A DNA stretch of 64,000 bases. It comes from Candidatus Thorarchaeota archaeon. Its GTDB lineage: Archaea > Asgardarchaeota > Thorarchaeia > Thorarchaeales > Thorarchaeaceae. The notes under the pieces are model-generated. The model worked only from the letters and a program-made list of their open reading frames with translations. It was not told where the DNA came from and did no database searches. The stretch is taken from contig JAGSHN010000016.1 of NCBI GenBank assembly GCA_029855935.1, forward strand, positions 64,001 to 128,000, written 5' to 3'. Both the position numbers and the translations under genes were made by a program. Below are positions 1-64,000 of this stretch, one piece after another. The stretch's first letter is position 1. Each line of letters opens with the position of its first letter.

Positions 1-1821
1 AAGCCTGTAGATTGACCCCCTGAGAGGAACGTACATAATGGGCCGGCGTGACTCCAGCCAGCCCATTGCCTTCATCCCAAGGTCCACAATACGGGACTTA
101 CCCTCATTTGCAAGTCCGGCTATCACTTCAAGCTGCCCATCGCCCGCATGCGCTCTGAACCTCACGGTCAGCACAAGTCCCGGACGTTCTCGGGACTTTG
201 CTGTGTATACCACTTCGGCGTTGTTGCCGTGGTTGGCAACGGCACAGTCGAACTCTCTGTTTGTCCACTCGCCACCTTCAGCAGGGAATGGATAGCCGGG
301 CAATAAGGAGTACCAGCACTCAAGTAGCTCCCCGCTCGGCTTGAACACTATGCACCGCATGGCTGGTTCGTGTCCCTCGGCGAACACAATGCGATACGTC
401 TCGGTCTCCAAGACAGTGGTCTTGTTGAGATGATGATATGCCACAGCTCCCGCTGTTCCAAGGACGGCTATGGACAGTGGCACCTCCTTTACTGCGACTA
501 TCTCGCCCCCTGACTCGACCTCGATGACGGCTGTCAAGACAACAGCCGAGTTGGCATCTTCAGGGGTGGTGCTGACATTGATATCCAGTGCCGAGATCCC
601 TCTCTCGGGAATCTCAAAGACACCCATCTCTGGGCTGACCCTAGCAGACTCCCGGCTGTCCCGCTCTCTCAAGAGGACTCGTCCTCTGATGTCGTCCGGA
701 GTGTTGTTCCTGAGAACCATCGCGACGTGCACAGTCTGGCCCGGCGCAGCGGTCACATGGGGTGGGGCATACGAGACGGACAGAGCATCCTGAGGCACGA
801 CACCCGCATACAGATCTACAGGGTGCTGGCCAAGTGTGATGCTCCAGTGCGCCTGTGTCTTGACTCTGTAGTACGGCTTGTCAGTGTCATAGTGTGTCGC
901 ATTTCTCTCTACACGGTATCTCGTCGGTAGAACCGTTTCCTCTCCGGCTGCAATCTCTCCCGCATCTGGAGTGACGGGGTCCACCTTGAGATGACCCTCG
1001 GCATCGACCTCAATCGAATAGTTGAGCTTTCGACCCGTACCATTGAACAGTCTGATTCTCACAGGTACGTGACCCAGCCCTATGAACCCGATCTGCTCCT
1101 CAGGGGCAATCTCTGCAGCAATGGTGTCACCATTCATCGTTAGTTCAAAGGCACTGACGCCCTTTGCATACCTGTCCACAATGACTTCAAGTCTATCACC
1201 GTTCTCGCCCTCGAACCTGTACACGTAGACACCGCGTCCGTCACGGACGGTGTCATCAGGTGATTGGGTGATGTCGGGTTGCAGAGCGTCGTACCAGTAG
1301 TACTTCTCAAAGAAGTCTCTGAACAATGGGCAGTTCAGGATGCCCGGTATGTACGACTCCATCACAACTCGCGTCGAGGGCACCCACTTGAAGCCGACTC
1401 TCTTGTACAGGGGAACGGCCTTGAGATTGCCTGCCCACGTGTGGAGATAGACGCGTTGCTTCCCCAGTCGCGTTGCTGTTTCAAGGGCCTCAAGCAGGAG
1501 TGCCTTTCCAAAGCCTCTTCCCTGATAATCAGGGCGAACACCCAGAAGCTGGACGTACGCAGCCATAGGCTCATTCTCGGCAGGAGTGAGATTGCAGAAG
1601 CCGACGATCTTGTCATCAGCAGAGGCCACCATCGTCCTGAGATCGTCACTCTTTGACCTGTGGTCTAGAATCATGTCCGCGGTATATGGAGTACCACCTG
1701 TGAATCCACCAGGCCAGCTGTCAGAGTCATCAAAGGAGTTGAAGCAGTCGGCGAGCAATGCGGCATCTTCCTTGTTCATCCGAAAGTCGCGTACTCGGCC
1801 TCTAGAGTGTCCACCAAGCAA
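1..1821 (-). CDS. Large protein with N-terminal GNAT acetyltransferase domain (partial, runs off window start)
   Basis: Not in the ORF track because no stop lies in the window. Manual translation gives AYVQLLGVRPDYQGRGFGKALL...HTWAGNLKAVPLYKRVGF (GNAT motifs A/B). Likely TTG start at 1821 after GGAGG; in-frame ATG at 1779. Confidence 0.8.
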   Translation of the reverse strand, partial: MLGGHSRGRVRDFRMNKEDAALLADCFNSFDDSDSWPGGFTGGTPYTADMILDHRSKSDDLRTMVASADDKIVGFCNLTPAENEPMAAYVQLLGVRPDYQGRGFGKALLLEALETATRLGKQRVYLHTWAGNLKAVPLYKRVGFKWVPSTRVVMESYIPGILNCPLFRDFFEKYYWYDALQPDITQSPDDTVRDGRGVYVYRFEGENGDRLEVIVDRYAKGVSAFELTMNGDTIAAEIAPEEQIGFIGLGHVPVRIRLFNGTGRKLNYSIEVDAEGHLKVDPVTPDAGEIAAGEETVLPTRYRVERNATHYDTDKPYYRVKTQAHWSITLGQHPVDLYAGVVPQDALSVSYAPPHVTAAPGQTVHVAMVLRNNTPDDIRGRVLLRERDSRESARVSPEMGVFEIPERGISALDINVSTTPEDANSAVVLTAVIEVESGGEIVAVKEVPLSIAVLGTAGAVAYHHLNKTTVLETETYRIVFAEGHEPAMRCIVFKPSGELLECWYSLLPGYPFPAEGGEWTNREFDCAVANHGNNAEVVYTAKSRERPGLVLTVRFRAHAGDGQLEVIAGLANEGKSRIVDLGMKAMGWLESRRPIMYVPLRGSIYRL

Positions 1822-2088
1822 CCAGACATCCTCCAGAAAATGACAGGCCCCCGCATCAGCATGTCCTTAAGAAACTTTGGCCCTGCACGTGACTTGGCCG
1901 AGGGGATGAAATGCTCTAGTGCCTAGCTCATAGTCCTCGGAGCGGACTGTGTCTCTCTCGTTGCCCCTCGCAGATCAAGGACAACACAGTTTCGAACACG
2001 TCGGGCGGTGATGAGGTGGGGTTGGGGCCACCAAGACGAGAGCATACGTCTCGGAGACCCCGTGTTGTTCTCGGCGTGCAGAAGAGCA

Positions 2089-2844
2089 TCAACCGAGGAG
2101 TGCTGTGACGTGCCCGGTCTGGAGCGTGACCACTATCTTCAGCTTTGTTGCAGCCTCATCGTAGTCCGGGGTGATGTAGAAGCCACCGCTCCTTGTCCAC
2201 CTCGACCCCTCAAGGGTGATGTCTTCATCATCCACTGACCCAAGATACCAACCCCCAACACCAGCTGGCAGCCGGACTGTCAGGTTGACATTGCCAGTCG
2301 TGATGCGGATGCTGACGTCAACGCGGTCTTGCAGAGGTGCATCATCGGAGATTGTGAGGTCCACATTCCCCGTCGTCATAGTCACGAAGACCTCGGTGAC
2401 ATTTGCAGACTTGCCAATGTCGATTGCCACGTCTCCCGTGTCGACTTCAGCACCGATCACGTACCTAGACGAGTTTCCCAGTACCAGGTTGACGGTTGCC
2501 ACCGTGTAGTTGAGGATGTACACCCCATTATCGGACTGAATCGTGGGTACGCCCTGGGTCTGAAGTGTGGCGTTGGGCACTTCGACCTCGAAGAGATAGA
2601 CGAGGTCAGGTGAGTCGGTGAAGGTCACATTCACCGTGCCGACATCCAACTGCACTATCACCACAGCGCTGGACGGTGGGTTGTCCTCCTGTAGCATAAA
2701 CTGGAATGTGGTCGTGGGGCTATTGCCCCAACCAAAGCCCATCCATCCCCCTGTGTATGCAAGCCAGCCGGAGAGGGCCGCTCCGCCGACCACCACAGCC
2801 AAGATACACACTATCATCGCTTTGTTTCTCTTGTATTCACTCAC
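2089..2844 (-). CDS. Membrane-anchored beta-rich protein (DUF4097/adhesin-like repeats)
   Basis: N-terminal TM helix, then repeated V/I-x-x-T-T-G-N/D-V-x-L motifs. Confidence 0.6.
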   Translation of the reverse strand: MSEYKRNKAMIVCILAVVVGGAALSGWLAYTGGWMGFGWGNSPTTTFQFMLQEDNPPSSAVVIVQLDVGTVNVTFTDSPDLVYLFEVEVPNATLQTQGVPTIQSDNGVYILNYTVATVNLVLGNSSRYVIGAEVDTGDVAIDIGKSANVTEVFVTMTTGNVDLTISDDAPLQDRVDVSIRITTGNVNLTVRLPAGVGGWYLGSVDDEDITLEGSRWTRSGGFYITPDYDEAATKLKIVVTLQTGHVTALLG

Positions 2845-3491
2845 TCTCTCTCACTCCTCTTGTATCGTTTCAGAAAACTGTGCCATTTCTCTCTCAGATT
2901 TCTGTACGTTTCGTCCTGTTCGAGGACAAAACGTCTATAGATCCTTGATGCGTCACGCCTCACTGGTTCGGGAAGAGAACGATAGGCGGACTCATCGACG
3001 ACAGAGATTCCCGCACTGAGGCGGTTCTCTCTCTCTATGTAGGCCCCCAGAAGATTGGCAGCCTCATCGACCGAGGCCTCGTCGATGTCGACTCCATAGA
3101 CGGAGAGCGCTCTGATTATCGACCTCAGTCGTCCCTCAGCGAACCGGGCCACACCGTCATCGCTGTCCTTGAGCTCACCGAGACCAAGGCGGTACTCGCG
3201 TGCTGTTGCCCTGTAGTATCGCTGCACAATTCCGGTGACTGTCTGTTCGGTCCGTTCCTCCACCACCAGTCCCGCCTTCTTCAGCTTCTCGATATGATGG
3301 AGGATGGTGCCCGGGTTCTTTCCCAGGGCATCTGCAAGCTGCTTGACAGTCATCGCGCCATTGACGAGATACTTGAACAGTATCTTGGAGCGCGTCGGCT
3401 CCATCAGTACCTTGATTGTTGCAGGGTCACTGATGATTGCCAAGTCGCGCATTGGCGGGACGTTGCGTTTTCTCGGTGTCACCTCACCCAT
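2841..3491 (-). CDS. ArsR-like winged helix-turn-helix transcriptional regulator
   Basis: EPTRSKIL...MTVKQLADALGKNPGTILHHIEKLKKAGLV...QRYYRA. Start moved to ATG 3491, overlapping the upstream stop. Confidence 0.85.
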   Translation of the reverse strand: MGEVTPRKRNVPPMRDLAIISDPATIKVLMEPTRSKILFKYLVNGAMTVKQLADALGKNPGTILHHIEKLKKAGLVVEERTEQTVTGIVQRYYRATAREYRLGLGELKDSDDGVARFAEGRLRSIIRALSVYGVDIDEASVDEAANLLGAYIERENRLSAGISVVDESAYRSLPEPVRRDASRIYRRFVLEQDETYRNLREKWHSFLKRYKRSERE

Positions 3492-4410
3492 CCCCCACAA
3501 GATCGATATCGGGCTCCTCTGCCTCTGCACCGCTCTCATCCTCACCGCTCTCTCCCGTGAGTATGAGGTAGACCCGGCTGAGTGAGATGGTAGCGGCGGG
3601 GAGGACAACGAAGATGCTGAAAAGCATAGCAATCACGTTGTAGGCACCAAGGACCGGGTCCAACATCGGCGGGCCAGGATGATGCCCCTGAAACAGCATC
3701 ATAGGCAGCATCAGTAGCGCCGTGATCACCACGTACGCGTACCACGTCGAGAAGACCCGGTCAAAGTACGTCCTGCTGAGTTGCAGAGAGAGACCGAGAG
3801 CCTCCAGTGGCGAGTGGCCGTCGATGATGGCCGGGAACATCATACTGAGCATCCCCGAGACAACAAGGAACCACACAGCAGAGAAGACCGCGAGAATGAC
3901 CAGTGGACCGTCGGTGACGACTCCAGCGGTAGGAGCACCAAGGAGATACATCACAGCAATGGGCGGTCCGACGATCATGAGGAAGTAGATTGCCCCACCG
4001 ATGCTGAGCGGGACGAACTTCCTCCTATACCAAGTCAGGACACCACCGGCATTCGTGCCGTTGGTCTCAATCACCTCGCGTCCCATTCCAAAGATCGCAC
4101 CACTTGCCACAAAGGCCGGGAGAAGTATCGGTAGAACGAACAGCAGGACCGTGCCAACGACAACATAGCTTGGGATGCTCCCAACTGACTGGAAGAACTG
4201 CATCAGTCCTACCATCAACGTGTGAATGTCGCCCGCGAGGCCTATGACCACCGCCACAATCACTACGACAATCAGCGATATCAGCAGTCCGGCCACGATG
4301 AGGACTCCGAGGATTCCGAGCACGAAGGAGATGATGTTGCGAAGTGCAAACCTCACTCCTACCCCAACGTCCTTGAGGAGTACCCGGAATCCTGCGTTCT
4401 TGTTACTCAC
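3484..4410 (-). CDS. Multi-pass membrane protein, paralog of 4431..5372
   Basis: About 6 hydrophobic segments; GAIFGMGREV..GT motif shared with its neighbour. Confidence 0.8.
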   Translation of the reverse strand: MSNKNAGFRVLLKDVGVGVRFALRNIISFVLGILGVLIVAGLLISLIVVVIVAVVIGLAGDIHTLMVGLMQFFQSVGSIPSYVVVGTVLLFVLPILLPAFVASGAIFGMGREVIETNGTNAGGVLTWYRRKFVPLSIGGAIYFLMIVGPPIAVMYLLGAPTAGVVTDGPLVILAVFSAVWFLVVSGMLSMMFPAIIDGHSPLEALGLSLQLSRTYFDRVFSTWYAYVVITALLMLPMMLFQGHHPGPPMLDPVLGAYNVIAMLFSIFVVLPAATISLSRVYLILTGESGEDESGAEAEEPDIDLVGDG

Positions 4411-4430
4411 CCCACTCCCTCCGTGACTGT

Positions 4431-5372
4431 CTATACCACCGGGATCTCACCCGCTGGAGGCTCGACGACTGTCCCTCCCTCAACGTCCTCGACGTAGATC
4501 TTTGTCAGGACAATGAGTATTGCCGGGAATCCCAGCAGTATCCAGAAGAGCCACACTGCTATGGCCCACAATGCAACACCCGCGGCCACAGGCACAAAGG
4601 CCATCATATGAGCCCCACTGCTCCACATCGGAGCGGTACCCCACCACGATGTTGCGACCAAGCGGAAGGGCAGGAACGTCACGATGTAGATTAGAATCAC
4701 TGCTGCCCAGAGCCCGAAGACACGCTCAGTGTGCCTTCGTGCCGTGCTCAGGGAGGTCTCAACTGCCTCTCTGACTGAGAGACCTGCGACAACGCCTGGC
4801 ATTGTCATTGACATCAGTCCGAGGGTCAGAAATGTCCAGAGGTACGAGAACACTGTGAGCACTGCAGACATTGATGGCGATATGGAGCCGTAGTAGAGGA
4901 AGACTCCAGCCCAGACAATCAGCTGTGGCAGCACAATCACGAGAGCAAGGGCAAAGCCTGCACCCAAGAGTGGTACGAACCTGTGACGTAGCCATCCGAG
5001 CGAGCTCTCAGCACGTGTTGTCCCCTCAGTGACGGCCTCACGTGTCATCCCAAAGAGCGCACCAACAAGTGTGAAGCACAATGTTGCAAGCAGAAGTGTC
5101 ACGGTTATTCCCAGTACGGTGAACTGCGGTAGGTTCTCCCAGAACCACATAGGCATTGCCTCATCCCAGTGCGCGCCATACTCGCCCCAGTGCATCATGG
5201 GACCTATCCACAAGCCCCAGGTGGCCAGAGCCACAGGAATGACCACTGCGGCTATCATTAGTCCCCCGATTATGACCAGTGCAAGGAACGCCAAGAAGTA
5301 GCTGACCACGTTGTTCTTGGCGACCTTGAGGCCATACCGAAGGTCGTTCACGAGATTGTTGAAATCGGTCAT
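4431..5372 (-). CDS. Multi-pass membrane protein, paralog of 3484..4410
   Basis: About 6 TM segments, GALFGMTREA..EGT motif. Start taken at ATG 5372 (MTDFNNL) because the upstream part of the ORF is AT-rich promoter DNA. Confidence 0.8.
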   Translation of the reverse strand: MTDFNNLVNDLRYGLKVAKNNVVSYFLAFLALVIIGGLMIAAVVIPVALATWGLWIGPMMHWGEYGAHWDEAMPMWFWENLPQFTVLGITVTLLLATLCFTLVGALFGMTREAVTEGTTRAESSLGWLRHRFVPLLGAGFALALVIVLPQLIVWAGVFLYYGSISPSMSAVLTVFSYLWTFLTLGLMSMTMPGVVAGLSVREAVETSLSTARRHTERVFGLWAAVILIYIVTFLPFRLVATSWWGTAPMWSSGAHMMAFVPVAAGVALWAIAVWLFWILLGFPAILIVLTKIYVEDVEGGTVVEPPAGEIPVV

Positions 5373-5388
5373 CACTATCACCAAAGAC

Positions 5389-5440
5389 GTCAAACGTTTG
5401 ATATTTGACAAACGTTCTATCGTTTGTCGCAATTTAAACA
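5389..5440 (-). promoter_or_regulatory. Putative promoter/operator with two inverted repeats and a TATA-like box
   Basis: Perfect palindrome TCAAACGTTTGA (5390-5401); GACAAACG-N6-CGTTTGTC (5407-5428); TTTAAA at 5433-5438, upstream of the 4-gene operon containing the HTH regulator. Confidence 0.55.
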
Positions 5441-5556
5441 TTGTGGCATGGTATTGCACCCTCCCATCAACCGCGATTGAGATGAATAGGATGTGGCCTC
5501 CGAGGTCCACGCCGTGTGAGATAAAAAGTCAGGCCTCTCTGACATCGTGAGACACC

Positions 5557-6216
5557 TTGAGAATCCCTCCACTTCACGACCTTCACATCCACACGGACTT
5601 CTCAGATGGCTCCTCCGAGATTGAGGACGTAGTGCAACGTGCGAACGAGCTGCGTCTTGGTGCAATAGCCATCGCGGACCACTTCTGGCCCTCGATTGGC
5701 GGTCGTCCTGGTGGATGGAAGATAATTCAACGTCGCAGGGAACGTATTGTGGAGCTCCGGGAGGAGTATCCACGTCTACTGATTCTTGATGGGGTGGAGG
5801 TGGACATCCAGTCCGACGGCACACTGGCGCCAGTGGCAGGCGGTCTCGATCAGTTTGACCTGGTGATAGCATCCGTCCACTTTCGGTGCGATTCGAGACA
5901 ATGGGCCGCGACAATCAGGCGACTTGTGGAGCGCGACAGGTTTCACGTCCTCGGTCACTGGGACGGCTACCTCGGCTCGTATCGCCGTGAGGATGGGGAG
6001 ATAGTCGCGTCAACGCTGGCAGAGACCAGTATTGCCATAGAGTTGAACACGAGGTACGGCATAGACCATCCAGAGTTTCTCGAACTGGCTCGTGATGCGG
6101 GCTGTGTGTTTGCTCTTGGCAGCGACTCTCACGTGGTTGACACAGTTGGTGATATTGCCGAAGCAAGGTCCATAGCGAGGACCATGGGACTGCCATTGCT
6201 TGAGGAGCTGAGCTAG
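5557..6216 (+). CDS. PHP-domain phosphoesterase
   Basis: DLHIHTDFSDG, ADH, GVEVDI and GSDSH motifs. Confidence 0.9.
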   Translation: MRIPPLHDLHIHTDFSDGSSEIEDVVQRANELRLGAIAIADHFWPSIGGRPGGWKIIQRRRERIVELREEYPRLLILDGVEVDIQSDGTLAPVAGGLDQFDLVIASVHFRCDSRQWAATIRRLVERDRFHVLGHWDGYLGSYRREDGEIVASTLAETSIAIELNTRYGIDHPEFLELARDAGCVFALGSDSHVVDTVGDIAEARSIARTMGLPLLEELS

Positions 6217-6227
6217 GTGTCCAGTAG

Positions 6228-7412
6228 TCAACTCCGGCGTTTCATCAGAAGGACTATTCCGGCGACTCCCGCCATTGTGGCGAGAGATCCTGCCATTATG
6301 GCCCATTGGTCGAGTGAGGGTGCTGGCGGGACGACTACGACCATGACGGTATGGTGTGAGGAGTTTCCCTCCCAGTCCTCGACCAGAATGGTGATGTTGA
6401 CCTCTCCCAGTCCGTGCCGCACTACCCGATATCGTACCGTATCGTTCACCAAGACTGCTGGTGCAAAAATAGCGCCATTGACAATCACTCTGTATCGTTT
6501 CGGGAAGTGATCGTGCACGGTCCACGTGACGATAATCTTCGCCAGTCCAGAATCATTGGCCTCGATGATGATCTCTCTCTGACCGCTCACCTCAGGGGGT
6601 GTGTCATCTACGAGTTGTCTGGGAGCGCGGTCAGACGAACTCGCGGGACCCGGAATGTCATACTCGTTTCCTGGCGTCCAGTCGTGCCACCGGTTTCCCG
6701 TGCCCTTTCCGTCATCCCACAGGTTGTACGTCCCGGAGTCGTAGGCGTTCGTTTCGCTGTCCCCGGCCTCGCTGTAGCCGTTCCATCCGATGCTGTTATC
6801 GTAGATCTGATTGTGATGGGCGTTGTACAGGGCTACGCCATATCGTGAGTTACCGAATAGCCAATCTCCCACGACACTGCTCTCATTGCAGTTGTCAAGA
6901 ACGATGCCCTGCGTGTTGTGATGTATCTGATTCTTCCTGATGGTCGACCTGAGAGACGAGATCGCCCATACCCCGGTCCCGCACACCGCTATCCTGTTGG
7001 AATCCACAGTCACATCTGTCGAGTTCGTAATCTGAATTCCAGCAGTACCAAGCTGAATCGTGTTGTTGCTGATGACCCCGCCTGTGACGTTGCACAACTC
7101 GATGACAGCGGTCCGTCCGCCGATGAGAGTACAATCCCTAATGATGAAGTGGGCGCGTGTGTTCATGACTGTGATGCAGAAATCATGCCCATTGATTGTC
7201 AGTCCCGCGATGACGTAGGGATTCTCCTCAGTCCCCGAACCGGGCCACTGGGCAAGACCACTATCGTCTAGGATGAGAATCTGCGAGTCGGCGGCTGTCG
7301 ACGGATGTGATGATAAGACTGAGCCACCTTGTACACGTGGCACGAGGAGTGACATCGTCATAAGAATAGCAATGGCGACCGCAACGGTTGGTTGAAGATG
7401 ATTGTGAATCAA
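6228..7412 (-). CDS. Cell-surface right-handed parallel beta-helix (NosD-like) protein with Ig-like domain and C-terminal TM anchor
   Basis: Signal-like N-terminus, GSGTEENPYVI, repeated I.NN.I..N..GI.L, N.WDDG..GN.W, C-terminal TM followed by KRR. Confidence 0.8.
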   Translation of the reverse strand: MIHNHLQPTVAVAIAILMTMSLLVPRVQGGSVLSSHPSTAADSQILILDDSGLAQWPGSGTEENPYVIAGLTINGHDFCITVMNTRAHFIIRDCTLIGGRTAVIELCNVTGGVISNNTIQLGTAGIQITNSTDVTVDSNRIAVCGTGVWAISSLRSTIRKNQIHHNTQGIVLDNCNESSVVGDWLFGNSRYGVALYNAHHNQIYDNSIGWNGYSEAGDSETNAYDSGTYNLWDDGKGTGNRWHDWTPGNEYDIPGPASSSDRAPRQLVDDTPPEVSGQREIIIEANDSGLAKIIVTWTVHDHFPKRYRVIVNGAIFAPAVLVNDTVRYRVVRHGLGEVNITILVEDWEGNSSHHTVMVVVVPPAPSLDQWAIMAGSLATMAGVAGIVLLMKRRS

Positions 7413-7530
7413 GATACTCGCCTACACCTTGGTCTATGTCGTCCTATGGGAGATGGCCCGCTTCGAGGTCGCATGGACCGTGGCATTGCGTGCCTTCGGA
7501 ACAGACGATATAAGTTGAGACACAAAAGTC

Positions 7531-8388
7531 TTGGCGATGGCGATGTTGACCCGGTATTCAGCACGTGTCGTGCGTGTCCGTGTGGGTTCTGACCTCCAGA
7601 CCGCTATCAAGAAGGGCATCACTGCCCTAGACCACGAAGCGGCCTCCCTTGTCCCGGGCAAGACGTTCACCATCAAACCAAATCTCAACAGTGCTGACCC
7701 GTATCCGGCGTCAAGTGATCCTGCCTTCGTCCGTGCCCTGGGTGAAGTCCTACTTGATATGGGTGCGGCCAATCTCAGGCTTGTAGAGTGTTCGATGCTC
7801 GGCGTGAGGACAAGGGATGTTGCTACGAAGACCGGTATGATGTCTGTAGCCGAGGAGCTGGGTACGGAGATTGAGTTTCTTGATGAGGGCGAGTGGATAG
7901 AGCAGACGGTTCCTGGCGGAAGGTATCTTCGGCGTGTGCGGGTCGGAGACGCTCTGCTGAGGGCTGAGAACATAGTTCTTGCGCCGTGCCTCAAGACCCA
8001 CAAGTACGCGCGTTTCACCGGGGCTATGAAGCTCTTTGTAGCCTCTATGCGCAAGCGGGACAGAATACTTCTTCATGCACGTCACCTTGAGGAGAAGATT
8101 CCCGAACTTGCCTCGCTCTTCCATCCTGTACTGATAGTGATGGACGCCCGCAAGGTCTTCGTCACTGGTGGTCCCTTCTCGGGAAGAGTCGAGTCGCCTG
8201 GACTGGTCATAGTCGGGACCGACATGGTTGCTGTGGACGTGGTCGGTGTCAGAGTGCTGCAGCGGTATGAGGCAAAGAATCGGTTGGACGTGGATGCCTG
8301 GGAACTGCCGCAGATTAGGAGGGCCGTCGAGCTTGGTATGGGCGTTGTATCCGATGATCAGATAGAGCTCCTTGACATCGAGGCCTAG
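7531..8388 (+). CDS. DUF362 family protein
   Basis: IKPNL, LKTH..A.FTGAMK, GGP..G and D.VAVD motifs. Confidence 0.85.
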   Translation: MAMAMLTRYSARVVRVRVGSDLQTAIKKGITALDHEAASLVPGKTFTIKPNLNSADPYPASSDPAFVRALGEVLLDMGAANLRLVECSMLGVRTRDVATKTGMMSVAEELGTEIEFLDEGEWIEQTVPGGRYLRRVRVGDALLRAENIVLAPCLKTHKYARFTGAMKLFVASMRKRDRILLHARHLEEKIPELASLFHPVLIVMDARKVFVTGGPFSGRVESPGLVIVGTDMVAVDVVGVRVLQRYEAKNRLDVDAWELPQIRRAVELGMGVVSDDQIELLDIEA

Positions 8389-8390
8389 AA

Positions 8391-9011
8391 TCAGACCTCT
8401 CTGCCGTCGTCATCCGTTGCCGGGACCATTGCCGGCCCGTCTATGACCACCGCATTGGTGCCATTCAGCATGAGGAAGCGACGCAGGTACTGTTCGTTGG
8501 ACAGTTGCAGGAGTACGATGCCCTTCCCTCTGTCAATCTTCAGCACGACGATCGCGCGCTCAAGAGCCCTCGGCAACGCAGAATACGCAACGAGGCCAGC
8601 CATCGACAATATCATGCCTGCAAGCAGTACGGCCGGAATCAGCACAGGACCGCCATAGCGAAGTGCCCGAATGGTTGCAAGGCTGAAGAACAGGATGGGA
8701 TACATCAGAATGAAGAATGCGACGGCCGCGACAAGCTTTGTTGTGGTCGTCCTCACACTGTGAGCGTGCATCTCACATACAGGGATGAGGAATGCCACCA
8801 TCCTATGAGGCTGGACTGTGGGTACGTGAGGACTGAATCCAGGTTGCCAGCTGGGATGGACGTTTGTGCTCTCAGAGGGCGCATCTGTCTCGGCAACCGT
8901 GAGTACTACTAGATCTTCAGGCTCCCCTAGACAGACAGGACAGGCCTCGGGCCATTTCAACTCAGAGAGTTTGCATCTCACTGTAGGGGCATTCTGTCGG
9001 CGCCACCTCAT
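8391..9011 (-). CDS. Hypothetical membrane protein with putative zinc finger
   Basis: CPVC ... PVCEMH pair followed by two TM helices. Confidence 0.7.
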   Translation of the reverse strand: MRWRRQNAPTVRCKLSELKWPEACPVCLGEPEDLVVLTVAETDAPSESTNVHPSWQPGFSPHVPTVQPHRMVAFLIPVCEMHAHSVRTTTTKLVAAVAFFILMYPILFFSLATIRALRYGGPVLIPAVLLAGMILSMAGLVAYSALPRALERAIVVLKIDRGKGIVLLQLSNEQYLRRFLMLNGTNAVVIDGPAMVPATDDDGREV

Positions 9012-9031
9012 GCAGAGATCTCCTCAGCCGC

Positions 9032-9424
9032 CTACGAGGAGTTCTTCTTCTCGTCCTCAGGCGGCATTATCACAATCTGGATGCTGGTGTGAGGTTTTCC
9101 CTCGCTGTCAGCGGCGTCGAAGGTGTCGAAGGCCATCTGGTAGATGAATCGTTTCTCCCGCTTCTTGATCTCGTGTGCGACGCGGACGGAGAGACCAACA
9201 CCTTTGAAGCCGTAGCCTCTGATGGCCACCATCCTACGGTCGTTCTTGACAAGATTGTGGACAGTGGCAGCTATCTTGCCGACATTGATGCGGCCAGCAC
9301 CTGGTGCTATCTCCAGCAGTACGTAGTCACTGGTGGGATAGACCTCCACCTCATTCTCCATCGTGATTGCAACTACCTCGTCGCCCACTCGAAGCGGCTC
9401 GGGAATCCTATCGTGGAGTGACAT
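9032..9424 (-). CDS. Hypothetical protein, possibly a divergent Alba-fold nucleic-acid-binding protein
   Basis: MVAIRGYGFKGVGLSVRVAHEIKKR and HTSIQIVI resemble Alba VVIKARGRAISRAVDVAE and STIEIVL. Start taken at ATG 9424. Confidence 0.55.
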   Translation of the reverse strand: MSLHDRIPEPLRVGDEVVAITMENEVEVYPTSDYVLLEIAPGAGRINVGKIAATVHNLVKNDRRMVAIRGYGFKGVGLSVRVAHEIKKREKRFIYQMAFDTFDAADSEGKPHTSIQIVIMPPEDEKKNSS

Positions 9425-9565
9425 GTCGATCACCCTTCTGGGCGGTCTCTGGTTGTGGTTGTGAACCTGACGCCATCGCTTATGATTGCGCAGATTGTTC
9501 ACGCAATGCCACTATCTTGCCCGTTATATACTCTGAGGAAAGGGTGAATCCGGAGAGGAACGGCA

Positions 9566-19361: not shown

Positions 19362-20294
19362 CTAGTCTTCCGACTGCGGGGGAATCATCTGAACAGCATT
19401 CTCCCAAGCCGCCTCGAACACAGAGAGAAGGTCATCGATGAAGGCCTGCTGATGCGGGGCGAGAGCGAGTACCCCAACCTGTGGCGGATACGTATCATCG
19501 AGAATGAGCAAGGCCCTTGAGCGGTCAATTCCTATCGCAAGCGGTTTAGCCTCTCCACTCGTGTCGACCCTGACGACGAGGCCCTCGCGAAGCGGGGTTG
19601 CAATCCTTGTTCTTATGGCATCAATCACATTTCGTATGTCCACGGAGGTAGCTTTGCCGACCTTGTTCTGGGGAACTATGAGGACATGAAGTCTAGTTCT
19701 CCGTTCGAGCGTTGTCTGAGCCGCCTTTTGGAGCTGTATTATCCCGCCTCCACTATTGGGTAGTAGTGGAACTGGCGCTATGTGCCACACAGTCTCTCCA
19801 GGCCCGGCAGTCAGTAGGATGTTCTCTATCATGGCGGCACTAATCTCATCCTGGTTCCTCAGCAGCACGAAGCCACGTCTCTGGCGTGGCAGTCCTGCTG
19901 CCTGTGTCAGATGTGAATAGACAACCTCGCAATCAATCTGCGACAGCAGGTCAAGATCTCTCTCAAGCCTCTCCAGTTCTGCACTACGAATTTCCAGTTG
20001 TGACTTGAGGCGATGGTGAAGTCCTCTATTGAGATGACGGAGACTACTGTAGTAGAGATGCGGCTGCCGCACCTTGTCAATACCGACGAACCCCTCCTCC
20101 ACGAGTCTCTTCAGCGACTTGTATATCCAGTTCTTGGAGATCTTGGCCTTATTCCTTCTTGTGACCTCTCTGAATATGTTGTCGACAGTCACAGTCCGCC
20201 GATCACGTTCTGACAGTAGGAGCACGGCGGTGAGAACCTGCATCTCCGTGGACCCCAGGTCGATGCCCAGCAGGTCCAGCACATCGGTTTCCAT
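19362..20294 (-). CDS. TrmB-like regulator (wHTH + coiled coil + PLD-like effector domain)
   Basis: IYKSLKRLVEEGFV, Leu heptad helix, C-terminal FEAAWENA. Confidence 0.7.
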   Translation of the reverse strand: METDVLDLLGIDLGSTEMQVLTAVLLLSERDRRTVTVDNIFREVTRRNKAKISKNWIYKSLKRLVEEGFVGIDKVRQPHLYYSSLRHLNRGLHHRLKSQLEIRSAELERLERDLDLLSQIDCEVVYSHLTQAAGLPRQRRGFVLLRNQDEISAAMIENILLTAGPGETVWHIAPVPLLPNSGGGIIQLQKAAQTTLERRTRLHVLIVPQNKVGKATSVDIRNVIDAIRTRIATPLREGLVVRVDTSGEAKPLAIGIDRSRALLILDDTYPPQVGVLALAPHQQAFIDDLLSVFEAAWENAVQMIPPQSED

Positions 20295-20321
20295 ATTTGC
20301 GCTCGTCTCTCTCGACTCCTC

Positions 20322-21242
20322 TCATACCACATCGATTGGGGTGGCCCGACTGAATTCCTTGTCGAACGATTCTAACATTTCTTCGAGAAGCTCCGGACAG
20401 TCCTCGTAGGGAATGTACTGTGTGATCACGGGATTGATGGAGATCACAAGGATGATGGCGTGATTGTTCTTGGCGACGAATTGATGGAACCTTGATGGGC
20501 TCTGACGGTGACGTATGTCCATCCTTGCACCAGCGTCATGATCTTCTGCTATTCCTCTTGTGAGGGCCTCGAACAGATTCAGCCTCACGATGCTGGCTGG
20601 TGGGAGGAGAACTCTCAGCTCCACACCCCTGCTGAGAACACGCCCTACTTGCACCAGCATCGTTTCCATCGAAGCTGGGAACTCGTCCCTGACCTCAAGT
20701 GCAACTCGCAGGATGTCACCCCTCTGGAGCCCCTCGACAATCCTCGAATCAAACACTGCTCTGTCTTCGGATGTGTCTTCACGTGACTTTCGGCGCGACG
20801 GTCTTCGACCCGTCAGGGCCTGATACATTGCCTCCGACGCTCTGGAGAGGACAGTATCATCTTGACATAGGCCTCTCAGAATGTCAATCCCACTGGATAG
20901 CGTATCCATCTGCCCACTGATTCGTCGCCTCGTCCTCTGGATTGCCTCCTCAATCGCGCGTTCCACAGATGATGTCACCAGTCGATAGCTCTGCCGATAC
21001 GAGCCCCCCTCTCTGACAATGTACTCGTCTTTGACGAGGGAGGAAAGGGCCCTATACAGAGATGCCTTTGCACTCGCTGAGACCCTGTCGGTGAGCGCTC
21101 GCATCAGGAGGTCATTCGTCGTCAGTGGGGCTCCAGCTTGAGCGAGTACACGCAGTATCTTTTGACGGAGGCTTCCTGGTGACAGGTTCATTTCGCGCAG
21201 TATCCTATCAACAATCTCCTTGGCGTTCATTCTGACATACAC
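20322..21242 (-). CDS. TrmB-like regulator
   Basis: LYRALSSLVKDEYI, GVELRVLLP, C-terminal FDKEFSRA. Confidence 0.7.
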   Translation of the reverse strand: MYVRMNAKEIVDRILREMNLSPGSLRQKILRVLAQAGAPLTTNDLLMRALTDRVSASAKASLYRALSSLVKDEYIVREGGSYRQSYRLVTSSVERAIEEAIQRTRRRISGQMDTLSSGIDILRGLCQDDTVLSRASEAMYQALTGRRPSRRKSREDTSEDRAVFDSRIVEGLQRGDILRVALEVRDEFPASMETMLVQVGRVLSRGVELRVLLPPASIVRLNLFEALTRGIAEDHDAGARMDIRHRQSPSRFHQFVAKNNHAIILVISINPVITQYIPYEDCPELLEEMLESFDKEFSRATPIDVV

Positions 21243-22288
21243 TCATCTCTTCTGTCATCCAGCCTTGGGCTGCTCTCCGCTGCGTGGAGTATCTCCGCCG
21301 CAGCTTCACTCGATTCGATACCGTTCTCTCTCAGCATTGACCGAGTGAGTTTCTCTAAGGGGAGAGCCTGTTTCCATACCCTGTCGAACCGCTCTACTAT
21401 TTGGTCGATGAGGTCCGCAGCATACTCTCGTGTCATCATTGTGGTCGCTATCGGCTCCTCCACGAGGATCAGTGCGACGGCATCTCGGTTGCGAATGACC
21501 GCATTGTATGCATCAGCCTCTCTGTGGAGTCTAATCTCAAACCTCAGGCCCTGCTTCCGCATCCTCCCTATCCCAACAATGAACTGGCCGACGGCCTGTG
21601 CAGTGGGTGCTCCGGGAACAATATCAATGACCCTCAGGAAACTGAACGGGGCAAGGTATCTGACCTCAGCACCCCTCTGCGCAGCCTCGATAAACTTCTT
21701 GGTGCGTTCAATTCCTCCCCGGACGAGCGGACGTGCAAAGGACGCCATCACTCTGATCACGTCCCCCCTACTCGCTGGTCTGGTGATGCCCTCCAGCACC
21801 AACTGGTGCATGCCGTCGGCGCCCTTTGCAAAACTCACAGTGGAGAACGCCTCAGTTCCAACGATTGACTGGGCAATCCTCTCCCCGAGCTTCGAGCAGT
21901 CAATCTGCCGCAGCATCTCCAATTGGCGCTCTATCCGGTTTCTCTCCGCCTCCAGTTGCTCCACAACTGTCGAATGGAGTCGATGCAGTCCTGCAATCAG
22001 TGATGTGGTGCTGATTGAGTATTTCTTTCTCTGTGCGCCGCGACCGCTGACACGTACGACACCCGCTTCCTTGAGGAGCTTCAGGTCCCTATAGATGCAG
22101 GTCCGACTGGGAACGTCATCAGGGCGGAGTCTCTGTATCGCGTCATATATCTCGTGGAACTGTTGTGGTCTCTTCTGGATCTGCTGAGTCCTCATCATGG
22201 ATCTGACGAGCTCGAGAAGCCTCTTCGTCCGTTTCTTGGAGAGGTCCACACCGAGCAGTCTCAGCTGCTCAATCTCATGTTCTTCCAA
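21227..22288 (-). CDS. TrmB-like regulator
   Basis: IYRDLKLLKEAGVV, AAQRGAEVRYL, FDRVWKQA. Confidence 0.72.
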   Translation of the reverse strand: MEEHEIEQLRLLGVDLSKKRTKRLLELVRSMMRTQQIQKRPQQFHEIYDAIQRLRPDDVPSRTCIYRDLKLLKEAGVVRVSGRGAQRKKYSISTTSLIAGLHRLHSTVVEQLEAERNRIERQLEMLRQIDCSKLGERIAQSIVGTEAFSTVSFAKGADGMHQLVLEGITRPASRGDVIRVMASFARPLVRGGIERTKKFIEAAQRGAEVRYLAPFSFLRVIDIVPGAPTAQAVGQFIVGIGRMRKQGLRFEIRLHREADAYNAVIRNRDAVALILVEEPIATTMMTREYAADLIDQIVERFDRVWKQALPLEKLTRSMLRENGIESSEAAAEILHAAESSPRLDDRRDECMSE

Positions 22289-22541
22289 TACTGGTCACCC
22301 TGGGGGCCGCTTTCTGTCTCGACAGAGATGTCAATGGTCGGACAGATAGCATTGCCAACATTGCCATCTGTAAAGATACTAGCAATATACCAGTCAAGAA
22401 TGAACAGCTCTTTATATCCTTACTTGCCATAGAACCATGCCATTCTCGTCAGAGATGTGCGGGTGATCATTCGCGCTTTCCATCGTGAAGGCCCTGACGT
22501 GAAAACCTTGCGGGGCAGGAGCACGAGAGTGCTCGTGTTAT

Positions 22542-22573
22542 GAAGCAGGGGTTGGGGGGGCGACCCCTGCTTC
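22542..22573. terminator. GC-rich stem-loop downstream of the GGR-family gene
   Basis: GAAGCAGGGGTTG...CGACCCCTGCTTC inverted repeat. Confidence 0.45.
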
Positions 22574-22619
22574 TCTCCCTATTAGTCATATCTTCTCAGT
22601 CTAGTTCTGGTTGCAGGCG

Positions 22620-23852
22620 TCACGGACCGACCACTGCAAGGCTCTTGAGATAGCCTCTTCCTATCTTGAACACCATCGGCAAGAAGTCCGTGAACAATCG
22701 CATCACCGTGGCCACACTGATATGACCCTGCACAATCTCGTTGAGCGTCGCTGCATCGAGCTCCCGGAGTACAATCTCCGCAGCCTCAAGGGGGTCATTG
22801 AGCATCGAATATCTTGACACAGCCCACATCCCCCTTCCGGTATTCTGAATGTTCCACGCAAGCTTTGACCCTCGGTACTCCTTCTCGTACTTGTAGACGC
22901 TTCGTCTGGAGAAGTCGTCCTGTTCCACCATCCTCTGTGCGTGCTGGGCGAGCAGAGATCCCGCGTGCAAGCAGGTGGTGACGCCTCCGCCAACAATCGA
23001 CGAGACCTGCCCTGCTGAGTTACCACAGAGTGCAACACCCGCATCGGTGAATCGTGGTATCAGACCCGCACAGGGGACCACCCCGCCATTGGCGCCCACG
23101 ATCTTCGCATCACGGGTCTCCTCGTGGGTCCTCATATACTTCAGCAGAACCTCTCTCATCGGGGGTAGACTGTGCCACTCGGAGCCCGTTGTTGGCACGC
23201 GTCCGATCCCGAGGTTGACCTCGGTCTCGCTTCGCGGATACAACCAGAGATAGCCAAGTCCCACATCACGCCCAACATAGAAATAGGCAGTCTCGGGATC
23301 GATGTTCTTGCAGTTGGCGAGCTTGAATCTGATGCCATATGAGAGTAGCCACTTTGGGTGAGTGAAACCAGCGGTCTCGGAGACTCGGCTGAAGGATCCG
23401 TCCGCACCAACCGTCAGCGATGCCTTCACAGAATCTGCACCACGGTTGTAGGTCACACCCGTGACCTGTCCGTTGTCCTTGGTCACCGAGTCTACTCTGG
23501 CGCCAAACCTGAACTCCGCTCCATCAGCCACAGCCCTCTCGTACATCAGTTCCTGGCACCTGTCCTCATCGAGCAGGTACGAGTTGCCAAGCAGTCTTCG
23601 GTCCACAGCAATACTTGCTCCGGTGTCGAGACTCGCCCCCACAATGGCAGAGAACTTGTTGCCAACATACTCCGAGTCAGGTCTCACACGGAGAAGCCTC
23701 AATGCCTTGTCGGTGACGAGCTCTCCCATCAGAGAGTCGGTGACCTTTGCGCGCTTCTCAAGAACGACTGTCTTCAGTCCTCTCGCGGCGGCCTGTTCAG
23801 CAGTCTTGAGGCCTGCCGGGCCAGTCCCAACAACGGCGACATCATACTTCAT
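22620..23852 (-). CDS. Geranylgeranyl reductase family FAD-dependent oxidoreductase
   Basis: DVAVVGTGPAG, GADG..S.V, GYLWLYP, GNSAGQV...GGG. Confidence 0.85.
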   Translation of the reverse strand: MKYDVAVVGTGPAGLKTAEQAAARGLKTVVLEKRAKVTDSLMGELVTDKALRLLRVRPDSEYVGNKFSAIVGASLDTGASIAVDRRLLGNSYLLDEDRCQELMYERAVADGAEFRFGARVDSVTKDNGQVTGVTYNRGADSVKASLTVGADGSFSRVSETAGFTHPKWLLSYGIRFKLANCKNIDPETAYFYVGRDVGLGYLWLYPRSETEVNLGIGRVPTTGSEWHSLPPMREVLLKYMRTHEETRDAKIVGANGGVVPCAGLIPRFTDAGVALCGNSAGQVSSIVGGGVTTCLHAGSLLAQHAQRMVEQDDFSRRSVYKYEKEYRGSKLAWNIQNTGRGMWAVSRYSMLNDPLEAAEIVLRELDAATLNEIVQGHISVATVMRLFTDFLPMVFKIGRGYLKSLAVVGP

Positions 23853-23995
23853 CCAGCTGGCACCTTCCGCAGTGGTCGCTCCACGGCAAAGAATGACGCT
23901 ATTATCTCTTTTCCATAGAGGCTGTAGTTCCGAGCAGATTAAAAGGAAGATCTGGTGCTGCGATTCGCGAGCTGGAATATCTTGAGGCTAGAGGA

Positions 23996-24853
23996 ATGAA
24001 GGCCCGGACGATTGTCTACGCTGTGTATCTCATTCTATCCATATTCGTGAGCATTACGGTAGCGGCGTTTCCCGCGATCGTTCTGTTCCTGATCTTCTTC
24101 AATCTTATCGACTCTATTGTGGCCAGTGTGATACCTCCTCTCAATCTGATTCGTGATGCGGTTCTGGCGCTACTTGGTACTCTTCTGCCTCAGTTCTTCG
24201 CCGATCACTTCTGGTTCTTTGTGCTGCTAGTTCCGGCGTTGCTCACCTGCTATGCGATATTCTTGGGCATCCTCCTTGTGATGTTCAGACTCTCCCGGCG
24301 AGGTCTTCCCTATCTCGAGGACGGCTACTACCCGATGGAGACAGAGGAGTGGATGCTCTACGAGTTCTACGAGGTCTACTACGTGATCTTTCCGTACTTT
24401 GCGTGGTTCTTCAGCGTCTTCCTTGACACTCGTCCAAGGCATGCTCTCTTTGGTGCAAAGATAGGCAAGAACACGGTCGTGGGAAACGGTCGCCTGTTCA
24501 ATCCCGAGCGGACGATCATCGGTGACAACTGCTTCTTCGGATATGATGCCATACTCAGCGGACACGTCTATGAGGGCGGTCGCCTGTATCTGAAGACGGT
24601 CAGGCTGGGAGATAATGTGACTGTAGGGGCCAACTCGGTCATCCTGCCTGGGGCCGACATAGGCGACAATGTGATCATTGCTGCGAACAGCACGGTGCCC
24701 AAGAATCGCGTCATCCCGCCCAACAGCATCTGGGTACATGGCAAGGCAATCCCTCGCAAGAAGAAGGAGGAGCTGCCTGAAGAGGTGGCAACAGAGCTGG
24801 AGGCCACTCTGCCCGCTGTGGAACCGGAGGACGAAGAGGATGTCGGTGAGTGA
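23996..24853 (+). CDS. Membrane-anchored hexapeptide-repeat (left-handed beta-helix) acyltransferase-like protein
   Basis: N-terminal TM helices; GAKIGKN, IGDNCFFG, LGDNVTVGANSVILPGADIGDN. Confidence 0.85.
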   Translation: MKARTIVYAVYLILSIFVSITVAAFPAIVLFLIFFNLIDSIVASVIPPLNLIRDAVLALLGTLLPQFFADHFWFFVLLVPALLTCYAIFLGILLVMFRLSRRGLPYLEDGYYPMETEEWMLYEFYEVYYVIFPYFAWFFSVFLDTRPRHALFGAKIGKNTVVGNGRLFNPERTIIGDNCFFGYDAILSGHVYEGGRLYLKTVRLGDNVTVGANSVILPGADIGDNVIIAANSTVPKNRVIPPNSIWVHGKAIPRKKKEELPEEVATELEATLPAVEPEDEEDVGE

Positions 24854-24894
24854 GTCTAGTTCATATACGGAGGAGCCCCTCGGACACCTGATAG

Positions 24895-25311
24895 ATGGCG
24901 GTGGTGGACAGGATGATCCTATTGATGTTCCACCTTGAGAGCTTCTGGTATCGGCCGAACGAGGCTGAGACTGGTGTGCGGGATGAGCACAGGTTTGGCG
25001 AGTCGGTACTCGTCTGGATTCAGGCAGAGGAGCGGGACCATAAGAACCGCATTGCTGTTCTCAGGAAGATGGTCAAGAACATCAAGTGGCTTGCCCAGAA
25101 GGTCGGCTGCAACCGAATCATCCTTCACTCCTTTGCTCATCTTGGCACGAGCAAGGCCGATCCGGAGTTTGCGGATGCTCTCATCGAGGAGGTGGCGAAC
25201 AGGCTGAGGGAGCGAGGTTTTGAGGTTCACATAGTCCCCTTCGGGACGTTTCACGAGTTTGCGATGCACGTGAAGGGCCCCTCCCTTGCAAAGGTGTTTA
25301 AGACATTCTGA
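24895..25311 (+). CDS. Stand-alone archaeal-type threonyl-tRNA synthetase editing-domain protein
   Basis: LLMFH..F.Y, IILHSFAHL, PFG...F.MHVKG.SLA. Confidence 0.85.
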   Translation: MAVVDRMILLMFHLESFWYRPNEAETGVRDEHRFGESVLVWIQAEERDHKNRIAVLRKMVKNIKWLAQKVGCNRIILHSFAHLGTSKADPEFADALIEEVANRLRERGFEVHIVPFGTFHEFAMHVKGPSLAKVFKTF

Positions 25312-25341
25312 GCCGAGAGTATCGTCAGGAACAGGCTGACG

Positions 25342-26763
25342 GTGACTATGACGGACAAGGAGAAGACGTACACACCAAGGGGTTATCAGCGCTATCTTCT
25401 TGAGCGGATTGAGGCCCTGAGGGGAACGAACCTGCTGCTTGAGCTCGACTGCGGACTGGGCAAGCGCTTCATCACACACCAGCTCGTGGTCGAGAGATTC
25501 CCGGAGTCTAGGTTCATAATCGTCGTTCATTCCTCGTCCTCACTGGCCGAGACCGTAGAGTACCTTCAGCAGGCCTATGGGGGGCTCGAGTCGGACCTTG
25601 GGGAGCTCTCCTCCCGCGTACCGTCACGTCTTCGGCCGCGAGTGCTTGACGAGAAGCGCGTCATTGTGACCACCCCGCAGATACTCGCGAGGATGTTGCA
25701 GACTCACTACGAGTTGTTTGAGGACTTCCGAATCCTGCTCATCAACGAGGTCGACACTATTGTGCGCCGGAGCGGCGGACGTACCAATCTGGTCTATCCT
25801 TGGCCAACGATACTCTCTCTGTTGGGAGACCGATGGATCATCGGGATGAGCGGAACTCTGCGAGACGACCATGCTGTCTTCACTGACGAGCAGGTGGAGA
25901 TACGACGCGAGCTGTTGACGCTACAGCAACACATCCCGGAGTCTGTCGTCATCACAATGGAGGAGCTGTACGGCACGGATGTCGGAGAATACGTCGAGCC
26001 GACCCTGATACAGGTCGAGCGAGTCGCTGACAGTCGCATCCGGTCAATCTCACGAGTGCTCGACGAGCTAATTCGTGACACGAGAGAGCAGATCGGCATG
26101 GAACTCGAGGATGATGGTCACCAGGACCTCATCGCTGATGACCCCCGGCGCGTTCATCTGATGCTGGAGCGACTGCCAGTTTCAGACGAGTTGAAGAGCA
26201 GGTACATGCACCTGCTGATGCTGCGCAAGTACGTATTTGCAATGCCTCCGCGGCAATTCCTCCGGATGTTCCATGGCCACTATCTGCATCACTACTTCAA
26301 CCTCTCCGACCTCTCACGGATACTCCCCTCGATATCGACGAAGGCTCAGCGGGTACTCGATATCGCGCTCGCTCATAGCAAGACTGTGGTGCTGACTTCC
26401 TATCTTGAGATGGTGTCCCAGATCGCTGGCCTGCTCAAAGATGCTGGACTGACCGTGCTGACGGTGACAGGTCGGACGAAGAACAAGGGCGAGGTCCTGC
26501 AGAGGTTTCGCGAGAGTCCCGAGGTGAACGTCCTCGTGATGTCGCCTGTTGGAGAGCGCGACCTCGACATTCCCAACGCCGACGTCATGGTGGTCTGCGA
26601 CACGATCAATACTGTGAAGACGATGTATCAGAAGTTCAAGCGGACGCGCGGCGGCCGTGTCGTTATTCTGGTCTACGAGGGCACATCCGAGGAGCGGAAG
26701 GTCAGACGACTTGTGAGCACACTTGTCGAGAGGTATCCCTGGTCGACAGCGACCACAGAGTGA
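25342..26763 (+). CDS. SF2 (Hef/ERCC4-like) helicase with degenerate motifs and no nuclease domain
   Basis: PRGYQ, LDCGLGKR, VTTPQ, INEVD, GMSGT, GERDLDIP, QKFKRTRG. Confidence 0.75.
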   Translation: MTMTDKEKTYTPRGYQRYLLERIEALRGTNLLLELDCGLGKRFITHQLVVERFPESRFIIVVHSSSSLAETVEYLQQAYGGLESDLGELSSRVPSRLRPRVLDEKRVIVTTPQILARMLQTHYELFEDFRILLINEVDTIVRRSGGRTNLVYPWPTILSLLGDRWIIGMSGTLRDDHAVFTDEQVEIRRELLTLQQHIPESVVITMEELYGTDVGEYVEPTLIQVERVADSRIRSISRVLDELIRDTREQIGMELEDDGHQDLIADDPRRVHLMLERLPVSDELKSRYMHLLMLRKYVFAMPPRQFLRMFHGHYLHHYFNLSDLSRILPSISTKAQRVLDIALAHSKTVVLTSYLEMVSQIAGLLKDAGLTVLTVTGRTKNKGEVLQRFRESPEVNVLVMSPVGERDLDIPNADVMVVCDTINTVKTMYQKFKRTRGGRVVILVYEGTSEERKVRRLVSTLVERYPWSTATTE

Positions 26764-26864
26764 CTCTCCCGCGCCTAAGACATGAGGCTGCCTCCACCAG
26801 CTGGGCAACGCTCATAGGTCATTATTATTATAAGTGCCATTCAGGGACCTGTCCGTGAATCGCC

Positions 26865-27317
26865 TTGGAAGCAGAGCGCACAGACAATGATCCGATAGTT
26901 GGTACGGGCGTCGATATTGTCCAGATCTCCCGTCTGAGACGGATTGACCTAAAGGCGCCGTTCTATCGGAGAGTATTCACCACCCGAGAGATGGAGTACT
27001 GCAAGAGATTTGACGATCCGCTTCCCCATCTGGCTGGGGTATTCGCAGCCAAGGAGGCTGTCTGGAAGAGTATCTCCCACCTATCCCCTCCCGCTCTCTC
27101 TGGCATAGAGATTCTACACGACCCACCCGGGCGTCCTCAGGTGCATCTGTCCGGCCATGTTGACTGCAGAGTCCATCTCAGTATCTCCCACTCTGGCGAC
27201 TACGCAGTGGCAGTGGCCATTGCCGTCGATTCCGAGATGGGCATCGATGGCGACTATGCGAGCAGGCTCGCGTCGCTCGTCACGGACCTGATCCAGTCGA
27301 AGGAGGTCCCCCGATGA
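26865..27317 (+). CDS. acpS: Holo-ACP synthase (4'-phosphopantetheinyl transferase)
   Basis: GTGVDIV, RVFT..E..YC, LAGVFAAKEA, G.P, LSISH...YAVA. Confidence 0.92.
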   Translation: MEAERTDNDPIVGTGVDIVQISRLRRIDLKAPFYRRVFTTREMEYCKRFDDPLPHLAGVFAAKEAVWKSISHLSPPALSGIEILHDPPGRPQVHLSGHVDCRVHLSISHSGDYAVAVAIAVDSEMGIDGDYASRLASLVTDLIQSKEVPR

Positions 27318-29149
27318 ACGATTCCGCTGACAAGCTCACAACTCTTCTTGAGACGGTCAGACAGGACCCATCGTATCTCAATCTATGGAGTGCGTACCGC
27401 CGCATTCGCGCCATGGGTCTTCCGGAACCCACTGACGAGAAGACCGCCGTCAGGCTTGCAATCATAGGCTCATCTACCCTTGAGCCGCTGGCCGCCTGCA
27501 TAGACGTCAAGATCCGGCTGGAGGGGCTCACCCCCGTGACCTACGTGGGCGGCTTCAATACATTTCGTCAGGAGGCACTGGACAAGTCCTCGGCACTGTA
27601 TGCTCACAGGCCCAATGTTGTTGTCCTCAGTGTTGACGCGTGGTCGCTGCTGAGTCAGACATTCCTTGCCGAGTTTGTCCGAATGGACAAGGCGCAGAGG
27701 GGGCAACATGCCAAGGCGATTGCCAGTGAGGTCATCGATGTTGCTCGTGCCATCGAACAAGAATCATCTGCGCTGGTTCTTGTCAACAACTTCATTGTCC
27801 CCGTGTTCTCCCCTGTCGGCATAGTTGACAGCAAGCAGGAAATTGGTCTGCGCGAGTTCTTCAGGCGTGCCAACAGTCTTCTCGAGGAGGCGTTCAGGGA
27901 CAGTAGCAGGGTCTTCGTGGTTGACCTCGACGCAGTGGCCTCTCAATTTGGAAAGAGGGACACCATAAACTGGAACACGTTCTATCGCGGAGGAATTCAG
28001 TTCAGCGAGTCCTTTATGCCCGTGCTTGCGGACGAGTACCTGCGCTATGTCCGAGCATTGAAGGGCAGGTCGAAGAAGTGCATTGTACTGGATCTGGACA
28101 ATACACTCTGGGGTGGCATAATCGGTGAGGATGGTATCGAGGGCATCCGGCTCGGTCCCACCTCCCCCGGCGCGGAGTACCTCGACTTTCAGAGAGTGCT
28201 TCTCAGTCTGTACAATCGCGGGATAATCCTCGCAGTCAACAGCAAGAACAATCCTGATGATGCCCTCAAGGTGCTGAGAGAGCATCCCTACCAGCTACTG
28301 AGAGAGGAGCACTTCGCAGCACTGAGGATCAACTGGCAGAATAAGGTTCAGAATCTCATAGAGCTCGCTCAGGAGATCAACATTGGTCTCGACAGTATGG
28401 TGTTCATCGATGACAGCCCTCAGGAGCGAGCGCAGGTCCGACAGGCGCTGCCAGAGGTACTTGTGGTCGACCTCCCGGAGAATCCACGACTCTACAGGGC
28501 CACACTCGAACGGCTCAACGTCTTTGATGTGCTATCACTGACCCCCGAGGATATGCGCAGAGGGGAGATGTACGTCGGCAAGAGAAAACGCGCCGAGTTG
28601 CAGCAGAGTGCTGCGTCCCTTGAGGACTTTCTACGGACCCTCCAGCTCCGCGTGGAGATAAAGCTGGCCGACGACTTTGACATGCCACGTGTGGTCCAGC
28701 TGATTGGCAAGACCAACCAGTTCAATCTGACGACCCGGCGCTATACTGATGCCGAGGTGCGCGGGTTTCGTGAGAGCCCTGATGTCCGGGTGTACAGGAT
28801 GGCTGTGAGCGACAGGTTCGGGGACGAGGGGATTGTTGGTGTGGCGATAGTCAGGAGCGAGAAGGACGCTTGGGTGATCGACTCGTTTCTGATGAGTTGC
28901 AGGGTCATCGGCCGGAATGTCGAGACTGCCTTTCTTGCCAAGATAGCCTCTGACGCACGCGAGAACGGTGTCCGGCGGCTGATTGGTGAGTACATCCCGA
29001 CCAAGAAGAACGTCCCGGCGAGGGATCTCTACGAACGACACGGCTTTGAGCTCATCGGTACAGATGAGGACGGTGTCACACGATGGCAGCTCGATCTGTC
29101 GACCTCCACTATTGAGGTGCCAGAATACATAGAACTTGTCGAGGAGTGA
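27314..29149 (+). CDS. fkbH: FkbH-like HAD-IIIC phosphatase/glyceryl transferase with C-terminal GNAT-like domain
   Basis: VLDLDNTLWGGIIGEDG, SKNN, FIDDSPQE, KTNQFNLTT, LMSCRVIGR; ATGA overlap with acpS. Confidence 0.93.
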   Translation: MNDSADKLTTLLETVRQDPSYLNLWSAYRRIRAMGLPEPTDEKTAVRLAIIGSSTLEPLAACIDVKIRLEGLTPVTYVGGFNTFRQEALDKSSALYAHRPNVVVLSVDAWSLLSQTFLAEFVRMDKAQRGQHAKAIASEVIDVARAIEQESSALVLVNNFIVPVFSPVGIVDSKQEIGLREFFRRANSLLEEAFRDSSRVFVVDLDAVASQFGKRDTINWNTFYRGGIQFSESFMPVLADEYLRYVRALKGRSKKCIVLDLDNTLWGGIIGEDGIEGIRLGPTSPGAEYLDFQRVLLSLYNRGIILAVNSKNNPDDALKVLREHPYQLLREEHFAALRINWQNKVQNLIELAQEINIGLDSMVFIDDSPQERAQVRQALPEVLVVDLPENPRLYRATLERLNVFDVLSLTPEDMRRGEMYVGKRKRAELQQSAASLEDFLRTLQLRVEIKLADDFDMPRVVQLIGKTNQFNLTTRRYTDAEVRGFRESPDVRVYRMAVSDRFGDEGIVGVAIVRSEKDAWVIDSFLMSCRVIGRNVETAFLAKIASDARENGVRRLIGEYIPTKKNVPARDLYERHGFELIGTDEDGVTRWQLDLSTSTIEVPEYIELVEE

Positions 29150-29152
29150 ACG

Positions 29153-29395
29153 TTGACGGACGACATTGACGCGAAGATCACCGAGATAGTGTCAAAGGTC
29201 CTGCTGCTGGACGAGGACAAGGTGACCGACACCCTGCGGCGCAAGGAGTACGAACCGTGGGACTCGATGGCGCATCTCATTCTTGTCAGTGAGGTTGAGA
29301 ACGAGTTCGGCATCTCCTTCACCGACGATGAGGTCGTGGAGATATGGACCGTTGGCGACCTTCGGCGGATGGTCACTGAGAAGGTCCATCGCTAG
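29153..29395 (+). CDS. Acyl carrier protein
   Basis: 80 aa, acidic, WDSMAH pantetheinylation motif, E.EFGI, TVGDL. Confidence 0.9.
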   Translation: MTDDIDAKITEIVSKVLLLDEDKVTDTLRRKEYEPWDSMAHLILVSEVENEFGISFTDDEVVEIWTVGDLRRMVTEKVHR

Positions 29396-29858
29396 ACCCG
29401 TCGCTGGCCCGGCGTGTGTCTGGGTGGTCAAGTCTCTGGATCACTCGTGCTGGGTTGCCCGCCACCATCGTCCACGGGGGCACATCACGGCTCACCACGG
29501 CACCCGCGGCCACGATGGCCCCACGGCCAATCCGCACTCCTGGAAGGATGATGGCCCCACTTGCTATCCACGCCCCATCCTCTATGACCACCTTCTTCGG
29601 AGGCTGTCGGTAGGCGCCGCTCATTCTATGGTAGGGACTGGTGCCGGAATGGGCCATTATCTGCACGCCAGGACCGATTGAAACCCAGTCTCCAATCTCG
29701 ACGAGGTCTGGATGCTCGCTGTCAATCTGAACAAGATAGCCCACGAACACACCCTTCCCTATCTTGACACCGCATCTCCTGTGCACGGCCGCTCGGAATT
29801 GCCAGAAGGGTGCGAGCCACGCCAGTATTCTCAGAATCCGCCCCACTATCTTGCCCAT
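29373..29858 (-). CDS. Hexapeptide-repeat acyltransferase (maltose/galactoside O-acetyltransferase-like)
   Basis: GVKIGKG, IEDGAWIASGAIILPGVRIGRGAIVAAGAVV..DVP...VAGNPAR. Confidence 0.88.
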   Translation of the reverse strand: MGKIVGRILRILAWLAPFWQFRAAVHRRCGVKIGKGVFVGYLVQIDSEHPDLVEIGDWVSIGPGVQIMAHSGTSPYHRMSGAYRQPPKKVVIEDGAWIASGAIILPGVRIGRGAIVAAGAVVSRDVPPWTMVAGNPARVIQRLDHPDTRRASDGSSDGPSQ

Positions 29859-29862
29859 CTCT

Positions 29863-30747
29863 CTATCCTCCCTGTGCCATCTGATATCGCCACAGCTGCC
29901 TTCGTAGATAGTCCGAGAAGACCCAGTTGTCGATATCGCCCGTCAAGAGGAGACAGAATGAGGCATCACTGGGCCATCTGCCGTGCGAACGCCACCGAAG
30001 GACGGCCTCGGAGGGGGTTGGTGCCCAGGCTCCACGTCCAATCGCATGTTCGACGGCCCCCTCCAGACAGCCGACGTACCTTTTCTGCCCCATCCTAATT
30101 GGGTGGAGGTCGAACATCAGGACACCGCCTTGTGCCGCTGCGGAATCAATCTCCAGAATCAGACGTTGTGTCACCTGTTCAGGGGTCATCTTCAGTGTGT
30201 CAATCATCCGGTCGTCGCTCCACACGCTGAGAGGGATGTAGGTGACCGACGAGGGTCCTCCCCCCACAGTCACGTGAAAGAAGTGACGGCGCCGACGATG
30301 TTCCGGTCGGTAGCCGAGACCCCCGTCCCAGAGTAGACCTGCTCTCTCAAGCATCTGCGGCATGTCGTCGGTGTAGTTGTCGTAGGGTGCCCTGAAGCCT
30401 CGAACCGTGACACCGAGTTGTCGCAGTGTTCGAAGGCTCATCTGCAGGTCCCTCTCGCGTTCCTGTGCCGAGACGCGCGGATAGCGAATGTGGATGTAGC
30501 CGTGACTGGCGACCTCATGGCCCTCGCGCTCGATCCATCTCGTGAGGTCCGGGCGCATTGCTGCCACTGCAGCGACGACGGGGAAGGCGAATCTTGCTCC
30601 GTGCTTGTCCAAGACATCGAAGGTGTTCGACAGAATCTCCTCGAACGATATCCTGTGTAGTCGGTACATTCTGAGGAACTGAATGGGGGCTCTCAGCCCC
30701 CATCTGTGGAGAAGTTGTCGAACATACTCCGTGCCGGTCAGCATCAC
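29863..30747 (-). CDS. Polysaccharide deacetylase (NodB-like) family protein
   Basis: GHEVASHGY.H, GFRAPY, LHP. Confidence 0.82.
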   Translation of the reverse strand: MMLTGTEYVRQLLHRWGLRAPIQFLRMYRLHRISFEEILSNTFDVLDKHGARFAFPVVAAVAAMRPDLTRWIEREGHEVASHGYIHIRYPRVSAQERERDLQMSLRTLRQLGVTVRGFRAPYDNYTDDMPQMLERAGLLWDGGLGYRPEHRRRRHFFHVTVGGGPSSVTYIPLSVWSDDRMIDTLKMTPEQVTQRLILEIDSAAAQGGVLMFDLHPIRMGQKRYVGCLEGAVEHAIGRGAWAPTPSEAVLRWRSHGRWPSDASFCLLLTGDIDNWVFSDYLRRQLWRYQMAQGG

Positions 30748-30827
30748 GACCCCATGCCTGTGGTCTTCGTATGAGTCGGCGCGGGGCCGGAATTAAGGCT
30801 TGTGGGCGCTCCCGTCTGACTACCCCA

Positions 30828-31739
30828 TCACGGGACGTAGACGAAGGCCGACGCCAGAAGCCGGAGAATCGGGTCCACGAGGCTCCTGTCGAGGTGGCCC
30901 CAGACATAGTTGCACATTGCGATGAACTCTTCCGTGCGGAGCTCAGCATCGGACTTGCCGCCAACAATCTGCTTGGCCATCTTGACAAGCGTCTTCACAA
31001 TGTTCTTTGCATCCCTGTGGTCGCCCAGTATCTTCGTTGTTTCCTGCTCAATGTGCTGGATTCGGCTCTTGATGCGGATGTCTGCAATCTCGTCGCTACC
31101 CAGTGACTTGACGAGGTCCATCAGGACATCGAGTATGCCGTTGTGCAGCCCGGCAATGACCGCCTCCACCTCGTATGCTGTGAAGCGGATTTCCTCTCCG
31201 TCTACGTTCAGCGACCACTTCAGATCGCTGCTTCTGACGAGGTCGAACTGGCGTCCGTCGATGGTTATGTGTTCCTCAAAGTATCTGCTCTCCACACTGC
31301 TCTGAATGGACATCTTGAGGATTGCCGCCTCGGTGACCTTGATCGGTGCTCTCTTGTCGCCGCTTCTCAGCTCCAAGCAGAGATCGTCCTTCGGAGTGAT
31401 CTTTCTGACATAGTCTGACGCAGGCGCGACCTCCACCGGCGGGAGATTCTTCAGAAGCGATGCGAGGTTCCGGACCTCCTCCTCGGTCAGGAGATAGGTC
31501 TGCCTATCGCCTGATATCTTGATGCTACCATCCTCGGTGCGTTCGAAGATGATCTTGTTGCCACCACCCACGTTGGTGGTCTTACGATATTCCTGTCGGT
31601 AGTTGCGCACAGTCTGAGCCAGCTTCTCCAGTGCCGCAGCCACCATATGGGCCTCTCCATACCCTATGGTGATCTCGCCAGCGCTGTCGGTGGCGCGACC
31701 CAGCCCAACAGCTCCATCTCTCCTTATCTTGACGTACAT
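30828..31739 (-). CDS. Hypothetical protein with repeated beta-beta-alpha units
   Basis: Long open frame starting at ATG 31739; four strand-plus-helix units (ITIGYGEAHM, YLLTEEEVRN, PIKVTEAAIL, IRFTAYEVEA). Confidence 0.75.
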   Translation of the reverse strand: MYVKIRRDGAVGLGRATDSAGEITIGYGEAHMVAAALEKLAQTVRNYRQEYRKTTNVGGGNKIIFERTEDGSIKISGDRQTYLLTEEEVRNLASLLKNLPPVEVAPASDYVRKITPKDDLCLELRSGDKRAPIKVTEAAILKMSIQSSVESRYFEEHITIDGRQFDLVRSSDLKWSLNVDGEEIRFTAYEVEAVIAGLHNGILDVLMDLVKSLGSDEIADIRIKSRIQHIEQETTKILGDHRDAKNIVKTLVKMAKQIVGGKSDAELRTEEFIAMCNYVWGHLDRSLVDPILRLLASAFVYVP

Positions 31740-31910
31740 CTTGAGTAACCACTGTGCCAGAGGCCACGGCTGTAAAAAACTGTTGTGACGACGGAGTGTC
31801 CAGTCCATTGCAAAAATGAGTTCTGGAGGAGGTCGGTCCCTCTGCCGCCACTGTGACAGGCGCTCAAGAGGCGGCTCCTCCCACAGAGACTGTTCGTACT
31901 ACTATTGCGA

Positions 31911-32270
31911 CTATATGCCGTCCTTGACATCAAACTTGAGTAGTCCGGCCTCTTTGGTCTTGATTGCAATGTCTATCTTGTGGTCTCCGGGCGATAGCTG
32001 TTCGCCCTCGACCGTGACGACAACCTCTATGCCCACCTTTATCGTGAAGGGGTTGTTCTCCGAGATCTCTGATGCCTTGACCTTGACGTCACCAGACTCG
32101 ATGATTGTCTTCTCCAGCGGATACTCCTTGTCATCGACCTTGAATGGCTCTATGGCGATGGCAGTCCCTGGCGAGAGGGAGTTCTTGATCTTGAACTGGA
32201 ATCCATTGTCCACGTTTGTGAGACTGCCCTTGACGTAGAGCTTTCTCAGCAGGAAGCTTGGTATCTGCAT
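31911..32270 (-). CDS. Small conserved beta-sandwich protein
   Basis: MQIPSFLLRKLYVKGSL.N...GFQFKIKNSL.PGT. From memory it resembles a small domain associated with some HMG-CoA reductases (unverified). Confidence 0.7.
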   Translation of the reverse strand: MQIPSFLLRKLYVKGSLTNVDNGFQFKIKNSLSPGTAIAIEPFKVDDKEYPLEKTIIESGDVKVKASEISENNPFTIKVGIEVVVTVEGEQLSPGDHKIDIAIKTKEAGLLKFDVKDGI

Positions 32271-32446
32271 AGTATCATCGCTCCATATGGTCTTGTGGTC
32301 CTGCATTGACCTGTCGTCTGCAGTTTTTATACGTTCCGAGTGAACATCAACGCTAGGCCCGACTAGTGCCCCCGATCACACAGGTATGACAGAAGGGGGC
32401 GGGCGGACCTCATCACCCGACGCCACGACTGCCGTCTTGCCGTACT

Positions 32447-35400
32447 CTAGATGTCTCCGGGCTTGAGCATCTTGGTACGCGCTTGAAAGATCGGTCCCGT
32501 GATGCCCATTACTATCTTCACAAGATCCGGGTTCTCACTCACAATGCCGATGACGTCACGATCGGCCCCTGACGCTGGCGCGAGCATGACCTCCTCGCTG
32601 TCGATGATGCATGCGTAGAGGTCCTTTTCTCCACGCACCCTGACACGGATGTTGCCTCGGCCGACGAGCGGGCCAGCACGCTCCGCCAACAGTGGTCCCT
32701 CTGTGACGACGAGTTCTACGCCCACCACGGACTTCAGCCCCGTCAACAGATCGGTCGGTATCTCCCGCGGGTCTGGGACAATCATCGTCACCTTCGACTT
32801 GGCGCGCTGGAGCATATCCGCCATGTGGGTCAGCACGGCATTCCGGCCGGACACGAGCCACGTGTTCTTGGCGCCCGGGAACTCTGTCTGACGCAGCATA
32901 TCCTTCACACGAGACAGCATCTCGGCCACATCCTCGGTGCCACTGACAGTGACGGCCCCTGCGAATGTTTCGTCGAGGTACTCGTCGGAGATGCCGAGCA
33001 TAGGCGATGCCTCCGCCTCTTTGAGTAGTCTCTCCAGCGACCCGACTATCCCGTCCACGGTCTTGTTGATGGCGTCGAATCCCCTACCAATGCCCTCCTC
33101 AAGGTCAGTCCGCAGTGTATTCAAGAGACCCCTCGCGCCGTCGATTCCTGCCGCCACCCTATCGCTGGCGGCCTGAGCAAGGGCATCTGCGGTACTCGCC
33201 GCCGATTCTTGGAGTTTCTCGCCGGTGTCTGTGATACTGGAGCGACCGGACTCCGCAGCACCCTCTAGGGCCGTCTTGTGCTTCTCCACGAGCTGGTCGA
33301 CCTGAATCTCGTACCGGTTACTGGCGTGTTCTATCTGGCTGACCATCTCGTCACACTGTGTCGAAATATCACTGGCAACGGACTCCAGTGTGGAGCGGAC
33401 GCCGGACTTCACGGATTCTTCTGTTCTCGCCAGTTGTGTCACTGTTTCAGAGAATGTCTCGGTCAGAGATTCGCTTGCTGTTGTGAGCGACTCGACAGAT
33501 GCCTCTCTTGTCTGCGCCAGACGGTCCTTGGCAGACTCCTCCGCCTGCGACAGCTGCTGTAACATTGCAGCATTGATCTCTGTCATTCGCTCCTTCAAAT
33601 CGGATATGTGACTGCCTATGTCCTCCGCGATGGATGATTTCATAGCTATACTCGCATCTGCAATCCCAGTGCTCAGATTGTTCACCAGCGACTCAGTTGC
33701 ATCGGAGAGTGTCACTCTGGCCTCCTCCGTCGACCTTGAGAGAGTGTCACCCGACATACTGAGGTCTCGTTTCGTGGACGCTACACTGTCGGCAATCGTG
33801 CCTCCCAGCGACTCGAGGATGGCACTCGTCTCTTGAACCATTGAGTCCACGGACTGTCTCGTTGCCATCGCTATCTCACTCTCTCTCTGTTTGATACTCT
33901 CGACGGTGCGCTGGCGTGTCTCGTCAATCTGCTCAATCAGTGATCTGTGAACCTCGCCGACCGTGTTCACTAGCCTATCGAGGTGCTGCGACTGAAGGCT
34001 CAGGCTGTCTGCCACAGTGCTGCTAATGCGGGAGGACATCTCATCGTGACGGCTCCGGTAGTCGGCCAGCCGCTGGGTCATCGAGGTGTCTATTGTCTCA
34101 AGCCGTGTCTTCACAGTGGTCGTGACCTCGTCGATGGCTGACCTTGTCAGATCGTTGACAGTGGACACAGTCTCCTCAACAGCCTGCTCTATCGCCCTCT
34201 GCACCTGCTCTGCCATTGCCTGGACGCGTTCCGCGGCCGAGGATGCAAGCCGCTCCAGTTGTCCGCGCAGAGAGTCCACGACTTGGGTGAGGTCCTGTGA
34301 CAGACTCGTTCTCGTGCTGTCCAGAAGACTTGTAGAGCTGTTGAGAGCCTCACGGTTGAGTTCGGTCAGGCTGTCCCCTAGCTGACGGACCACGGAGTCC
34401 ACATCCTCTTTCAGAGACTGCACCCCCGCCCGCGTCTTCGCATCTGCCTCCTCTGTCGCTGCGGCAGCGCTCTGGAGAAGAGTGGTCCCTGCATCAGCAG
34501 CGACACCGCTCATCGACGCGGCCGCGCCCTCGACGGTCCGTCCCACCTGCCCCGCAAACCCCTCAAGTTGTTGTCCAAGGGAATCTCTGGCCGATGCGGT
34601 GGCCTCTTCGAGACTGTTCATAGTCGAGTCGATGGACTGTCTTAGTGCCTCGATACTCTCTCTCTGTTTCGCATCGTGCTGACTCAGTGCTGTTGTTGCA
34701 CCTTGGCGGAACTCCTCGACGGCCTGTTGCAGGCCCTCATTGAGTCCGTCGACGTGCTCCGTCATACTATTCTGAATCTTGTCCAGAGATGCTATGACTC
34801 CCTCTGTGGTGTCCTTCAGAGTGGAGTCTAGGCTGGACCCCAGCGTGTTGAGTACGTTGGAGATGTCTGTTGCGACCTGTTGCAGTGCCGAGACGGTCTG
34901 ATCACGGGCCGACTCAAGGCTGCCCGTACTATCGCCGGCGGCCGTTTCCACCGTATCGCGTGCGGAGGATATCGTTCTCTCGGTCTCGCTCTCAGCTCTC
35001 TGCGCTAGGCCGTCAACTGATGAACTGACCCTGTCCTTCAGTCCATCAACGCCAACTCGCAGCTCGTTGACAAGATCCTGTCCGCTGCTCTTGGCGGCAG
35101 ATCCCCACGACGTGAGATCAGCAACGAGTGCGCTTGTGGTGCTGCTCAGAGTGTTACGAAGCTCCGCTATGGCCGGCTCTATCTGCTCCGGGAGCTGACT
35201 CTTCCACTCGCCTGCTGCAGTGGCGATGTCACGCGAGACTGCCCCACGCGTGTCCGCCAGAGACGTGATAGCAGTGTCGACCTTTGTGGCAATCTTTGTC
35301 AATGCCTCATCTCTGACTCCTGAGCCCTCTGTTCCTGCCCTCTCCACCTCGGCAATGGCATCCTGCACAGTCTTGACGACAGCATCGCGGACCTTGGTGG

Positions 35401-35707
35401 CAGCATCCCTGACTTGCTGCTTCAGGTCCTCGCGAATTCTAGCTATCTGTTCTCCCACGCCCTGCAGCTCTTGGGCGATGCCCTCGAATGGTGGTATCGC
35501 CTGATAGCGAGGGACAATGCCGGGTACCTTGGTGAGCACCTCCTTTGACACTAGGCCTCTGACGATCTCTTCAGCCTCGTCAAGGCCCACATCCATCATC
35601 AATGCCACGTCGCCGATCGTGAGACTTCCGGTCGACAGTACGAGCGAGTATGCTTTGAACTCTCTCTCATCAAGTCCTGTGATCCTCTGAAGAATATCCT
35701 CAGCCAT
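32447..35707 (-). CDS. Giant TrmB-like protein: wHTH + ~850-aa amphipathic helical region + TrmB/PLD-like C-terminal domain
   Basis: GLDEREFKAY..VL..G.LT...YQAIPP at the N-terminus; W.VSGRNAV..H..DML.RAKSKV and ACIIDSEEV at the C-terminus. Confidence 0.8.
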   Translation of the reverse strand: MAEDILQRITGLDEREFKAYSLVLSTGSLTIGDVALMMDVGLDEAEEIVRGLVSKEVLTKVPGIVPRYQAIPPFEGIAQELQGVGEQIARIREDLKQQVRDAATKVRDAVVKTVQDAIAEVERAGTEGSGVRDEALTKIATKVDTAITSLADTRGAVSRDIATAAGEWKSQLPEQIEPAIAELRNTLSSTTSALVADLTSWGSAAKSSGQDLVNELRVGVDGLKDRVSSSVDGLAQRAESETERTISSARDTVETAAGDSTGSLESARDQTVSALQQVATDISNVLNTLGSSLDSTLKDTTEGVIASLDKIQNSMTEHVDGLNEGLQQAVEEFRQGATTALSQHDAKQRESIEALRQSIDSTMNSLEEATASARDSLGQQLEGFAGQVGRTVEGAAASMSGVAADAGTTLLQSAAAATEEADAKTRAGVQSLKEDVDSVVRQLGDSLTELNREALNSSTSLLDSTRTSLSQDLTQVVDSLRGQLERLASSAAERVQAMAEQVQRAIEQAVEETVSTVNDLTRSAIDEVTTTVKTRLETIDTSMTQRLADYRSRHDEMSSRISSTVADSLSLQSQHLDRLVNTVGEVHRSLIEQIDETRQRTVESIKQRESEIAMATRQSVDSMVQETSAILESLGGTIADSVASTKRDLSMSGDTLSRSTEEARVTLSDATESLVNNLSTGIADASIAMKSSIAEDIGSHISDLKERMTEINAAMLQQLSQAEESAKDRLAQTREASVESLTTASESLTETFSETVTQLARTEESVKSGVRSTLESVASDISTQCDEMVSQIEHASNRYEIQVDQLVEKHKTALEGAAESGRSSITDTGEKLQESAASTADALAQAASDRVAAGIDGARGLLNTLRTDLEEGIGRGFDAINKTVDGIVGSLERLLKEAEASPMLGISDEYLDETFAGAVTVSGTEDVAEMLSRVKDMLRQTEFPGAKNTWLVSGRNAVLTHMADMLQRAKSKVTMIVPDPREIPTDLLTGLKSVVGVELVVTEGPLLAERAGPLVGRGNIRVRVRGEKDLYACIIDSEEVMLAPASGADRDVIGIVSENPDLVKIVMGITGPIFQARTKMLKPGDI

Positions 35708-35965
35708 TGGCCTCTCCTCTGTCCAGTCCAGTGAATGTGGTGCATATGTGAGCGGTTCCTAATACTTGTATCGTTCACTCCGGGGCGTCTCCAGTGCTAG
35801 AGTCTCGGTGATCTCAAGACCCTGCACTCACCTGCGACCTCGTGCCTGACATCTGTCATCGATGAGACGCGGAGGCAGGGCGGGAGAATACCGGCTCTGA
35901 CGTGTTGAGCAATGAGTAGTGACATCTCTTCTGCTAGCCTCGGAGTCGGTCCGGCCCGGGACTGC

Positions 35966-37144
35966 TCAACCCGCGAGCTGAGTGATCCTGCGGACAGTGA
36001 CCCCGCCTGGTATGCCTGTGATGATGACATCTGGCTCCAGGCCAGTCTCCATCTGATATTGCCGACCGACAGCAATTGCAATGTCACGTGCGTCGGACCT
36101 CTCTGCCAGTATCACGACGGATCCCCCTAGACCCGCTCCCGTCAGACGTGCTCCCACTACGCCCCTCTGCTGACGAGCAATCTCTACCAACAGGTCGAGG
36201 TTCGGATGTGACACCTCAAAGAGCTCCTTTGAGCTGCTATGAGACTCGTACAGGAGCTCTCCGAACTCCCTGTAGCGACCGTCTCGCAGGAGCCGAACAC
36301 CGCGTCTTACGCGCTCGTTCTCTCTTACGACGTGTTCGACTCTCTTTCCGAGAGCTGTTCCAACGGTATCGATTGCACGTTCCAGATGCCCGACCCGCAA
36401 TTGACCGAGTGCCGAGATGTCCCATCCTGCTCGTCTCAGGGCGATGACGGCTCTGTCACACTCAATTCTTCGTTCGTTGAGGGCATCACCAGCGGTCCGC
36501 GAGACGCCCGAGTCTATGATCAATATAGCCAGCTCAGGCGGTAGAGCGACATCTGCAGTCTGCATGTTGGCACAGTGGATCTCAAGAAGCGAGTCAGGTC
36601 TGCACAGTTGGGCTGTGAACTGGTCCATGATGCCACATGACACACCGCAGAACAGACGCTCGGCCTCGAAGGCAATCATTGCCAGTGACTTTGGCTCCAT
36701 CTGCAGACCGTTCAGGTGGGCTACGAGGTTTACGATGGCGACCTCAAGGGCCGCGGACGAGCTGAGCCCCGCACGTATGGGGACACTGCCATCAATGACG
36801 GCTGTCATCCCGGTGGTGGGTCTCCCCCGACGCTCAAGGGCCCAGAATACTCCCCGGACGTAGTCGTGCCACTCATTGGTGAGCGCTCTGTGCTGGCCAA
36901 TGTGGTCAAATTCTACGGTCTCGTCGAAGATCAGTGAGCGCACGGTCACACGCTCGGAGGGCACCCCGAGTGCCCAGACATAACGCTCTATTGTGGCTGC
37001 CAACACCAGTCCGCCATTGTAGTCCGTGTGATTGCCAAGTATCTCCACTCGTCCCGGCGCCTGTGCCAGTACCAGCTCGCTGTCCTCCGAGACATCTGTC
37101 AGGGTCTGCAGTTCCTCCAAGAGGCGCGGGACCACTCCGGTCAT
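35966..37144 (-). CDS. galK: Galactokinase
   Basis: APGRVEILGNHTDYNGG, PIRAGLSSSAA, CGIMDQ, GARLTGAGLGG; start ATG 37144 overlaps the galT stop. Confidence 0.92.
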   Translation of the reverse strand: MTGVVPRLLEELQTLTDVSEDSELVLAQAPGRVEILGNHTDYNGGLVLAATIERYVWALGVPSERVTVRSLIFDETVEFDHIGQHRALTNEWHDYVRGVFWALERRGRPTTGMTAVIDGSVPIRAGLSSSAALEVAIVNLVAHLNGLQMEPKSLAMIAFEAERLFCGVSCGIMDQFTAQLCRPDSLLEIHCANMQTADVALPPELAILIIDSGVSRTAGDALNERRIECDRAVIALRRAGWDISALGQLRVGHLERAIDTVGTALGKRVEHVVRENERVRRGVRLLRDGRYREFGELLYESHSSSKELFEVSHPNLDLLVEIARQQRGVVGARLTGAGLGGSVVILAERSDARDIAIAVGRQYQMETGLEPDVIITGIPGGVTVRRITQLAG

Positions 37145-38085
37145 CAGATCGCCTCTCTCAGCTCGTGAGCCCTGTCCTCTGGTAGCGAGTCGTTGGTGTA
37201 CGTCCAGGCACCAGTTTCCACGCCCGCGAGGTACTTCCGTAGTCGTCTGTCGCGCCACGGGGGATACATCTCGACGTGGAAATGCCAGCAGCCCGTCGAC
37301 GGCTTCACTGGGGCGTCGTGCAGGACCATCACGTACGCCAGTTCGTCAAAGACAGCCACATAGCGCCGGACGATGTCCTGTACCATCCGGGCAAGCCCTG
37401 GGAGGAGTTCGCCGAGGTCTGACAGAGACCGCACGTGGCGCCTCGGGTAGATGTGAACCTCATATGGGAGGCGAGCTGCAAAGGGGACGATTGCCACAAA
37501 CTCGTCGTCCTGTGTCACCACTCTGTCCCCCGACTTTAGTTCGCCCTCAATGGTCTGACAGAGGAGACACTCCCCCTCGCTCTTCCAGACCTTGTCGAAC
37601 TGTCTCAGCTCGCGTTCGATTCGCGGAGGGACGAACGGTAGGGCATAGGCCTGAGCGTGGGGATGGTCTAGGCTGACTCCAATGGCCCGCCCCCTGTTCT
37701 CAAAGATCAGGACGTATTCGATGCCATCAATCGACCCGAGTTCCTCTCTCACGCGAACGTACTCCTCAAAGACACGAACCAACTGTTTCTCGTCCATCCT
37801 CTCAATCTGCTCGTCGTGGTTCGGAGACAGCACTATGACCCTGCACTCACCGTATGCCGGTGTCTCCATGACATAGCCCTCGCGCATCGGCAGCAGTCCG
37901 GCGCCAGTGCTCAGAGCGGCGTATCTGTTGCTCAGTGTCAGAACATCCCATCCCTCGGCCGTCTCAGGCTGGCCGGGACAGAACGGGCAGGGGTGTTCCG
38001 GGTCTTGGAACGGCCGCTGAGCGCGTTCCGGTGTCACTATGACCCACTCGCCGAGGAGGGCATTCCAGCGGAGCGTGTTCATCAT
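37144..38085 (-). CDS. galT: Galactose-1-phosphate uridylyltransferase
   Basis: R.N.LLGEWV, R.RP, CPFCPG, FENRG..IGVSL.HPH.Q. Confidence 0.93.
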   Translation of the reverse strand: MMNTLRWNALLGEWVIVTPERAQRPFQDPEHPCPFCPGQPETAEGWDVLTLSNRYAALSTGAGLLPMREGYVMETPAYGECRVIVLSPNHDEQIERMDEKQLVRVFEEYVRVREELGSIDGIEYVLIFENRGRAIGVSLDHPHAQAYALPFVPPRIERELRQFDKVWKSEGECLLCQTIEGELKSGDRVVTQDDEFVAIVPFAARLPYEVHIYPRRHVRSLSDLGELLPGLARMVQDIVRRYVAVFDELAYVMVLHDAPVKPSTGCWHFHVEMYPPWRDRRLRKYLAGVETGAWTYTNDSLPEDRAHELREAI

Positions 38086-38181
38086 CTGACCTCTCTTCGG
38101 GCGTGGACGGCGACCAATATAATGTCACTGTTGAATCAGATATATACTTCAGGTGACCGCACGTGGTGGCGTGTGAATACG

Positions 38182-38958
38182 ATGACCGACGGGCGTACTG
38201 CATTGATCACCGAGCTCGAGATAGCCGGACACCGTGCCTGGCCCGCAGCCGAGGTCCACCGGTTGCACGGCTGGCTGCTTCGTGCGGACAAGGGCATAAC
38301 CAGAAGGGCGAACAGCGTGCTCCCCTGCACGTATTCCGGGGAGGACCCTGATGCAGACATAGATGCTGTGATCTCCTTCTACGGCGACCGCAACCTTACT
38401 CCGATGTTTCAGGTCACCGAGGCGAGCAGTCCCCGTGGCCTTGATGCGATTCTTGATCGGAGAGATTTCGAACGAGAGCTTCAGGTACACGTCCAGACGG
38501 TGGCCCTAGATGGCATCACCGACGGTCTCGGGGCTTCTGATGTGACCATCACTGTGAGTGCGACCATTACTGAGGATTGGCTGAACAACTACCCGTTGGT
38601 GACGGGCTACGATGACGTGACATGTATCGTGCGCAACACAATCATGGCACGAGCGCCATCTCCGAAGGCCTTTGCTCTCGCGTTCGTGGACGGCCGACCT
38701 GCCGGGGTGGGGTTTGCGGTCCTTGATGGTCAGTGGGTGGGACTCTTTGGAATAGCCGTTCACCCGGGCCTTCGCAGGAGGGGCGTTGGAACGGCGGTGA
38801 GTGCACGGCTGATGCACTGGGGAGTGAGCAAAGGGGCGACAGACGCCTACCTGCAGGTCGAGGTTGACAACCATCCTGCGCTTGCGCTGTACAAGCGCCT
38901 AGGCTTCACTACACTCTATACCTACTGGTACCGACTCTACCCTGACTCATCGGCGTAG
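38182..38958 (+). CDS. GNAT family acetyltransferase
   Basis: GWLLRA..G.TRRANS, AVHP.LRRRGVG, AYLQVE.DN..ALALY..LGF; start trimmed to ATG 38182. Confidence 0.88.
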   Translation: MTDGRTALITELEIAGHRAWPAAEVHRLHGWLLRADKGITRRANSVLPCTYSGEDPDADIDAVISFYGDRNLTPMFQVTEASSPRGLDAILDRRDFERELQVHVQTVALDGITDGLGASDVTITVSATITEDWLNNYPLVTGYDDVTCIVRNTIMARAPSPKAFALAFVDGRPAGVGFAVLDGQWVGLFGIAVHPGLRRRGVGTAVSARLMHWGVSKGATDAYLQVEVDNHPALALYKRLGFTTLYTYWYRLYPDSSA

Positions 38959-38981
38959 GCCCGTTGATCTGCTGAGATCCA

Positions 38982-39806
38982 TCAGAGGGACTTTGTCAGT
39001 TCCTCGAATGCAGCCTTTATGGCCTTGGCTTGGTCAGAGTCGCCAAAGTGGGGTGGCCTTATGTTCAGTCGGTCTTTCTCGATGTCCACCTCAAGAATCA
39101 TCGCGCCGGGGACCTCGATTCTCAGGCCCGACTTTCCACCGCGCTCGTAACGCTCTGCGTATATCAGGTCGCCGTTCTTGACTGCTGCATAGAGCAGATG
39201 CGCAGCCTTCAGCTCTCCGGGTGAGAGTGCTGTGCTGATCGCTGGCTGCGGGCTGGGTGTCGCCCTCTCTTTCTTCGGCGGTGCAGGTGCTGGTCGTCTT
39301 GGCTCGGCCCTCTTCTCCACAGCAGGGCGCTCTGGTGCTGCAGCCGGTGCCGATTCTGTGGCGCTCTCACGCACCTTGACCGGTGCCACCTCATACTCGC
39401 CTGCCAGGCTCTCGTCGTAAGCGAGGACCTCGTCCTCGAACTTCCAAGGTCTGTTGATGACCCTCTTGAATTCCTCTATGTTGGCCGCGACCTCGGGGTC
39501 ACTCGCGTCCTTCTCCAACATCTCAACCAGACGCGATGTGGCCATACCAATAGTGGTGACGCCGACCTTGTGTCCGCTCTTCTGAGTACTCCGTGCAATT
39601 CGCAGTGTGTGCATCCTTGTCGGCATACTGACGTTCTTGCCGACCCACACCCAGCAGGTGTCATTGTATTCGTCGAGCACGATGAGCGCATTGTTGCTGT
39701 TGACAAGGTCCGGATCCAACTTGACCTCTTCAATCTCGCCTGCGTCATCACGAAGCATTAACATAAACGGCTTTCTGGACAGCGGCTTCTTCGGAATCTC
39801 CAACAC
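38982..39806 (-). CDS. Gelsolin-domain protein (one gelsolin domain + Pro-rich linker + C-terminal domain; 1DGelX-like)
   Basis: EEVKLDPDLVNSNNALIVLDEYNDTCWVWVGKNVS matches the gelsolin EV..S.LNS.D.FILD....YVW.GK.S pattern. Confidence 0.75.
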   Translation of the reverse strand: MLEIPKKPLSRKPFMLMLRDDAGEIEEVKLDPDLVNSNNALIVLDEYNDTCWVWVGKNVSMPTRMHTLRIARSTQKSGHKVGVTTIGMATSRLVEMLEKDASDPEVAANIEEFKRVINRPWKFEDEVLAYDESLAGEYEVAPVKVRESATESAPAAAPERPAVEKRAEPRRPAPAPPKKERATPSPQPAISTALSPGELKAAHLLYAAVKNGDLIYAERYERGGKSGLRIEVPGAMILEVDIEKDRLNIRPPHFGDSDQAKAIKAAFEELTKSL

Positions 39807-39895
39807 ACTCCTTGCTTAGTGCGGTCCCTGAGACAGACCTGCCGCTTCATACATTTAACAGAATCTCGGATGAATCGTTCTGCGTATAGCTACCC

Positions 39896-40159
39896 CTATG
39901 ATGCGAGTCGCGAAGACATATCGAGTTCCACATCGACAACAAGGAGGGTCTGCGTGTCCGCAATTCCGGGAATCCGGCGAATCTTCCGAGTGATATATTC
40001 GACAAGGGTCTCCATGTCACGTCCTCGAATCTCGGCGACGAGGTCAAACTCGCCGAAGACAGTATGAGCCTCCTCGGTCACCGGCATCTCCAAGATCTTG
40101 CGCGCGACCTCGTCTTCTTTTCCGCTCTCAATCTTGATCAGGACGTAGGCCTTTACCAT
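39896..40159 (-). CDS. Stand-alone Lrp/AsnC ligand-binding domain
   Basis: AYVLI...G.E..V, VFGEFDLVA, IRRIPGI.DTQT. Confidence 0.9.
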   Translation of the reverse strand: MVKAYVLIKIESGKEDEVARKILEMPVTEEAHTVFGEFDLVAEIRGRDMETLVEYITRKIRRIPGIADTQTLLVVDVELDMSSRLAS

Positions 40160-40217
40160 CTGAATGACTCACCGCATCGCCTGACATCTGGCGCCCGTAT
40201 AACTCTTCCCGTCTTGG

Positions 40218-40760
40218 GGGCTCCGTGCAAGAAGTCACCTCCCATCACATCTCAGGAGCTTCAGTCGGTCAATGTTGTGGAGCACCACCTTCAGCAACAC
40301 CTCTCGCCGCTGCTCCCTGTAGCCTTTGGAATTCAGACTCCCTCCGGACCGCACCTTCATCATACTGAAAACGGTTTCCATAAGACTTCTCCTCCCATAC
40401 TTGTGGGTTCGCCTCCACTCCTCAGGACCTCTCTGATACTCCCTGACAAACTCCCTGTACCCGCGATATCTGCGGGGACCGAGCCCTCCGCCCCCTCCTC
40501 GGCTCGATGGCTGGGTATGCACCGAGGTCGGAGATGTACTGGATGTTCGTCATTGATATATGCCCTGTCGTCATAGACGTACTCCAGACGTCTGTGTTGG
40601 TACCTGTTTCAGCAGTGGGACCAGCCCTCTCACATCACCACCGGGTCGCGCCCTTTGTTCAGACCGCGTGGGCCAATCAAGGAGGTGTTGATTGTCTCTC
40701 ATAGATCCGCAAGGTCCCAGCAGGGAGCAGGGGATTGAGGACCGACCATTCGACAGGAGA
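40218..40760 (-). pseudogene. IS5-like DDE transposase remnant (frameshifted, truncated)
   Basis: WRRTHKYGRRSLMETVFSMMK...E.LLKVVLHN in one frame; YVYDDRAY and NIQYISDLGAYPAIEPR in other frames; only the 3' part is present. Confidence 0.75.
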
Positions 40761-41236
40761 GAATGTCGAGACATCACGGATGATTACTGTGCTTCATTCG
40801 TTTCCCCCAGAATTGGCTCGTGCTTGATGTGTTCTCAAGAACTTCACAGTCCGTAGACGGGCATAGTCACTCCGATTGGCACAAGAAAAAGGAATATCGT
40901 ACCAACAATCGGTGCGATAGGGGGTGGGATCTCTCCCGGCTCACCGATGGCGTTCCCAAGAGTGGACATCAACTACTAGCCCGTCTAGAAGAAGCGGGAA
41001 ACAGCTCGCCATCTCATCGAACAACTACTAGCTCAACATTCAGTCTTCGGTGAATCTTGCCTGAGGATTGATCACCTTGACATAGTCGATTGCTGAGGCG
41101 AGATGTACCCAACACCCTGAGGAACAGCATTCTGACAAGACTCATCCCGGTGTTTGCATTGTATTGCGTCTGCACCGATGCTTGATGGAGTGAGATGCAG
41201 GATGAGTTCGTAGAAGAACCGAGACTGTAGTTCATC

Positions 41237-41354
41237 CTCGCCTCGTCTACGAGAATCCCCTCCTTGATAGCCTTTTCCCCCTCAGATGCACGCAAGCCCT
41301 GCTGACCGATTGGCCCTGTGTGGAGAGTCCACAGCAACGAGTTCATATCTACAG
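41237..41354. repeat. 118-bp direct repeat, copy 1
   Basis: Ungapped alignment to 43300-43417, 90/118 identical by manual count. Confidence 0.9.
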
Positions 41355-41467
41355 GCTACGCACTGGGCGATTGGGGGTCTCGCTCCAAGACTCGCCGTGG
41401 CCGTCGTCCTCTCTAGTTCGGACGCACGTAGTGACTTATCACGCACCTCTCGACCAATTTGATAGCT

Positions 41468-42097
41468 CTATGCGGACCAATTGGCAGAGACTGGGCGCGG
41501 TGTGCCATTCACGGGAACAAGTTCTAGTCTGTAGGAGTTGCGTTGACGCCTTATCATGCTGAACTGTAGACGAAACCCCTGTCTATGTGCGACACGACTG
41601 GCCCTGTGGTATTCAATGAGATTGACAAGCGCAACAACAGAGGCGAAAGAGGCGCCCGGAAGACCGATGAACATGGCCAACAGGTTGCCCGTGTTCGGAG
41701 AGGGACAGACAGCATTCCACAGTGCCTGTACTATGATTGACCAGGCAATTCCGAGCAACGGGCCGGACAATATCAGAAAGACACGTAGTGCGCCAAGTTG
41801 AACGACGTGGTGATGAAGAGCATCGGTGTACAACCGGTGGACGGGGACGTACAGAAGCAGGCCGACCATTCCACCTGCGGTGATACAGAGGTACAGGACG
41901 GGCTTCACACGTTCAACGCCCAAGAATGCAACCAGAGCACCATCTACGGGATTGTGAACAATGAAGACATAGGGCGACAGGAGATAGGGCAATAGGATGA
42001 TGAGCAGGAGTGGCAAGGTCATCAGGTAGAGCCAGTTGGTCCGCACCAGAGGCTGTGGAACTCTCTGGGAATCCGAACCTGTATTGGTCTCGTCCAT
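41468..42097 (-). CDS. 4-TM membrane protein (candidate immunity protein)
   Basis: Four hydrophobic helices; GGGGGTGA SD-like motif before ATG 42097; directly follows the secreted protein. Confidence 0.75.
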   Translation of the reverse strand: MDETNTGSDSQRVPQPLVRTNWLYLMTLPLLLIILLPYLLSPYVFIVHNPVDGALVAFLGVERVKPVLYLCITAGGMVGLLLYVPVHRLYTDALHHHVVQLGALRVFLILSGPLLGIAWSIIVQALWNAVCPSPNTGNLLAMFIGLPGASFASVVALVNLIEYHRASRVAHRQGFRLQFSMIRRQRNSYRLELVPVNGTPRPVSANWSA

Positions 42098-42116
42098 CTG
42101 TATCACCCCCTGCGGA

Positions 42117-43295
42117 CTATGATCTGATGTAGTGGCCATCACAAGGCTCAGGCCAAGCGATGCCAGACGAACCGTCGCTTATCATATGAATCCACCAGCC
42201 ACAGCCAATCTTCATTCGCATATGATTCCTCTCAAGTATCTCGTAGAAGACCCAACCCGAGTCTGTCTCATCAGGTAGAACTGGAGAAATGACCACTGCA
42301 ACGGTGAATCCAGCAAGTGCCAAGACAGCTGCGATAAGTCCTGCAACCGGTACAGAGATGCCAGCGGTCACGGCCGCAGCTTCAACGCCTAGAGCCACTA
42401 CAAGTCCAGCAAGTGAAACGATACCTCCGTTTTTCCAGAATTCGACGGTGCCTCTCGAGACGTGATTGACCTGCATACCACCAGTGGCTATACCACTACT
42501 GTCTCTTGTCGTACGATCAATGGTGAAGTCAACAGCTGGTCCAACCCCCATCGTGGTGTAGTAGTATGTGTAGTCTGGATGGTCGTAGAACACCTCGTGG
42601 TCAGGATCGATACTGTACGCATCCCAGTATATTCCCTTGTAGTAGAAGTCATAGGTGGTGGATGGTGGAGCAGGCGGGGAACCGCCTCCGACGTAGTGCA
42701 GAAAGATAGGTGCATCTGGGTCCGAGAAGAGGTCAATCAGACGCCTCCTGAACTGGGATAGAATGTTGACAACGGTGACCGGCTCTCTTGCGGACGAGAA
42801 CAGTAGATACGAAGTGACCAGAGCCCCCAAGACGGCATCTACTGTCCCGAAACCAAGCACGGAACCTCTCTCTGCGTACCGGGTGATCTCAATCGAGCCA
42901 CACGCCAACACGATGTCCTCTCCGGGGGTCAACTCAGTTCTACTACTGAACGCGCGCCAACTGAGAACCAGCGGTCCTGCAAGAATTCCTGCCTCTGACC
43001 CATGGGACACCCATACGACCTTTCCGAACACCCGATGGACGGTCAGGACATATTCCAACGAGCCGTATTCCACCACCCGCACATCCGGCACGTTCTCTGT
43101 GATGGTCCGAACCGCTGTGTTCACTGCACCGTCGTGATGCATGACGACCACCACATCCGAGATCACGGGTGCCGAGAGGGGCATGACCCACAACGGTAAC
43201 ACCATCACGACGACTAGCAGAACAAGCTCAAGCCTCAAGAAGGCACGGCTATGCGACAGACCTAGCTTCCTACGTACACCGACTGCACAACTCAC
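42117..43295 (-). CDS. Secreted protein with caspase/CHAT-like His-Gly...Ala-Cys domain and C-terminal hydrophobic hairpin (candidate toxin precursor)
   Basis: GAGGTGA SD-like motif, GTG 43295, signal-like hydrophobic N-terminus, VVWVSHGS...IVLACGS, GGGSPPAPPS linker, Gly/Ala-rich hydrophobic hairpin. Confidence 0.7.
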   Translation of the reverse strand: MSCAVGVRRKLGLSHSRAFLRLELVLLVVVMVLPLWVMPLSAPVISDVVVVMHHDGAVNTAVRTITENVPDVRVVEYGSLEYVLTVHRVFGKVVWVSHGSEAGILAGPLVLSWRAFSSRTELTPGEDIVLACGSIEITRYAERGSVLGFGTVDAVLGALVTSYLLFSSAREPVTVVNILSQFRRRLIDLFSDPDAPIFLHYVGGGSPPAPPSTTYDFYYKGIYWDAYSIDPDHEVFYDHPDYTYYYTTMGVGPAVDFTIDRTTRDSSGIATGGMQVNHVSRGTVEFWKNGGIVSLAGLVVALGVEAAAVTAGISVPVAGLIAAVLALAGFTVAVVISPVLPDETDSGWVFYEILERNHMRMKIGCGWWIHMISDGSSGIAWPEPCDGHYIRS

Positions 43296-43299
43296 TATT

Positions 43300-43417
43300 C
43301 TCACCTCATCGACGAGAACCCCATCCTCGATAGCCATCTCCCCCGCAGATGAATATGAGCCTTGCCGACCAGTTGACCCTGTGTGGAGAACCCGCAACAA
43401 TGAATTCAGGCCTACAG
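43300..43417. repeat. 118-bp direct repeat, copy 2
   Basis: Matches 41237-41354; contains the SD-like motif of the 42117..43295 gene. Confidence 0.9.
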
Positions 43418-43860
43418 ACCAGACGCTTCTGGGTCTAGCTCATAGATCTGCTGTGGGCATTGATCTCTCTGATTCGGACCTACTTGATGGCTCTTCCCAT
43501 AGAGCCCGTCTTGGTCGCTAAGTGTGGACTGCTGGACTGTGTCCGTCATAGAGAATGTGAAGACACTGTGTGATGGGAATTCGATGTGCCACCAAGCATA
43601 GAATACGACGAGAGTGGGACCTCAGCGCGTCTTCTTAGTCATCCATTGGTTTCAATGGTAGGTCCCTCAGTCACTATCTCGAATGCGATAGTACTCGCAT
43701 CCTTCGTGCATTCGACGGCCGGCTTCAGTCACGGGAGAACAGCAAGGGGCATCTCCGGCGGGACGCCGATGACTGACCAGTGGCTGCTGGGAAACAGCAG
43801 GTTGGACCGAGCGCGTTGCCGCAGAGCGGCCGGCTCAGCCCAACATGCCCGAACTACTGG

Positions 43861-43998
43861 CTACTTGCCCATCGCAAAACGCGGGCACTTCTCTTTGGTC
43901 ATGCCCGGCGTCTCACAGGGCTTGTTCATCCCTTCGTAGAACTTGAATCCATCAACGCCACAGGTATTGTTCTCAGCATTATACTCCGGACAGGTCAT
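43861..43998 (-). CDS. Small 4-Cys protein (45 aa), putative metal-binding
   Basis: Below the ORF-track cutoff: MTCPEYNAENNTCGVDGFKFYEGMNKPCETPGMTKEKCPRFAMGK*, preceded by GGAGA. Confidence 0.6.
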   Translation of the reverse strand: MTCPEYNAENNTCGVDGFKFYEGMNKPCETPGMTKEKCPRFAMGK

Positions 43999-44172
43999 TG
44001 GTCCTATCTCCACATCGTGTCAGTTGAGATTGTCAGATCCCCGTCGCCGTGTCACCATGGGGAACGGACACTCTAGGAAACAAGTCTCGCACCATATTAA
44101 GATTGTTAGGCTGTCACTGCAGAAAGCCCCGAAAACGCCCCCAGAGGGCGATTTGTGGCACATTGATGTCAT

Positions 44173-45009
44173 TCATATCAGACTGCGGTCTTGGAGGACC
44201 TGACGGAGAAGCCCCGGATTGTCGGTGAAGATACCATCGGCCCCGACCTCGATGAGCCATTCCATTGTCTCTCTGTCATTGACTGTCCACACGTGTACGG
44301 CCACGGAGCGTTCGTGTGCCGCTCTGATGAACCTCTCAGTCACGACTCTGATTAGACCGTACTTGATTGGCACCTGCAGAGCACGATACTCACAGTGCTT
44401 CACGACCAGTGGCAGTAGTCGTGACTTGACACCGAATAGAAACCGTGTCACCTCGGAGGGGTTGGCTGCGGTCGCCACCTCGGGCATCAGCCGGCGAAAG
44501 GCCACGACCTGCGCATCGTGAAACGAGCCGACAATGACCGAGTCACCTCTGTCATACTCGGCTATGATCTCTGCAAGGACCCTTGGTGCCCGAGAGTCCC
44601 TGTCCTTGATGTCTATATTGAACTTCATCTCGGGAAAGCGTTCGAATGCCTCACGTAGTGTTACAATCGTGAGTCCCTGTCCCCTGAAGGGATAGGTTCG
44701 ACCACCATCTGGCGAGAACGACCAGCCTGCATCCATCTGCTTGAGCTCCTCAAGCGTGTAGTCGCCCACTCGCCCGGTGACGCCTGTCGTGCGCTCCAGC
44801 GTCTCATCGTGGAAGAGTACAATCTCGCGGTCGCGTGTCATCCGCGCATCGGTCTCGAGGACATCAACCCCGACCTCAACGGCCCTCTCCATCGAGAGGA
44901 GTGTATTCTCCGGTGCAGAGGCAGAGTCCCCTCTGTGAGCCATTATGAGTGGGCGCCCAATGTCGAAGACAATCTTGCCACTCGGATCAGCCAAGTCTAA
45001 GACCTCCAC
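44173..45009 (-). CDS. Glycerophosphodiester phosphodiesterase
   Basis: AHRG...APENT, ETD..TRD..VLFHD..L.RTT, VWTVN, GIFTD.P. Confidence 0.93.
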   Translation of the reverse strand: MEVLDLADPSGKIVFDIGRPLIMAHRGDSASAPENTLLSMERAVEVGVDVLETDARMTRDREIVLFHDETLERTTGVTGRVGDYTLEELKQMDAGWSFSPDGGRTYPFRGQGLTIVTLREAFERFPEMKFNIDIKDRDSRAPRVLAEIIAEYDRGDSVIVGSFHDAQVVAFRRLMPEVATAANPSEVTRFLFGVKSRLLPLVVKHCEYRALQVPIKYGLIRVVTERFIRAAHERSVAVHVWTVNDRETMEWLIEVGADGIFTDNPGLLRQVLQDRSLI

Positions 45010-45170
45010 TCACGCAACAACGCTGACCGGACAATGCCATCACTGCTATTTGTGGTAATCGCATTTGCAGTTCGCGGTCTCTGCGCTGGCCTGTCCGTAC
45101 GGGATGGAAGGCGGTGAACAGAAGACAGAACGCGTCAGACGGGATGTGTCTGAAAGATATCGATTGACGA

Positions 45171-45225
45171 CAAAAAGGAGAGGGGCGGTGGAACGGGCGC
45201 ACGCGCGCCCACGGCGCCCGTCACC
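45171..45225 (-). terminator. Putative terminator of the por operon
   Basis: ACGGGCGC...GCGCCCGT hairpin followed on the minus strand by CTCCTTTTTG. Confidence 0.5.
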
Positions 45226-45232
45226 TGCTCCA

Positions 45233-46174
45233 TCACTCAAGGCCGCATTTCTTCCGAAGCAGGTGCCAGTCCTCGATGATCTGTTCCTGCACCTGTTTCC
45301 TGAAGTCCTCCCACTGCGGGGTGAACAGATGCTTGAACTGTCCCTGCAGCTTGAGGTATTCATCGAGAGGCTTGAGCTCCTTCAGCCTCTTGCTCGGTCC
45401 GGACATTATGTACTCCTTGCCGTCGATGACCTCGTACAGCGGGTGTATGCCGGTCTCCACGGCGAGCTTGGACAGTTCGATGCTCTTGGATGTGTCCGAC
45501 CTCCAGCCACGGGGACACGGGGAGAAGGCGTGGATGAATGCTGGCCCCTCGACTTCAAGTGCCTTTCTGAACTTCTGGATGAAGTCGCGCCAGTAGTACG
45601 GCGAGACGGTCGCGACGTACGGTATCCTGTGGGCTGCCACAATCTCGGCAAGAGGTTTCTTCCTCTCCCTCTTTCCCGGCTCGACCTTTCCTGCCCATGA
45701 AGTCGTGGTCTCTTGACCGGGTAGTGTTGCGCCAGACCTCTGGATCCCGGTGTTCTGGTACGCGCCGTTGTCGTAGACGAGGTACACAAAGTCGTGACCA
45801 CGCTCGAGGGCACCACTGAGAGCGCCGAAACCGATGTCAAATGTGCCACCATCACCGCCGATGGCGATCACGTCGACGTGTTCGTACCTACTGCGCCCCT
45901 TCTCTCTCAGCACGTTGAACGCCTCAACTACGCCCGAAGCGACAGCGGCGACGTTCTCGAAGGCGACATGTATCCACGGTACCTTCCACGCAGTGTACGG
46001 GTAGATGGTGGTCGCCACCTCAAGGCAGCCTGTCGCATTACAGATCACTGTGGGACCCCGCAGGGCCATGCCCACCAGCTTGATTATCGTCGGTGCCGCA
46101 CAGCCGGCGCACATTCTGTGGCCAGAGCTGAGGATCTCTGGCACCTTCAGCATCTCTTTCAGTTTCACTGCCAT
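45233..46174 (-). CDS. porB: Pyruvate/2-oxoacid:ferredoxin oxidoreductase beta subunit
   Basis: GHRMCAGC, TGCLEV, GGDGGT.DIG, SPCP.GW; start ATG 46174. Confidence 0.93.
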   Translation of the reverse strand: MAVKLKEMLKVPEILSSGHRMCAGCAAPTIIKLVGMALRGPTVICNATGCLEVATTIYPYTAWKVPWIHVAFENVAAVASGVVEAFNVLREKGRSRYEHVDVIAIGGDGGTFDIGFGALSGALERGHDFVYLVYDNGAYQNTGIQRSGATLPGQETTTSWAGKVEPGKRERKKPLAEIVAAHRIPYVATVSPYYWRDFIQKFRKALEVEGPAFIHAFSPCPRGWRSDTSKSIELSKLAVETGIHPLYEVIDGKEYIMSGPSKRLKELKPLDEYLKLQGQFKHLFTPQWEDFRKQVQEQIIEDWHLLRKKCGLE

Positions 46175-47385
46175 TACTTTCGCACCCCCAGTGTTTCGTA
46201 GAGTGGAGCCTTGCCCTTTGCAAGATACTCCTTGGTCTTCTCGTAGCCCTCCACTATGGTGGTCGGTGGCACATCGCGTCCTCCGAGGCCAATCACAAAG
46301 TCGGTCACCATCGGCCTCTCCTTCAGATCGTATAGTGCGGCCCGGACCTCCAGAGCCAGCGGGTTGCACACAGCGCCGAACGACCTACACTTCTCGAAGA
46401 CGGCCACGGCCTTTGCGTGCTTGATTGCCTCTGCGACCTCTGCTGCCGGGAACGGCCTGAACATCTTGAGCCTGAGGACACCGACCTTCTCACCCTTCTC
46501 GCGCAGCACATCCACCACAGCCTTCGCTGTGCCAGCTGGTGTGCTGTGTGTCAGAATGATGATCTCGGCATCATCAGTCCTATACTTCTCGAACATGCCG
46601 TAGGACCGTCCGGTCATCTTCTCGAAGGCCGCCTCGACCTCCTTGTACACCTCTGGGACAGCATCCATCGCCCGGTCTTGGCCCTCCTTGATCTCGAAGT
46701 AGTAGTCTGTCAGTGCCAGTGGTCCCATCGTTATTGGATTGTCTGGGTCGAGCGGTAGGACTGGGTCTCTGACGCCAAGGAAGTTCCTCACCGCCTCATC
46801 AGGTAGCATCTCGACACGCTCGACATTGTGGCTCAGGATGAACCCGTCAATACAGACCATCACTGGCAAGAGTACCCTGTGGTCCTCAGCAAGCTTGAAT
46901 GCCATTATCGTGGTGTCGTAGGCCTCCTGAGAGCTCTGACAGTAGAGCTGGATGAAGCCGGAGTCTCTTGCACCGTACGAGTCGGACCAGTCGTTGTGGA
47001 TGTTGATGGGCGCACTCAGTGCCCTGTTCGCGATAGTGAGTACGATTGGCAGCCTCAGTGAGGCCGCACAATACAGAATCTCCCACATCAGGGCCAGCCC
47101 GGCCGAGGCTGTGGCGGTCGCCACGCGCGCGCCAGCGGCTGACGCACCAACACAGGCCGACATGGCGCTGTGTTCGGACTCCACCGGGATGACCTTTGTC
47201 TGAACCTCGCCATTGGCTGCAAACTTCTGGAAGTCCTCTACTATGATTGTCTGTGGAGTGATCGGATATGCAGCAAGAACATCAATGTCGCACTGTTTGA
47301 GTGCGTGGGCAATTGCAGCATCTCCGGTCAGTCCCTCAATTCTCATCTCCTCTGCAGGAACTCTCTCAACGACCGTCACTCTCAC
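46174..47385 (-). CDS. porA: Pyruvate/2-oxoacid:ferredoxin oxidoreductase alpha subunit
   Basis: AYPITPQT, VESEHSAMS, DGFILSH, GLGGRD. Confidence 0.94.
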   Translation of the reverse strand: MRVTVVERVPAEEMRIEGLTGDAAIAHALKQCDIDVLAAYPITPQTIIVEDFQKFAANGEVQTKVIPVESEHSAMSACVGASAAGARVATATASAGLALMWEILYCAASLRLPIVLTIANRALSAPINIHNDWSDSYGARDSGFIQLYCQSSQEAYDTTIMAFKLAEDHRVLLPVMVCIDGFILSHNVERVEMLPDEAVRNFLGVRDPVLPLDPDNPITMGPLALTDYYFEIKEGQDRAMDAVPEVYKEVEAAFEKMTGRSYGMFEKYRTDDAEIIILTHSTPAGTAKAVVDVLREKGEKVGVLRLKMFRPFPAAEVAEAIKHAKAVAVFEKCRSFGAVCNPLALEVRAALYDLKERPMVTDFVIGLGGRDVPPTTIVEGYEKTKEYLAKGKAPLYETLGVRK

Positions 47386-47681
47386 TCACTCTCCATCTTG
47401 ATACTGCCTGTCGGACATTGGTTGGCACATATCCCACAGCCCTTGCAGTAGTCGTAGTCGTACTCGTAGGAGTACTCCCCGTCCTTCTCTATCAGCCGGA
47501 TTGCGTTGTCGGGGCAGAATATCCAGCACAGACCGCACGTGCCATTCTTGATCCACAGGCACGTTTCATCAGTATGGACCGGGCGTATTGCTCTCCAACC
47601 GCCAGTCTTGTACTCCAGTGCATTACCCGGCTCCACGATGTGTCCGGCCATTGGTATCTCGTTGAACTTCTTCAGATTCAT
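47382..47681 (-). CDS. porD: Pyruvate/2-oxoacid:ferredoxin oxidoreductase delta subunit
   Basis: TGGWR..RP, C..CW.FCPD, YDYCKGCGICANQCP. Confidence 0.93.
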   Translation of the reverse strand: MNLKKFNEIPMAGHIVEPGNALEYKTGGWRAIRPVHTDETCLWIKNGTCGLCWIFCPDNAIRLIEKDGEYSYEYDYDYCKGCGICANQCPTGSIKMESE

Positions 47682-48259
47682 CCGATCTGCACCTCCTCCG
47701 AGGCACGCTCCATAGCGGCCCTATTGAGCTCGCCAATCTTGCCGGGATAACGCTCCATCACGGTCTTGATGACCGTTTCAAGCCTCACGACTCCCGTCGC
47801 CTTCACTGCAGCCGCCATTGTTGGCATGTTGTAGAACGGGCGACCGAGGACCTCCATCGCAATCGTGCTCGCATCAACGGTCACGACGTTGCCGCCCTTG
47901 AAGTCGAACTTCTCCCGGACCTCCTCTGGGCTCATTGTTGTGTTCAGCACAAGAGTCCCGTCCGATTTCAGACCCTCTGTGGGGTTGACCACATCAAGCA
48001 GAGTCGGGTCGATGCAGATCACGACATCAGGATGATACACCTGCGCGTAGATCTGAATGGGGCTCTTGCTGATTCTCAGAAACGCCCGAACCGGAGCACC
48101 AGTTCTTTCTGGGCCGAACTCGGGGAAGGCCTGAATATAGTTGCCCTCCGCCAGGGCCGCCTTCCCCAGCATCTGGTTGCTGGTGACCACGCCCTGGCCA
48201 CCACGACCGTGCCAGCGGAACTCAGTGATTCCCTTTGCAAAATCCACCGCCATTGTCAA
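47678..48259 (-). CDS. porG: Pyruvate/2-oxoacid:ferredoxin oxidoreductase gamma subunit
   Basis: HGRGGQG, FPEFGPERTGAPV. Confidence 0.94.
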   Translation of the reverse strand: MTMAVDFAKGITEFRWHGRGGQGVVTSNQMLGKAALAEGNYIQAFPEFGPERTGAPVRAFLRISKSPIQIYAQVYHPDVVICIDPTLLDVVNPTEGLKSDGTLVLNTTMSPEEVREKFDFKGGNVVTVDASTIAMEVLGRPFYNMPTMAAAVKATGVVRLETVIKTVMERYPGKIGELNRAAMERASEEVQIG

Positions 48260-49033
48260 TCATCTCGTGTCTTGCAGAGATGCCTCTGGCGGGCTGCGGT
48301 CGGACCCCGCTTATGAGTTTTCTGTATTGACCTGTGGTACTCATTGTGAGGAGCAGAGATATGGGCATTGTTGGCCGAAACTCGAGGCTCCCCCAATAGT
48401 TCCGAGTTCTATCTCAGAATGCATCGACTCTGTTGATGGGAGCAGCGGTGGCTGGGCCGCTCGTCTACGTTTGCACCTCCGACGCCAGACGAAGAAGGGA
48501 TCTGAGGCAACCAAAGAAGAGGCGAAGGGGCCTTGGACGAAGACGATAGGAATTGCCCGATCGACGAATGCATCCGTGAAGTGCGCTCGTGTCGGGGACT
48601 GTGGTGCTCAGAGAAGGAGAGAGGCTTCGGCCATTCAGTGACTAGACTGTCACGCCTTGGATGGATAGACCCCGTTGAATGATCAACTGCTTTGCTCTTC
48701 GGGCGCGATACTCGTTGAGTTGCCCACGATGTCTCTGTGTCGGAGTGGAAATCTGTGGTCTGGACAGAGCCGTCCGTCCTTGCTCCTCGTTCTTCTCTGA
48801 GCTTGAGAATGAGAACCGTGCCACTGCCCGTATGTATCCTTGTGGGTGACCATCTTGTGTGGGCTCCATTCTGGGCTGGACGAAAGCAAAGTGGATCAAC
48901 ATTGGTTGCAGCAAGGGTATCCTGAATGGTTCCGGACCATTCGGTTGTACACACAAGTCTTTTCTATCTGCTCTGGTAGAAACGATACATTCTCATCTCT
49001 CCCCGATGTCCTCACATAAAGGGGGTATGAATC

Positions 49034-51130
49034 CTGATCAGGCTAATCAGTGTGCTCGCGAGTGGCGGGGTTCCCGTCTACGTCCGAAGCATTGGCATGC
49101 CCGAGAGCGAGGTCCTGCTCGGCGCTCTCATCGAGGCGTCACGCAGTCTGAGCGCACTGATTGGTTCCGGTCACGCCCAGAAGATTGCGTTCCAGGAAGA
49201 CACTCTGATAATCACCGAGACGAAAAAGGGCTACACGGTGGTGATGCTCGTTGACCGCGCTGAGAGCTATATGGAGCGCCTGCTGAGTGTGGTTGCAGAG
49301 GCCCTAGATAGGTCCCCAGTCCCCTCGGCGGAGGATGCGGTGACGCAGGACACGCAGGAGATTGTCCAAGAGACGGTCGACCTCTATGTACTCGAGGCGG
49401 TCAGCACTCCAATCACTGAGGTCCTCGCGCGTGTGTGGGAACCACTTCGTGCGGCAATCGAGTCAGATGACCGGTTCCGCGAGGCCTACGTCCGCGTGAG
49501 GGAGATACTGTCGCGTCCCGAGCGGACAGAGGAGTGGAACGAGCTGGCCAGCACAGTTTCCGCCTCGCGGGAGATGGCGCTCGAATATGCTATGTCTGGT
49601 AACTTCGACTACGCGTGTGCAGCAAGCATTGGCCTCTCATCTCCGGCCGAGAGGGTCTTCGCGATAAAGATGGGAGCACTTGCCCACTCTATGGTGAATA
49701 CGACAGCTCCACCACTAAGTCTGCTCGTGGAGGTGGCAGACGGTCTTCCTGATGACTATCCGTTCACGGACTTGGCGCGGAGATTGGTCGCACATCTCTC
49801 TGGAGAGATTGCCCCGGCTGACTACGCGCGCGCACTACGCAGAGCCATCACAGAGACGGAGCTCGTAGACTCTGAGGACTCGCTGCTCACAGGTTTTCTC
49901 TTCCTCGATGGTCGCGTGACGGGTTTCCCGGAGTTTGCAGACCGGCTGATAGACCTCTATGCCGACAGGACGACACTGGTGTCCTCATATTTCGAGGCGG
50001 TCCGTGAACGGCAGAGAATCTTTGACCGGCTCTACTCCGTGACAAGCTTTGATGCGTTTCGAGGCGACTTGGCCGTCTACCGTTCTCGAATGGGCGGCGT
50101 GATTGAGCGTGCCAGTGCCCTTGTGAGGACTGGTGCTGAGCGATCCCCTCTTGAGAAGGACGTTATTGGTGCTCTCACAGTATCCTTCCGGATTCAGAAC
50201 TTCATTGCTCTACTGACCGCGCTATGCGAATCGCCGATTCTCGTGCTTGGTGAGAGGGCGGAGATACTCAAGGAGATTATACGTGTGTACGAGCAGCAGT
50301 TCCTTGGTCTGATAGACGCTGGGTTCCCATTATTCTCTTTCACCCTTGATAGTGTGTTCCAGAGCCTCAGCGTCGCTCTCGCTGAGTACTACCACATTGC
50401 GACTGGTCAGGAGCGAGTTCATCATCTTGACAAGATGCTTGAGTTCATCTCACGCATACACTCTACCCTGTTCAAGGAGCTGCCTAAGGCACATCTGCGG
50501 TTCTCCTTGCTGGTCATCGAGAACGCGCTTCTCCCTGTCTTCACGCGAGCAGGCATACTTCAAGACCAAGAGCTCCGGCTGCTCGTCCTCGCCCTTGAGA
50601 CTCTCGATGTCAACACACTCGACGCGATTCATCTCACGCGCCCTGAGTACTATACCACCGAGATTGGCAACCTCATCTCGGCACTCACCGCAGTGGCGCA
50701 TCAGGTCCTTCCCGAGGAGGAGAAGTCTCGTGTACTACCCTTCTGCATTGCCGTTGCACTGCAGGTCCACCTCAGTCTTCTCTCTCGGGGCGTCGTCTGT
50801 AGGGATGACATAGTTTCGCTCACCCATCACGTCCTTCTCTCGTCCGAGTACCTGTCTGATGAGGAGCTCCATAGAGTCGTCGAGCAGGTGTTGGCCCTCA
50901 ATATGGTGGCGATACAGGACATAGAGCAGTTTGACCATGAGGTCCCGATGGTGGCGAGTCCTCTGATTGGCGTCCTAGAGGTCGCTGCGGACCGCCTCAA
51001 AGATAGTGAGAGATACCGACAGGTTGCTGCACAGATCTACAGGGCCTGTATGTCCGCATGGGAGAAGTATGGCTTTCTCACCAAGGCCGAGAACTTCAGA
51101 AAGAAGTTCGAGAGGGTCGCAGGCTGGTGA
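49034..51130 (+). CDS. Longin-like N-terminal domain + helical solenoid protein
   Basis: (M)IRLISVLASGGVPVY...LLGALIEA..L...G....I.F...TLII pattern; remainder all-helical. Start is either CTG 49034 or GTG 49052. Confidence 0.65.
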   Translation: MIRLISVLASGGVPVYVRSIGMPESEVLLGALIEASRSLSALIGSGHAQKIAFQEDTLIITETKKGYTVVMLVDRAESYMERLLSVVAEALDRSPVPSAEDAVTQDTQEIVQETVDLYVLEAVSTPITEVLARVWEPLRAAIESDDRFREAYVRVREILSRPERTEEWNELASTVSASREMALEYAMSGNFDYACAASIGLSSPAERVFAIKMGALAHSMVNTTAPPLSLLVEVADGLPDDYPFTDLARRLVAHLSGEIAPADYARALRRAITETELVDSEDSLLTGFLFLDGRVTGFPEFADRLIDLYADRTTLVSSYFEAVRERQRIFDRLYSVTSFDAFRGDLAVYRSRMGGVIERASALVRTGAERSPLEKDVIGALTVSFRIQNFIALLTALCESPILVLGERAEILKEIIRVYEQQFLGLIDAGFPLFSFTLDSVFQSLSVALAEYYHIATGQERVHHLDKMLEFISRIHSTLFKELPKAHLRFSLLVIENALLPVFTRAGILQDQELRLLVLALETLDVNTLDAIHLTRPEYYTTEIGNLISALTAVAHQVLPEEEKSRVLPFCIAVALQVHLSLLSRGVVCRDDIVSLTHHVLLSSEYLSDEELHRVVEQVLALNMVAIQDIEQFDHEVPMVASPLIGVLEVAADRLKDSERYRQVAAQIYRACMSAWEKYGFLTKAENFRKKFERVAGW

Positions 51131-51260
51131 AGCGTGAGGAATGGAGGGTGTCATACGGGTCGTCCCAGTTCCCCTATCATCATTCTGAATGAACCTCGGG
51201 TCTGAAACATCACAATGTTTTTCGCCCTCACTTACAGCTAGTCACGCTAGTGAATTGGCA

Positions 51261-51683
51261 TTGTCTGAGGAGGAACGACTGCTATTTCCGTCAGAGGAGT
51301 GGATTGCCAAGTACGTCGAGCTGCTCAACAGCAGTAAGTCGTACGAGGAGGCGGCCAAGAACTGGGAGGGCGACTTCATCTTCCAGATAGAGCCGGACGG
51401 TGAGGTAATCAAGGAGCCCATCCGACTGTATTTTGACCTGTGGCACGGCAAGTGTCGCGAGGCCCATATGGCGAGCCCTGAAGACACTGCCGAGTTCACC
51501 TACTCGGGCAGCTACGAGAACTGGAAGCGGCTCCTTGCGGGTGAGATTCATCCCATCAAGGGCATAATGCAGCGAAAGTTCAAGCTCAAGGGCAGCTACA
51601 CGAAGGTGATGCGCGCCACGAAGGCCGCCATGGAGCTCGTTGCGACCGCTCAGAAGGTCCCGACGCGCTATTTGGACGAGTGA
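51261..51683 (+). CDS. SCP2 sterol/lipid-binding domain protein
   Basis: FPSEEW...LN.S..Y.EAAK.WEG, DLWHGKC, G.IHPIKG.M..K.KL.G; start taken at TTG 51261. Confidence 0.85.
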   Translation: MSEEERLLFPSEEWIAKYVELLNSSKSYEEAAKNWEGDFIFQIEPDGEVIKEPIRLYFDLWHGKCREAHMASPEDTAEFTYSGSYENWKRLLAGEIHPIKGIMQRKFKLKGSYTKVMRATKAAMELVATAQKVPTRYLDE

Positions 51684-51917
51684 GGGTCAATCAGTTCGTC
51701 GACCCGACCCTCTGTCGCGGGGCTGGCCATCTCATAGTGCCAATGGGGGCACTCACAACTAGTCCTGTCGCATGTCGGCTGCTGTTTTGACTGGCGAACG
51801 ATACGTGCACAGAGAGCTGACCAGAGATTCCAACGAAGTCGACGCCAAGAATAAGAGAGTGGACGACAAGTAACATAGAGCACAGGTCTCAGCGGTCAGT
51901 TGGGTGGTGGTCGAGAG

Positions 51918-53093
51918 ATGGTATGGTGGTTTGACTCTCCCCGGATATCCTTCGGAGAGGATGCTCTGGACGATCTTGAGCGAATTCCTGGCGAGCACGT
52001 TGTGGTCGTGACAGACCCAGTGGTCCGTCGGCTAGGACTTGCAGACCGGGCACGTGCGGTGCTTGAGCGTGGCGAACGTCAGACAATGGTGTGGGACGGG
52101 GCAGAGCCGGATCCACGGGTGTCTGTCGTGAGACAGGCGTCAGAGGCGCTTCGCGAGGCGTCGGCAGACCTCATTGTTGCGGTCGGCGGTGGCAGTGTGA
52201 TAGACACCGCCAAGGCAGCCTGGGTGCTGTACGAGTCTCCCGGGACCGACCTTGTTGCCCTCAGCCCGTTTGACGAGCTGGGTCTGCGTCAGAAGGCACG
52301 ACTCGCGTGTGTGCCGACCACAGCAGGAACTGGTTCAGAGGCCACCAGGGACATTGTGATCAGGGAAGACGAGACGGGTCGCAAGTTTGGGACGATGAAC
52401 TCCGAGCTTGTCCCGGACTATGCAATACTCGATCCTGAGATGGTGCGCGGCCTCCCCCGCGATCTGACGGCGTACACGGGGATGGACGCTTTGACGCATG
52501 CTGTCGAGGGATACTTCTCAATATGGAAGAACGACTTCTCTGACGCCTGCAGTCTACAGGCAGTGAAGATGATATTCGAGTGGCTCCCGCAATCCGTTGA
52601 CAATCTCTCTGACACGACTGCTCGGGAAAAGATGCTGGCCGCGGCGTGTCTGGGCGGTCTGTCGTTCAGCAACTCTCAGGTCACGTTGGCACACACTCTG
52701 GGACACTCTCTTGGTTCCGTTCTCCGTGTTCATCACGGCTTGGCGGTGGGGATGGCACTGCCCTACGTCCTTGAGTATGTCCTGCGTGACAGTCCAGAGA
52801 CCACAGAGCACATAGCTCAGCTGGGACGGCTCATAGGTGTGACCGAGGTCGATGCTGCGACCGCGGCGCAGAAGTTCGTTGAGCGGTTGCGTGATCTCCA
52901 GGCCCGGGTCGGTTTTCCGCAGACCCTCAGTGAGGCTGGAGTCACCAAGAGCGACTTCGAGAACGGGCTTGAGAGGCTTGTCGAGTTTGCAATGATGGAC
53001 ACGAGTCTCACGATGACGCCTCGGGACATAGACGCCAATGGCATCAGACGTATCTACAAGTGTATGTTCAAGGGACGACACGTGGACTTCTGA
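51918..53093 (+). CDS. Iron-containing alcohol dehydrogenase
   Basis: GGGSVIDTAK, PTTAGTGSE, DALTHAVEGY, H.LGH...HG. Confidence 0.93.
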   Translation: MVWWFDSPRISFGEDALDDLERIPGEHVVVVTDPVVRRLGLADRARAVLERGERQTMVWDGAEPDPRVSVVRQASEALREASADLIVAVGGGSVIDTAKAAWVLYESPGTDLVALSPFDELGLRQKARLACVPTTAGTGSEATRDIVIREDETGRKFGTMNSELVPDYAILDPEMVRGLPRDLTAYTGMDALTHAVEGYFSIWKNDFSDACSLQAVKMIFEWLPQSVDNLSDTTAREKMLAAACLGGLSFSNSQVTLAHTLGHSLGSVLRVHHGLAVGMALPYVLEYVLRDSPETTEHIAQLGRLIGVTEVDAATAAQKFVERLRDLQARVGFPQTLSEAGVTKSDFENGLERLVEFAMMDTSLTMTPRDIDANGIRRIYKCMFKGRHVDF

Positions 53094-53104
53094 GGTGACG
53101 GACA

Positions 53105-54955
53105 GTGTACGGCTACTGCGGACGGCTTCTTCACGTCAATCTGACTCGAGACAGGATAGCGACTCTGAATCTTGACCTCAGCCTTGTCAGACCGTTTCTG
53201 GGCGGTGCAGGACTGGGTTGTAGGATTCTATACAATATGATTGGTCCCGATACCGACCCTCTCGGACCCGAGAACCCCCTGCTCCTGCTCACGGGGCCTT
53301 TCACGGGAACTGCAGTCCCCGCTGGGAGCCGTGCAGTGTTCTGCGCGCGCTCACCTCAGACTGGTCTACTCGGGTACAGCGTCTTTGGTGGTCATCTTGG
53401 CGCGGACCTCAAGTTTGCAGGTTATGACGGCGTGATCATCACTGGACGTGCGTCACGCCCTTCGTACATCTTCATCGATGACTCGACAGTCGAGGTGCGT
53501 GACGCCACATCGCTGTGGGGCAAGGACACCGCGACTGTCTGGGACATCCTCAAGGAGGAGACTGGCCTCCGGCGGGCGGGCGTGGCAAGGATTGGCCCCG
53601 CTGGAGAGCGACTCATCAAGTATGCCAACGTGATGGTCGATCATCATAGAGCGGCTGGCCGGACCGGGATGGGCGCAGTAATGGGCTCGAAGCAGCTGAA
53701 GGCAATCGTGGTCCACGGTAGTCACCGCAGTGTTGATGTCGCCAATGCCGATGCGCTGCTTGAGTACGCGCAGCGACTGAATGAGGACAAGGCGGAGACC
53801 CCTCCCTACCAGCTGTATTCCGAAGTGGGCTCGGCTGGCTTCACCGAGACCGCACTTGAGCTCTGGGGGTCAATGCCCGTCGCCTACTATACTGAGGGCG
53901 AGTTTGACGGCGGAAGCATAAGTGGGACAACTGTGAGGGACACAATCCTTGTAGGGCGCACATCGTGCTACCGCTGTCCCATAGCCTGTGGACGTGTCAT
54001 CGAGGTCAAGGAGGGCAAGTACGCGACAGGGCGCTTTGCCGGGCCCGAGTATGAGGTGACAGGGACTATGGGGACACTGATCAAGAACAGCAATCTTGAG
54101 GCCTTGGCATTCATCAACAGGCAGATGGACCTCTACGGCATAGACACAATCACTGCAGGTAACACTATCGCCTTCGCGTACTATCTCTACAACACCGGCC
54201 GCGCATCGGCTGATGACTTGGACGGGATCACTCCGGAGTGGGGCGACCCGGGGCCTGCAATAGAGTTCATAGATAGGATTGTCAGACGCGAGGGCATTGG
54301 CGCTGTGATGGCAGAGGGCAGTCTCGCGCTGGGCGAGAGATTCGGAGTCCCCGAGCTTGCAGCACAGGTCCATGGCCTTGAGCTGGCACAGCACGACCCG
54401 CGGGCATTCTCCGGGATGACCATTGCGTACGCAACGGGGCCACGTGGGGCCTGTCATATGTCGGCAGACATGTATCCTGTGCAGATGGGACTGGAGGACG
54501 AGGAGTGGGGTCTTGTGAGCACCGACAGGTTCGGCAATGAGGCTGATGTGGCCGCTCGTCTTCAGGACCTCCGGTGTGTCACGAACTCTCTACTGATGTG
54601 CCACTTCTATCCAATTCTATCGGTGGAGCTCGTGGATATGCTCCGCCTGGTCACAGGGTGGGACTACACGCTGGACGAGATTCGAGAGACAGGCGAGAGG
54701 ATCTTCACTCTGATGCGGCTTCTCAATCTGCGGCTGGGATACAATCCGCGAGATGAGGGTCTCCCGAAGATTGTCCTCCAACCCCTAGAGGGCCCCACAG
54801 AGGGCTATGTCCCAGATGTGGAGGAACAGCTCAACACGTGGTATCGCTATAGAGGCTGGGACAGGGCCTCTGGCCAGCCATCCGAGAAGAGGGTCAGAGA
54901 GCTCGGTCTGACACCGGCGGAGCTCGACCAGCCAGTGGTCCGACTTGAGGAATGA
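53105..54955 (+). CDS. aor: Tungsten-dependent aldehyde:ferredoxin oxidoreductase family protein
   Basis: GR.G.GAVMGSK.LKAI, CYRCPIAC, EYE, D.YG.DTI, DPR, RGACH. Confidence 0.93.
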   Translation: MYGYCGRLLHVNLTRDRIATLNLDLSLVRPFLGGAGLGCRILYNMIGPDTDPLGPENPLLLLTGPFTGTAVPAGSRAVFCARSPQTGLLGYSVFGGHLGADLKFAGYDGVIITGRASRPSYIFIDDSTVEVRDATSLWGKDTATVWDILKEETGLRRAGVARIGPAGERLIKYANVMVDHHRAAGRTGMGAVMGSKQLKAIVVHGSHRSVDVANADALLEYAQRLNEDKAETPPYQLYSEVGSAGFTETALELWGSMPVAYYTEGEFDGGSISGTTVRDTILVGRTSCYRCPIACGRVIEVKEGKYATGRFAGPEYEVTGTMGTLIKNSNLEALAFINRQMDLYGIDTITAGNTIAFAYYLYNTGRASADDLDGITPEWGDPGPAIEFIDRIVRREGIGAVMAEGSLALGERFGVPELAAQVHGLELAQHDPRAFSGMTIAYATGPRGACHMSADMYPVQMGLEDEEWGLVSTDRFGNEADVAARLQDLRCVTNSLLMCHFYPILSVELVDMLRLVTGWDYTLDEIRETGERIFTLMRLLNLRLGYNPRDEGLPKIVLQPLEGPTEGYVPDVEEQLNTWYRYRGWDRASGQPSEKRVRELGLTPAELDQPVVRLEE

Positions 54956-54960
54956 TGTGG

Positions 54961-56472
54961 TCACACGTGGACTGCCGCTATGTCCCGCAGGACCAACTTG
55001 AGGAACTCGTAGAATACCTGCACGTCGGCAATCTTGACTCTCTCGTCCGGCGTGTGGGGATTCTTGATTGTCGGACCAATTGACACCATCTGGATGCCCG
55101 GTATGCGCGCGCCGATGATGCCACACTCTAGGCCCGCATGCACGGCCTCCACACGGACCTCGTGTCCCAGACTCTCCTCGTACTTCTTCCTGACGAACTT
55201 GAGCAGGGGGGCCTCCGGATCCGGCGCCCAGCCGGGGTACGCCTGGTCCAAGGTGGCGCTCCATCCACCAAGGCGGCCAATGTCTGCAAGCGACCTCCGA
55301 AATGCCTCCAGCTCAGCATCAATGTTGCTCCTCGCCGACACGATGACGCTCATCTTGCCCTCCTCGGTACGCACGATGGCAAGATTGCAGGAGGTCTCGA
55401 CAAGGTCGGGAATCTGCGCAGAGAAGGTCCGTGGTCCGTGTGGGATTGCATTGATTGTTCTCACGATGGTCTCCGACTCCTCGCGACTGAGAGTCGGTGC
55501 GTTGTCAGTCTCTACAAAGTTGATCTTGATCGACGGTTCGAGTGGTGCTCCTCCGACCTCCTGTTCATAGTACTCAAGGATGGCCCTTCTCTCCTCATCG
55601 AGAATATCACGCACCTGAACCAGTCTGTTTCTCCTCACCGCGACAATGGCCGTCGCCTCTCGGGTGATGGCATTATGCTTGGAGCCGCCGTTCCACGATG
55701 ACAGAAAGACCTCGTGTTCGGTCATCACAGCAGAGAGCAGACGTGCGATGATGACGTTCGCGTTGGCCCGATGAAGATGAATCTCCGCACCGGAGTGACC
55801 GCCACGCAGTCCTGCGACGGAGACTCGCAAGAACACAAGGCCCTCTCCGCCTGTCTCGGGCGCCTCAACCCTGACGTCCCGTTCGAGCTCCACCTCACCT
55901 CCGCCTGCCGAACCAATTGTGATGACACCAAGATCCTCTGAGTCGAGATTCAGCATCAGCCTGCTCTTGGGCTCGAGCCTGTCTGTGTCGAGTCCGAAGG
56001 CACCCGTAAGGCCTGTCTCCTCGTCTACGGTCAGAAGGATCTCCAGTGGGCCGTGAGTGACATCCTCGTCTACAAGCACAGCCAGCGCCATTGCGACACC
56101 TATCCCATTGTCTGCTCCAAGAGTGGTCCCATCGGCTATCACCCACTCACCATCTACCTTCACTGGAATCGGCTGGTTAGCAAAGTCGAATCCGTCCGAC
56201 CGGTCGGTCTCGCACACCATATCGAGATGGCCCTGCAGCATCAATGTGGGCGCCGACTCCATCCCGTGCGTTGCAGGCACTCGAATGAGTATGTTCCCGG
56301 TGGAGTCCTCAAGTACCTCGAGATTGATGCCACGCTCCTCGGCGACTCGACTGACCCAGTCTCTGACGGCGCGGCGCACCTTCTCCTCATGTTTGGACTC
56401 GCGAGGAGTTGCAGCCAGTATCTTCTCGAAAATCTCCCAGACGTGATGAGGTTCAAGGTTCTCAAGGACCAT
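54961..56472 (-). CDS. pepD: Aminoacyl-histidine dipeptidase (M20, PepD-like)
   Basis: LQGHLDMV, TTLGADNGIG, DEETG, NLDSED, GGHSG, HAGLECG, HTPDE; start ATG 56472. Confidence 0.93.
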   Translation of the reverse strand: MVLENLEPHHVWEIFEKILAATPRESKHEEKVRRAVRDWVSRVAEERGINLEVLEDSTGNILIRVPATHGMESAPTLMLQGHLDMVCETDRSDGFDFANQPIPVKVDGEWVIADGTTLGADNGIGVAMALAVLVDEDVTHGPLEILLTVDEETGLTGAFGLDTDRLEPKSRLMLNLDSEDLGVITIGSAGGGEVELERDVRVEAPETGGEGLVFLRVSVAGLRGGHSGAEIHLHRANANVIIARLLSAVMTEHEVFLSSWNGGSKHNAITREATAIVAVRRNRLVQVRDILDEERRAILEYYEQEVGGAPLEPSIKINFVETDNAPTLSREESETIVRTINAIPHGPRTFSAQIPDLVETSCNLAIVRTEEGKMSVIVSARSNIDAELEAFRRSLADIGRLGGWSATLDQAYPGWAPDPEAPLLKFVRKKYEESLGHEVRVEAVHAGLECGIIGARIPGIQMVSIGPTIKNPHTPDERVKIADVQVFYEFLKLVLRDIAAVHV

Positions 56473-56605
56473 CAATGAGGCCTCCGTGTCCGCACATCTC
56501 ATCAACAGTATAAGCATTGCCTATTATGACAACAGACACCTCTCAATGTCAGTCGAGTCATTTTTCAGTCACAATCTATCTTGATGTGATACCTTCACCA
56601 ACATC

Positions 56606-57499
56606 GTGAACTGTGAGGGATGTCCCGTGTTCTTTGACCCCGAAATCACGAACATCCTGAGGAATGCCCTCCCCTGGGCGGGACCCTTCTTTCGTGTCAT
56701 AACAGAACTCGGCTCAGAGCTCTTCTATGTGGTTCTGATCCTCATCGGCTACTGGGCCTACAACAAGCGAGAGTCGATCCTAGCAGCCTACGTCCTGCTC
56801 GTGTCTGTCGTCACCAACTACTGGCTCAAGCTCGCAATCGCCAACCCGCGACCCGACCCGTCATACTGGTACGAGGGTGTCGAGGCGACCAACTACAGCA
56901 CACCAAGCGGCCACGCTCAGAACTCGACCATGCTGTTCGGCTGGCTGTCCGTGCGTGTCAGACGTGCTTGGTTTGGAGTTCTCTCGGTGGCACTCATCCT
57001 TCTAATCGGCATCTCGCGTGTCTACCTTGGAGTCCATTACCTCGGCGACGTGCTCATCGGATGGGGCATTGGGCTTGTTCTTCTGATGATACTCGTTCGG
57101 CTGCAGGAGCCACTGATGACCCTGTTCCAGCGGTATCGGTCAGAGTATCTCTACCTGGCGATGCTCATCATTGGTCTTGCTCTCACCGTCGTCAGCACGT
57201 TGTTGCCCACCCCGCCCGGCGATAACTTCGGTTCGCTTGGAGGCCTGATAATGGGGATCGCCGTGGCCTTTCCTCTTGAGGCCAGATACGTGAACTTTGA
57301 CACTGCCCCACCGCATGGTCAGAGATGGCGGTTGATTCTCCGAGTGGTCCTGGGTCTCATTCTCGTCCTCGGCGTGATGGTTGGCCTGAGCGGTGTACTC
57401 CCGTCGAGCGATACTTGGTTCCGCGCTCTGAGGTATTTCCTCGTGGTGATTGTCGGAGCCTTTCTGTGGCCACTTGTCTTTGAGCGCGCTGGGATATGA
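56606..57499 (+). CDS. PAP2-family membrane phosphatase
   Basis: K......RP, PSGH, SRVYLGVHY..DV. Confidence 0.92.
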   Translation: MNCEGCPVFFDPEITNILRNALPWAGPFFRVITELGSELFYVVLILIGYWAYNKRESILAAYVLLVSVVTNYWLKLAIANPRPDPSYWYEGVEATNYSTPSGHAQNSTMLFGWLSVRVRRAWFGVLSVALILLIGISRVYLGVHYLGDVLIGWGIGLVLLMILVRLQEPLMTLFQRYRSEYLYLAMLIIGLALTVVSTLLPTPPGDNFGSLGGLIMGIAVAFPLEARYVNFDTAPPHGQRWRLILRVVLGLILVLGVMVGLSGVLPSSDTWFRALRYFLVVIVGAFLWPLVFERAGI

Positions 57500-57522
57500 T
57501 GGGGGACTGGCAGGCTCTCCGG

Positions 57523-59232
57523 TCAGAGGTACTTTGAGGCCTCTATCTGTGCCAGCTCCACCCCCGCCGAGTGAGAGTACGACCTGAATGTGCGCACAGC
57601 GACCACGATGACACCAGCGAGTACGAGATAGGCGTACAGCGGTGATACGAAGATACCAATTACCAGCATCCCAAGCACCAGTGCAAATCCGGCCAAGTTG
57701 GGCACAAGCTGTACCTTCAATGCTGCAAGGCCGGTGATCGGTGGTTGTGCTGCCGCGCCACGCTGCCTCAGTATCATGCGTTCGGCCTTGAAGTCACCTG
57801 CCACTGCTGCCTGAAATGCCGCATACGGTCCTGCGATCAGAGTGATCAGAGGCATTGCGATGATCAGCAGTGGGACATACAGTGCAACGGGCGGATTGAC
57901 AATCAGGGCGACGATAGAGAACAGCACGCTGGCCGCGAGCGAGAAAGGCAGAGCGCTGTAGACCTTTCCCTTGGTGTACTCCTCGAAGTTGGCGGCTGCA
58001 AGCTGGAGGTTCATCAGGTTCTTCCCCTCGTAGACGGTCTCATAGCCAGCAAAGTACACACCGTACGACACTGCAAACGGAATGGCTGCAGCAGCAACGA
58101 GTATAGTCATGAAGGGTAGGAGTTCCTCTGGTGCTGTCAGAACGGGGAACAGTAGGAAGACGGTGAATCGTAGCGGGTTGAGCAGGTACTGCGCGAGCAC
58201 GCCTCCCTTTCGTCTGATAGACGTGATATTATACCACATGGAGGCACTGCAGGTCTGACTCATTCTCAGTAGTGGCAATGTTCTTGGCGCCCACCGTCCG
58301 TGCCGCGGCCTCACTTTCCTATCCGAGCTCCTCGTCGACTCGTAGGTCAACCAGCCGCTGTAGTGGGCAGCCTCGCTGACAACGGCATTGACGTACAGTA
58401 GTATCAGCGCGCTCGCCGCGAGTCCCAGCCCCGTCAAGACATCAACAAGTGTCACCCCACCACCAGCAATCGTACCTAGGATGAGCACGCTGAAGGTACG
58501 GCCGGGGCTCGTGTCTGATGTCAGTCCGAGCAGTCGACCGAATGAGATCAGACCACCGAGAAACTGAGAGTCCTCGGCAAAGTAAGCATTGTAGTACCAA
58601 AAGGTGCTCGCTAGTATTGCCAGAGCTGTGAGTATGAAGTATCCCGCCTGCTTGACGGTCCGGTGGCCCGCAACGAGTCGGGCAGCCGCAAGACCGACTA
58701 GGCCGCCCGCCCCGACGCCGATTCCGATGAACACAAGGACGAGACTGACGTAGAGCAGTGCAGCAACAATCGTCACACCCCATCCCGCCACGAGTGCAAC
58801 AGCGGCGACAACTGGCGTGCCAAGAAGGATCCAGAACTCAGACACGGCAAAGACCAGCACAAGCGTCTTCTCAAGAAAGATTGTCCGCGTGGCCACTGGC
58901 ATCGTGAGAACGTACTCCATCCGGGCGCTGTTGGCAACGATCATTGCTGAGTACATTACCGAGCCAATGAACCCAAAGAGGAGTATCGCGTTGAAGACGA
59001 AGTTGCCGAACTCAAGGTTATTCAGTATGAGTGGCCGGAGGCGGGTCCACCCAATGGCGGTACCGATAAAATAGACACCCCATCCTATGCCCACTCCGAC
59101 GAGCAGCATAATGAAGTGTATCACGAGTGAGCCTCTCCTTGACTTGCCACCCCTCTTGCCGCGCGGTTGACGGAGCCTGAACAGCTGTTTCAGGTCCAGT
59201 CGCAGCAGGAACAATAGGTCAGAGAGAGTCAA
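57523..59232 (-). CDS. ABC-2-type exporter permease
   Basis: About 12 TM segments; overlaps the ABC ATPase stop. Confidence 0.8.
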   Translation of the reverse strand: MTLSDLLFLLRLDLKQLFRLRQPRGKRGGKSRRGSLVIHFIMLLVGVGIGWGVYFIGTAIGWTRLRPLILNNLEFGNFVFNAILLFGFIGSVMYSAMIVANSARMEYVLTMPVATRTIFLEKTLVLVFAVSEFWILLGTPVVAAVALVAGWGVTIVAALLYVSLVLVFIGIGVGAGGLVGLAAARLVAGHRTVKQAGYFILTALAILASTFWYYNAYFAEDSQFLGGLISFGRLLGLTSDTSPGRTFSVLILGTIAGGGVTLVDVLTGLGLAASALILLYVNAVVSEAAHYSGWLTYESTRSSDRKVRPRHGRWAPRTLPLLRMSQTCSASMWYNITSIRRKGGVLAQYLLNPLRFTVFLLFPVLTAPEELLPFMTILVAAAAIPFAVSYGVYFAGYETVYEGKNLMNLQLAAANFEEYTKGKVYSALPFSLAASVLFSIVALIVNPPVALYVPLLIIAMPLITLIAGPYAAFQAAVAGDFKAERMILRQRGAAAQPPITGLAALKVQLVPNLAGFALVLGMLVIGIFVSPLYAYLVLAGVIVVAVRTFRSYSHSAGVELAQIEASKYL

Positions 59233-59999
59233 TCGTTGTTCACGTCCTCAAGAAACTTTGCGATTCGCTGCACATCGGGTCCTCCCGTCAGTGAGAGGAA
59301 GATCTCCTCAAGGGTGCCCTGTCGCTGTGCTCTCTCTCTGAGGTCATCCATCGTGCCCTCTGCGATCAGTTGCCCCTCCTGAATGATGCCAATCCGGTCG
59401 CACATTCTCTCCGCAATCTCAAGTACGTGCGTCGACATCAGGATGGTCGCTCCACGGTCACGCAGGCCCAGTAGTATCTCCTTGATGGTGGCCGCACCCC
59501 GCGGGTCGATTCCTGCCTGCACCTCGTCGAGTATTAGTACACGCGGCTTGTGGACCAGCGCAGCAACAAGGCTGAGCTTTCGGGCCATACCCTTTGAGTA
59601 GGTCTCTATCAGGTCGTCACAGGCATCGTAGATGTCAAGGAGCGTCATCAGGTCCTCTATCTCGGTGTCGCGCTCATGTCCACGTGGGATTCGCCAGATA
59701 TCACTGATGTAATTCACAAACTCCCAGCCTGTGAGTGTCTCGGGCAGGACTGGCTCTTCGGGGACATACCCCATGATTCTCTTGGCCGCCACAGGCTCTC
59801 TGAGGATGTCGTGGCCCGCGATTCGTGCCGTGCCCTCTGTTGGCCTGAGCAGCCCCAGTAGCATCCTCATTGTTGTGGATTTTCCAGAGCCATTCGGACC
59901 CAGCAGACCGTAGATCTCCCCGGGATTGACGCGGAACGTGAGAGAGTCGACCGCTCTCAGCTCGCCGAAGACCCTTGTGAGTTGGATGGCCTCTATCAT
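59229..59999 (-). CDS. ABC-2-type transporter ATP-binding protein
   Basis: GPNGSGKST, YSKGM, LILDE, STH. Confidence 0.93.
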   Translation of the reverse strand: MIEAIQLTRVFGELRAVDSLTFRVNPGEIYGLLGPNGSGKSTTMRMLLGLLRPTEGTARIAGHDILREPVAAKRIMGYVPEEPVLPETLTGWEFVNYISDIWRIPRGHERDTEIEDLMTLLDIYDACDDLIETYSKGMARKLSLVAALVHKPRVLILDEVQAGIDPRGAATIKEILLGLRDRGATILMSTHVLEIAERMCDRIGIIQEGQLIAEGTMDDLRERAQRQGTLEEIFLSLTGGPDVQRIAKFLEDVNND

Positions 60000-60331
60000 T
60001 GTTGTGGGCTATCATCAGGTTGGTGTGGTTATATGCGTTCGGGCTGGCACAATCGTAGTGGCGTGTGTGTATACTGAAAGCATTCCCCCAGCACGTTCTC
60101 CGTGCGCCGGAGTCCATCGCGGATTGTTTTATATATTACGCGTGGGCAACGAATAATAGCATATAATCCGACGGACAGGGACCTCCTGAGGACATGCTGC
60201 GACGCAGTACTTGAGCAAGTAGTCATACTGACGAGTAAGCTGCAAGGAGCGACGTCATGACTCTTGGTCGGTGGGACGTGGCATAGGTTTCAGCTGTGCG
60301 TGCCCTCTCCGTCAATGGAGTGTGTCTGACT

Positions 60332-60982
60332 ATGGTCAAGACTGTAGAAGCACCACCGGAGTTGCACGGACTCATTGAGAGCATCGAGGCGAAGTACGAG
60401 GAGATCTTCAAGACCCAGCTCGAGTTCAAGCCGGAGGAGAGCCGAATCAGGCTCGTCGGCGGTGAGGTCATGTTCATTGGCCTCAGGGCCATCGCCATCG
60501 ACCTCAAGAAGGAGCTGGACAGTGTACTCGGCGAGGCTGGTCGCAACCTGCTTATCTATCGTCTCGGGCAGTCCTTCGGCAGGGCGGAGGCAGAGCGTCT
60601 TCTCCCGGTCTTGGGACTGGACGACGTGGTGGCGAGAATCGCTGCGGGCCCCATATGGGCTGCATACTCCGGATTCGTCAGAGTCCGCCTGCTTCCGGGG
60701 AGCGTGATCGAGCCGAATGAGAACTTCTTTCTGTTCTATGAGCATCCCAACAACTTCGAGGCGTCCTTCTGGAAGAAGGAGGGTTTCAGTGCACAGGAGC
60801 CGGTCTGCTACTTCAATGCAGGATATTCCTCGGGCTGGTGTTCAGTGGCCACTGGTATCGACCTGGACGCAGAGGAGGTCCTGTGCGAGGCCAAGGGCGA
60901 TGCTGCGTGCCGATTTATAATGTTCCCCAGCAGCAGGAGAATGGAGTATTTGGAGCGCGCAGACGAGTTCAGGAATATGTAG
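60332..60982 (+). CDS. XylR_N/V4R domain protein
   Basis: GPIWAAYSGF, PVCYFNAGYSSGWCS, EVLCEAKGDAACRF; start ATG 60332. Confidence 0.9.
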   Translation: MVKTVEAPPELHGLIESIEAKYEEIFKTQLEFKPEESRIRLVGGEVMFIGLRAIAIDLKKELDSVLGEAGRNLLIYRLGQSFGRAEAERLLPVLGLDDVVARIAAGPIWAAYSGFVRVRLLPGSVIEPNENFFLFYEHPNNFEASFWKKEGFSAQEPVCYFNAGYSSGWCSVATGIDLDAEEVLCEAKGDAACRFIMFPSSRRMEYLERADEFRNM

Positions 60983-60995
60983 GCGGGGATGAACA

Positions 60996-61358
60996 ATGAG
61001 TGCGAAGATAAAGAAACTCACGGAGACGTTGAGCCAGCTTATTGCGAACAGTGAAGTCGAGGGCTGTGCACTTGTCAGCACGCGCGGCCAGATGATGGCT
61101 GCAAAGCTCGGAAAGGATGTCGACGACAAGGCGGTGTCAGCAATGGCCGCGGCACTCCTCTCCATCGGCAATAGGGTGGGCGAGGCTCTTGACTCGGGTC
61201 CTCCCAAGAACATCCTGATTGAGGGAGAGCGGAAGATGGTCCTCGTCAGGAGTATCGGAAATGCCACGCTGATTGCGACGGCACCTGCCGATGCCAAGGT
61301 CGGCCTCATCGACTTTGAGATGGACAAGGTCGCCCGTGAGATGGAGCAGATACTATAG
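60996..61358 (+). CDS. Roadblock/LC7 (MglB-like) protein
   Basis: EGCALVS.RG, SAM.AALLS.G.R....L..G....ILIEG, GLI. Confidence 0.9.
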   Translation: MSAKIKKLTETLSQLIANSEVEGCALVSTRGQMMAAKLGKDVDDKAVSAMAAALLSIGNRVGEALDSGPPKNILIEGERKMVLVRSIGNATLIATAPADAKVGLIDFEMDKVAREMEQIL

Positions 61359-61405
61359 TCGTGCGTTGGGCTGACTAGTGTCACTGATGGAGGAGGCTGC
61401 CGTAA

Positions 61406-62068
61406 GTGCCGAAGCTTGACCTTCGCGCCTACGACTTCAAGGTGTACGTGACAGGACCCTTTCAGGCCGGTAAGACGACTCTGATCCATACTCTCGACCC
61501 AGATGCCATATCGATTGAACGAGAGATGCGTGAGGCGTACCGGGGCGAGAAGGGCACCACAACTACTGGCTTCGACCTTGGTCGGGTCATATGGGTCCGG
61601 AAGGACGAGTCACACGATGGCCTGATTGTCCCCAAGAAGGAGTTCGAGAGGGAGGCCAGCGAGTACGAGGGCTGGATTGTCAAGGAGATTGAGCTCAGGG
61701 GTGTTCCAGGGCAGCTCCACTTCAAGTTCGTCAGGGACACCATGCGGTCTAACACGGATGGGGTCCTGATGGTCGTTGACTCCTCGGACTACGGGATGAT
61801 CGGGGATGCCAGCGCCATTCTGGCCGAGACAATTGCTTCCTTCGGAGAGATACCTCTTGAGGTCATTGCCAACAAGCAAGACCGCGATGACGCCGCCTCT
61901 CCCGAAGAGGTGGCGACGTGGCTTGGTGTTGATAGGGCCACGGGAACTTGTGCCAAGGAGCAGGAGTCGGCCAAGAACGCGCTCATCCGTCTCTTGAGGA
62001 AAGTCGAAGCCTTCAGCAACGCAGTCGAGGCTGAAACCGGCACGTCGACGTCAGTCCCCTCCTCATAG
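61406..62068 (+). CDS. Small GTPase, MglA/ATP_bind_1-like
   Basis: GPFQAGKTT, TTTGFD, GVPGQ..F, NKQD, TCA. Confidence 0.9.
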   Translation: MPKLDLRAYDFKVYVTGPFQAGKTTLIHTLDPDAISIEREMREAYRGEKGTTTTGFDLGRVIWVRKDESHDGLIVPKKEFEREASEYEGWIVKEIELRGVPGQLHFKFVRDTMRSNTDGVLMVVDSSDYGMIGDASAILAETIASFGEIPLEVIANKQDRDDAASPEEVATWLGVDRATGTCAKEQESAKNALIRLLRKVEAFSNAVEAETGTSTSVPSS

Positions 62069-62080
62069 TATGCATCTCAG

Positions 62081-62545
62081 GTGAGAACTATGGCAGCAGA
62101 TAACGAGACCATCCCGCCCGTTGGAAAGGTACGGGAGGCGGTGACCGGCTTCATGTCGCGCGTCCCCGTGTGGAGTGTCACGGTCTTCACAGTGGACGGC
62201 TACATCATCGCCCACCATTCCTCCTCGGAGACAATTCCAGAGGGACTAGAGATGGCAATTGCGAGTCTGTCCGCTGGGCTAATCACTATTGCTGAAGACT
62301 TCATCAGGATGGTTGACCCGTCGAAACTGTTCAAAATGGCGCTCGTCGACAGTGTGGACGAGCGCAATGCGCCCGGTTTCTCAGCAATCCTCGGGCACGT
62401 GGCTCAGAACGTCCTCCTCTCCTGTCTGTTTGCGAGGACTACACAGCTCGGGCTGGTGACCTTCGAGCTTGAGGGTCTAGCAAACGAGATACGCGAGATT
62501 GTGAATGAATGGGAGGTCAAGCTACACAGTGAGACAATGACGTGA
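62081..62545 (+). CDS. Divergent roadblock/LC7 protein
   Basis: VFTVDGYII, IASLSAGL..AE, TQLGLV.FE. Confidence 0.75.
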   Translation: MRTMAADNETIPPVGKVREAVTGFMSRVPVWSVTVFTVDGYIIAHHSSSETIPEGLEMAIASLSAGLITIAEDFIRMVDPSKLFKMALVDSVDERNAPGFSAILGHVAQNVLLSCLFARTTQLGLVTFELEGLANEIREIVNEWEVKLHSETMT

Positions 62546-62556
62546 GATGAGATCCA

Positions 62557-62991
62557 ATGACTATAGGAAAAGGCGAGCTACTCAGTCAAGTCATCGACGA
62601 CCTCACGAGGGAGCTGGACCAGAATCTTGTGATGTGTGTTGTGACAACCGAGCGCGGCCTGATAGTTGCAGCGGGGGGCGACGACCAGCTGAGCAACAAC
62701 CTCGCAGCCATGGTATCGCTGATGGTGGACACATCGCATAGGGTGGCAGAGAGTCTAGACCTCTCCACTCCCCGTGTTACAAGAATCGACACCACAGATT
62801 GGACGACAATGGTCTATGAGTTCCCAGTCCACGGTAGACCATTCCGGCTGGGCGTGGTCCTTGGAGCGTGGTCGGCAGGGAGATCCCGAAGCCGGTGGCG
62901 GTGGTCACTACGTCGAAGGCGTGGCAGGAGGAACGTCCAAGAAGTCTTGGGCAAGGCGGCTGACCGGATTCGAGAGATCCTAGAGGGCTGA
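62557..62991 (+). CDS. Roadblock/LC7 protein with Arg/Trp-rich insertion
   Basis: VVTTERGLIVA, LAAM.S....S.RVAE.L; ends AADRIREIL. Confidence 0.8.
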   Translation: MTIGKGELLSQVIDDLTRELDQNLVMCVVTTERGLIVAAGGDDQLSNNLAAMVSLMVDTSHRVAESLDLSTPRVTRIDTTDWTTMVYEFPVHGRPFRLGVVLGAWSAGRSRSRWRWSLRRRRGRRNVQEVLGKAADRIREILEG

Positions 62992-63019
62992 TGATCATTG
63001 CACGGAGTGTGACTACTCT

Positions 63020-63388
63020 ATGACTCAGAGGCTTACGGACTTGGAGAACGTACTGAGAGATCTTGCCCAGAGGTGCCCCATTGAGGCTGCAGCCATTGTG
63101 ACGATGCGCGGTCAGATGGTCTGTTCGCTGCTGACAACCAGCACTCCGGAGCGGGCCATGTCTGCCATGGCGGCATCCATTCAGTCAATTGGCGAGCGAG
63201 TGGGCAGAGAGCTCGGAGCAGGACGGCCGAAGACAATCATCATTGACGGTTCCGCCAAGAGCGTGATACTCACGGGGTTCGGCTCTATGATACTTGTCGG
63301 TACAGCCCCGGTGAACGCTGCAATTGCGCTGATCAAGTTCGAACTCCAGAATGCCATAGAAAAGATAAGGGCGATTCTGGGAGAATAG
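63020..63388 (+). CDS. Roadblock/LC7 (MglB-like) protein
   Basis: EAAAIVT.RG, MSAMAASI..IGERVG.ELG.G; close paralog of 60996..61358. Confidence 0.9.
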   Translation: MTQRLTDLENVLRDLAQRCPIEAAAIVTMRGQMVCSLLTTSTPERAMSAMAASIQSIGERVGRELGAGRPKTIIIDGSAKSVILTGFGSMILVGTAPVNAAIALIKFELQNAIEKIRAILGE

Positions 63389-63509
63389 ATGGGTCGCAGT
63401 CGTCGCTGGCCAGTCGTGCGGACATCCTCTCGCGGTTGCCTTCGGCCTGCGACACGAGCCCGACGCAGAGAGCAGCTGTGTGAAAAGTCAGCTACAAAGG
63501 AGTTGCAGA

Positions 63510-64000
63510 ATGCACGTCTCTCCATTCGTGGTGCGAGCACCAGGCCGACTGTGCCTGTTTGGCGAGCACAGTGACTACCTAGGCCTCGATGTAATAGCCG
63601 GTGCGATTGATCTGAGTGTCACGATGAAAGTTCAACCCCGGCGCGACTCGACCGTGACGCTATGGTTCGAGGTCACCGGCGAACGGGACACCTTCTCTCT
63701 GGACGAGCCCATCTCGTACAGACACGGAAGGGACTATGTGCGAGCCGCCTTTCGGGTCGCGCAGAGAGCGGGCCTGGGGATGACGGGCGCCGACATCACA
63801 GTCAGTGGTGATATCCCGCTCAGCTCTGGCCTCTCGAGTTCATCTGCGCTCACTGTGGCTGCCATTCTTGCGTGCCACACACTTGCCCGTGCCCCTGTCG
63901 ACCCAATGGAGGTTGCACATCTGGCATTTCAGGCAGAGGTTGTCGAGTTCGAGGAGAGCGGCGGGATGATGGACCACTCGGCGTCCGCCTTCGGAGGGCT
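63510..64000 (+). CDS. Galactokinase-like GHMP kinase (partial, runs off window end)
   Basis: Not in the ORF track: RAPGRLCLFGEHSDYLG, IPLSSGLSSSSA, GMMD. Confidence 0.88.
   Translation, partial: MHVSPFVVRAPGRLCLFGEHSDYLGLDVIAGAIDLSVTMKVQPRRDSTVTLWFEVTGERDTFSLDEPISYRHGRDYVRAAFRVAQRAGLGMTGADITVSGDIPLSSGLSSSSALTVAAILACHTLARAPVDPMEVAHLAFQAEVVEFEESGGMMDHSASAFGG

What the first reader, a model, noticed from the sequence alone, without database searches (positions are those of the whole stretch)
26865..30747. Archaeal AcpS-FkbH-ACP glyceryl-carrier module flanked by acyltransferases and a deacetylase
Seen: translationally coupled acpS-fkbH (ATGA overlap) and an ACP (WDS motif), converging on a hexapeptide acyltransferase and a polysaccharide deacetylase. 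A membrane-anchored hexapeptide protein (23996-24853) and a GGR-family reductase lie upstream. No PKS, NRPS, FAS or MBOAT gene is in the window. Established: FkbH proteins load a glyceryl group from 1,3-bisphosphoglycerate onto holo-ACP, and most archaea lack ACP/AcpS. Inference: a self-contained pathway, with its own PPTase, that transfers glycerate to a surface glycan or lipid head group, perhaps onto amines freed by the deacetylase, with a beta-helix enzyme as transferase.
Basis: partly seen in the sequence, partly recalled or inferred. Interest (0 to 1): 0.75.

Follow-up and report, generated by a model that had tools for sequence, protein, structure and literature searches.

The report
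Archaeal carrier-protein glyceryl acylation cassette
A Thorarchaeal (Asgard) genome carries a self-contained five-gene cassette, holding its only acyl carrier protein and activating enzyme, that most likely swaps the acetyl group of an amino sugar for a glycerate-derived group; the chemistry is untested.

Summary
AcpS (26865-27317), FkbH (27314-29149, ATGA overlap) and an ACP (29153-29395, WDS motif) converge on a hexapeptide (LbH) acyltransferase (29373-29858) and a CE4 deacetylase (29863-30747).

The genome is Thorarchaeal, 97% complete. It has exactly one carrier domain and one PPTase, both here, and no NRPS or real PKS.

The five genes travel together in about 60 genomes: Thorarchaeota, the Heimdall/Hod/Hermod group, Bathyarchaeia and Nitrososphaerales. 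They occur in at least four gene orders with unrelated flanks. Thorarchaeal relatives that lack FkbH have a clean empty site between the helicase and the next gene.

The upstream membrane hexapeptide protein, the GGR-family reductase and the downstream 326-aa gene are core Thorarchaeal genes. They are not part of the system.

In 14 Bathyarchaeial and Heimdall-group genomes the cassette adjoins AglB (N-glycosylation).

Best reading: glyceryl-ACP is made from 1,3-bisphosphoglycerate, the cytoplasmic, circularly permuted CE4 enzyme de-N-acetylates a probably lipid-linked amino sugar, and the LbH enzyme N-glyceroylates it. This follows NodB/NodA/NodF or LpxC/LpxD logic. The donor, the acceptor and N- versus O-acylation are all inferred.

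It is a new variant of known kinds. The scan noted the same cassette before on other DNA.

The parts
26822..26834 (+). TATA-like box (TTATTATTATAAG), 31 nt upstream of the AcpS start; candidate promoter of AcpS-FkbH-ACP
   Evidence: Read directly from the sequence. Not tested against chance.
26865..27317 (+). AcpS-type 4'-phosphopantetheinyl transferase (150 aa, TTG start); the only PPTase in the genome
   Evidence: PF01648 9.7e-16. TIGR00556 74.5 bits against 45.35. Single ACPS hit in G000.
27314..29149 (+). Long-form FkbH (611 aa): SGNH-like N domain, HAD-IIIC phosphatase domain, GNAT-like C domain with the conserved Cys
   Evidence: TIGR01686 2.1e-97, PF21211, TIGR01681. The N half matches PDB 3SLR at 3.5e-46.
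27446..28063 (+). FkbH residues 45-250: SGNH/GDSL-fold domain with invariant Ser53 but no conserved His
   Evidence: AF2 pLDDT 92.5. VIA Z 22.3 to 3SLR and Z 12-16 to GDSL esterases and OatA/PatB. Invariants from A5.
28073..28444 (+). FkbH residues 254-377: HAD-IIIC domain; DLDNT nucleophile motif with D260 and D262
   Evidence: TIGR01681 4e-21. D260 and D262 are invariant in A1.
28601..29146 (+). FkbH residues 430-611: GNAT-like C domain; invariant Cys529 in SCRVIGR (codon 28898-28900)
   Evidence: Lies inside the TIGR01686 match (254-580). Marginal PF00583 hit. S528-C529-R530-V531-I532-G533-R534 invariant in A1.
29153..29395 (+). Stand-alone acyl carrier protein (80 aa, TTG start); attachment Ser38 at 29264-29266; the only carrier domain in the genome
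   Evidence: PF00550 1.9e-5. W36, D37 and S38 invariant in 28 orthologues. Single PP-binding hit in G000.
29373..29858 (-). Left-handed beta-helix acyltransferase of MAT/GAT/WcaF type (161 aa); invariant His70; proposed glyceryl transferase
   Evidence: PF00132 7e-15. Best NCBIfam matches are YvoF-type and WcaF-type, both below cut-off. PDB 3ect 1.8e-18. 55-89% identical across four lineages.
29863..30747 (-). Cytoplasmic CE4 (NodB-fold) deacetylase, circularly permuted (294 aa; GTG 30747 or ATG 30744). Conserved H82/H86, R119-x-P-Y, D213-L-H215, and C-terminal T269-G-D-I-D273
   Evidence: PF01522 1.6e-15. AF2 pLDDT 91.3. Foldseek and VIA place it in the CE4 fold, Z 23.9 to 3rxz and Z 19.2 to ArnD. 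Invariants.

Best explanation
Bases 26865-30747 hold a discrete, self-contained five-gene cassette for carrier-protein-dependent acyl decoration. Each step below is marked as shown or inferred.

1. AcpS converts the cassette's own apo-ACP to holo-ACP. The family assignment is shown; the activity is inferred.
2. FkbH takes 1,3-bisphosphoglycerate from glycolysis, removes the phosphate with its HAD domain, holds the glyceryl group on Cys529 and passes it to holo-ACP, giving glyceryl-S-ACP. The family assignment and all catalytic motifs are shown; the substrate is inferred from characterised FkbH enzymes.
3. The cytoplasmic, circularly permuted CE4 enzyme removes an N-acetyl group from a HexNAc-type amino sugar. 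This is inferred.
4. The LbH acyltransferase moves the glyceryl group from ACP onto the freed amine, producing an N-glyceroyl hexosamine. This is inferred. It follows the same 'acetyl-out, ACP-acyl-in' logic as NodB/NodA/NodF and LpxC/LpxD.

The most likely acceptor is a sugar of a polyprenyl (dolichyl) phosphate-linked glycan at the cytoplasmic face of the membrane, destined for AglB-dependent N-glycosylation. This too is inferred. It rests on AglB adjacency in other lineages and on the lipid-linked acceptors of the nearest LbH and CE4 relatives.

The cassette is an accessory trait. It is not part of lipid, fatty-acid, PKS or NRPS metabolism.
For: **Domains and motifs**
- Catalytic residues are invariant: FkbH D260/D262 and C529; ACP W36-D37-S38, Hex161 H70, and PDA294 H82/H86, R119/P121/Y122, D213/H215 and D271/D273.

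**Dedicated carrier system**
- The genome has a single PP-binding domain and a single PPTase, both here.
- It has no NRPS condensation domain and only thiolase-like KS hits.

**The five genes are a unit**
- All five are present in about 60 genomes of Thorarchaeota, the Heimdall/Hod/Hermod group, Bathyarchaeia and Nitrososphaerales. They occur in at least four gene orders with unrelated housekeeping flanks.
- A reciprocal search that started from the CE4 protein found 78 loci, all archaeal. Nearly all of those with enough flank carry the full set.
- FkbH proteins of these cassettes form one clade (SH-aLRT 97), separate from the bacterial/DPANN trio type.
- Four Thorarchaeal genomes without FkbH show helicase and the 326-aa gene back to back, an empty site.

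**Link to N-glycosylation**
- AglB/STT3 lies directly beside the cassette in 14 genomes, in at least three different arrangements.

**Location and acceptor type**
- PDA294 has no signal peptide or TM segment.
- Its fold relatives include ArnD, a deformylase that acts on a lipid-linked sugar (Z 19.2).
- The best profile matches of Hex161 are YvoF-type and WcaF-type enzymes, which act on polyprenyl-linked acceptors (the acceptor statement is from my own knowledge).

**Donor hand-over**
- Hex161 trimer plus ACP gave 'weak support' in complex prediction: score 0.58, best of 3 controls 0.00.
- That mark was reached by 58 of 80 solved complexes and 2 of 110 mismatched pairs. At 0.60 or under it was reached by only 7 of those 80 solved complexes and by both mismatches that passed.
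- The runs agree in at least 89% of contacts and the partner's pLDDT is at least 84.
- LbH-ACP complexes are solved, so this pass may only reflect likeness.

**FkbH chemistry**
- Glyceryl-ACP formation from 1,3-bisphosphoglycerate is described in PMC7489565.
Against: - No biochemical step is shown for any member of this clade.
- The nearest characterised relatives of Hex161 (maltose/galactoside/WcaF-type) are acetyl-CoA-dependent O-acetyltransferases. They are not ACP-dependent N-acyltransferases, and all subfamily cut-offs are missed.
- The complex prediction gives only weak support.
- In this genome and in all 32 Thorarchaeal isolates seen, AglB is not near the cassette (it is on contig C14). 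The glycan link is therefore borrowed from other lineages.
- Many relatives carry a sixth gene, a VOC/Glyoxalase_4 protein, that this locus lacks. The product may differ between lineages.
- FkbH carries an extra SGNH-fold domain of unknown role that could itself handle the acyl group.
- FkbH-like enzymes outside PKS systems have never been shown to use 1,3-bisphosphoglycerate.
Confidence: 0.55

Rival explanations
1. Same cassette and donor, but Hex161 O-acylates a sugar hydroxyl with the glyceryl group, as its O-acetyltransferase relatives do. The CE4 enzyme acts as an esterase or deacetylase on a different position, either clearing a site or trimming and regulating the decoration. There would be no N-acyl swap.
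For: The nearest solved and profiled relatives of Hex161 are O-acetyltransferases: 3ect, Maa, GAT, WcaF and YvoF. CE4 includes acetyl-xylan esterases, and these appear among the fold matches.
Against: The strict pairing of a CE4 enzyme with an ACP-dependent module across four lineages is most simply explained by a coupled remove-then-add step, as in NodB/NodA and LpxC/LpxD. PDA294 keeps the His-His plus Asp pattern typical of metal-dependent de-N-acetylases.
Confidence: 0.2
2. The acceptor is not an N-glycan precursor. It would be another cytoplasmic or membrane molecule: a GlcN/GlcNAc-bearing archaeal lipid head group, a nucleotide sugar (UDP-HexNAc), or a small soluble metabolite.
For: In Thorarchaeota and Nitrososphaerales the cassette sits among housekeeping genes with no glycosylation gene in view. 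All five proteins are predicted soluble or cytoplasmic. The homologous trio in bacteria and DPANN archaea sits in nucleotide-sugar and nonulosonic-acid loci.
Against: AglB adjoins the cassette in 14 genomes in at least three arrangements. For a gene with one to a few copies per genome, this is unlikely by chance (my rough estimate is about 1% per independent arrangement). No lipid-synthesis gene travels with the cassette. The Thorarchaeal GGR-family neighbour stays at the locus in the four FkbH-lacking genomes examined, so it is independent of the cassette.
Confidence: 0.15
3. Hex161 is an ordinary acetyl-CoA acetyltransferase that merely shares a target with the module. The glyceryl group leaves ACP through the SGNH-fold N-terminal domain of FkbH, acting as transferase or thioesterase, or through an enzyme encoded elsewhere.
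For: The FkbH N domain has the fold of GDSL esterases and of the peptidoglycan O-acetyltransferases OatA and PatB. It has an invariant Ser53 at the nucleophile position. This domain is also kept in the bacterial trio type, which lacks Hex161.
Against: No conserved His or Asp completes a triad in that domain. Hex161 is the most conserved cassette protein between phyla (55-65%). The complex prediction gives weak support for contact between Hex161 and ACP.
Confidence: 0.08
4. The trio supplies glyceryl-ACP (or methoxymalonyl, hydroxymalonyl or tetronate units) to a PKS/NRPS assembly line elsewhere in the genome.
For: This is the only experimentally established role of FkbH-ACP pairs (PMC7489565).
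Against: In a 97.3%-complete genome there is one carrier domain and one PPTase, no condensation domain, and only weak thiolase-type KS hits. No FkbK, FkbI, FkbG or FabH-like partner is in the cassette in any lineage.
Confidence: 0.02

Closest known systems
FkbH/OzmB-type glyceryl-ACP loaders with stand-alone ACPs (methoxymalonyl-ACP and tetronate pathways)
   Same: A full-length TIGR01686 FkbH domain with the HAD DxD motif and the conserved Cys, next to a discrete ACP. The presumed chemistry is glyceryl-S-ACP made from 1,3-bisphosphoglycerate (PMC7489565).
   Different: There are no downstream dehydrogenases, O-methyltransferase, FabH-like enzyme, PKS or NRPS. The protein has an extra SGNH-fold N domain. 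Its partners are an LbH acyltransferase and a CE4 deacetylase, and the host is an archaeon.
Nod-factor N-acyl swap: NodB (CE4 deacetylase), NodA (acyltransferase), NodF (dedicated ACP)
   Same: A cytoplasmic CE4 de-N-acetylase is paired with a dedicated ACP that donates the replacement acyl group. PDA294 hits the NodB model at 1.6e-11, below cut-off.
   Different: The transferase is an LbH protein, not NodA. The acyl group is a C3 hydroxy acid, not a fatty acid. There is no NodC or NodE. This is an analogy of logic, not membership.
LpxC/LpxD step of lipid A synthesis
   Same: De-N-acetylation is followed by N-acylation from acyl-ACP by a left-handed beta-helix trimer.
   Different: The deacetylase fold differs (CE4, not LpxC). 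Hex161 is of MAT/GAT/WcaF type, and its LpxD and LpxA matches are weak. The acyl group is different.
Bacterial and DPANN AcpS-FkbH-ACP modules in nonulosonic-acid and other sugar loci
   Same: The trio is homologous (FkbH 40-46% identical) and in the same order AcpS-FkbH-ACP.
   Different: Those loci add a MaoC dehydratase (16 of 23), an SDR and an Antibiotic_NAT/DUF4910 protein, and sit among NeuB, DegT and glycosyltransferase genes. They lack Hex161 and PDA294 and form a separate FkbH clade.
ArnD (CE4 deformylase of undecaprenyl-phosphate-L-Ara4FN) and the PuuE/HP0310/3rxz branch of CE4
   Same: They share a fold with PDA294: Z 19.2 for ArnD and Z 21-24 for the 3rxz/3qbu/3cl6 branch. ArnD acts on a lipid-linked amino sugar at the cytoplasmic face (from my own knowledge).
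   Different: Sequence identity is 16-22%. PDA294 lacks the N-terminal motif-1 strand and carries a T-G-D-I-D strand at its C terminus instead, a circular permutation.
N-glyceroyl nonulosonic acids (Tannerella forsythia Pse5Am7Gra; Vibrio vulnificus; Campylobacter di-O-methylglyceroyl-Pse)
   Same: They are a chemical precedent for amide-linked glycerate on surface sugars. The responsible genes were stated to be unidentified (PMC5378307).
   Different: The sugar class and the organisms differ. No gene link to this cassette was tested here.

Membership tests
FkbH family (TIGR01686) | Whole-domain profile score above the curated cut-off | tested here: met
   326.2 bits against a cut-off of 146.65, covering 3-321 of 323 profile positions.
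FkbH family (TIGR01686) | HAD-IIIC phosphatase core with the DxDxT nucleophile motif | tested here: met
   TIGR01681 4e-21. D260-L-D262-N-T is invariant in A1.
FkbH family (TIGR01686) | Conserved Cys in the C-terminal domain that carries the glyceryl group | tested here: met
   S528-C529-R530-V531 is invariant in 7 of 7 sequences. The role of the Cys is from my knowledge of OzmB.
FkbH family (TIGR01686) | Forms glyceryl-S-ACP from 1,3-bisphosphoglycerate | not testable with these tools
   Needs protein mass spectrometry of loaded ACP.
Acyl carrier protein (PF00550) | Profile match above cut-off and a D-S-(L/M) phosphopantetheine attachment serine | tested here: met
   25.2 bits against 20.8. 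W36-D37-S38 is invariant in 28 orthologues. All NCBIfam ACP equivalog cut-offs are missed, so it is not a FAS-type AcpP.
AcpS-type PPTase (PF01648 / TIGR00556) | PPTase domain above cut-off | tested here: met
   PF01648 58.2 bits against 25. TIGR00556 74.5 bits against 45.35. The equivalog model TIGR00516 scores 51.3 against 59.8, which is not met.
Carbohydrate esterase family 4 (PF01522, NodB homology) | Profile match and NodB-type barrel fold | tested here: met
   57.6 bits against 23.1. The AF2 model (pLDDT 91.3) matches CE4 structures: Foldseek 5e-11 and VIA Z up to 23.9.
Carbohydrate esterase family 4 (PF01522, NodB homology) | Canonical order of motifs 1 to 5 (TFDD first) | tested here: not met
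   There is no D-D motif before H82. Alignments to SpPgdA begin just after its TFDD motif and end near residue 257. An invariant T269-G-D-I-D273 follows the last strand. This is consistent with circular permutation. I could not read the model coordinates, so the active-site geometry is unmeasured.
Carbohydrate esterase family 4 (PF01522, NodB homology) | His-His-Asp metal site plus catalytic Asp and His | tested here: inconclusive
   H82, H86, D213-L-H215, D178/D179 and D271/D273 are all invariant. Which Asp residues sit at the metal site could not be measured.
LbH acyltransferases, MAT/GAT/WcaF/YvoF branch | Hexapeptide repeats and a catalytic His in the loop before the last coils | tested here: inconclusive
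   PF00132 7e-15. Matches to 3ect, 2ic7 and 1kqa are at 1e-14 to 2e-18. H70 is invariant but aligns one position off the family His. Subfamily cut-offs are missed: WcaF 68 bits against 192, YvoF-type 73 against 300.
ACP-dependent LbH acyltransferases (LpxA/LpxD) | Uses acyl-ACP as donor | tested here: inconclusive
   LpxA and LpxD profile matches are weak (1e-10 and below). Complex prediction gave weak support: 0.58 against a best control of 0.00. Needs an enzyme assay.
PKS/NRPS glycerate-utilisation or methoxymalonyl-ACP operons | FkbH-ACP accompanied by FkbK/FkbI/FkbG or a FabH-like enzyme and an assembly line | tested here: not met
   None is in the cassette in any lineage. The genome has one carrier domain, no condensation domain and no genuine KS.
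Nod-factor NodB/NodA/NodF system | NodA-type acyltransferase and NodC chitin-oligomer synthase | tested here: not met
   No such proteins appear among the cassette genes or their flanks. The resemblance is in logic only.

The most novel reading that the evidence does not exclude
Asgard, Bathyarchaeial and Nitrososphaeral archaea use 4'-phosphopantetheinyl carrier chemistry, otherwise almost absent from archaea, for a single purpose. They replace the N-acetyl group of a hexosamine on dolichol-linked N-glycan precursors with glycerate. If so, the cassette would give archaeal ACP a defined physiological role. It would also be a candidate genetic route to N-glyceroyl sugars, whose genes were stated to be unidentified in bacteria in 2017 (PMC5378307).
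Probability: 0.4. Interest if true: 0.7.

Novelty: new variant of a known kind. Interest (0 to 1): 0.6.

Why it matters
Archaea are held to lack ACP and its activating enzyme (PMC3533463). Here a carrier system is kept in several major archaeal lineages, including close relatives of eukaryotes, and it serves neither lipids nor secondary metabolites.

If the proposed swap is right, three things follow.
- It predicts a specific, searchable mass signature on Asgard surface glycoproteins: HexNAc + 46.005 Da.
- It links a glycolytic intermediate directly to surface-glycan chemistry.
- It offers candidate genes for N-glyceroyl sugars, whose genes were unknown in bacteria as of 2017 (PMC5378307).

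The cassette is small (3.9 kb) and self-contained, so it can be tested by heterologous expression without a cultured Asgard archaeon.

The limits are that the component families and the remove-then-add logic are all known, and that nothing here is shown biochemically.

Tried and rejected
1. **PKS or NRPS acceptor elsewhere in the genome.** Rejected. One PP-binding hit, one ACPS hit, no condensation domain, and KS hits of only 23-31 bits on roughly 390-aa thiolase-like frames. That family also rings in every archaeal control genome.
2. **Membrane hexapeptide protein (23996-24853), GGR-family reductase (22620-23852), helicase, and the 326-aa gene (30828-31808) as parts of the system.** Rejected. 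The hexapeptide protein and the 326-aa gene are present in genera with no FkbH at all, and empty-site loci keep all four. An earlier scan note proposed the membrane LbH protein as the ACP unloader. That is not supported.
3. **Hex161 and PDA294 homologues in the 23 bacterial, DPANN, Methanosarcinales and Nitrosotenuis trio-type loci.** tblastn found none, apart from three 36-39% LbH hits.
4. **Sixth gene (VOC/Glyoxalase_4) in this locus or genome.** Not in the locus. The only hit is 34% identical, on contig C19.
5. **AglB near the cassette in this genome.** Not found near it. AglB is on contig C14.
6. **Literature searches.** I searched for FkbH with archaea, Asgard with ACP or PPTase, and glyceroyl with ACP. 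No paper describing this cassette turned up. The library is partial, so this does not prove absence.
7. **Lineage-label tests on the Hex161 and PDA294 trees.** Labels cluster by lineage, but many rows come from records without a lineage name, so the counts say little more.
8. **Active-site distances in the PDA294 model.** Model coordinates are not readable in the script box, so the permutation rests on sequence, secondary structure and aligned ranges only.

Full report
**Observation**

- AcpS, 26865-27317: PF01648 1e-15.
- FkbH, 27314-29149: TIGR01686 2e-97, 326 bits against a cut-off of 147.
- ACP, 29153-29395: PF00550.
- Hexapeptide (LbH) acyltransferase on the opposite strand, 29373-29858, here called Hex161.
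- CE4 polysaccharide deacetylase, 29863-30747, here called PDA294.

The sequence shows the ATGA overlap at 27314-27317, the ACP start 3 nt after the FkbH stop, and the W-D-S motif at 29258-29266. PDA294 ends 4 nt before the Hex161 start. The Hex161 and ACP 3' ends overlap by 23 nt. A TATA-like TTATTATTATAAG lies 31 nt upstream of AcpS.

**Organism and genome-wide context**

The assembly is 2.97 Mb in 32 contigs and 97.3% complete. It has an archaeal SSU rRNA. The closest FkbH relatives (62-78% identity) are all Thorarchaeota.

The genome contains exactly one PP-binding domain and one PPTase, both in this locus. It has no NRPS condensation domain. Its only ketosynthase-family hits are weak and thiolase-like, of a kind that also appears in every archaeal control genome. 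The 'PKS/NRPS elsewhere' escape route is therefore closed, within the limits of a 97% complete genome.

**Which neighbours belong**

A tblastn synteny table over 80 FkbH loci shows all five genes together in every sufficiently long locus of three groups: Thorarchaeota, Bathyarchaeia and the Heimdall/Hod/Hermod group. Gene order differs between them. The Heimdall group has the deacetylase upstream of AcpS, and the LbH gene on either side. Flanks are unrelated housekeeping genes, such as a TYW2 methyltransferase, PEPCK, Cdc6 and a tRNA synthetase.

I then ran the reciprocal search, starting from an alignment of the deacetylase.
- It found 78 loci among about 185,000 species genomes, all archaeal.
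- It added Nitrososphaerales, which have a fourth gene order.
- Nearly all loci with enough flank hold the full set.
- Counted per isolate, about 60 genomes show all five genes in the fetched stretch. The rest are cut by contig ends.

On an FkbH tree the cassette-type proteins form one clade (SH-aLRT 97). Thorarchaeota, Bathyarchaeia and the Heimdall group are each monophyletic (100, 98, 100). The clade is separate from a bacterial/DPANN clade.

**Which neighbours do not belong**

In the Thorarchaeal family, FkbH is present in 39 of 85 genomes. The membrane hexapeptide protein is in 75 of 85 and the 326-aa downstream gene in 82 of 85. Both occur in genera with no FkbH at all.

Four FkbH-lacking genomes were fetched. 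They show GGR, the membrane LbH protein, (the ThrRS editing domain), the helicase and the 326-aa gene in the same order, with nothing between the helicase and the 326-aa gene. The cassette is thus a discrete presence/absence unit whose limits match the finding's coordinates. The upstream LbH protein and the reductase are bystanders.

Across the phylum, FkbH is patchy: 66 of 400 genomes, and none in the largest family sampled, 0 of 135. It is an accessory trait.

**The individual proteins**

*FkbH.* It keeps the HAD nucleophile motif (D260, D262) and the Cys of the SCRVIGR motif (C529). All are invariant.
- Its N half matches the unannotated Bacteroides structure 3SLR.
- A model of residues 1-250 (pLDDT 92.5) has an SGNH/GDSL fold: Z 12-16 to GDSL esterases, carbohydrate esterases and the peptidoglycan O-acetyltransferases OatA and PatB.
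- Ser53 is invariant at the nucleophile position, but no conserved His completes a triad.

*PDA294.* It has no signal peptide or TM segment.
- Its model (pLDDT 91.3) is a CE4 barrel. Foldseek gives 5e-11 to 3rxz. VIA gives Z 23.9 to 3rxz and Z 19.2 to ArnD.
- It conserves H82-x3-H86, R119-x-P-Y and D213-L-H215, but has no D-D motif at the N terminus.
- Alignments to canonical CE4 enzymes begin just after their TFDD motif and stop near residue 257. An invariant T269-G-D-I-D273 follows the last strand.
- This fits a circular permutation. I could not read the coordinates to measure the site.

*Hex161.* It belongs to the maltose/galactoside/WcaF/YvoF branch of LbH enzymes.
- His70 is invariant.
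- It is the most conserved cassette protein between phyla, at 55-65% identity.

**Clues to the acceptor**

Two further genes recur beside the cassette in other lineages.

The first is a VOC/Glyoxalase_4 protein. By my own knowledge this is the methylmalonyl-CoA epimerase family. It adjoins the cassette in nearly all Bathyarchaeia, many Heimdall-group loci and a subset of Thorarchaeota, but not here.

The second is AglB/STT3, the N-glycosylation oligosaccharyltransferase. It is an immediate neighbour in 14 genomes, in at least three arrangements:
- divergent from the VOC gene in one Bathyarchaeial subclade;
- upstream of AcpS in another;
- upstream of the deacetylase in the Heimdall group;
- directly downstream of the deacetylase in one Heimdall genome.

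In this genome AglB is on another contig.

Several facts together point to a polyprenyl-phosphate-linked sugar at the inner face of the membrane as the best guess for the acceptor. All the cassette proteins are cytoplasmic. ArnD, which acts on a lipid-linked sugar, is among the CE4 fold relatives. The best profile matches of Hex161 are WcaF-type and YvoF-type. This remains an inference.

**Wider family**

In bacteria, Woesearchaeota, Methanosarcinales and Nitrosotenuis, the homologous AcpS-FkbH-ACP trio (40-46% identity) has different partners.
- It is joined by a MaoC dehydratase (16 of 23 loci), an SDR and an Antibiotic_NAT/DUF4910 protein.
- It sits among NeuB, CMP-transferase, DegT, UDP-GlcNAc 2-epimerase and GT4 genes. 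These are nonulosonic-acid or other sugar loci.

The trio is therefore a general sugar-decoration module. The archaeal five-gene form is one variant of it.

N-glyceroyl groups are chemically known on bacterial nonulosonic acids. Their genes were stated to be unidentified in 2017 (PMC5378307). FkbH chemistry is established only in PKS settings (PMC7489565). Archaea are generally described as lacking ACP (PMC3533463). I found no paper on this cassette.

**Mechanism and its weak points**

The most economical reading has four steps. AcpS primes ACP. FkbH loads glycerate from 1,3-bisphosphoglycerate. PDA294 frees an amine on a HexNAc. Hex161 then transfers the glyceryl group from ACP onto that amine.

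A fold of the Hex161 trimer with ACP gave only 'weak support'.
- The score was 0.58 and the best of 3 controls 0.00.
- The mark was reached by 58 of 80 solved complexes and 2 of 110 mismatched pairs. At 0.60 or under it was reached by only 7 of those 80 and by both mismatches that passed.
- The runs agree in at least 89% of contacts, and the partner's pLDDT is at least 84.
- LpxA/LpxD-ACP complexes are solved, so likeness may explain the score.

The main open points are:
- whether the bond made is an amide or an ester, since the relatives of Hex161 are O-acetyltransferases;
- whether the donor really is glycerate;
- what the SGNH-like domain of FkbH does;
- what the acceptor is in Thorarchaeota, where no glycosylation gene is linked.

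**Verdict**

The feature is real and strongly conserved. The cassette is a new variant built from known families and known logic.

The scan had already noted the same cassette on other DNA: Bathyarchaeia beside AglB, other Asgard genomes, and bacterial look-alikes. Those notes are unchecked AI notes, and I re-derived the points I use from my own calls.

Noticed in passing
window 27446-28063 (FkbH residues 45-250): The N-terminal domain of long-form FkbH has an SGNH/GDSL esterase or O-acetyltransferase fold, with an invariant Ser53 but no conserved His. Its role is unknown, and it is shared with the bacterial trio-type FkbH proteins.
   Followed up: partly
window 29863-30747: The CE4 deacetylase appears circularly permuted. 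The motif-1-like T-G-D-I-D sits at the C terminus instead of the N terminus and is invariant in 27 orthologues.
   Followed up: partly
L049:5109-5510, L061:3208-3624, L030:11529-11933 and others: A VOC/Glyoxalase_4 protein (the methylmalonyl-CoA-epimerase family) is a frequent sixth cassette gene in Bathyarchaeia, the Heimdall group and some Thorarchaeota. It is absent from this locus. It could epimerise C2 of glyceryl-ACP, but that is speculation.
   Followed up: partly
L049:5664-7904, L052:11948-14212, L064:3891-6059, L157:7002-9185: AglB/STT3 lies directly beside the cassette in 14 Bathyarchaeial and Heimdall-group genomes, in several arrangements. In L157 the CE4 gene is followed 150 bp later by AglB, and the rest of the cassette is not in view.
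   Followed up: partly
L171-L174 (G333, G331, G335, G369): Thorarchaeal genomes without FkbH show a clean empty site. The helicase and the 326-aa gene lie back to back, with the GGR and membrane LbH genes unchanged.
   Followed up: yes
L065-L093 (bacterial, Woesearchaeota, Methanosarcinales and Nitrosotenuis loci): The AcpS-FkbH-ACP trio there is joined by a MaoC dehydratase, an SDR and a 699-aa Antibiotic_NAT/DUF4910/HTH protein, inside NeuB/DegT/glycosyltransferase loci. This suggests a dehydrated or reduced C3 acyl group (lactyl-like) on nonulosonic or amino sugars.
   Followed up: partly
window 23996-24853: A membrane-anchored LbH protein with several N-terminal TM helices matches the terminal domain of Pls/PosA-type NRPS (TIGR02353, 5.7e-15, below cut-off). 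It is a core Thorarchaeal gene (75 of 85 genomes), independent of the cassette. Its function is unknown.
   Followed up: partly
window 30828-31808: A 326-aa protein with no Pfam or NCBIfam match is conserved in 82 of 85 Thorarchaeal-family genomes. Several matches in other genomes carry in-frame stop codons near the N terminus, which probably marks a later true start.
   Followed up: no
window 24895-25311: A stand-alone archaeal ThrRS editing domain (PF08915, 1.5e-35) lies between the membrane LbH gene and the helicase. It is missing from some relatives' loci.
   Followed up: no
window 31911-32306 (-): A small protein matches the HMG-CoA reductase N-terminal domain (PF25653, 3e-23). It is conserved next to the 326-aa gene in Thorarchaeota.
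   Followed up: no
window 32447-35707 (-): A 1086-aa protein has only weak ZorA-like or coiled-coil profile hits (3e-10, far below cut-off). An earlier scan note reads it as a stretched TrmB-like regulator.
   Followed up: no
window 35966-38085 (-): Galactokinase-like (GHMP) and galactose-1-phosphate uridylyltransferase genes overlap end to end downstream. This is a Leloir-type sugar-activation pair with no shown link to the cassette.
   Followed up: no

Follow-up and report, generated by a model that had tools for sequence, protein, structure and literature searches.

A putative self-processing, membrane-active polymorphic toxin with a clan CD peptidase head and its candidate immunity gene in Thorarchaeota

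Bacterial polymorphic toxins with a caspase-like releasing peptidase combine a constant N-terminus for trafficking and processing with a variable C-terminal domain, the peptidase being placed just upstream of the latter. An immunity gene follows downstream, and standalone C-terminal cassettes recombine onto the gene (Zhang et al., 2012, PMC3482391). Such systems have been called rare in archaea (PMC3482391). Clan CD of the peptidases is defined by a dyad of His and Cys that follow strands beta3 and beta4; the autoprocessing cysteine protease domains (CPDs) of family C80 are specific for Leu and are reported as the only family of the clan with a preference for Leu at P1 (PMC4357240). In caspase-7, loop 5 and the Gly that follows the His bind P1 (PMC4357240). 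With respect to exported or virus-encoded antagonists of archaea, halocin C8 is cut from a precursor, and a downstream transmembrane (TM) gene in the Sulfolobus virus SSV9, presumed to encode an antitoxin, was not confirmed in this role (PMC8628083).

Here, a window of 64,000 nucleotides was analyzed (positions 64,001 to 128,000 of contig JAGSHN010000016.1, assembly GCA_029855935.1, Candidatus Thorarchaeota archaeon). It contains two adjacent genes, A and B, for which the original prediction had proposed an exported, self-processed toxin with a caspase-like domain and its immunity protein. Judged from sequence, the pair has the genomic hallmarks of the bacterial systems introduced above, with domains that are undescribed. 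It likely encodes a Sec-exported, self-processing, membrane-active polymorphic toxin and the cognate immunity protein.

Layout of the locus and the peptidase head

Gene A is an intact open reading frame of 392 codons running from a GTG at 43295 to a TAG at 42119-42117, with an SD-like GAGGTGA 5 nt upstream of the start (for an overview see Table 1). Gene B starts with an ATG at 42097, 19 nt past the stop of gene A and preceded by the SD-like GGGGGTGA (42110-42103), and its product displays four hydrophobic helices by hydropathy. The four-TM gene with its own SD-like motif about 20 bp past the stop, as read in the original prediction, was thus recovered, and so were the features proposed for gene A: a signal-like start, His and Cys codons 34 codons apart and each ending a strand (the structural model places strands E50-53 and E84-87 just before the two residues), and a linker followed by a Tyr-rich tail with a hydrophobic hairpin. 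A basic and hydrophobic leader was present in 86 of 89 full-length homologs as determined by a heuristic rather than by SignalP; this signal-like leader would represent the export or delivery module expected of a polymorphic toxin. Comparison with relatives yielded dN/dS values of about 0.1-0.18 for the head, the tail and gene B, i.e., purifying selection on both intact genes, indicating that all three are real and maintained.

Table 1. Features of the A/B locus (positions within the window).
Feature	Position	Strand	Remarks
Gene A	42117..43295	-	392 aa: signal, clan CD head and variable membrane-active tail; putative polymorphic toxin
Gene B	41468..42097	-	membrane protein of 209 aa with four TM helices, candidate for the cognate immunity function; 9/9 linkage, orphan copies, purifying selection
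Signal-peptide-like N-terminus, residues 1-41	43173..43295	-	basic n-region, hydrophobic 24-42, conserved P/A-L-S-x-P end; KD 2.56
Predicted clan CD peptidase head (minimal caspase/CHAT/CPD-like), residues 44-199	42699..43166	-	AlphaFold2 model (pLDDT 94.6) and structural matches
Predicted catalytic His98 (VVWVSHGS)	43002..43004	-	invariant in 110/110; end of strand beta3
Predicted catalytic Cys132 (IVLACGS)	42900..42902	-	invariant in 110/110; end of strand beta4
Leu199, predicted P1 of self-cleavage, head/tail boundary	42699..42701	-	column conservation, beta-bridges, recombination breakpoint
Variable tail type X, 193 aa	42120..42698	-	Gly/Pro linker, Tyr-rich beta region, hydrophobic hairpin, beta region
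Hydrophobic hairpin of the gene A tail, residues ~291-336	42288-42425	-	KD windows 291-309 and 318-336
Accessory island, ~3.6 kb	40214..43860	.	between AsnC/Lrp gene and small conserved ORF/glpQ
Gene A leader, 121 nt (promoter/UTR/SD region)	43297..43417	-	direct repeat (76%) of 41234-41354; SD-like GAGGTGA at its end, ahead of the GTG
Second A-gene leader copy	41234..41354	-	SD-ATG, no A reading frame behind; remnant of deleted next unit
IS fragment (DDE transposase) at island edge	40235..40522	-	Pfam DDE_Tnp_1_6 E 0.01; many copies in congeners

A search of 1.84 billion representatives identified 118 relatives of gene A. When 110 heads sharing 21-67% identity were aligned, only His98 and Cys132 turned out to be invariant, while Gly99, Gly103, Ser134 and Asp153 were nearly so. 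Among the 1807 long frames of the source genome, only 10 contained a loose version of the His/Cys motif, which, together with the invariance of both residues down to 21% identity, indicates that the motif is beyond chance. In the confident AlphaFold2 model, the head forms an alpha/beta fold that consists of helices and the core strands beta1-4; His98 directly follows the C-terminal end of beta3, and Cys132 that of beta4. The best structural match was the SAVED-CHAT protein 8tl0 (Z 10.3, rmsd 4.3 over 147, Foldseek E 2.9e-4), the next unrelated structure reaching Z 8.6. Further matches comprised an RTX cysteine protease domain (RTX/MARTX CPD 3eeb, Foldseek E 3.6e-3), legumain and caspases, amid generic alpha/beta structures, and the structure atlas added clusters of CHAT (TM 0.61-0.63), C13 and C14. 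The caspase-like domain of the original prediction held up in both fold and conservation: according to the model, the head almost certainly adopts a clan CD fold, and from its sequence it is very probably an active protease. No member of the 110 heads scored above the Pfam threshold, the faint matches being to C25 (E 0.023) and C13 (E 0.026), and profiles did not place the head in any of the named clan CD families (C11, C13, C14, C25, C50, C80, CHAT). As no Pfam family reaches threshold, the head would constitute a new minimal family within clan CD.

Conservation along the head/tail alignment stopped abruptly at Leu199, with nothing conserved beyond. Leu occupied this column in 96 of the 103 homologs that have a residue there, and the P2 position was often Pro. 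The head model contains isolated beta-bridges at Phe198/His200 and at Gly99/Asp153, and because the latter two residues lie in the P1-binding regions known from caspase-7, the bridges suggest that the head/tail junction sits in the active site, which we take as a hint only. Self-cleavage is quite probable after Leu199, which is the best candidate position by sequence and directly precedes the Gly/Pro linker.

Exchangeable tails and their downstream partners

The 101 tails fell into 38 BLAST-distinct groups, and 100 of them contained at least one hydrophobic helix. Between tail types, heads were 61-96% identical and tails 18-30%; in the pair P0006/P0008, the values were 96% for the heads and 47% for the tails. 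A constant N-terminus with exchangeable C-terminal domains, as in polymorphic toxins, is therefore evident. The helices of the tails were composed of G/A/S to 30%, compared to 18% in the downstream partners, and K/R content was 3.9% versus 8.8%. Net charge was negative in 83% of the tails, with little positive-inside bias. In gene A, G/A/S make up 45% of the hairpin and the net charge of the type-X tail is -11. By composition, the partners look like ordinary resident membrane proteins and the tails more like hairpins that insert post-translationally. Pore-formers typically possess hydrophobic hairpins rich in G/A, and their immunity proteins are typically located in the membrane. We give pore-type action of the tail about an even chance.

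The model of the type-X tail was of low confidence (pLDDT 58) and shows a beta-sheet from which the hairpin projects. Searches of the PDB by Foldseek or VIA gave no meaningful match to it (best Z 6.0), a result that, for a model of this confidence, does not demonstrate a new fold. The tail also matched no known toxin family or fold in the searches made, the sole leads being weak ones to Bacillota hypotheticals (score 0.85 or less), and Pfam, NCBIfam and PADLOC assigned no family to gene A or gene B. Some longer members of the family carry additional domains after the tail, Ig with a weak Hint match in P0106 and PKD repeats in P0131 from Heimdallarchaeota.

Tails and downstream genes were strictly paired. 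Across 48 loci, all pairs of loci with a common downstream-gene family also had a common tail family (89/89; shuffles gave a mean of 14 and a maximum of 47, and related genomes inflate the 89). A homolog of B, down to 27% identity, followed each of the nine close type-X tails with context, two orphan fragments included. The adjacent gene accordingly co-varies with the tail as in polymorphic toxins, and the expectation of the original prediction that the head would be constant while tails and linked TM genes are swapped was confirmed. All computational checks suggested with that prediction gave the expected outcome, and no result that would have contradicted it was obtained from them. Distant type-X-like tails (P0115, P0129) were followed by small TM genes without detectable relation to B, and about 10 of 58 loci had no clear downstream gene. 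Homologs of gene B without a tail occurred three times, two of these in tandem behind a different pair (L070). This retention and duplication of B, and the lack of any close type-X tail without B, fit an immunity role for B. The prediction of a complex of tail and B returned a score of 0.00 ('no answer') and was not counted as evidence. Over a short range, the swapped tail and B described below gave a dN/dS close to 1; since few changes underlie this value and the end of the orphan is shifted, we do not postulate positive selection.

In the source genome (contig C16:116235-118165), the genes behind tail type Y encode a soluble protein of 263 aa and a second paralog of 199 aa. The partners of type Y were the only non-membrane partner family seen repeatedly.

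On an exported protein of at least 848 aa encoded in the source genome (C22:1-2544, minus strand), a distant His-Gly/Ala-Cys head (profile E 4e-7) is followed by long beta-rich repeats up to the end of the contig. As a distant copy is present on such a large surface protein, a protein is not a toxin merely by virtue of carrying the head. Tails with four to five hydrophobic helices behind a signal peptide could, in addition, be inserted into the membrane of the producer by Sec. For these two reasons, the main rival explanation is non-lethal self/non-self recognition or adhesion, in which the head would mature a polymorphic surface 'identity' protein kept in the producer membrane, B would serve as its allele-specific receptor or co-subunit, and matching alleles would govern contact, fusion or exchange. 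Recognition would leave an identical genomic signature of allele-specific pairs and swapping, and the Ig and PKD extensions point in the same direction. However, B is kept and duplicated without a tail but close type-X tails do not occur without B, the positive-inside signal by which resident membrane proteins are marked is missing from the tails, and the partner of one tail type is soluble; we therefore regard recognition as unlikely.

Exchange at the junction was observed directly between two related strains. The array at locus L004 (GCA_021498125.1) consists of A with tail X, B, A with tail Y, the soluble partner, an orphan X tail, B' and an orphan Y tail. Locus L006 of the related strain corresponds to the first gene of L004 at 92.6% up to position 8557 and, beyond this breakpoint, to the orphan X tail and B' of L004 at 93.6%. 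The breakpoint is no more than about 20 nt away from the Leu codon at the junction, and since the match switches at the junction, the orphan tail and B' have been placed onto a head in L006. Contig C16 of the source genome harbors two additional intact members, whose tails and partners are different ones, as well as one frameshifted copy and one broken copy. It also contains the orphan end of a type-X tail, with a B homolog behind it. The two intact paralogs (P0019 and P0024) have sister heads (SH-aLRT 95, in a quick tree with many weak nodes) and tails common to other genomes. Standalone tail/immunity cassettes and recombination, as described for polymorphic toxins, are represented by the orphans of L004 and C16, the tandem B of L070 and the switch in L006.

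The many broken copies in the source genome speak for another explanation, in which A would be nothing more than a membrane or surface protein that matures itself and has a partner for folding or assembly, its variability reflecting neutral drift of a dispensable family. Breakpoints at the junction, non-homologous tail replacement, strict tail-partner pairing and orphan cassettes, but also purifying selection on all parts, render this explanation highly improbable.

Other genes were noted beside the arrays. A different family of 319 aa with a signal, a CHAT-like domain (PF12770 E 1e-4) and a hydrophobic hairpin is encoded at L004:18046-19005 and L006:12282-13241. Genes with prenyltransferase/squalene-cyclase repeats recurred in several genomes, at C16:112951-114375 (L002), L004:16600-17544, L006:10836-12182 and L068:6319-7119, the calls being based on Pfam for L004, L006 and L068 and on appearance only for the C16 gene.

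Accessory island and distribution

The island carrying A and B is missing in two congeners (G281 and G287), in which the flanking genes are about 165 bp apart, and its GC3 is 0.58-0.61 compared to 0.63-0.69 in the neighboring genes. The 121-nt leader of gene A also occurs ahead of a decayed A copy on contig C10. Derivation of this repeat from the 3' end of gene B was considered and rejected, as the similarity was non-significant (shuffle p 0.29 and 0.08) and an A-gene leader fits better. The original prediction had placed the pair in a decaying accessory island. The empty site in two congeners confirms the island as such; decay applies to the IS remnant and the deleted second unit but not to A and B themselves, which are intact and under purifying selection.

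In a third congener, porB and a truncated glpQ flank an inserted head-tail/partner pair of a different kind, about 2 kb from the site used here (L049:5358-7766, G069 contig C1), and this is possibly an insertion hot spot. Adjoining the island is a small Cys-rich ORF of about 45 aa (43861-44004, minus strand), which is 88% identical in three congeners and had no Pfam match. A conserved gene of 274 aa (38982-39806, minus strand), about 60% identical in congeners, likewise had no match in a Pfam search; we take its N-terminal part to be gelsolin-like in appearance.

The head profile matched 112 of 301 Asgard genomes from 16 of 30 families in a patchy manner, with 0 to 12 scored matches per genome, the weaker of which may include the head on other surface proteins. 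Homologs were found in Thorarchaeota and other Asgard groups, and every homolog named to a lineage was Asgard; none was found in phage records or IMG/VR. A literature search, with the 2019 archaeal survey (Makarova, mBio) outside its reach, did not retrieve a published description of the Asgard family.

The accessory location, the best fold match to a defense-associated CHAT protein, and the combination of a protease, a membrane-active tail and an inhibitor would also be compatible with a cell-autonomous, gasdermin-like death or defense module, in which infection or stress triggers release of a membrane-damaging tail inside the producer and B acts as the inhibitor. The signal peptide, however, points to a protease outside the cell, neither a sensor domain nor a PADLOC match was found, and tail diversification and orphan arrays better fit cell-cell conflict, so that such a module appears quite improbable.

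Proposed mechanism and comparison with described systems

A toxin/immunity role of the A/B pair remains the reading we consider likely. Several observations speak against it: the tail resembles no known toxin, tails are mostly acidic, those with four to five helices could end up in the membrane of the producer, distant type-X-like tails have unrelated TM genes behind them, some loci have no clear downstream gene, the head is also present on a large surface protein, and the presumed antitoxin gene of SSV9 was not confirmed as such. Protein A would be exported via its signal peptide, and the head would cut in cis after Leu199 to free a tail of about 190 aa. The hydrophobic hairpin of the tail, rich in G/A/S, may then insert into the membrane of another cell nearby, probably a related one, and the tail would harm this cell, most likely by permeabilization. 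In the producer membrane, the product of gene B would neutralize only its own tail type, as the genomic pairing suggests. New specificities would arise by recombination at the junction with downstream orphan tail and partner cassettes, as seen between the two strains. Delivery by contact or vesicles is at least as plausible as free diffusion of the originally proposed 'archaeocin'.

In a wider sense, it may be, at roughly even odds, that many Asgard families carry an arsenal of self-processing membrane toxins. In these, the releasing protease would be minimal, specific for Leu and of a new caspase-fold family, and the tail it frees would be one of dozens that are unrelated to each other, insert into membranes and have an immunity protein of their own. 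If true, this would be a first worked-out system of cell-cell warfare or kin discrimination in the lineage from which eukaryotes arose, and would show for archaea that a protease can activate membrane permeabilization. Little is known about competition and the distinction of kin from non-kin in Asgard archaea. The A/B family is widespread and small, and it is testable in ordinary hosts. Both the dyad and the cut site are predicted, and natural tail/partner pairs are available by the dozen, with controls across pairs. From the closest prokaryotic relatives of eukaryotes, the family would contribute a set of membrane-active domains and a new peptidase family of clan CD.

The layout of A and B corresponds to that of the bacterial polymorphic toxins (PMC3482391) in the constant N-terminus, the position of the peptidase, the downstream immunity gene and the recombining cassettes. 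In contrast to these, the A family is Asgard and compact (300-400 aa) and does without RHS, FHA or LXG; almost all of its tails are hydrophobic and not enzymes, and tail and partner match no described family. The CPDs of MARTX and TcdA/TcdB (MEROPS C80) share the clan CD fold with the head and were its only, weak, sequence matches in the PDB (E 0.45); their autoprocessing after Leu (PMC4357240) is what is predicted for the head. With ~155 aa, the head is, however, smaller, its His and Cys are 34 residues apart, and its predicted cut is located C-terminal to the domain, whereas CPDs first cut N-terminal to beta1. CHAT peptidases, including TPR-CHAT and SAVED-CHAT (PF12770), provided the best structural match, but the head has no Pfam CHAT match and no sensor domain, and is predicted to be exported rather than cytoplasmic. 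Halocin C8, sulfolobicins, Sec-exported bacteriocins and colicin-type hairpins resemble A as exported archaeal or bacterial antagonists, although no sequence or fold match to A was found among them. Compared to halocins and bacteriocins, the A family would have its protease built in and its immunity encoded by a separate gene, and its tails are mostly acidic, unlike cationic bacteriocins.
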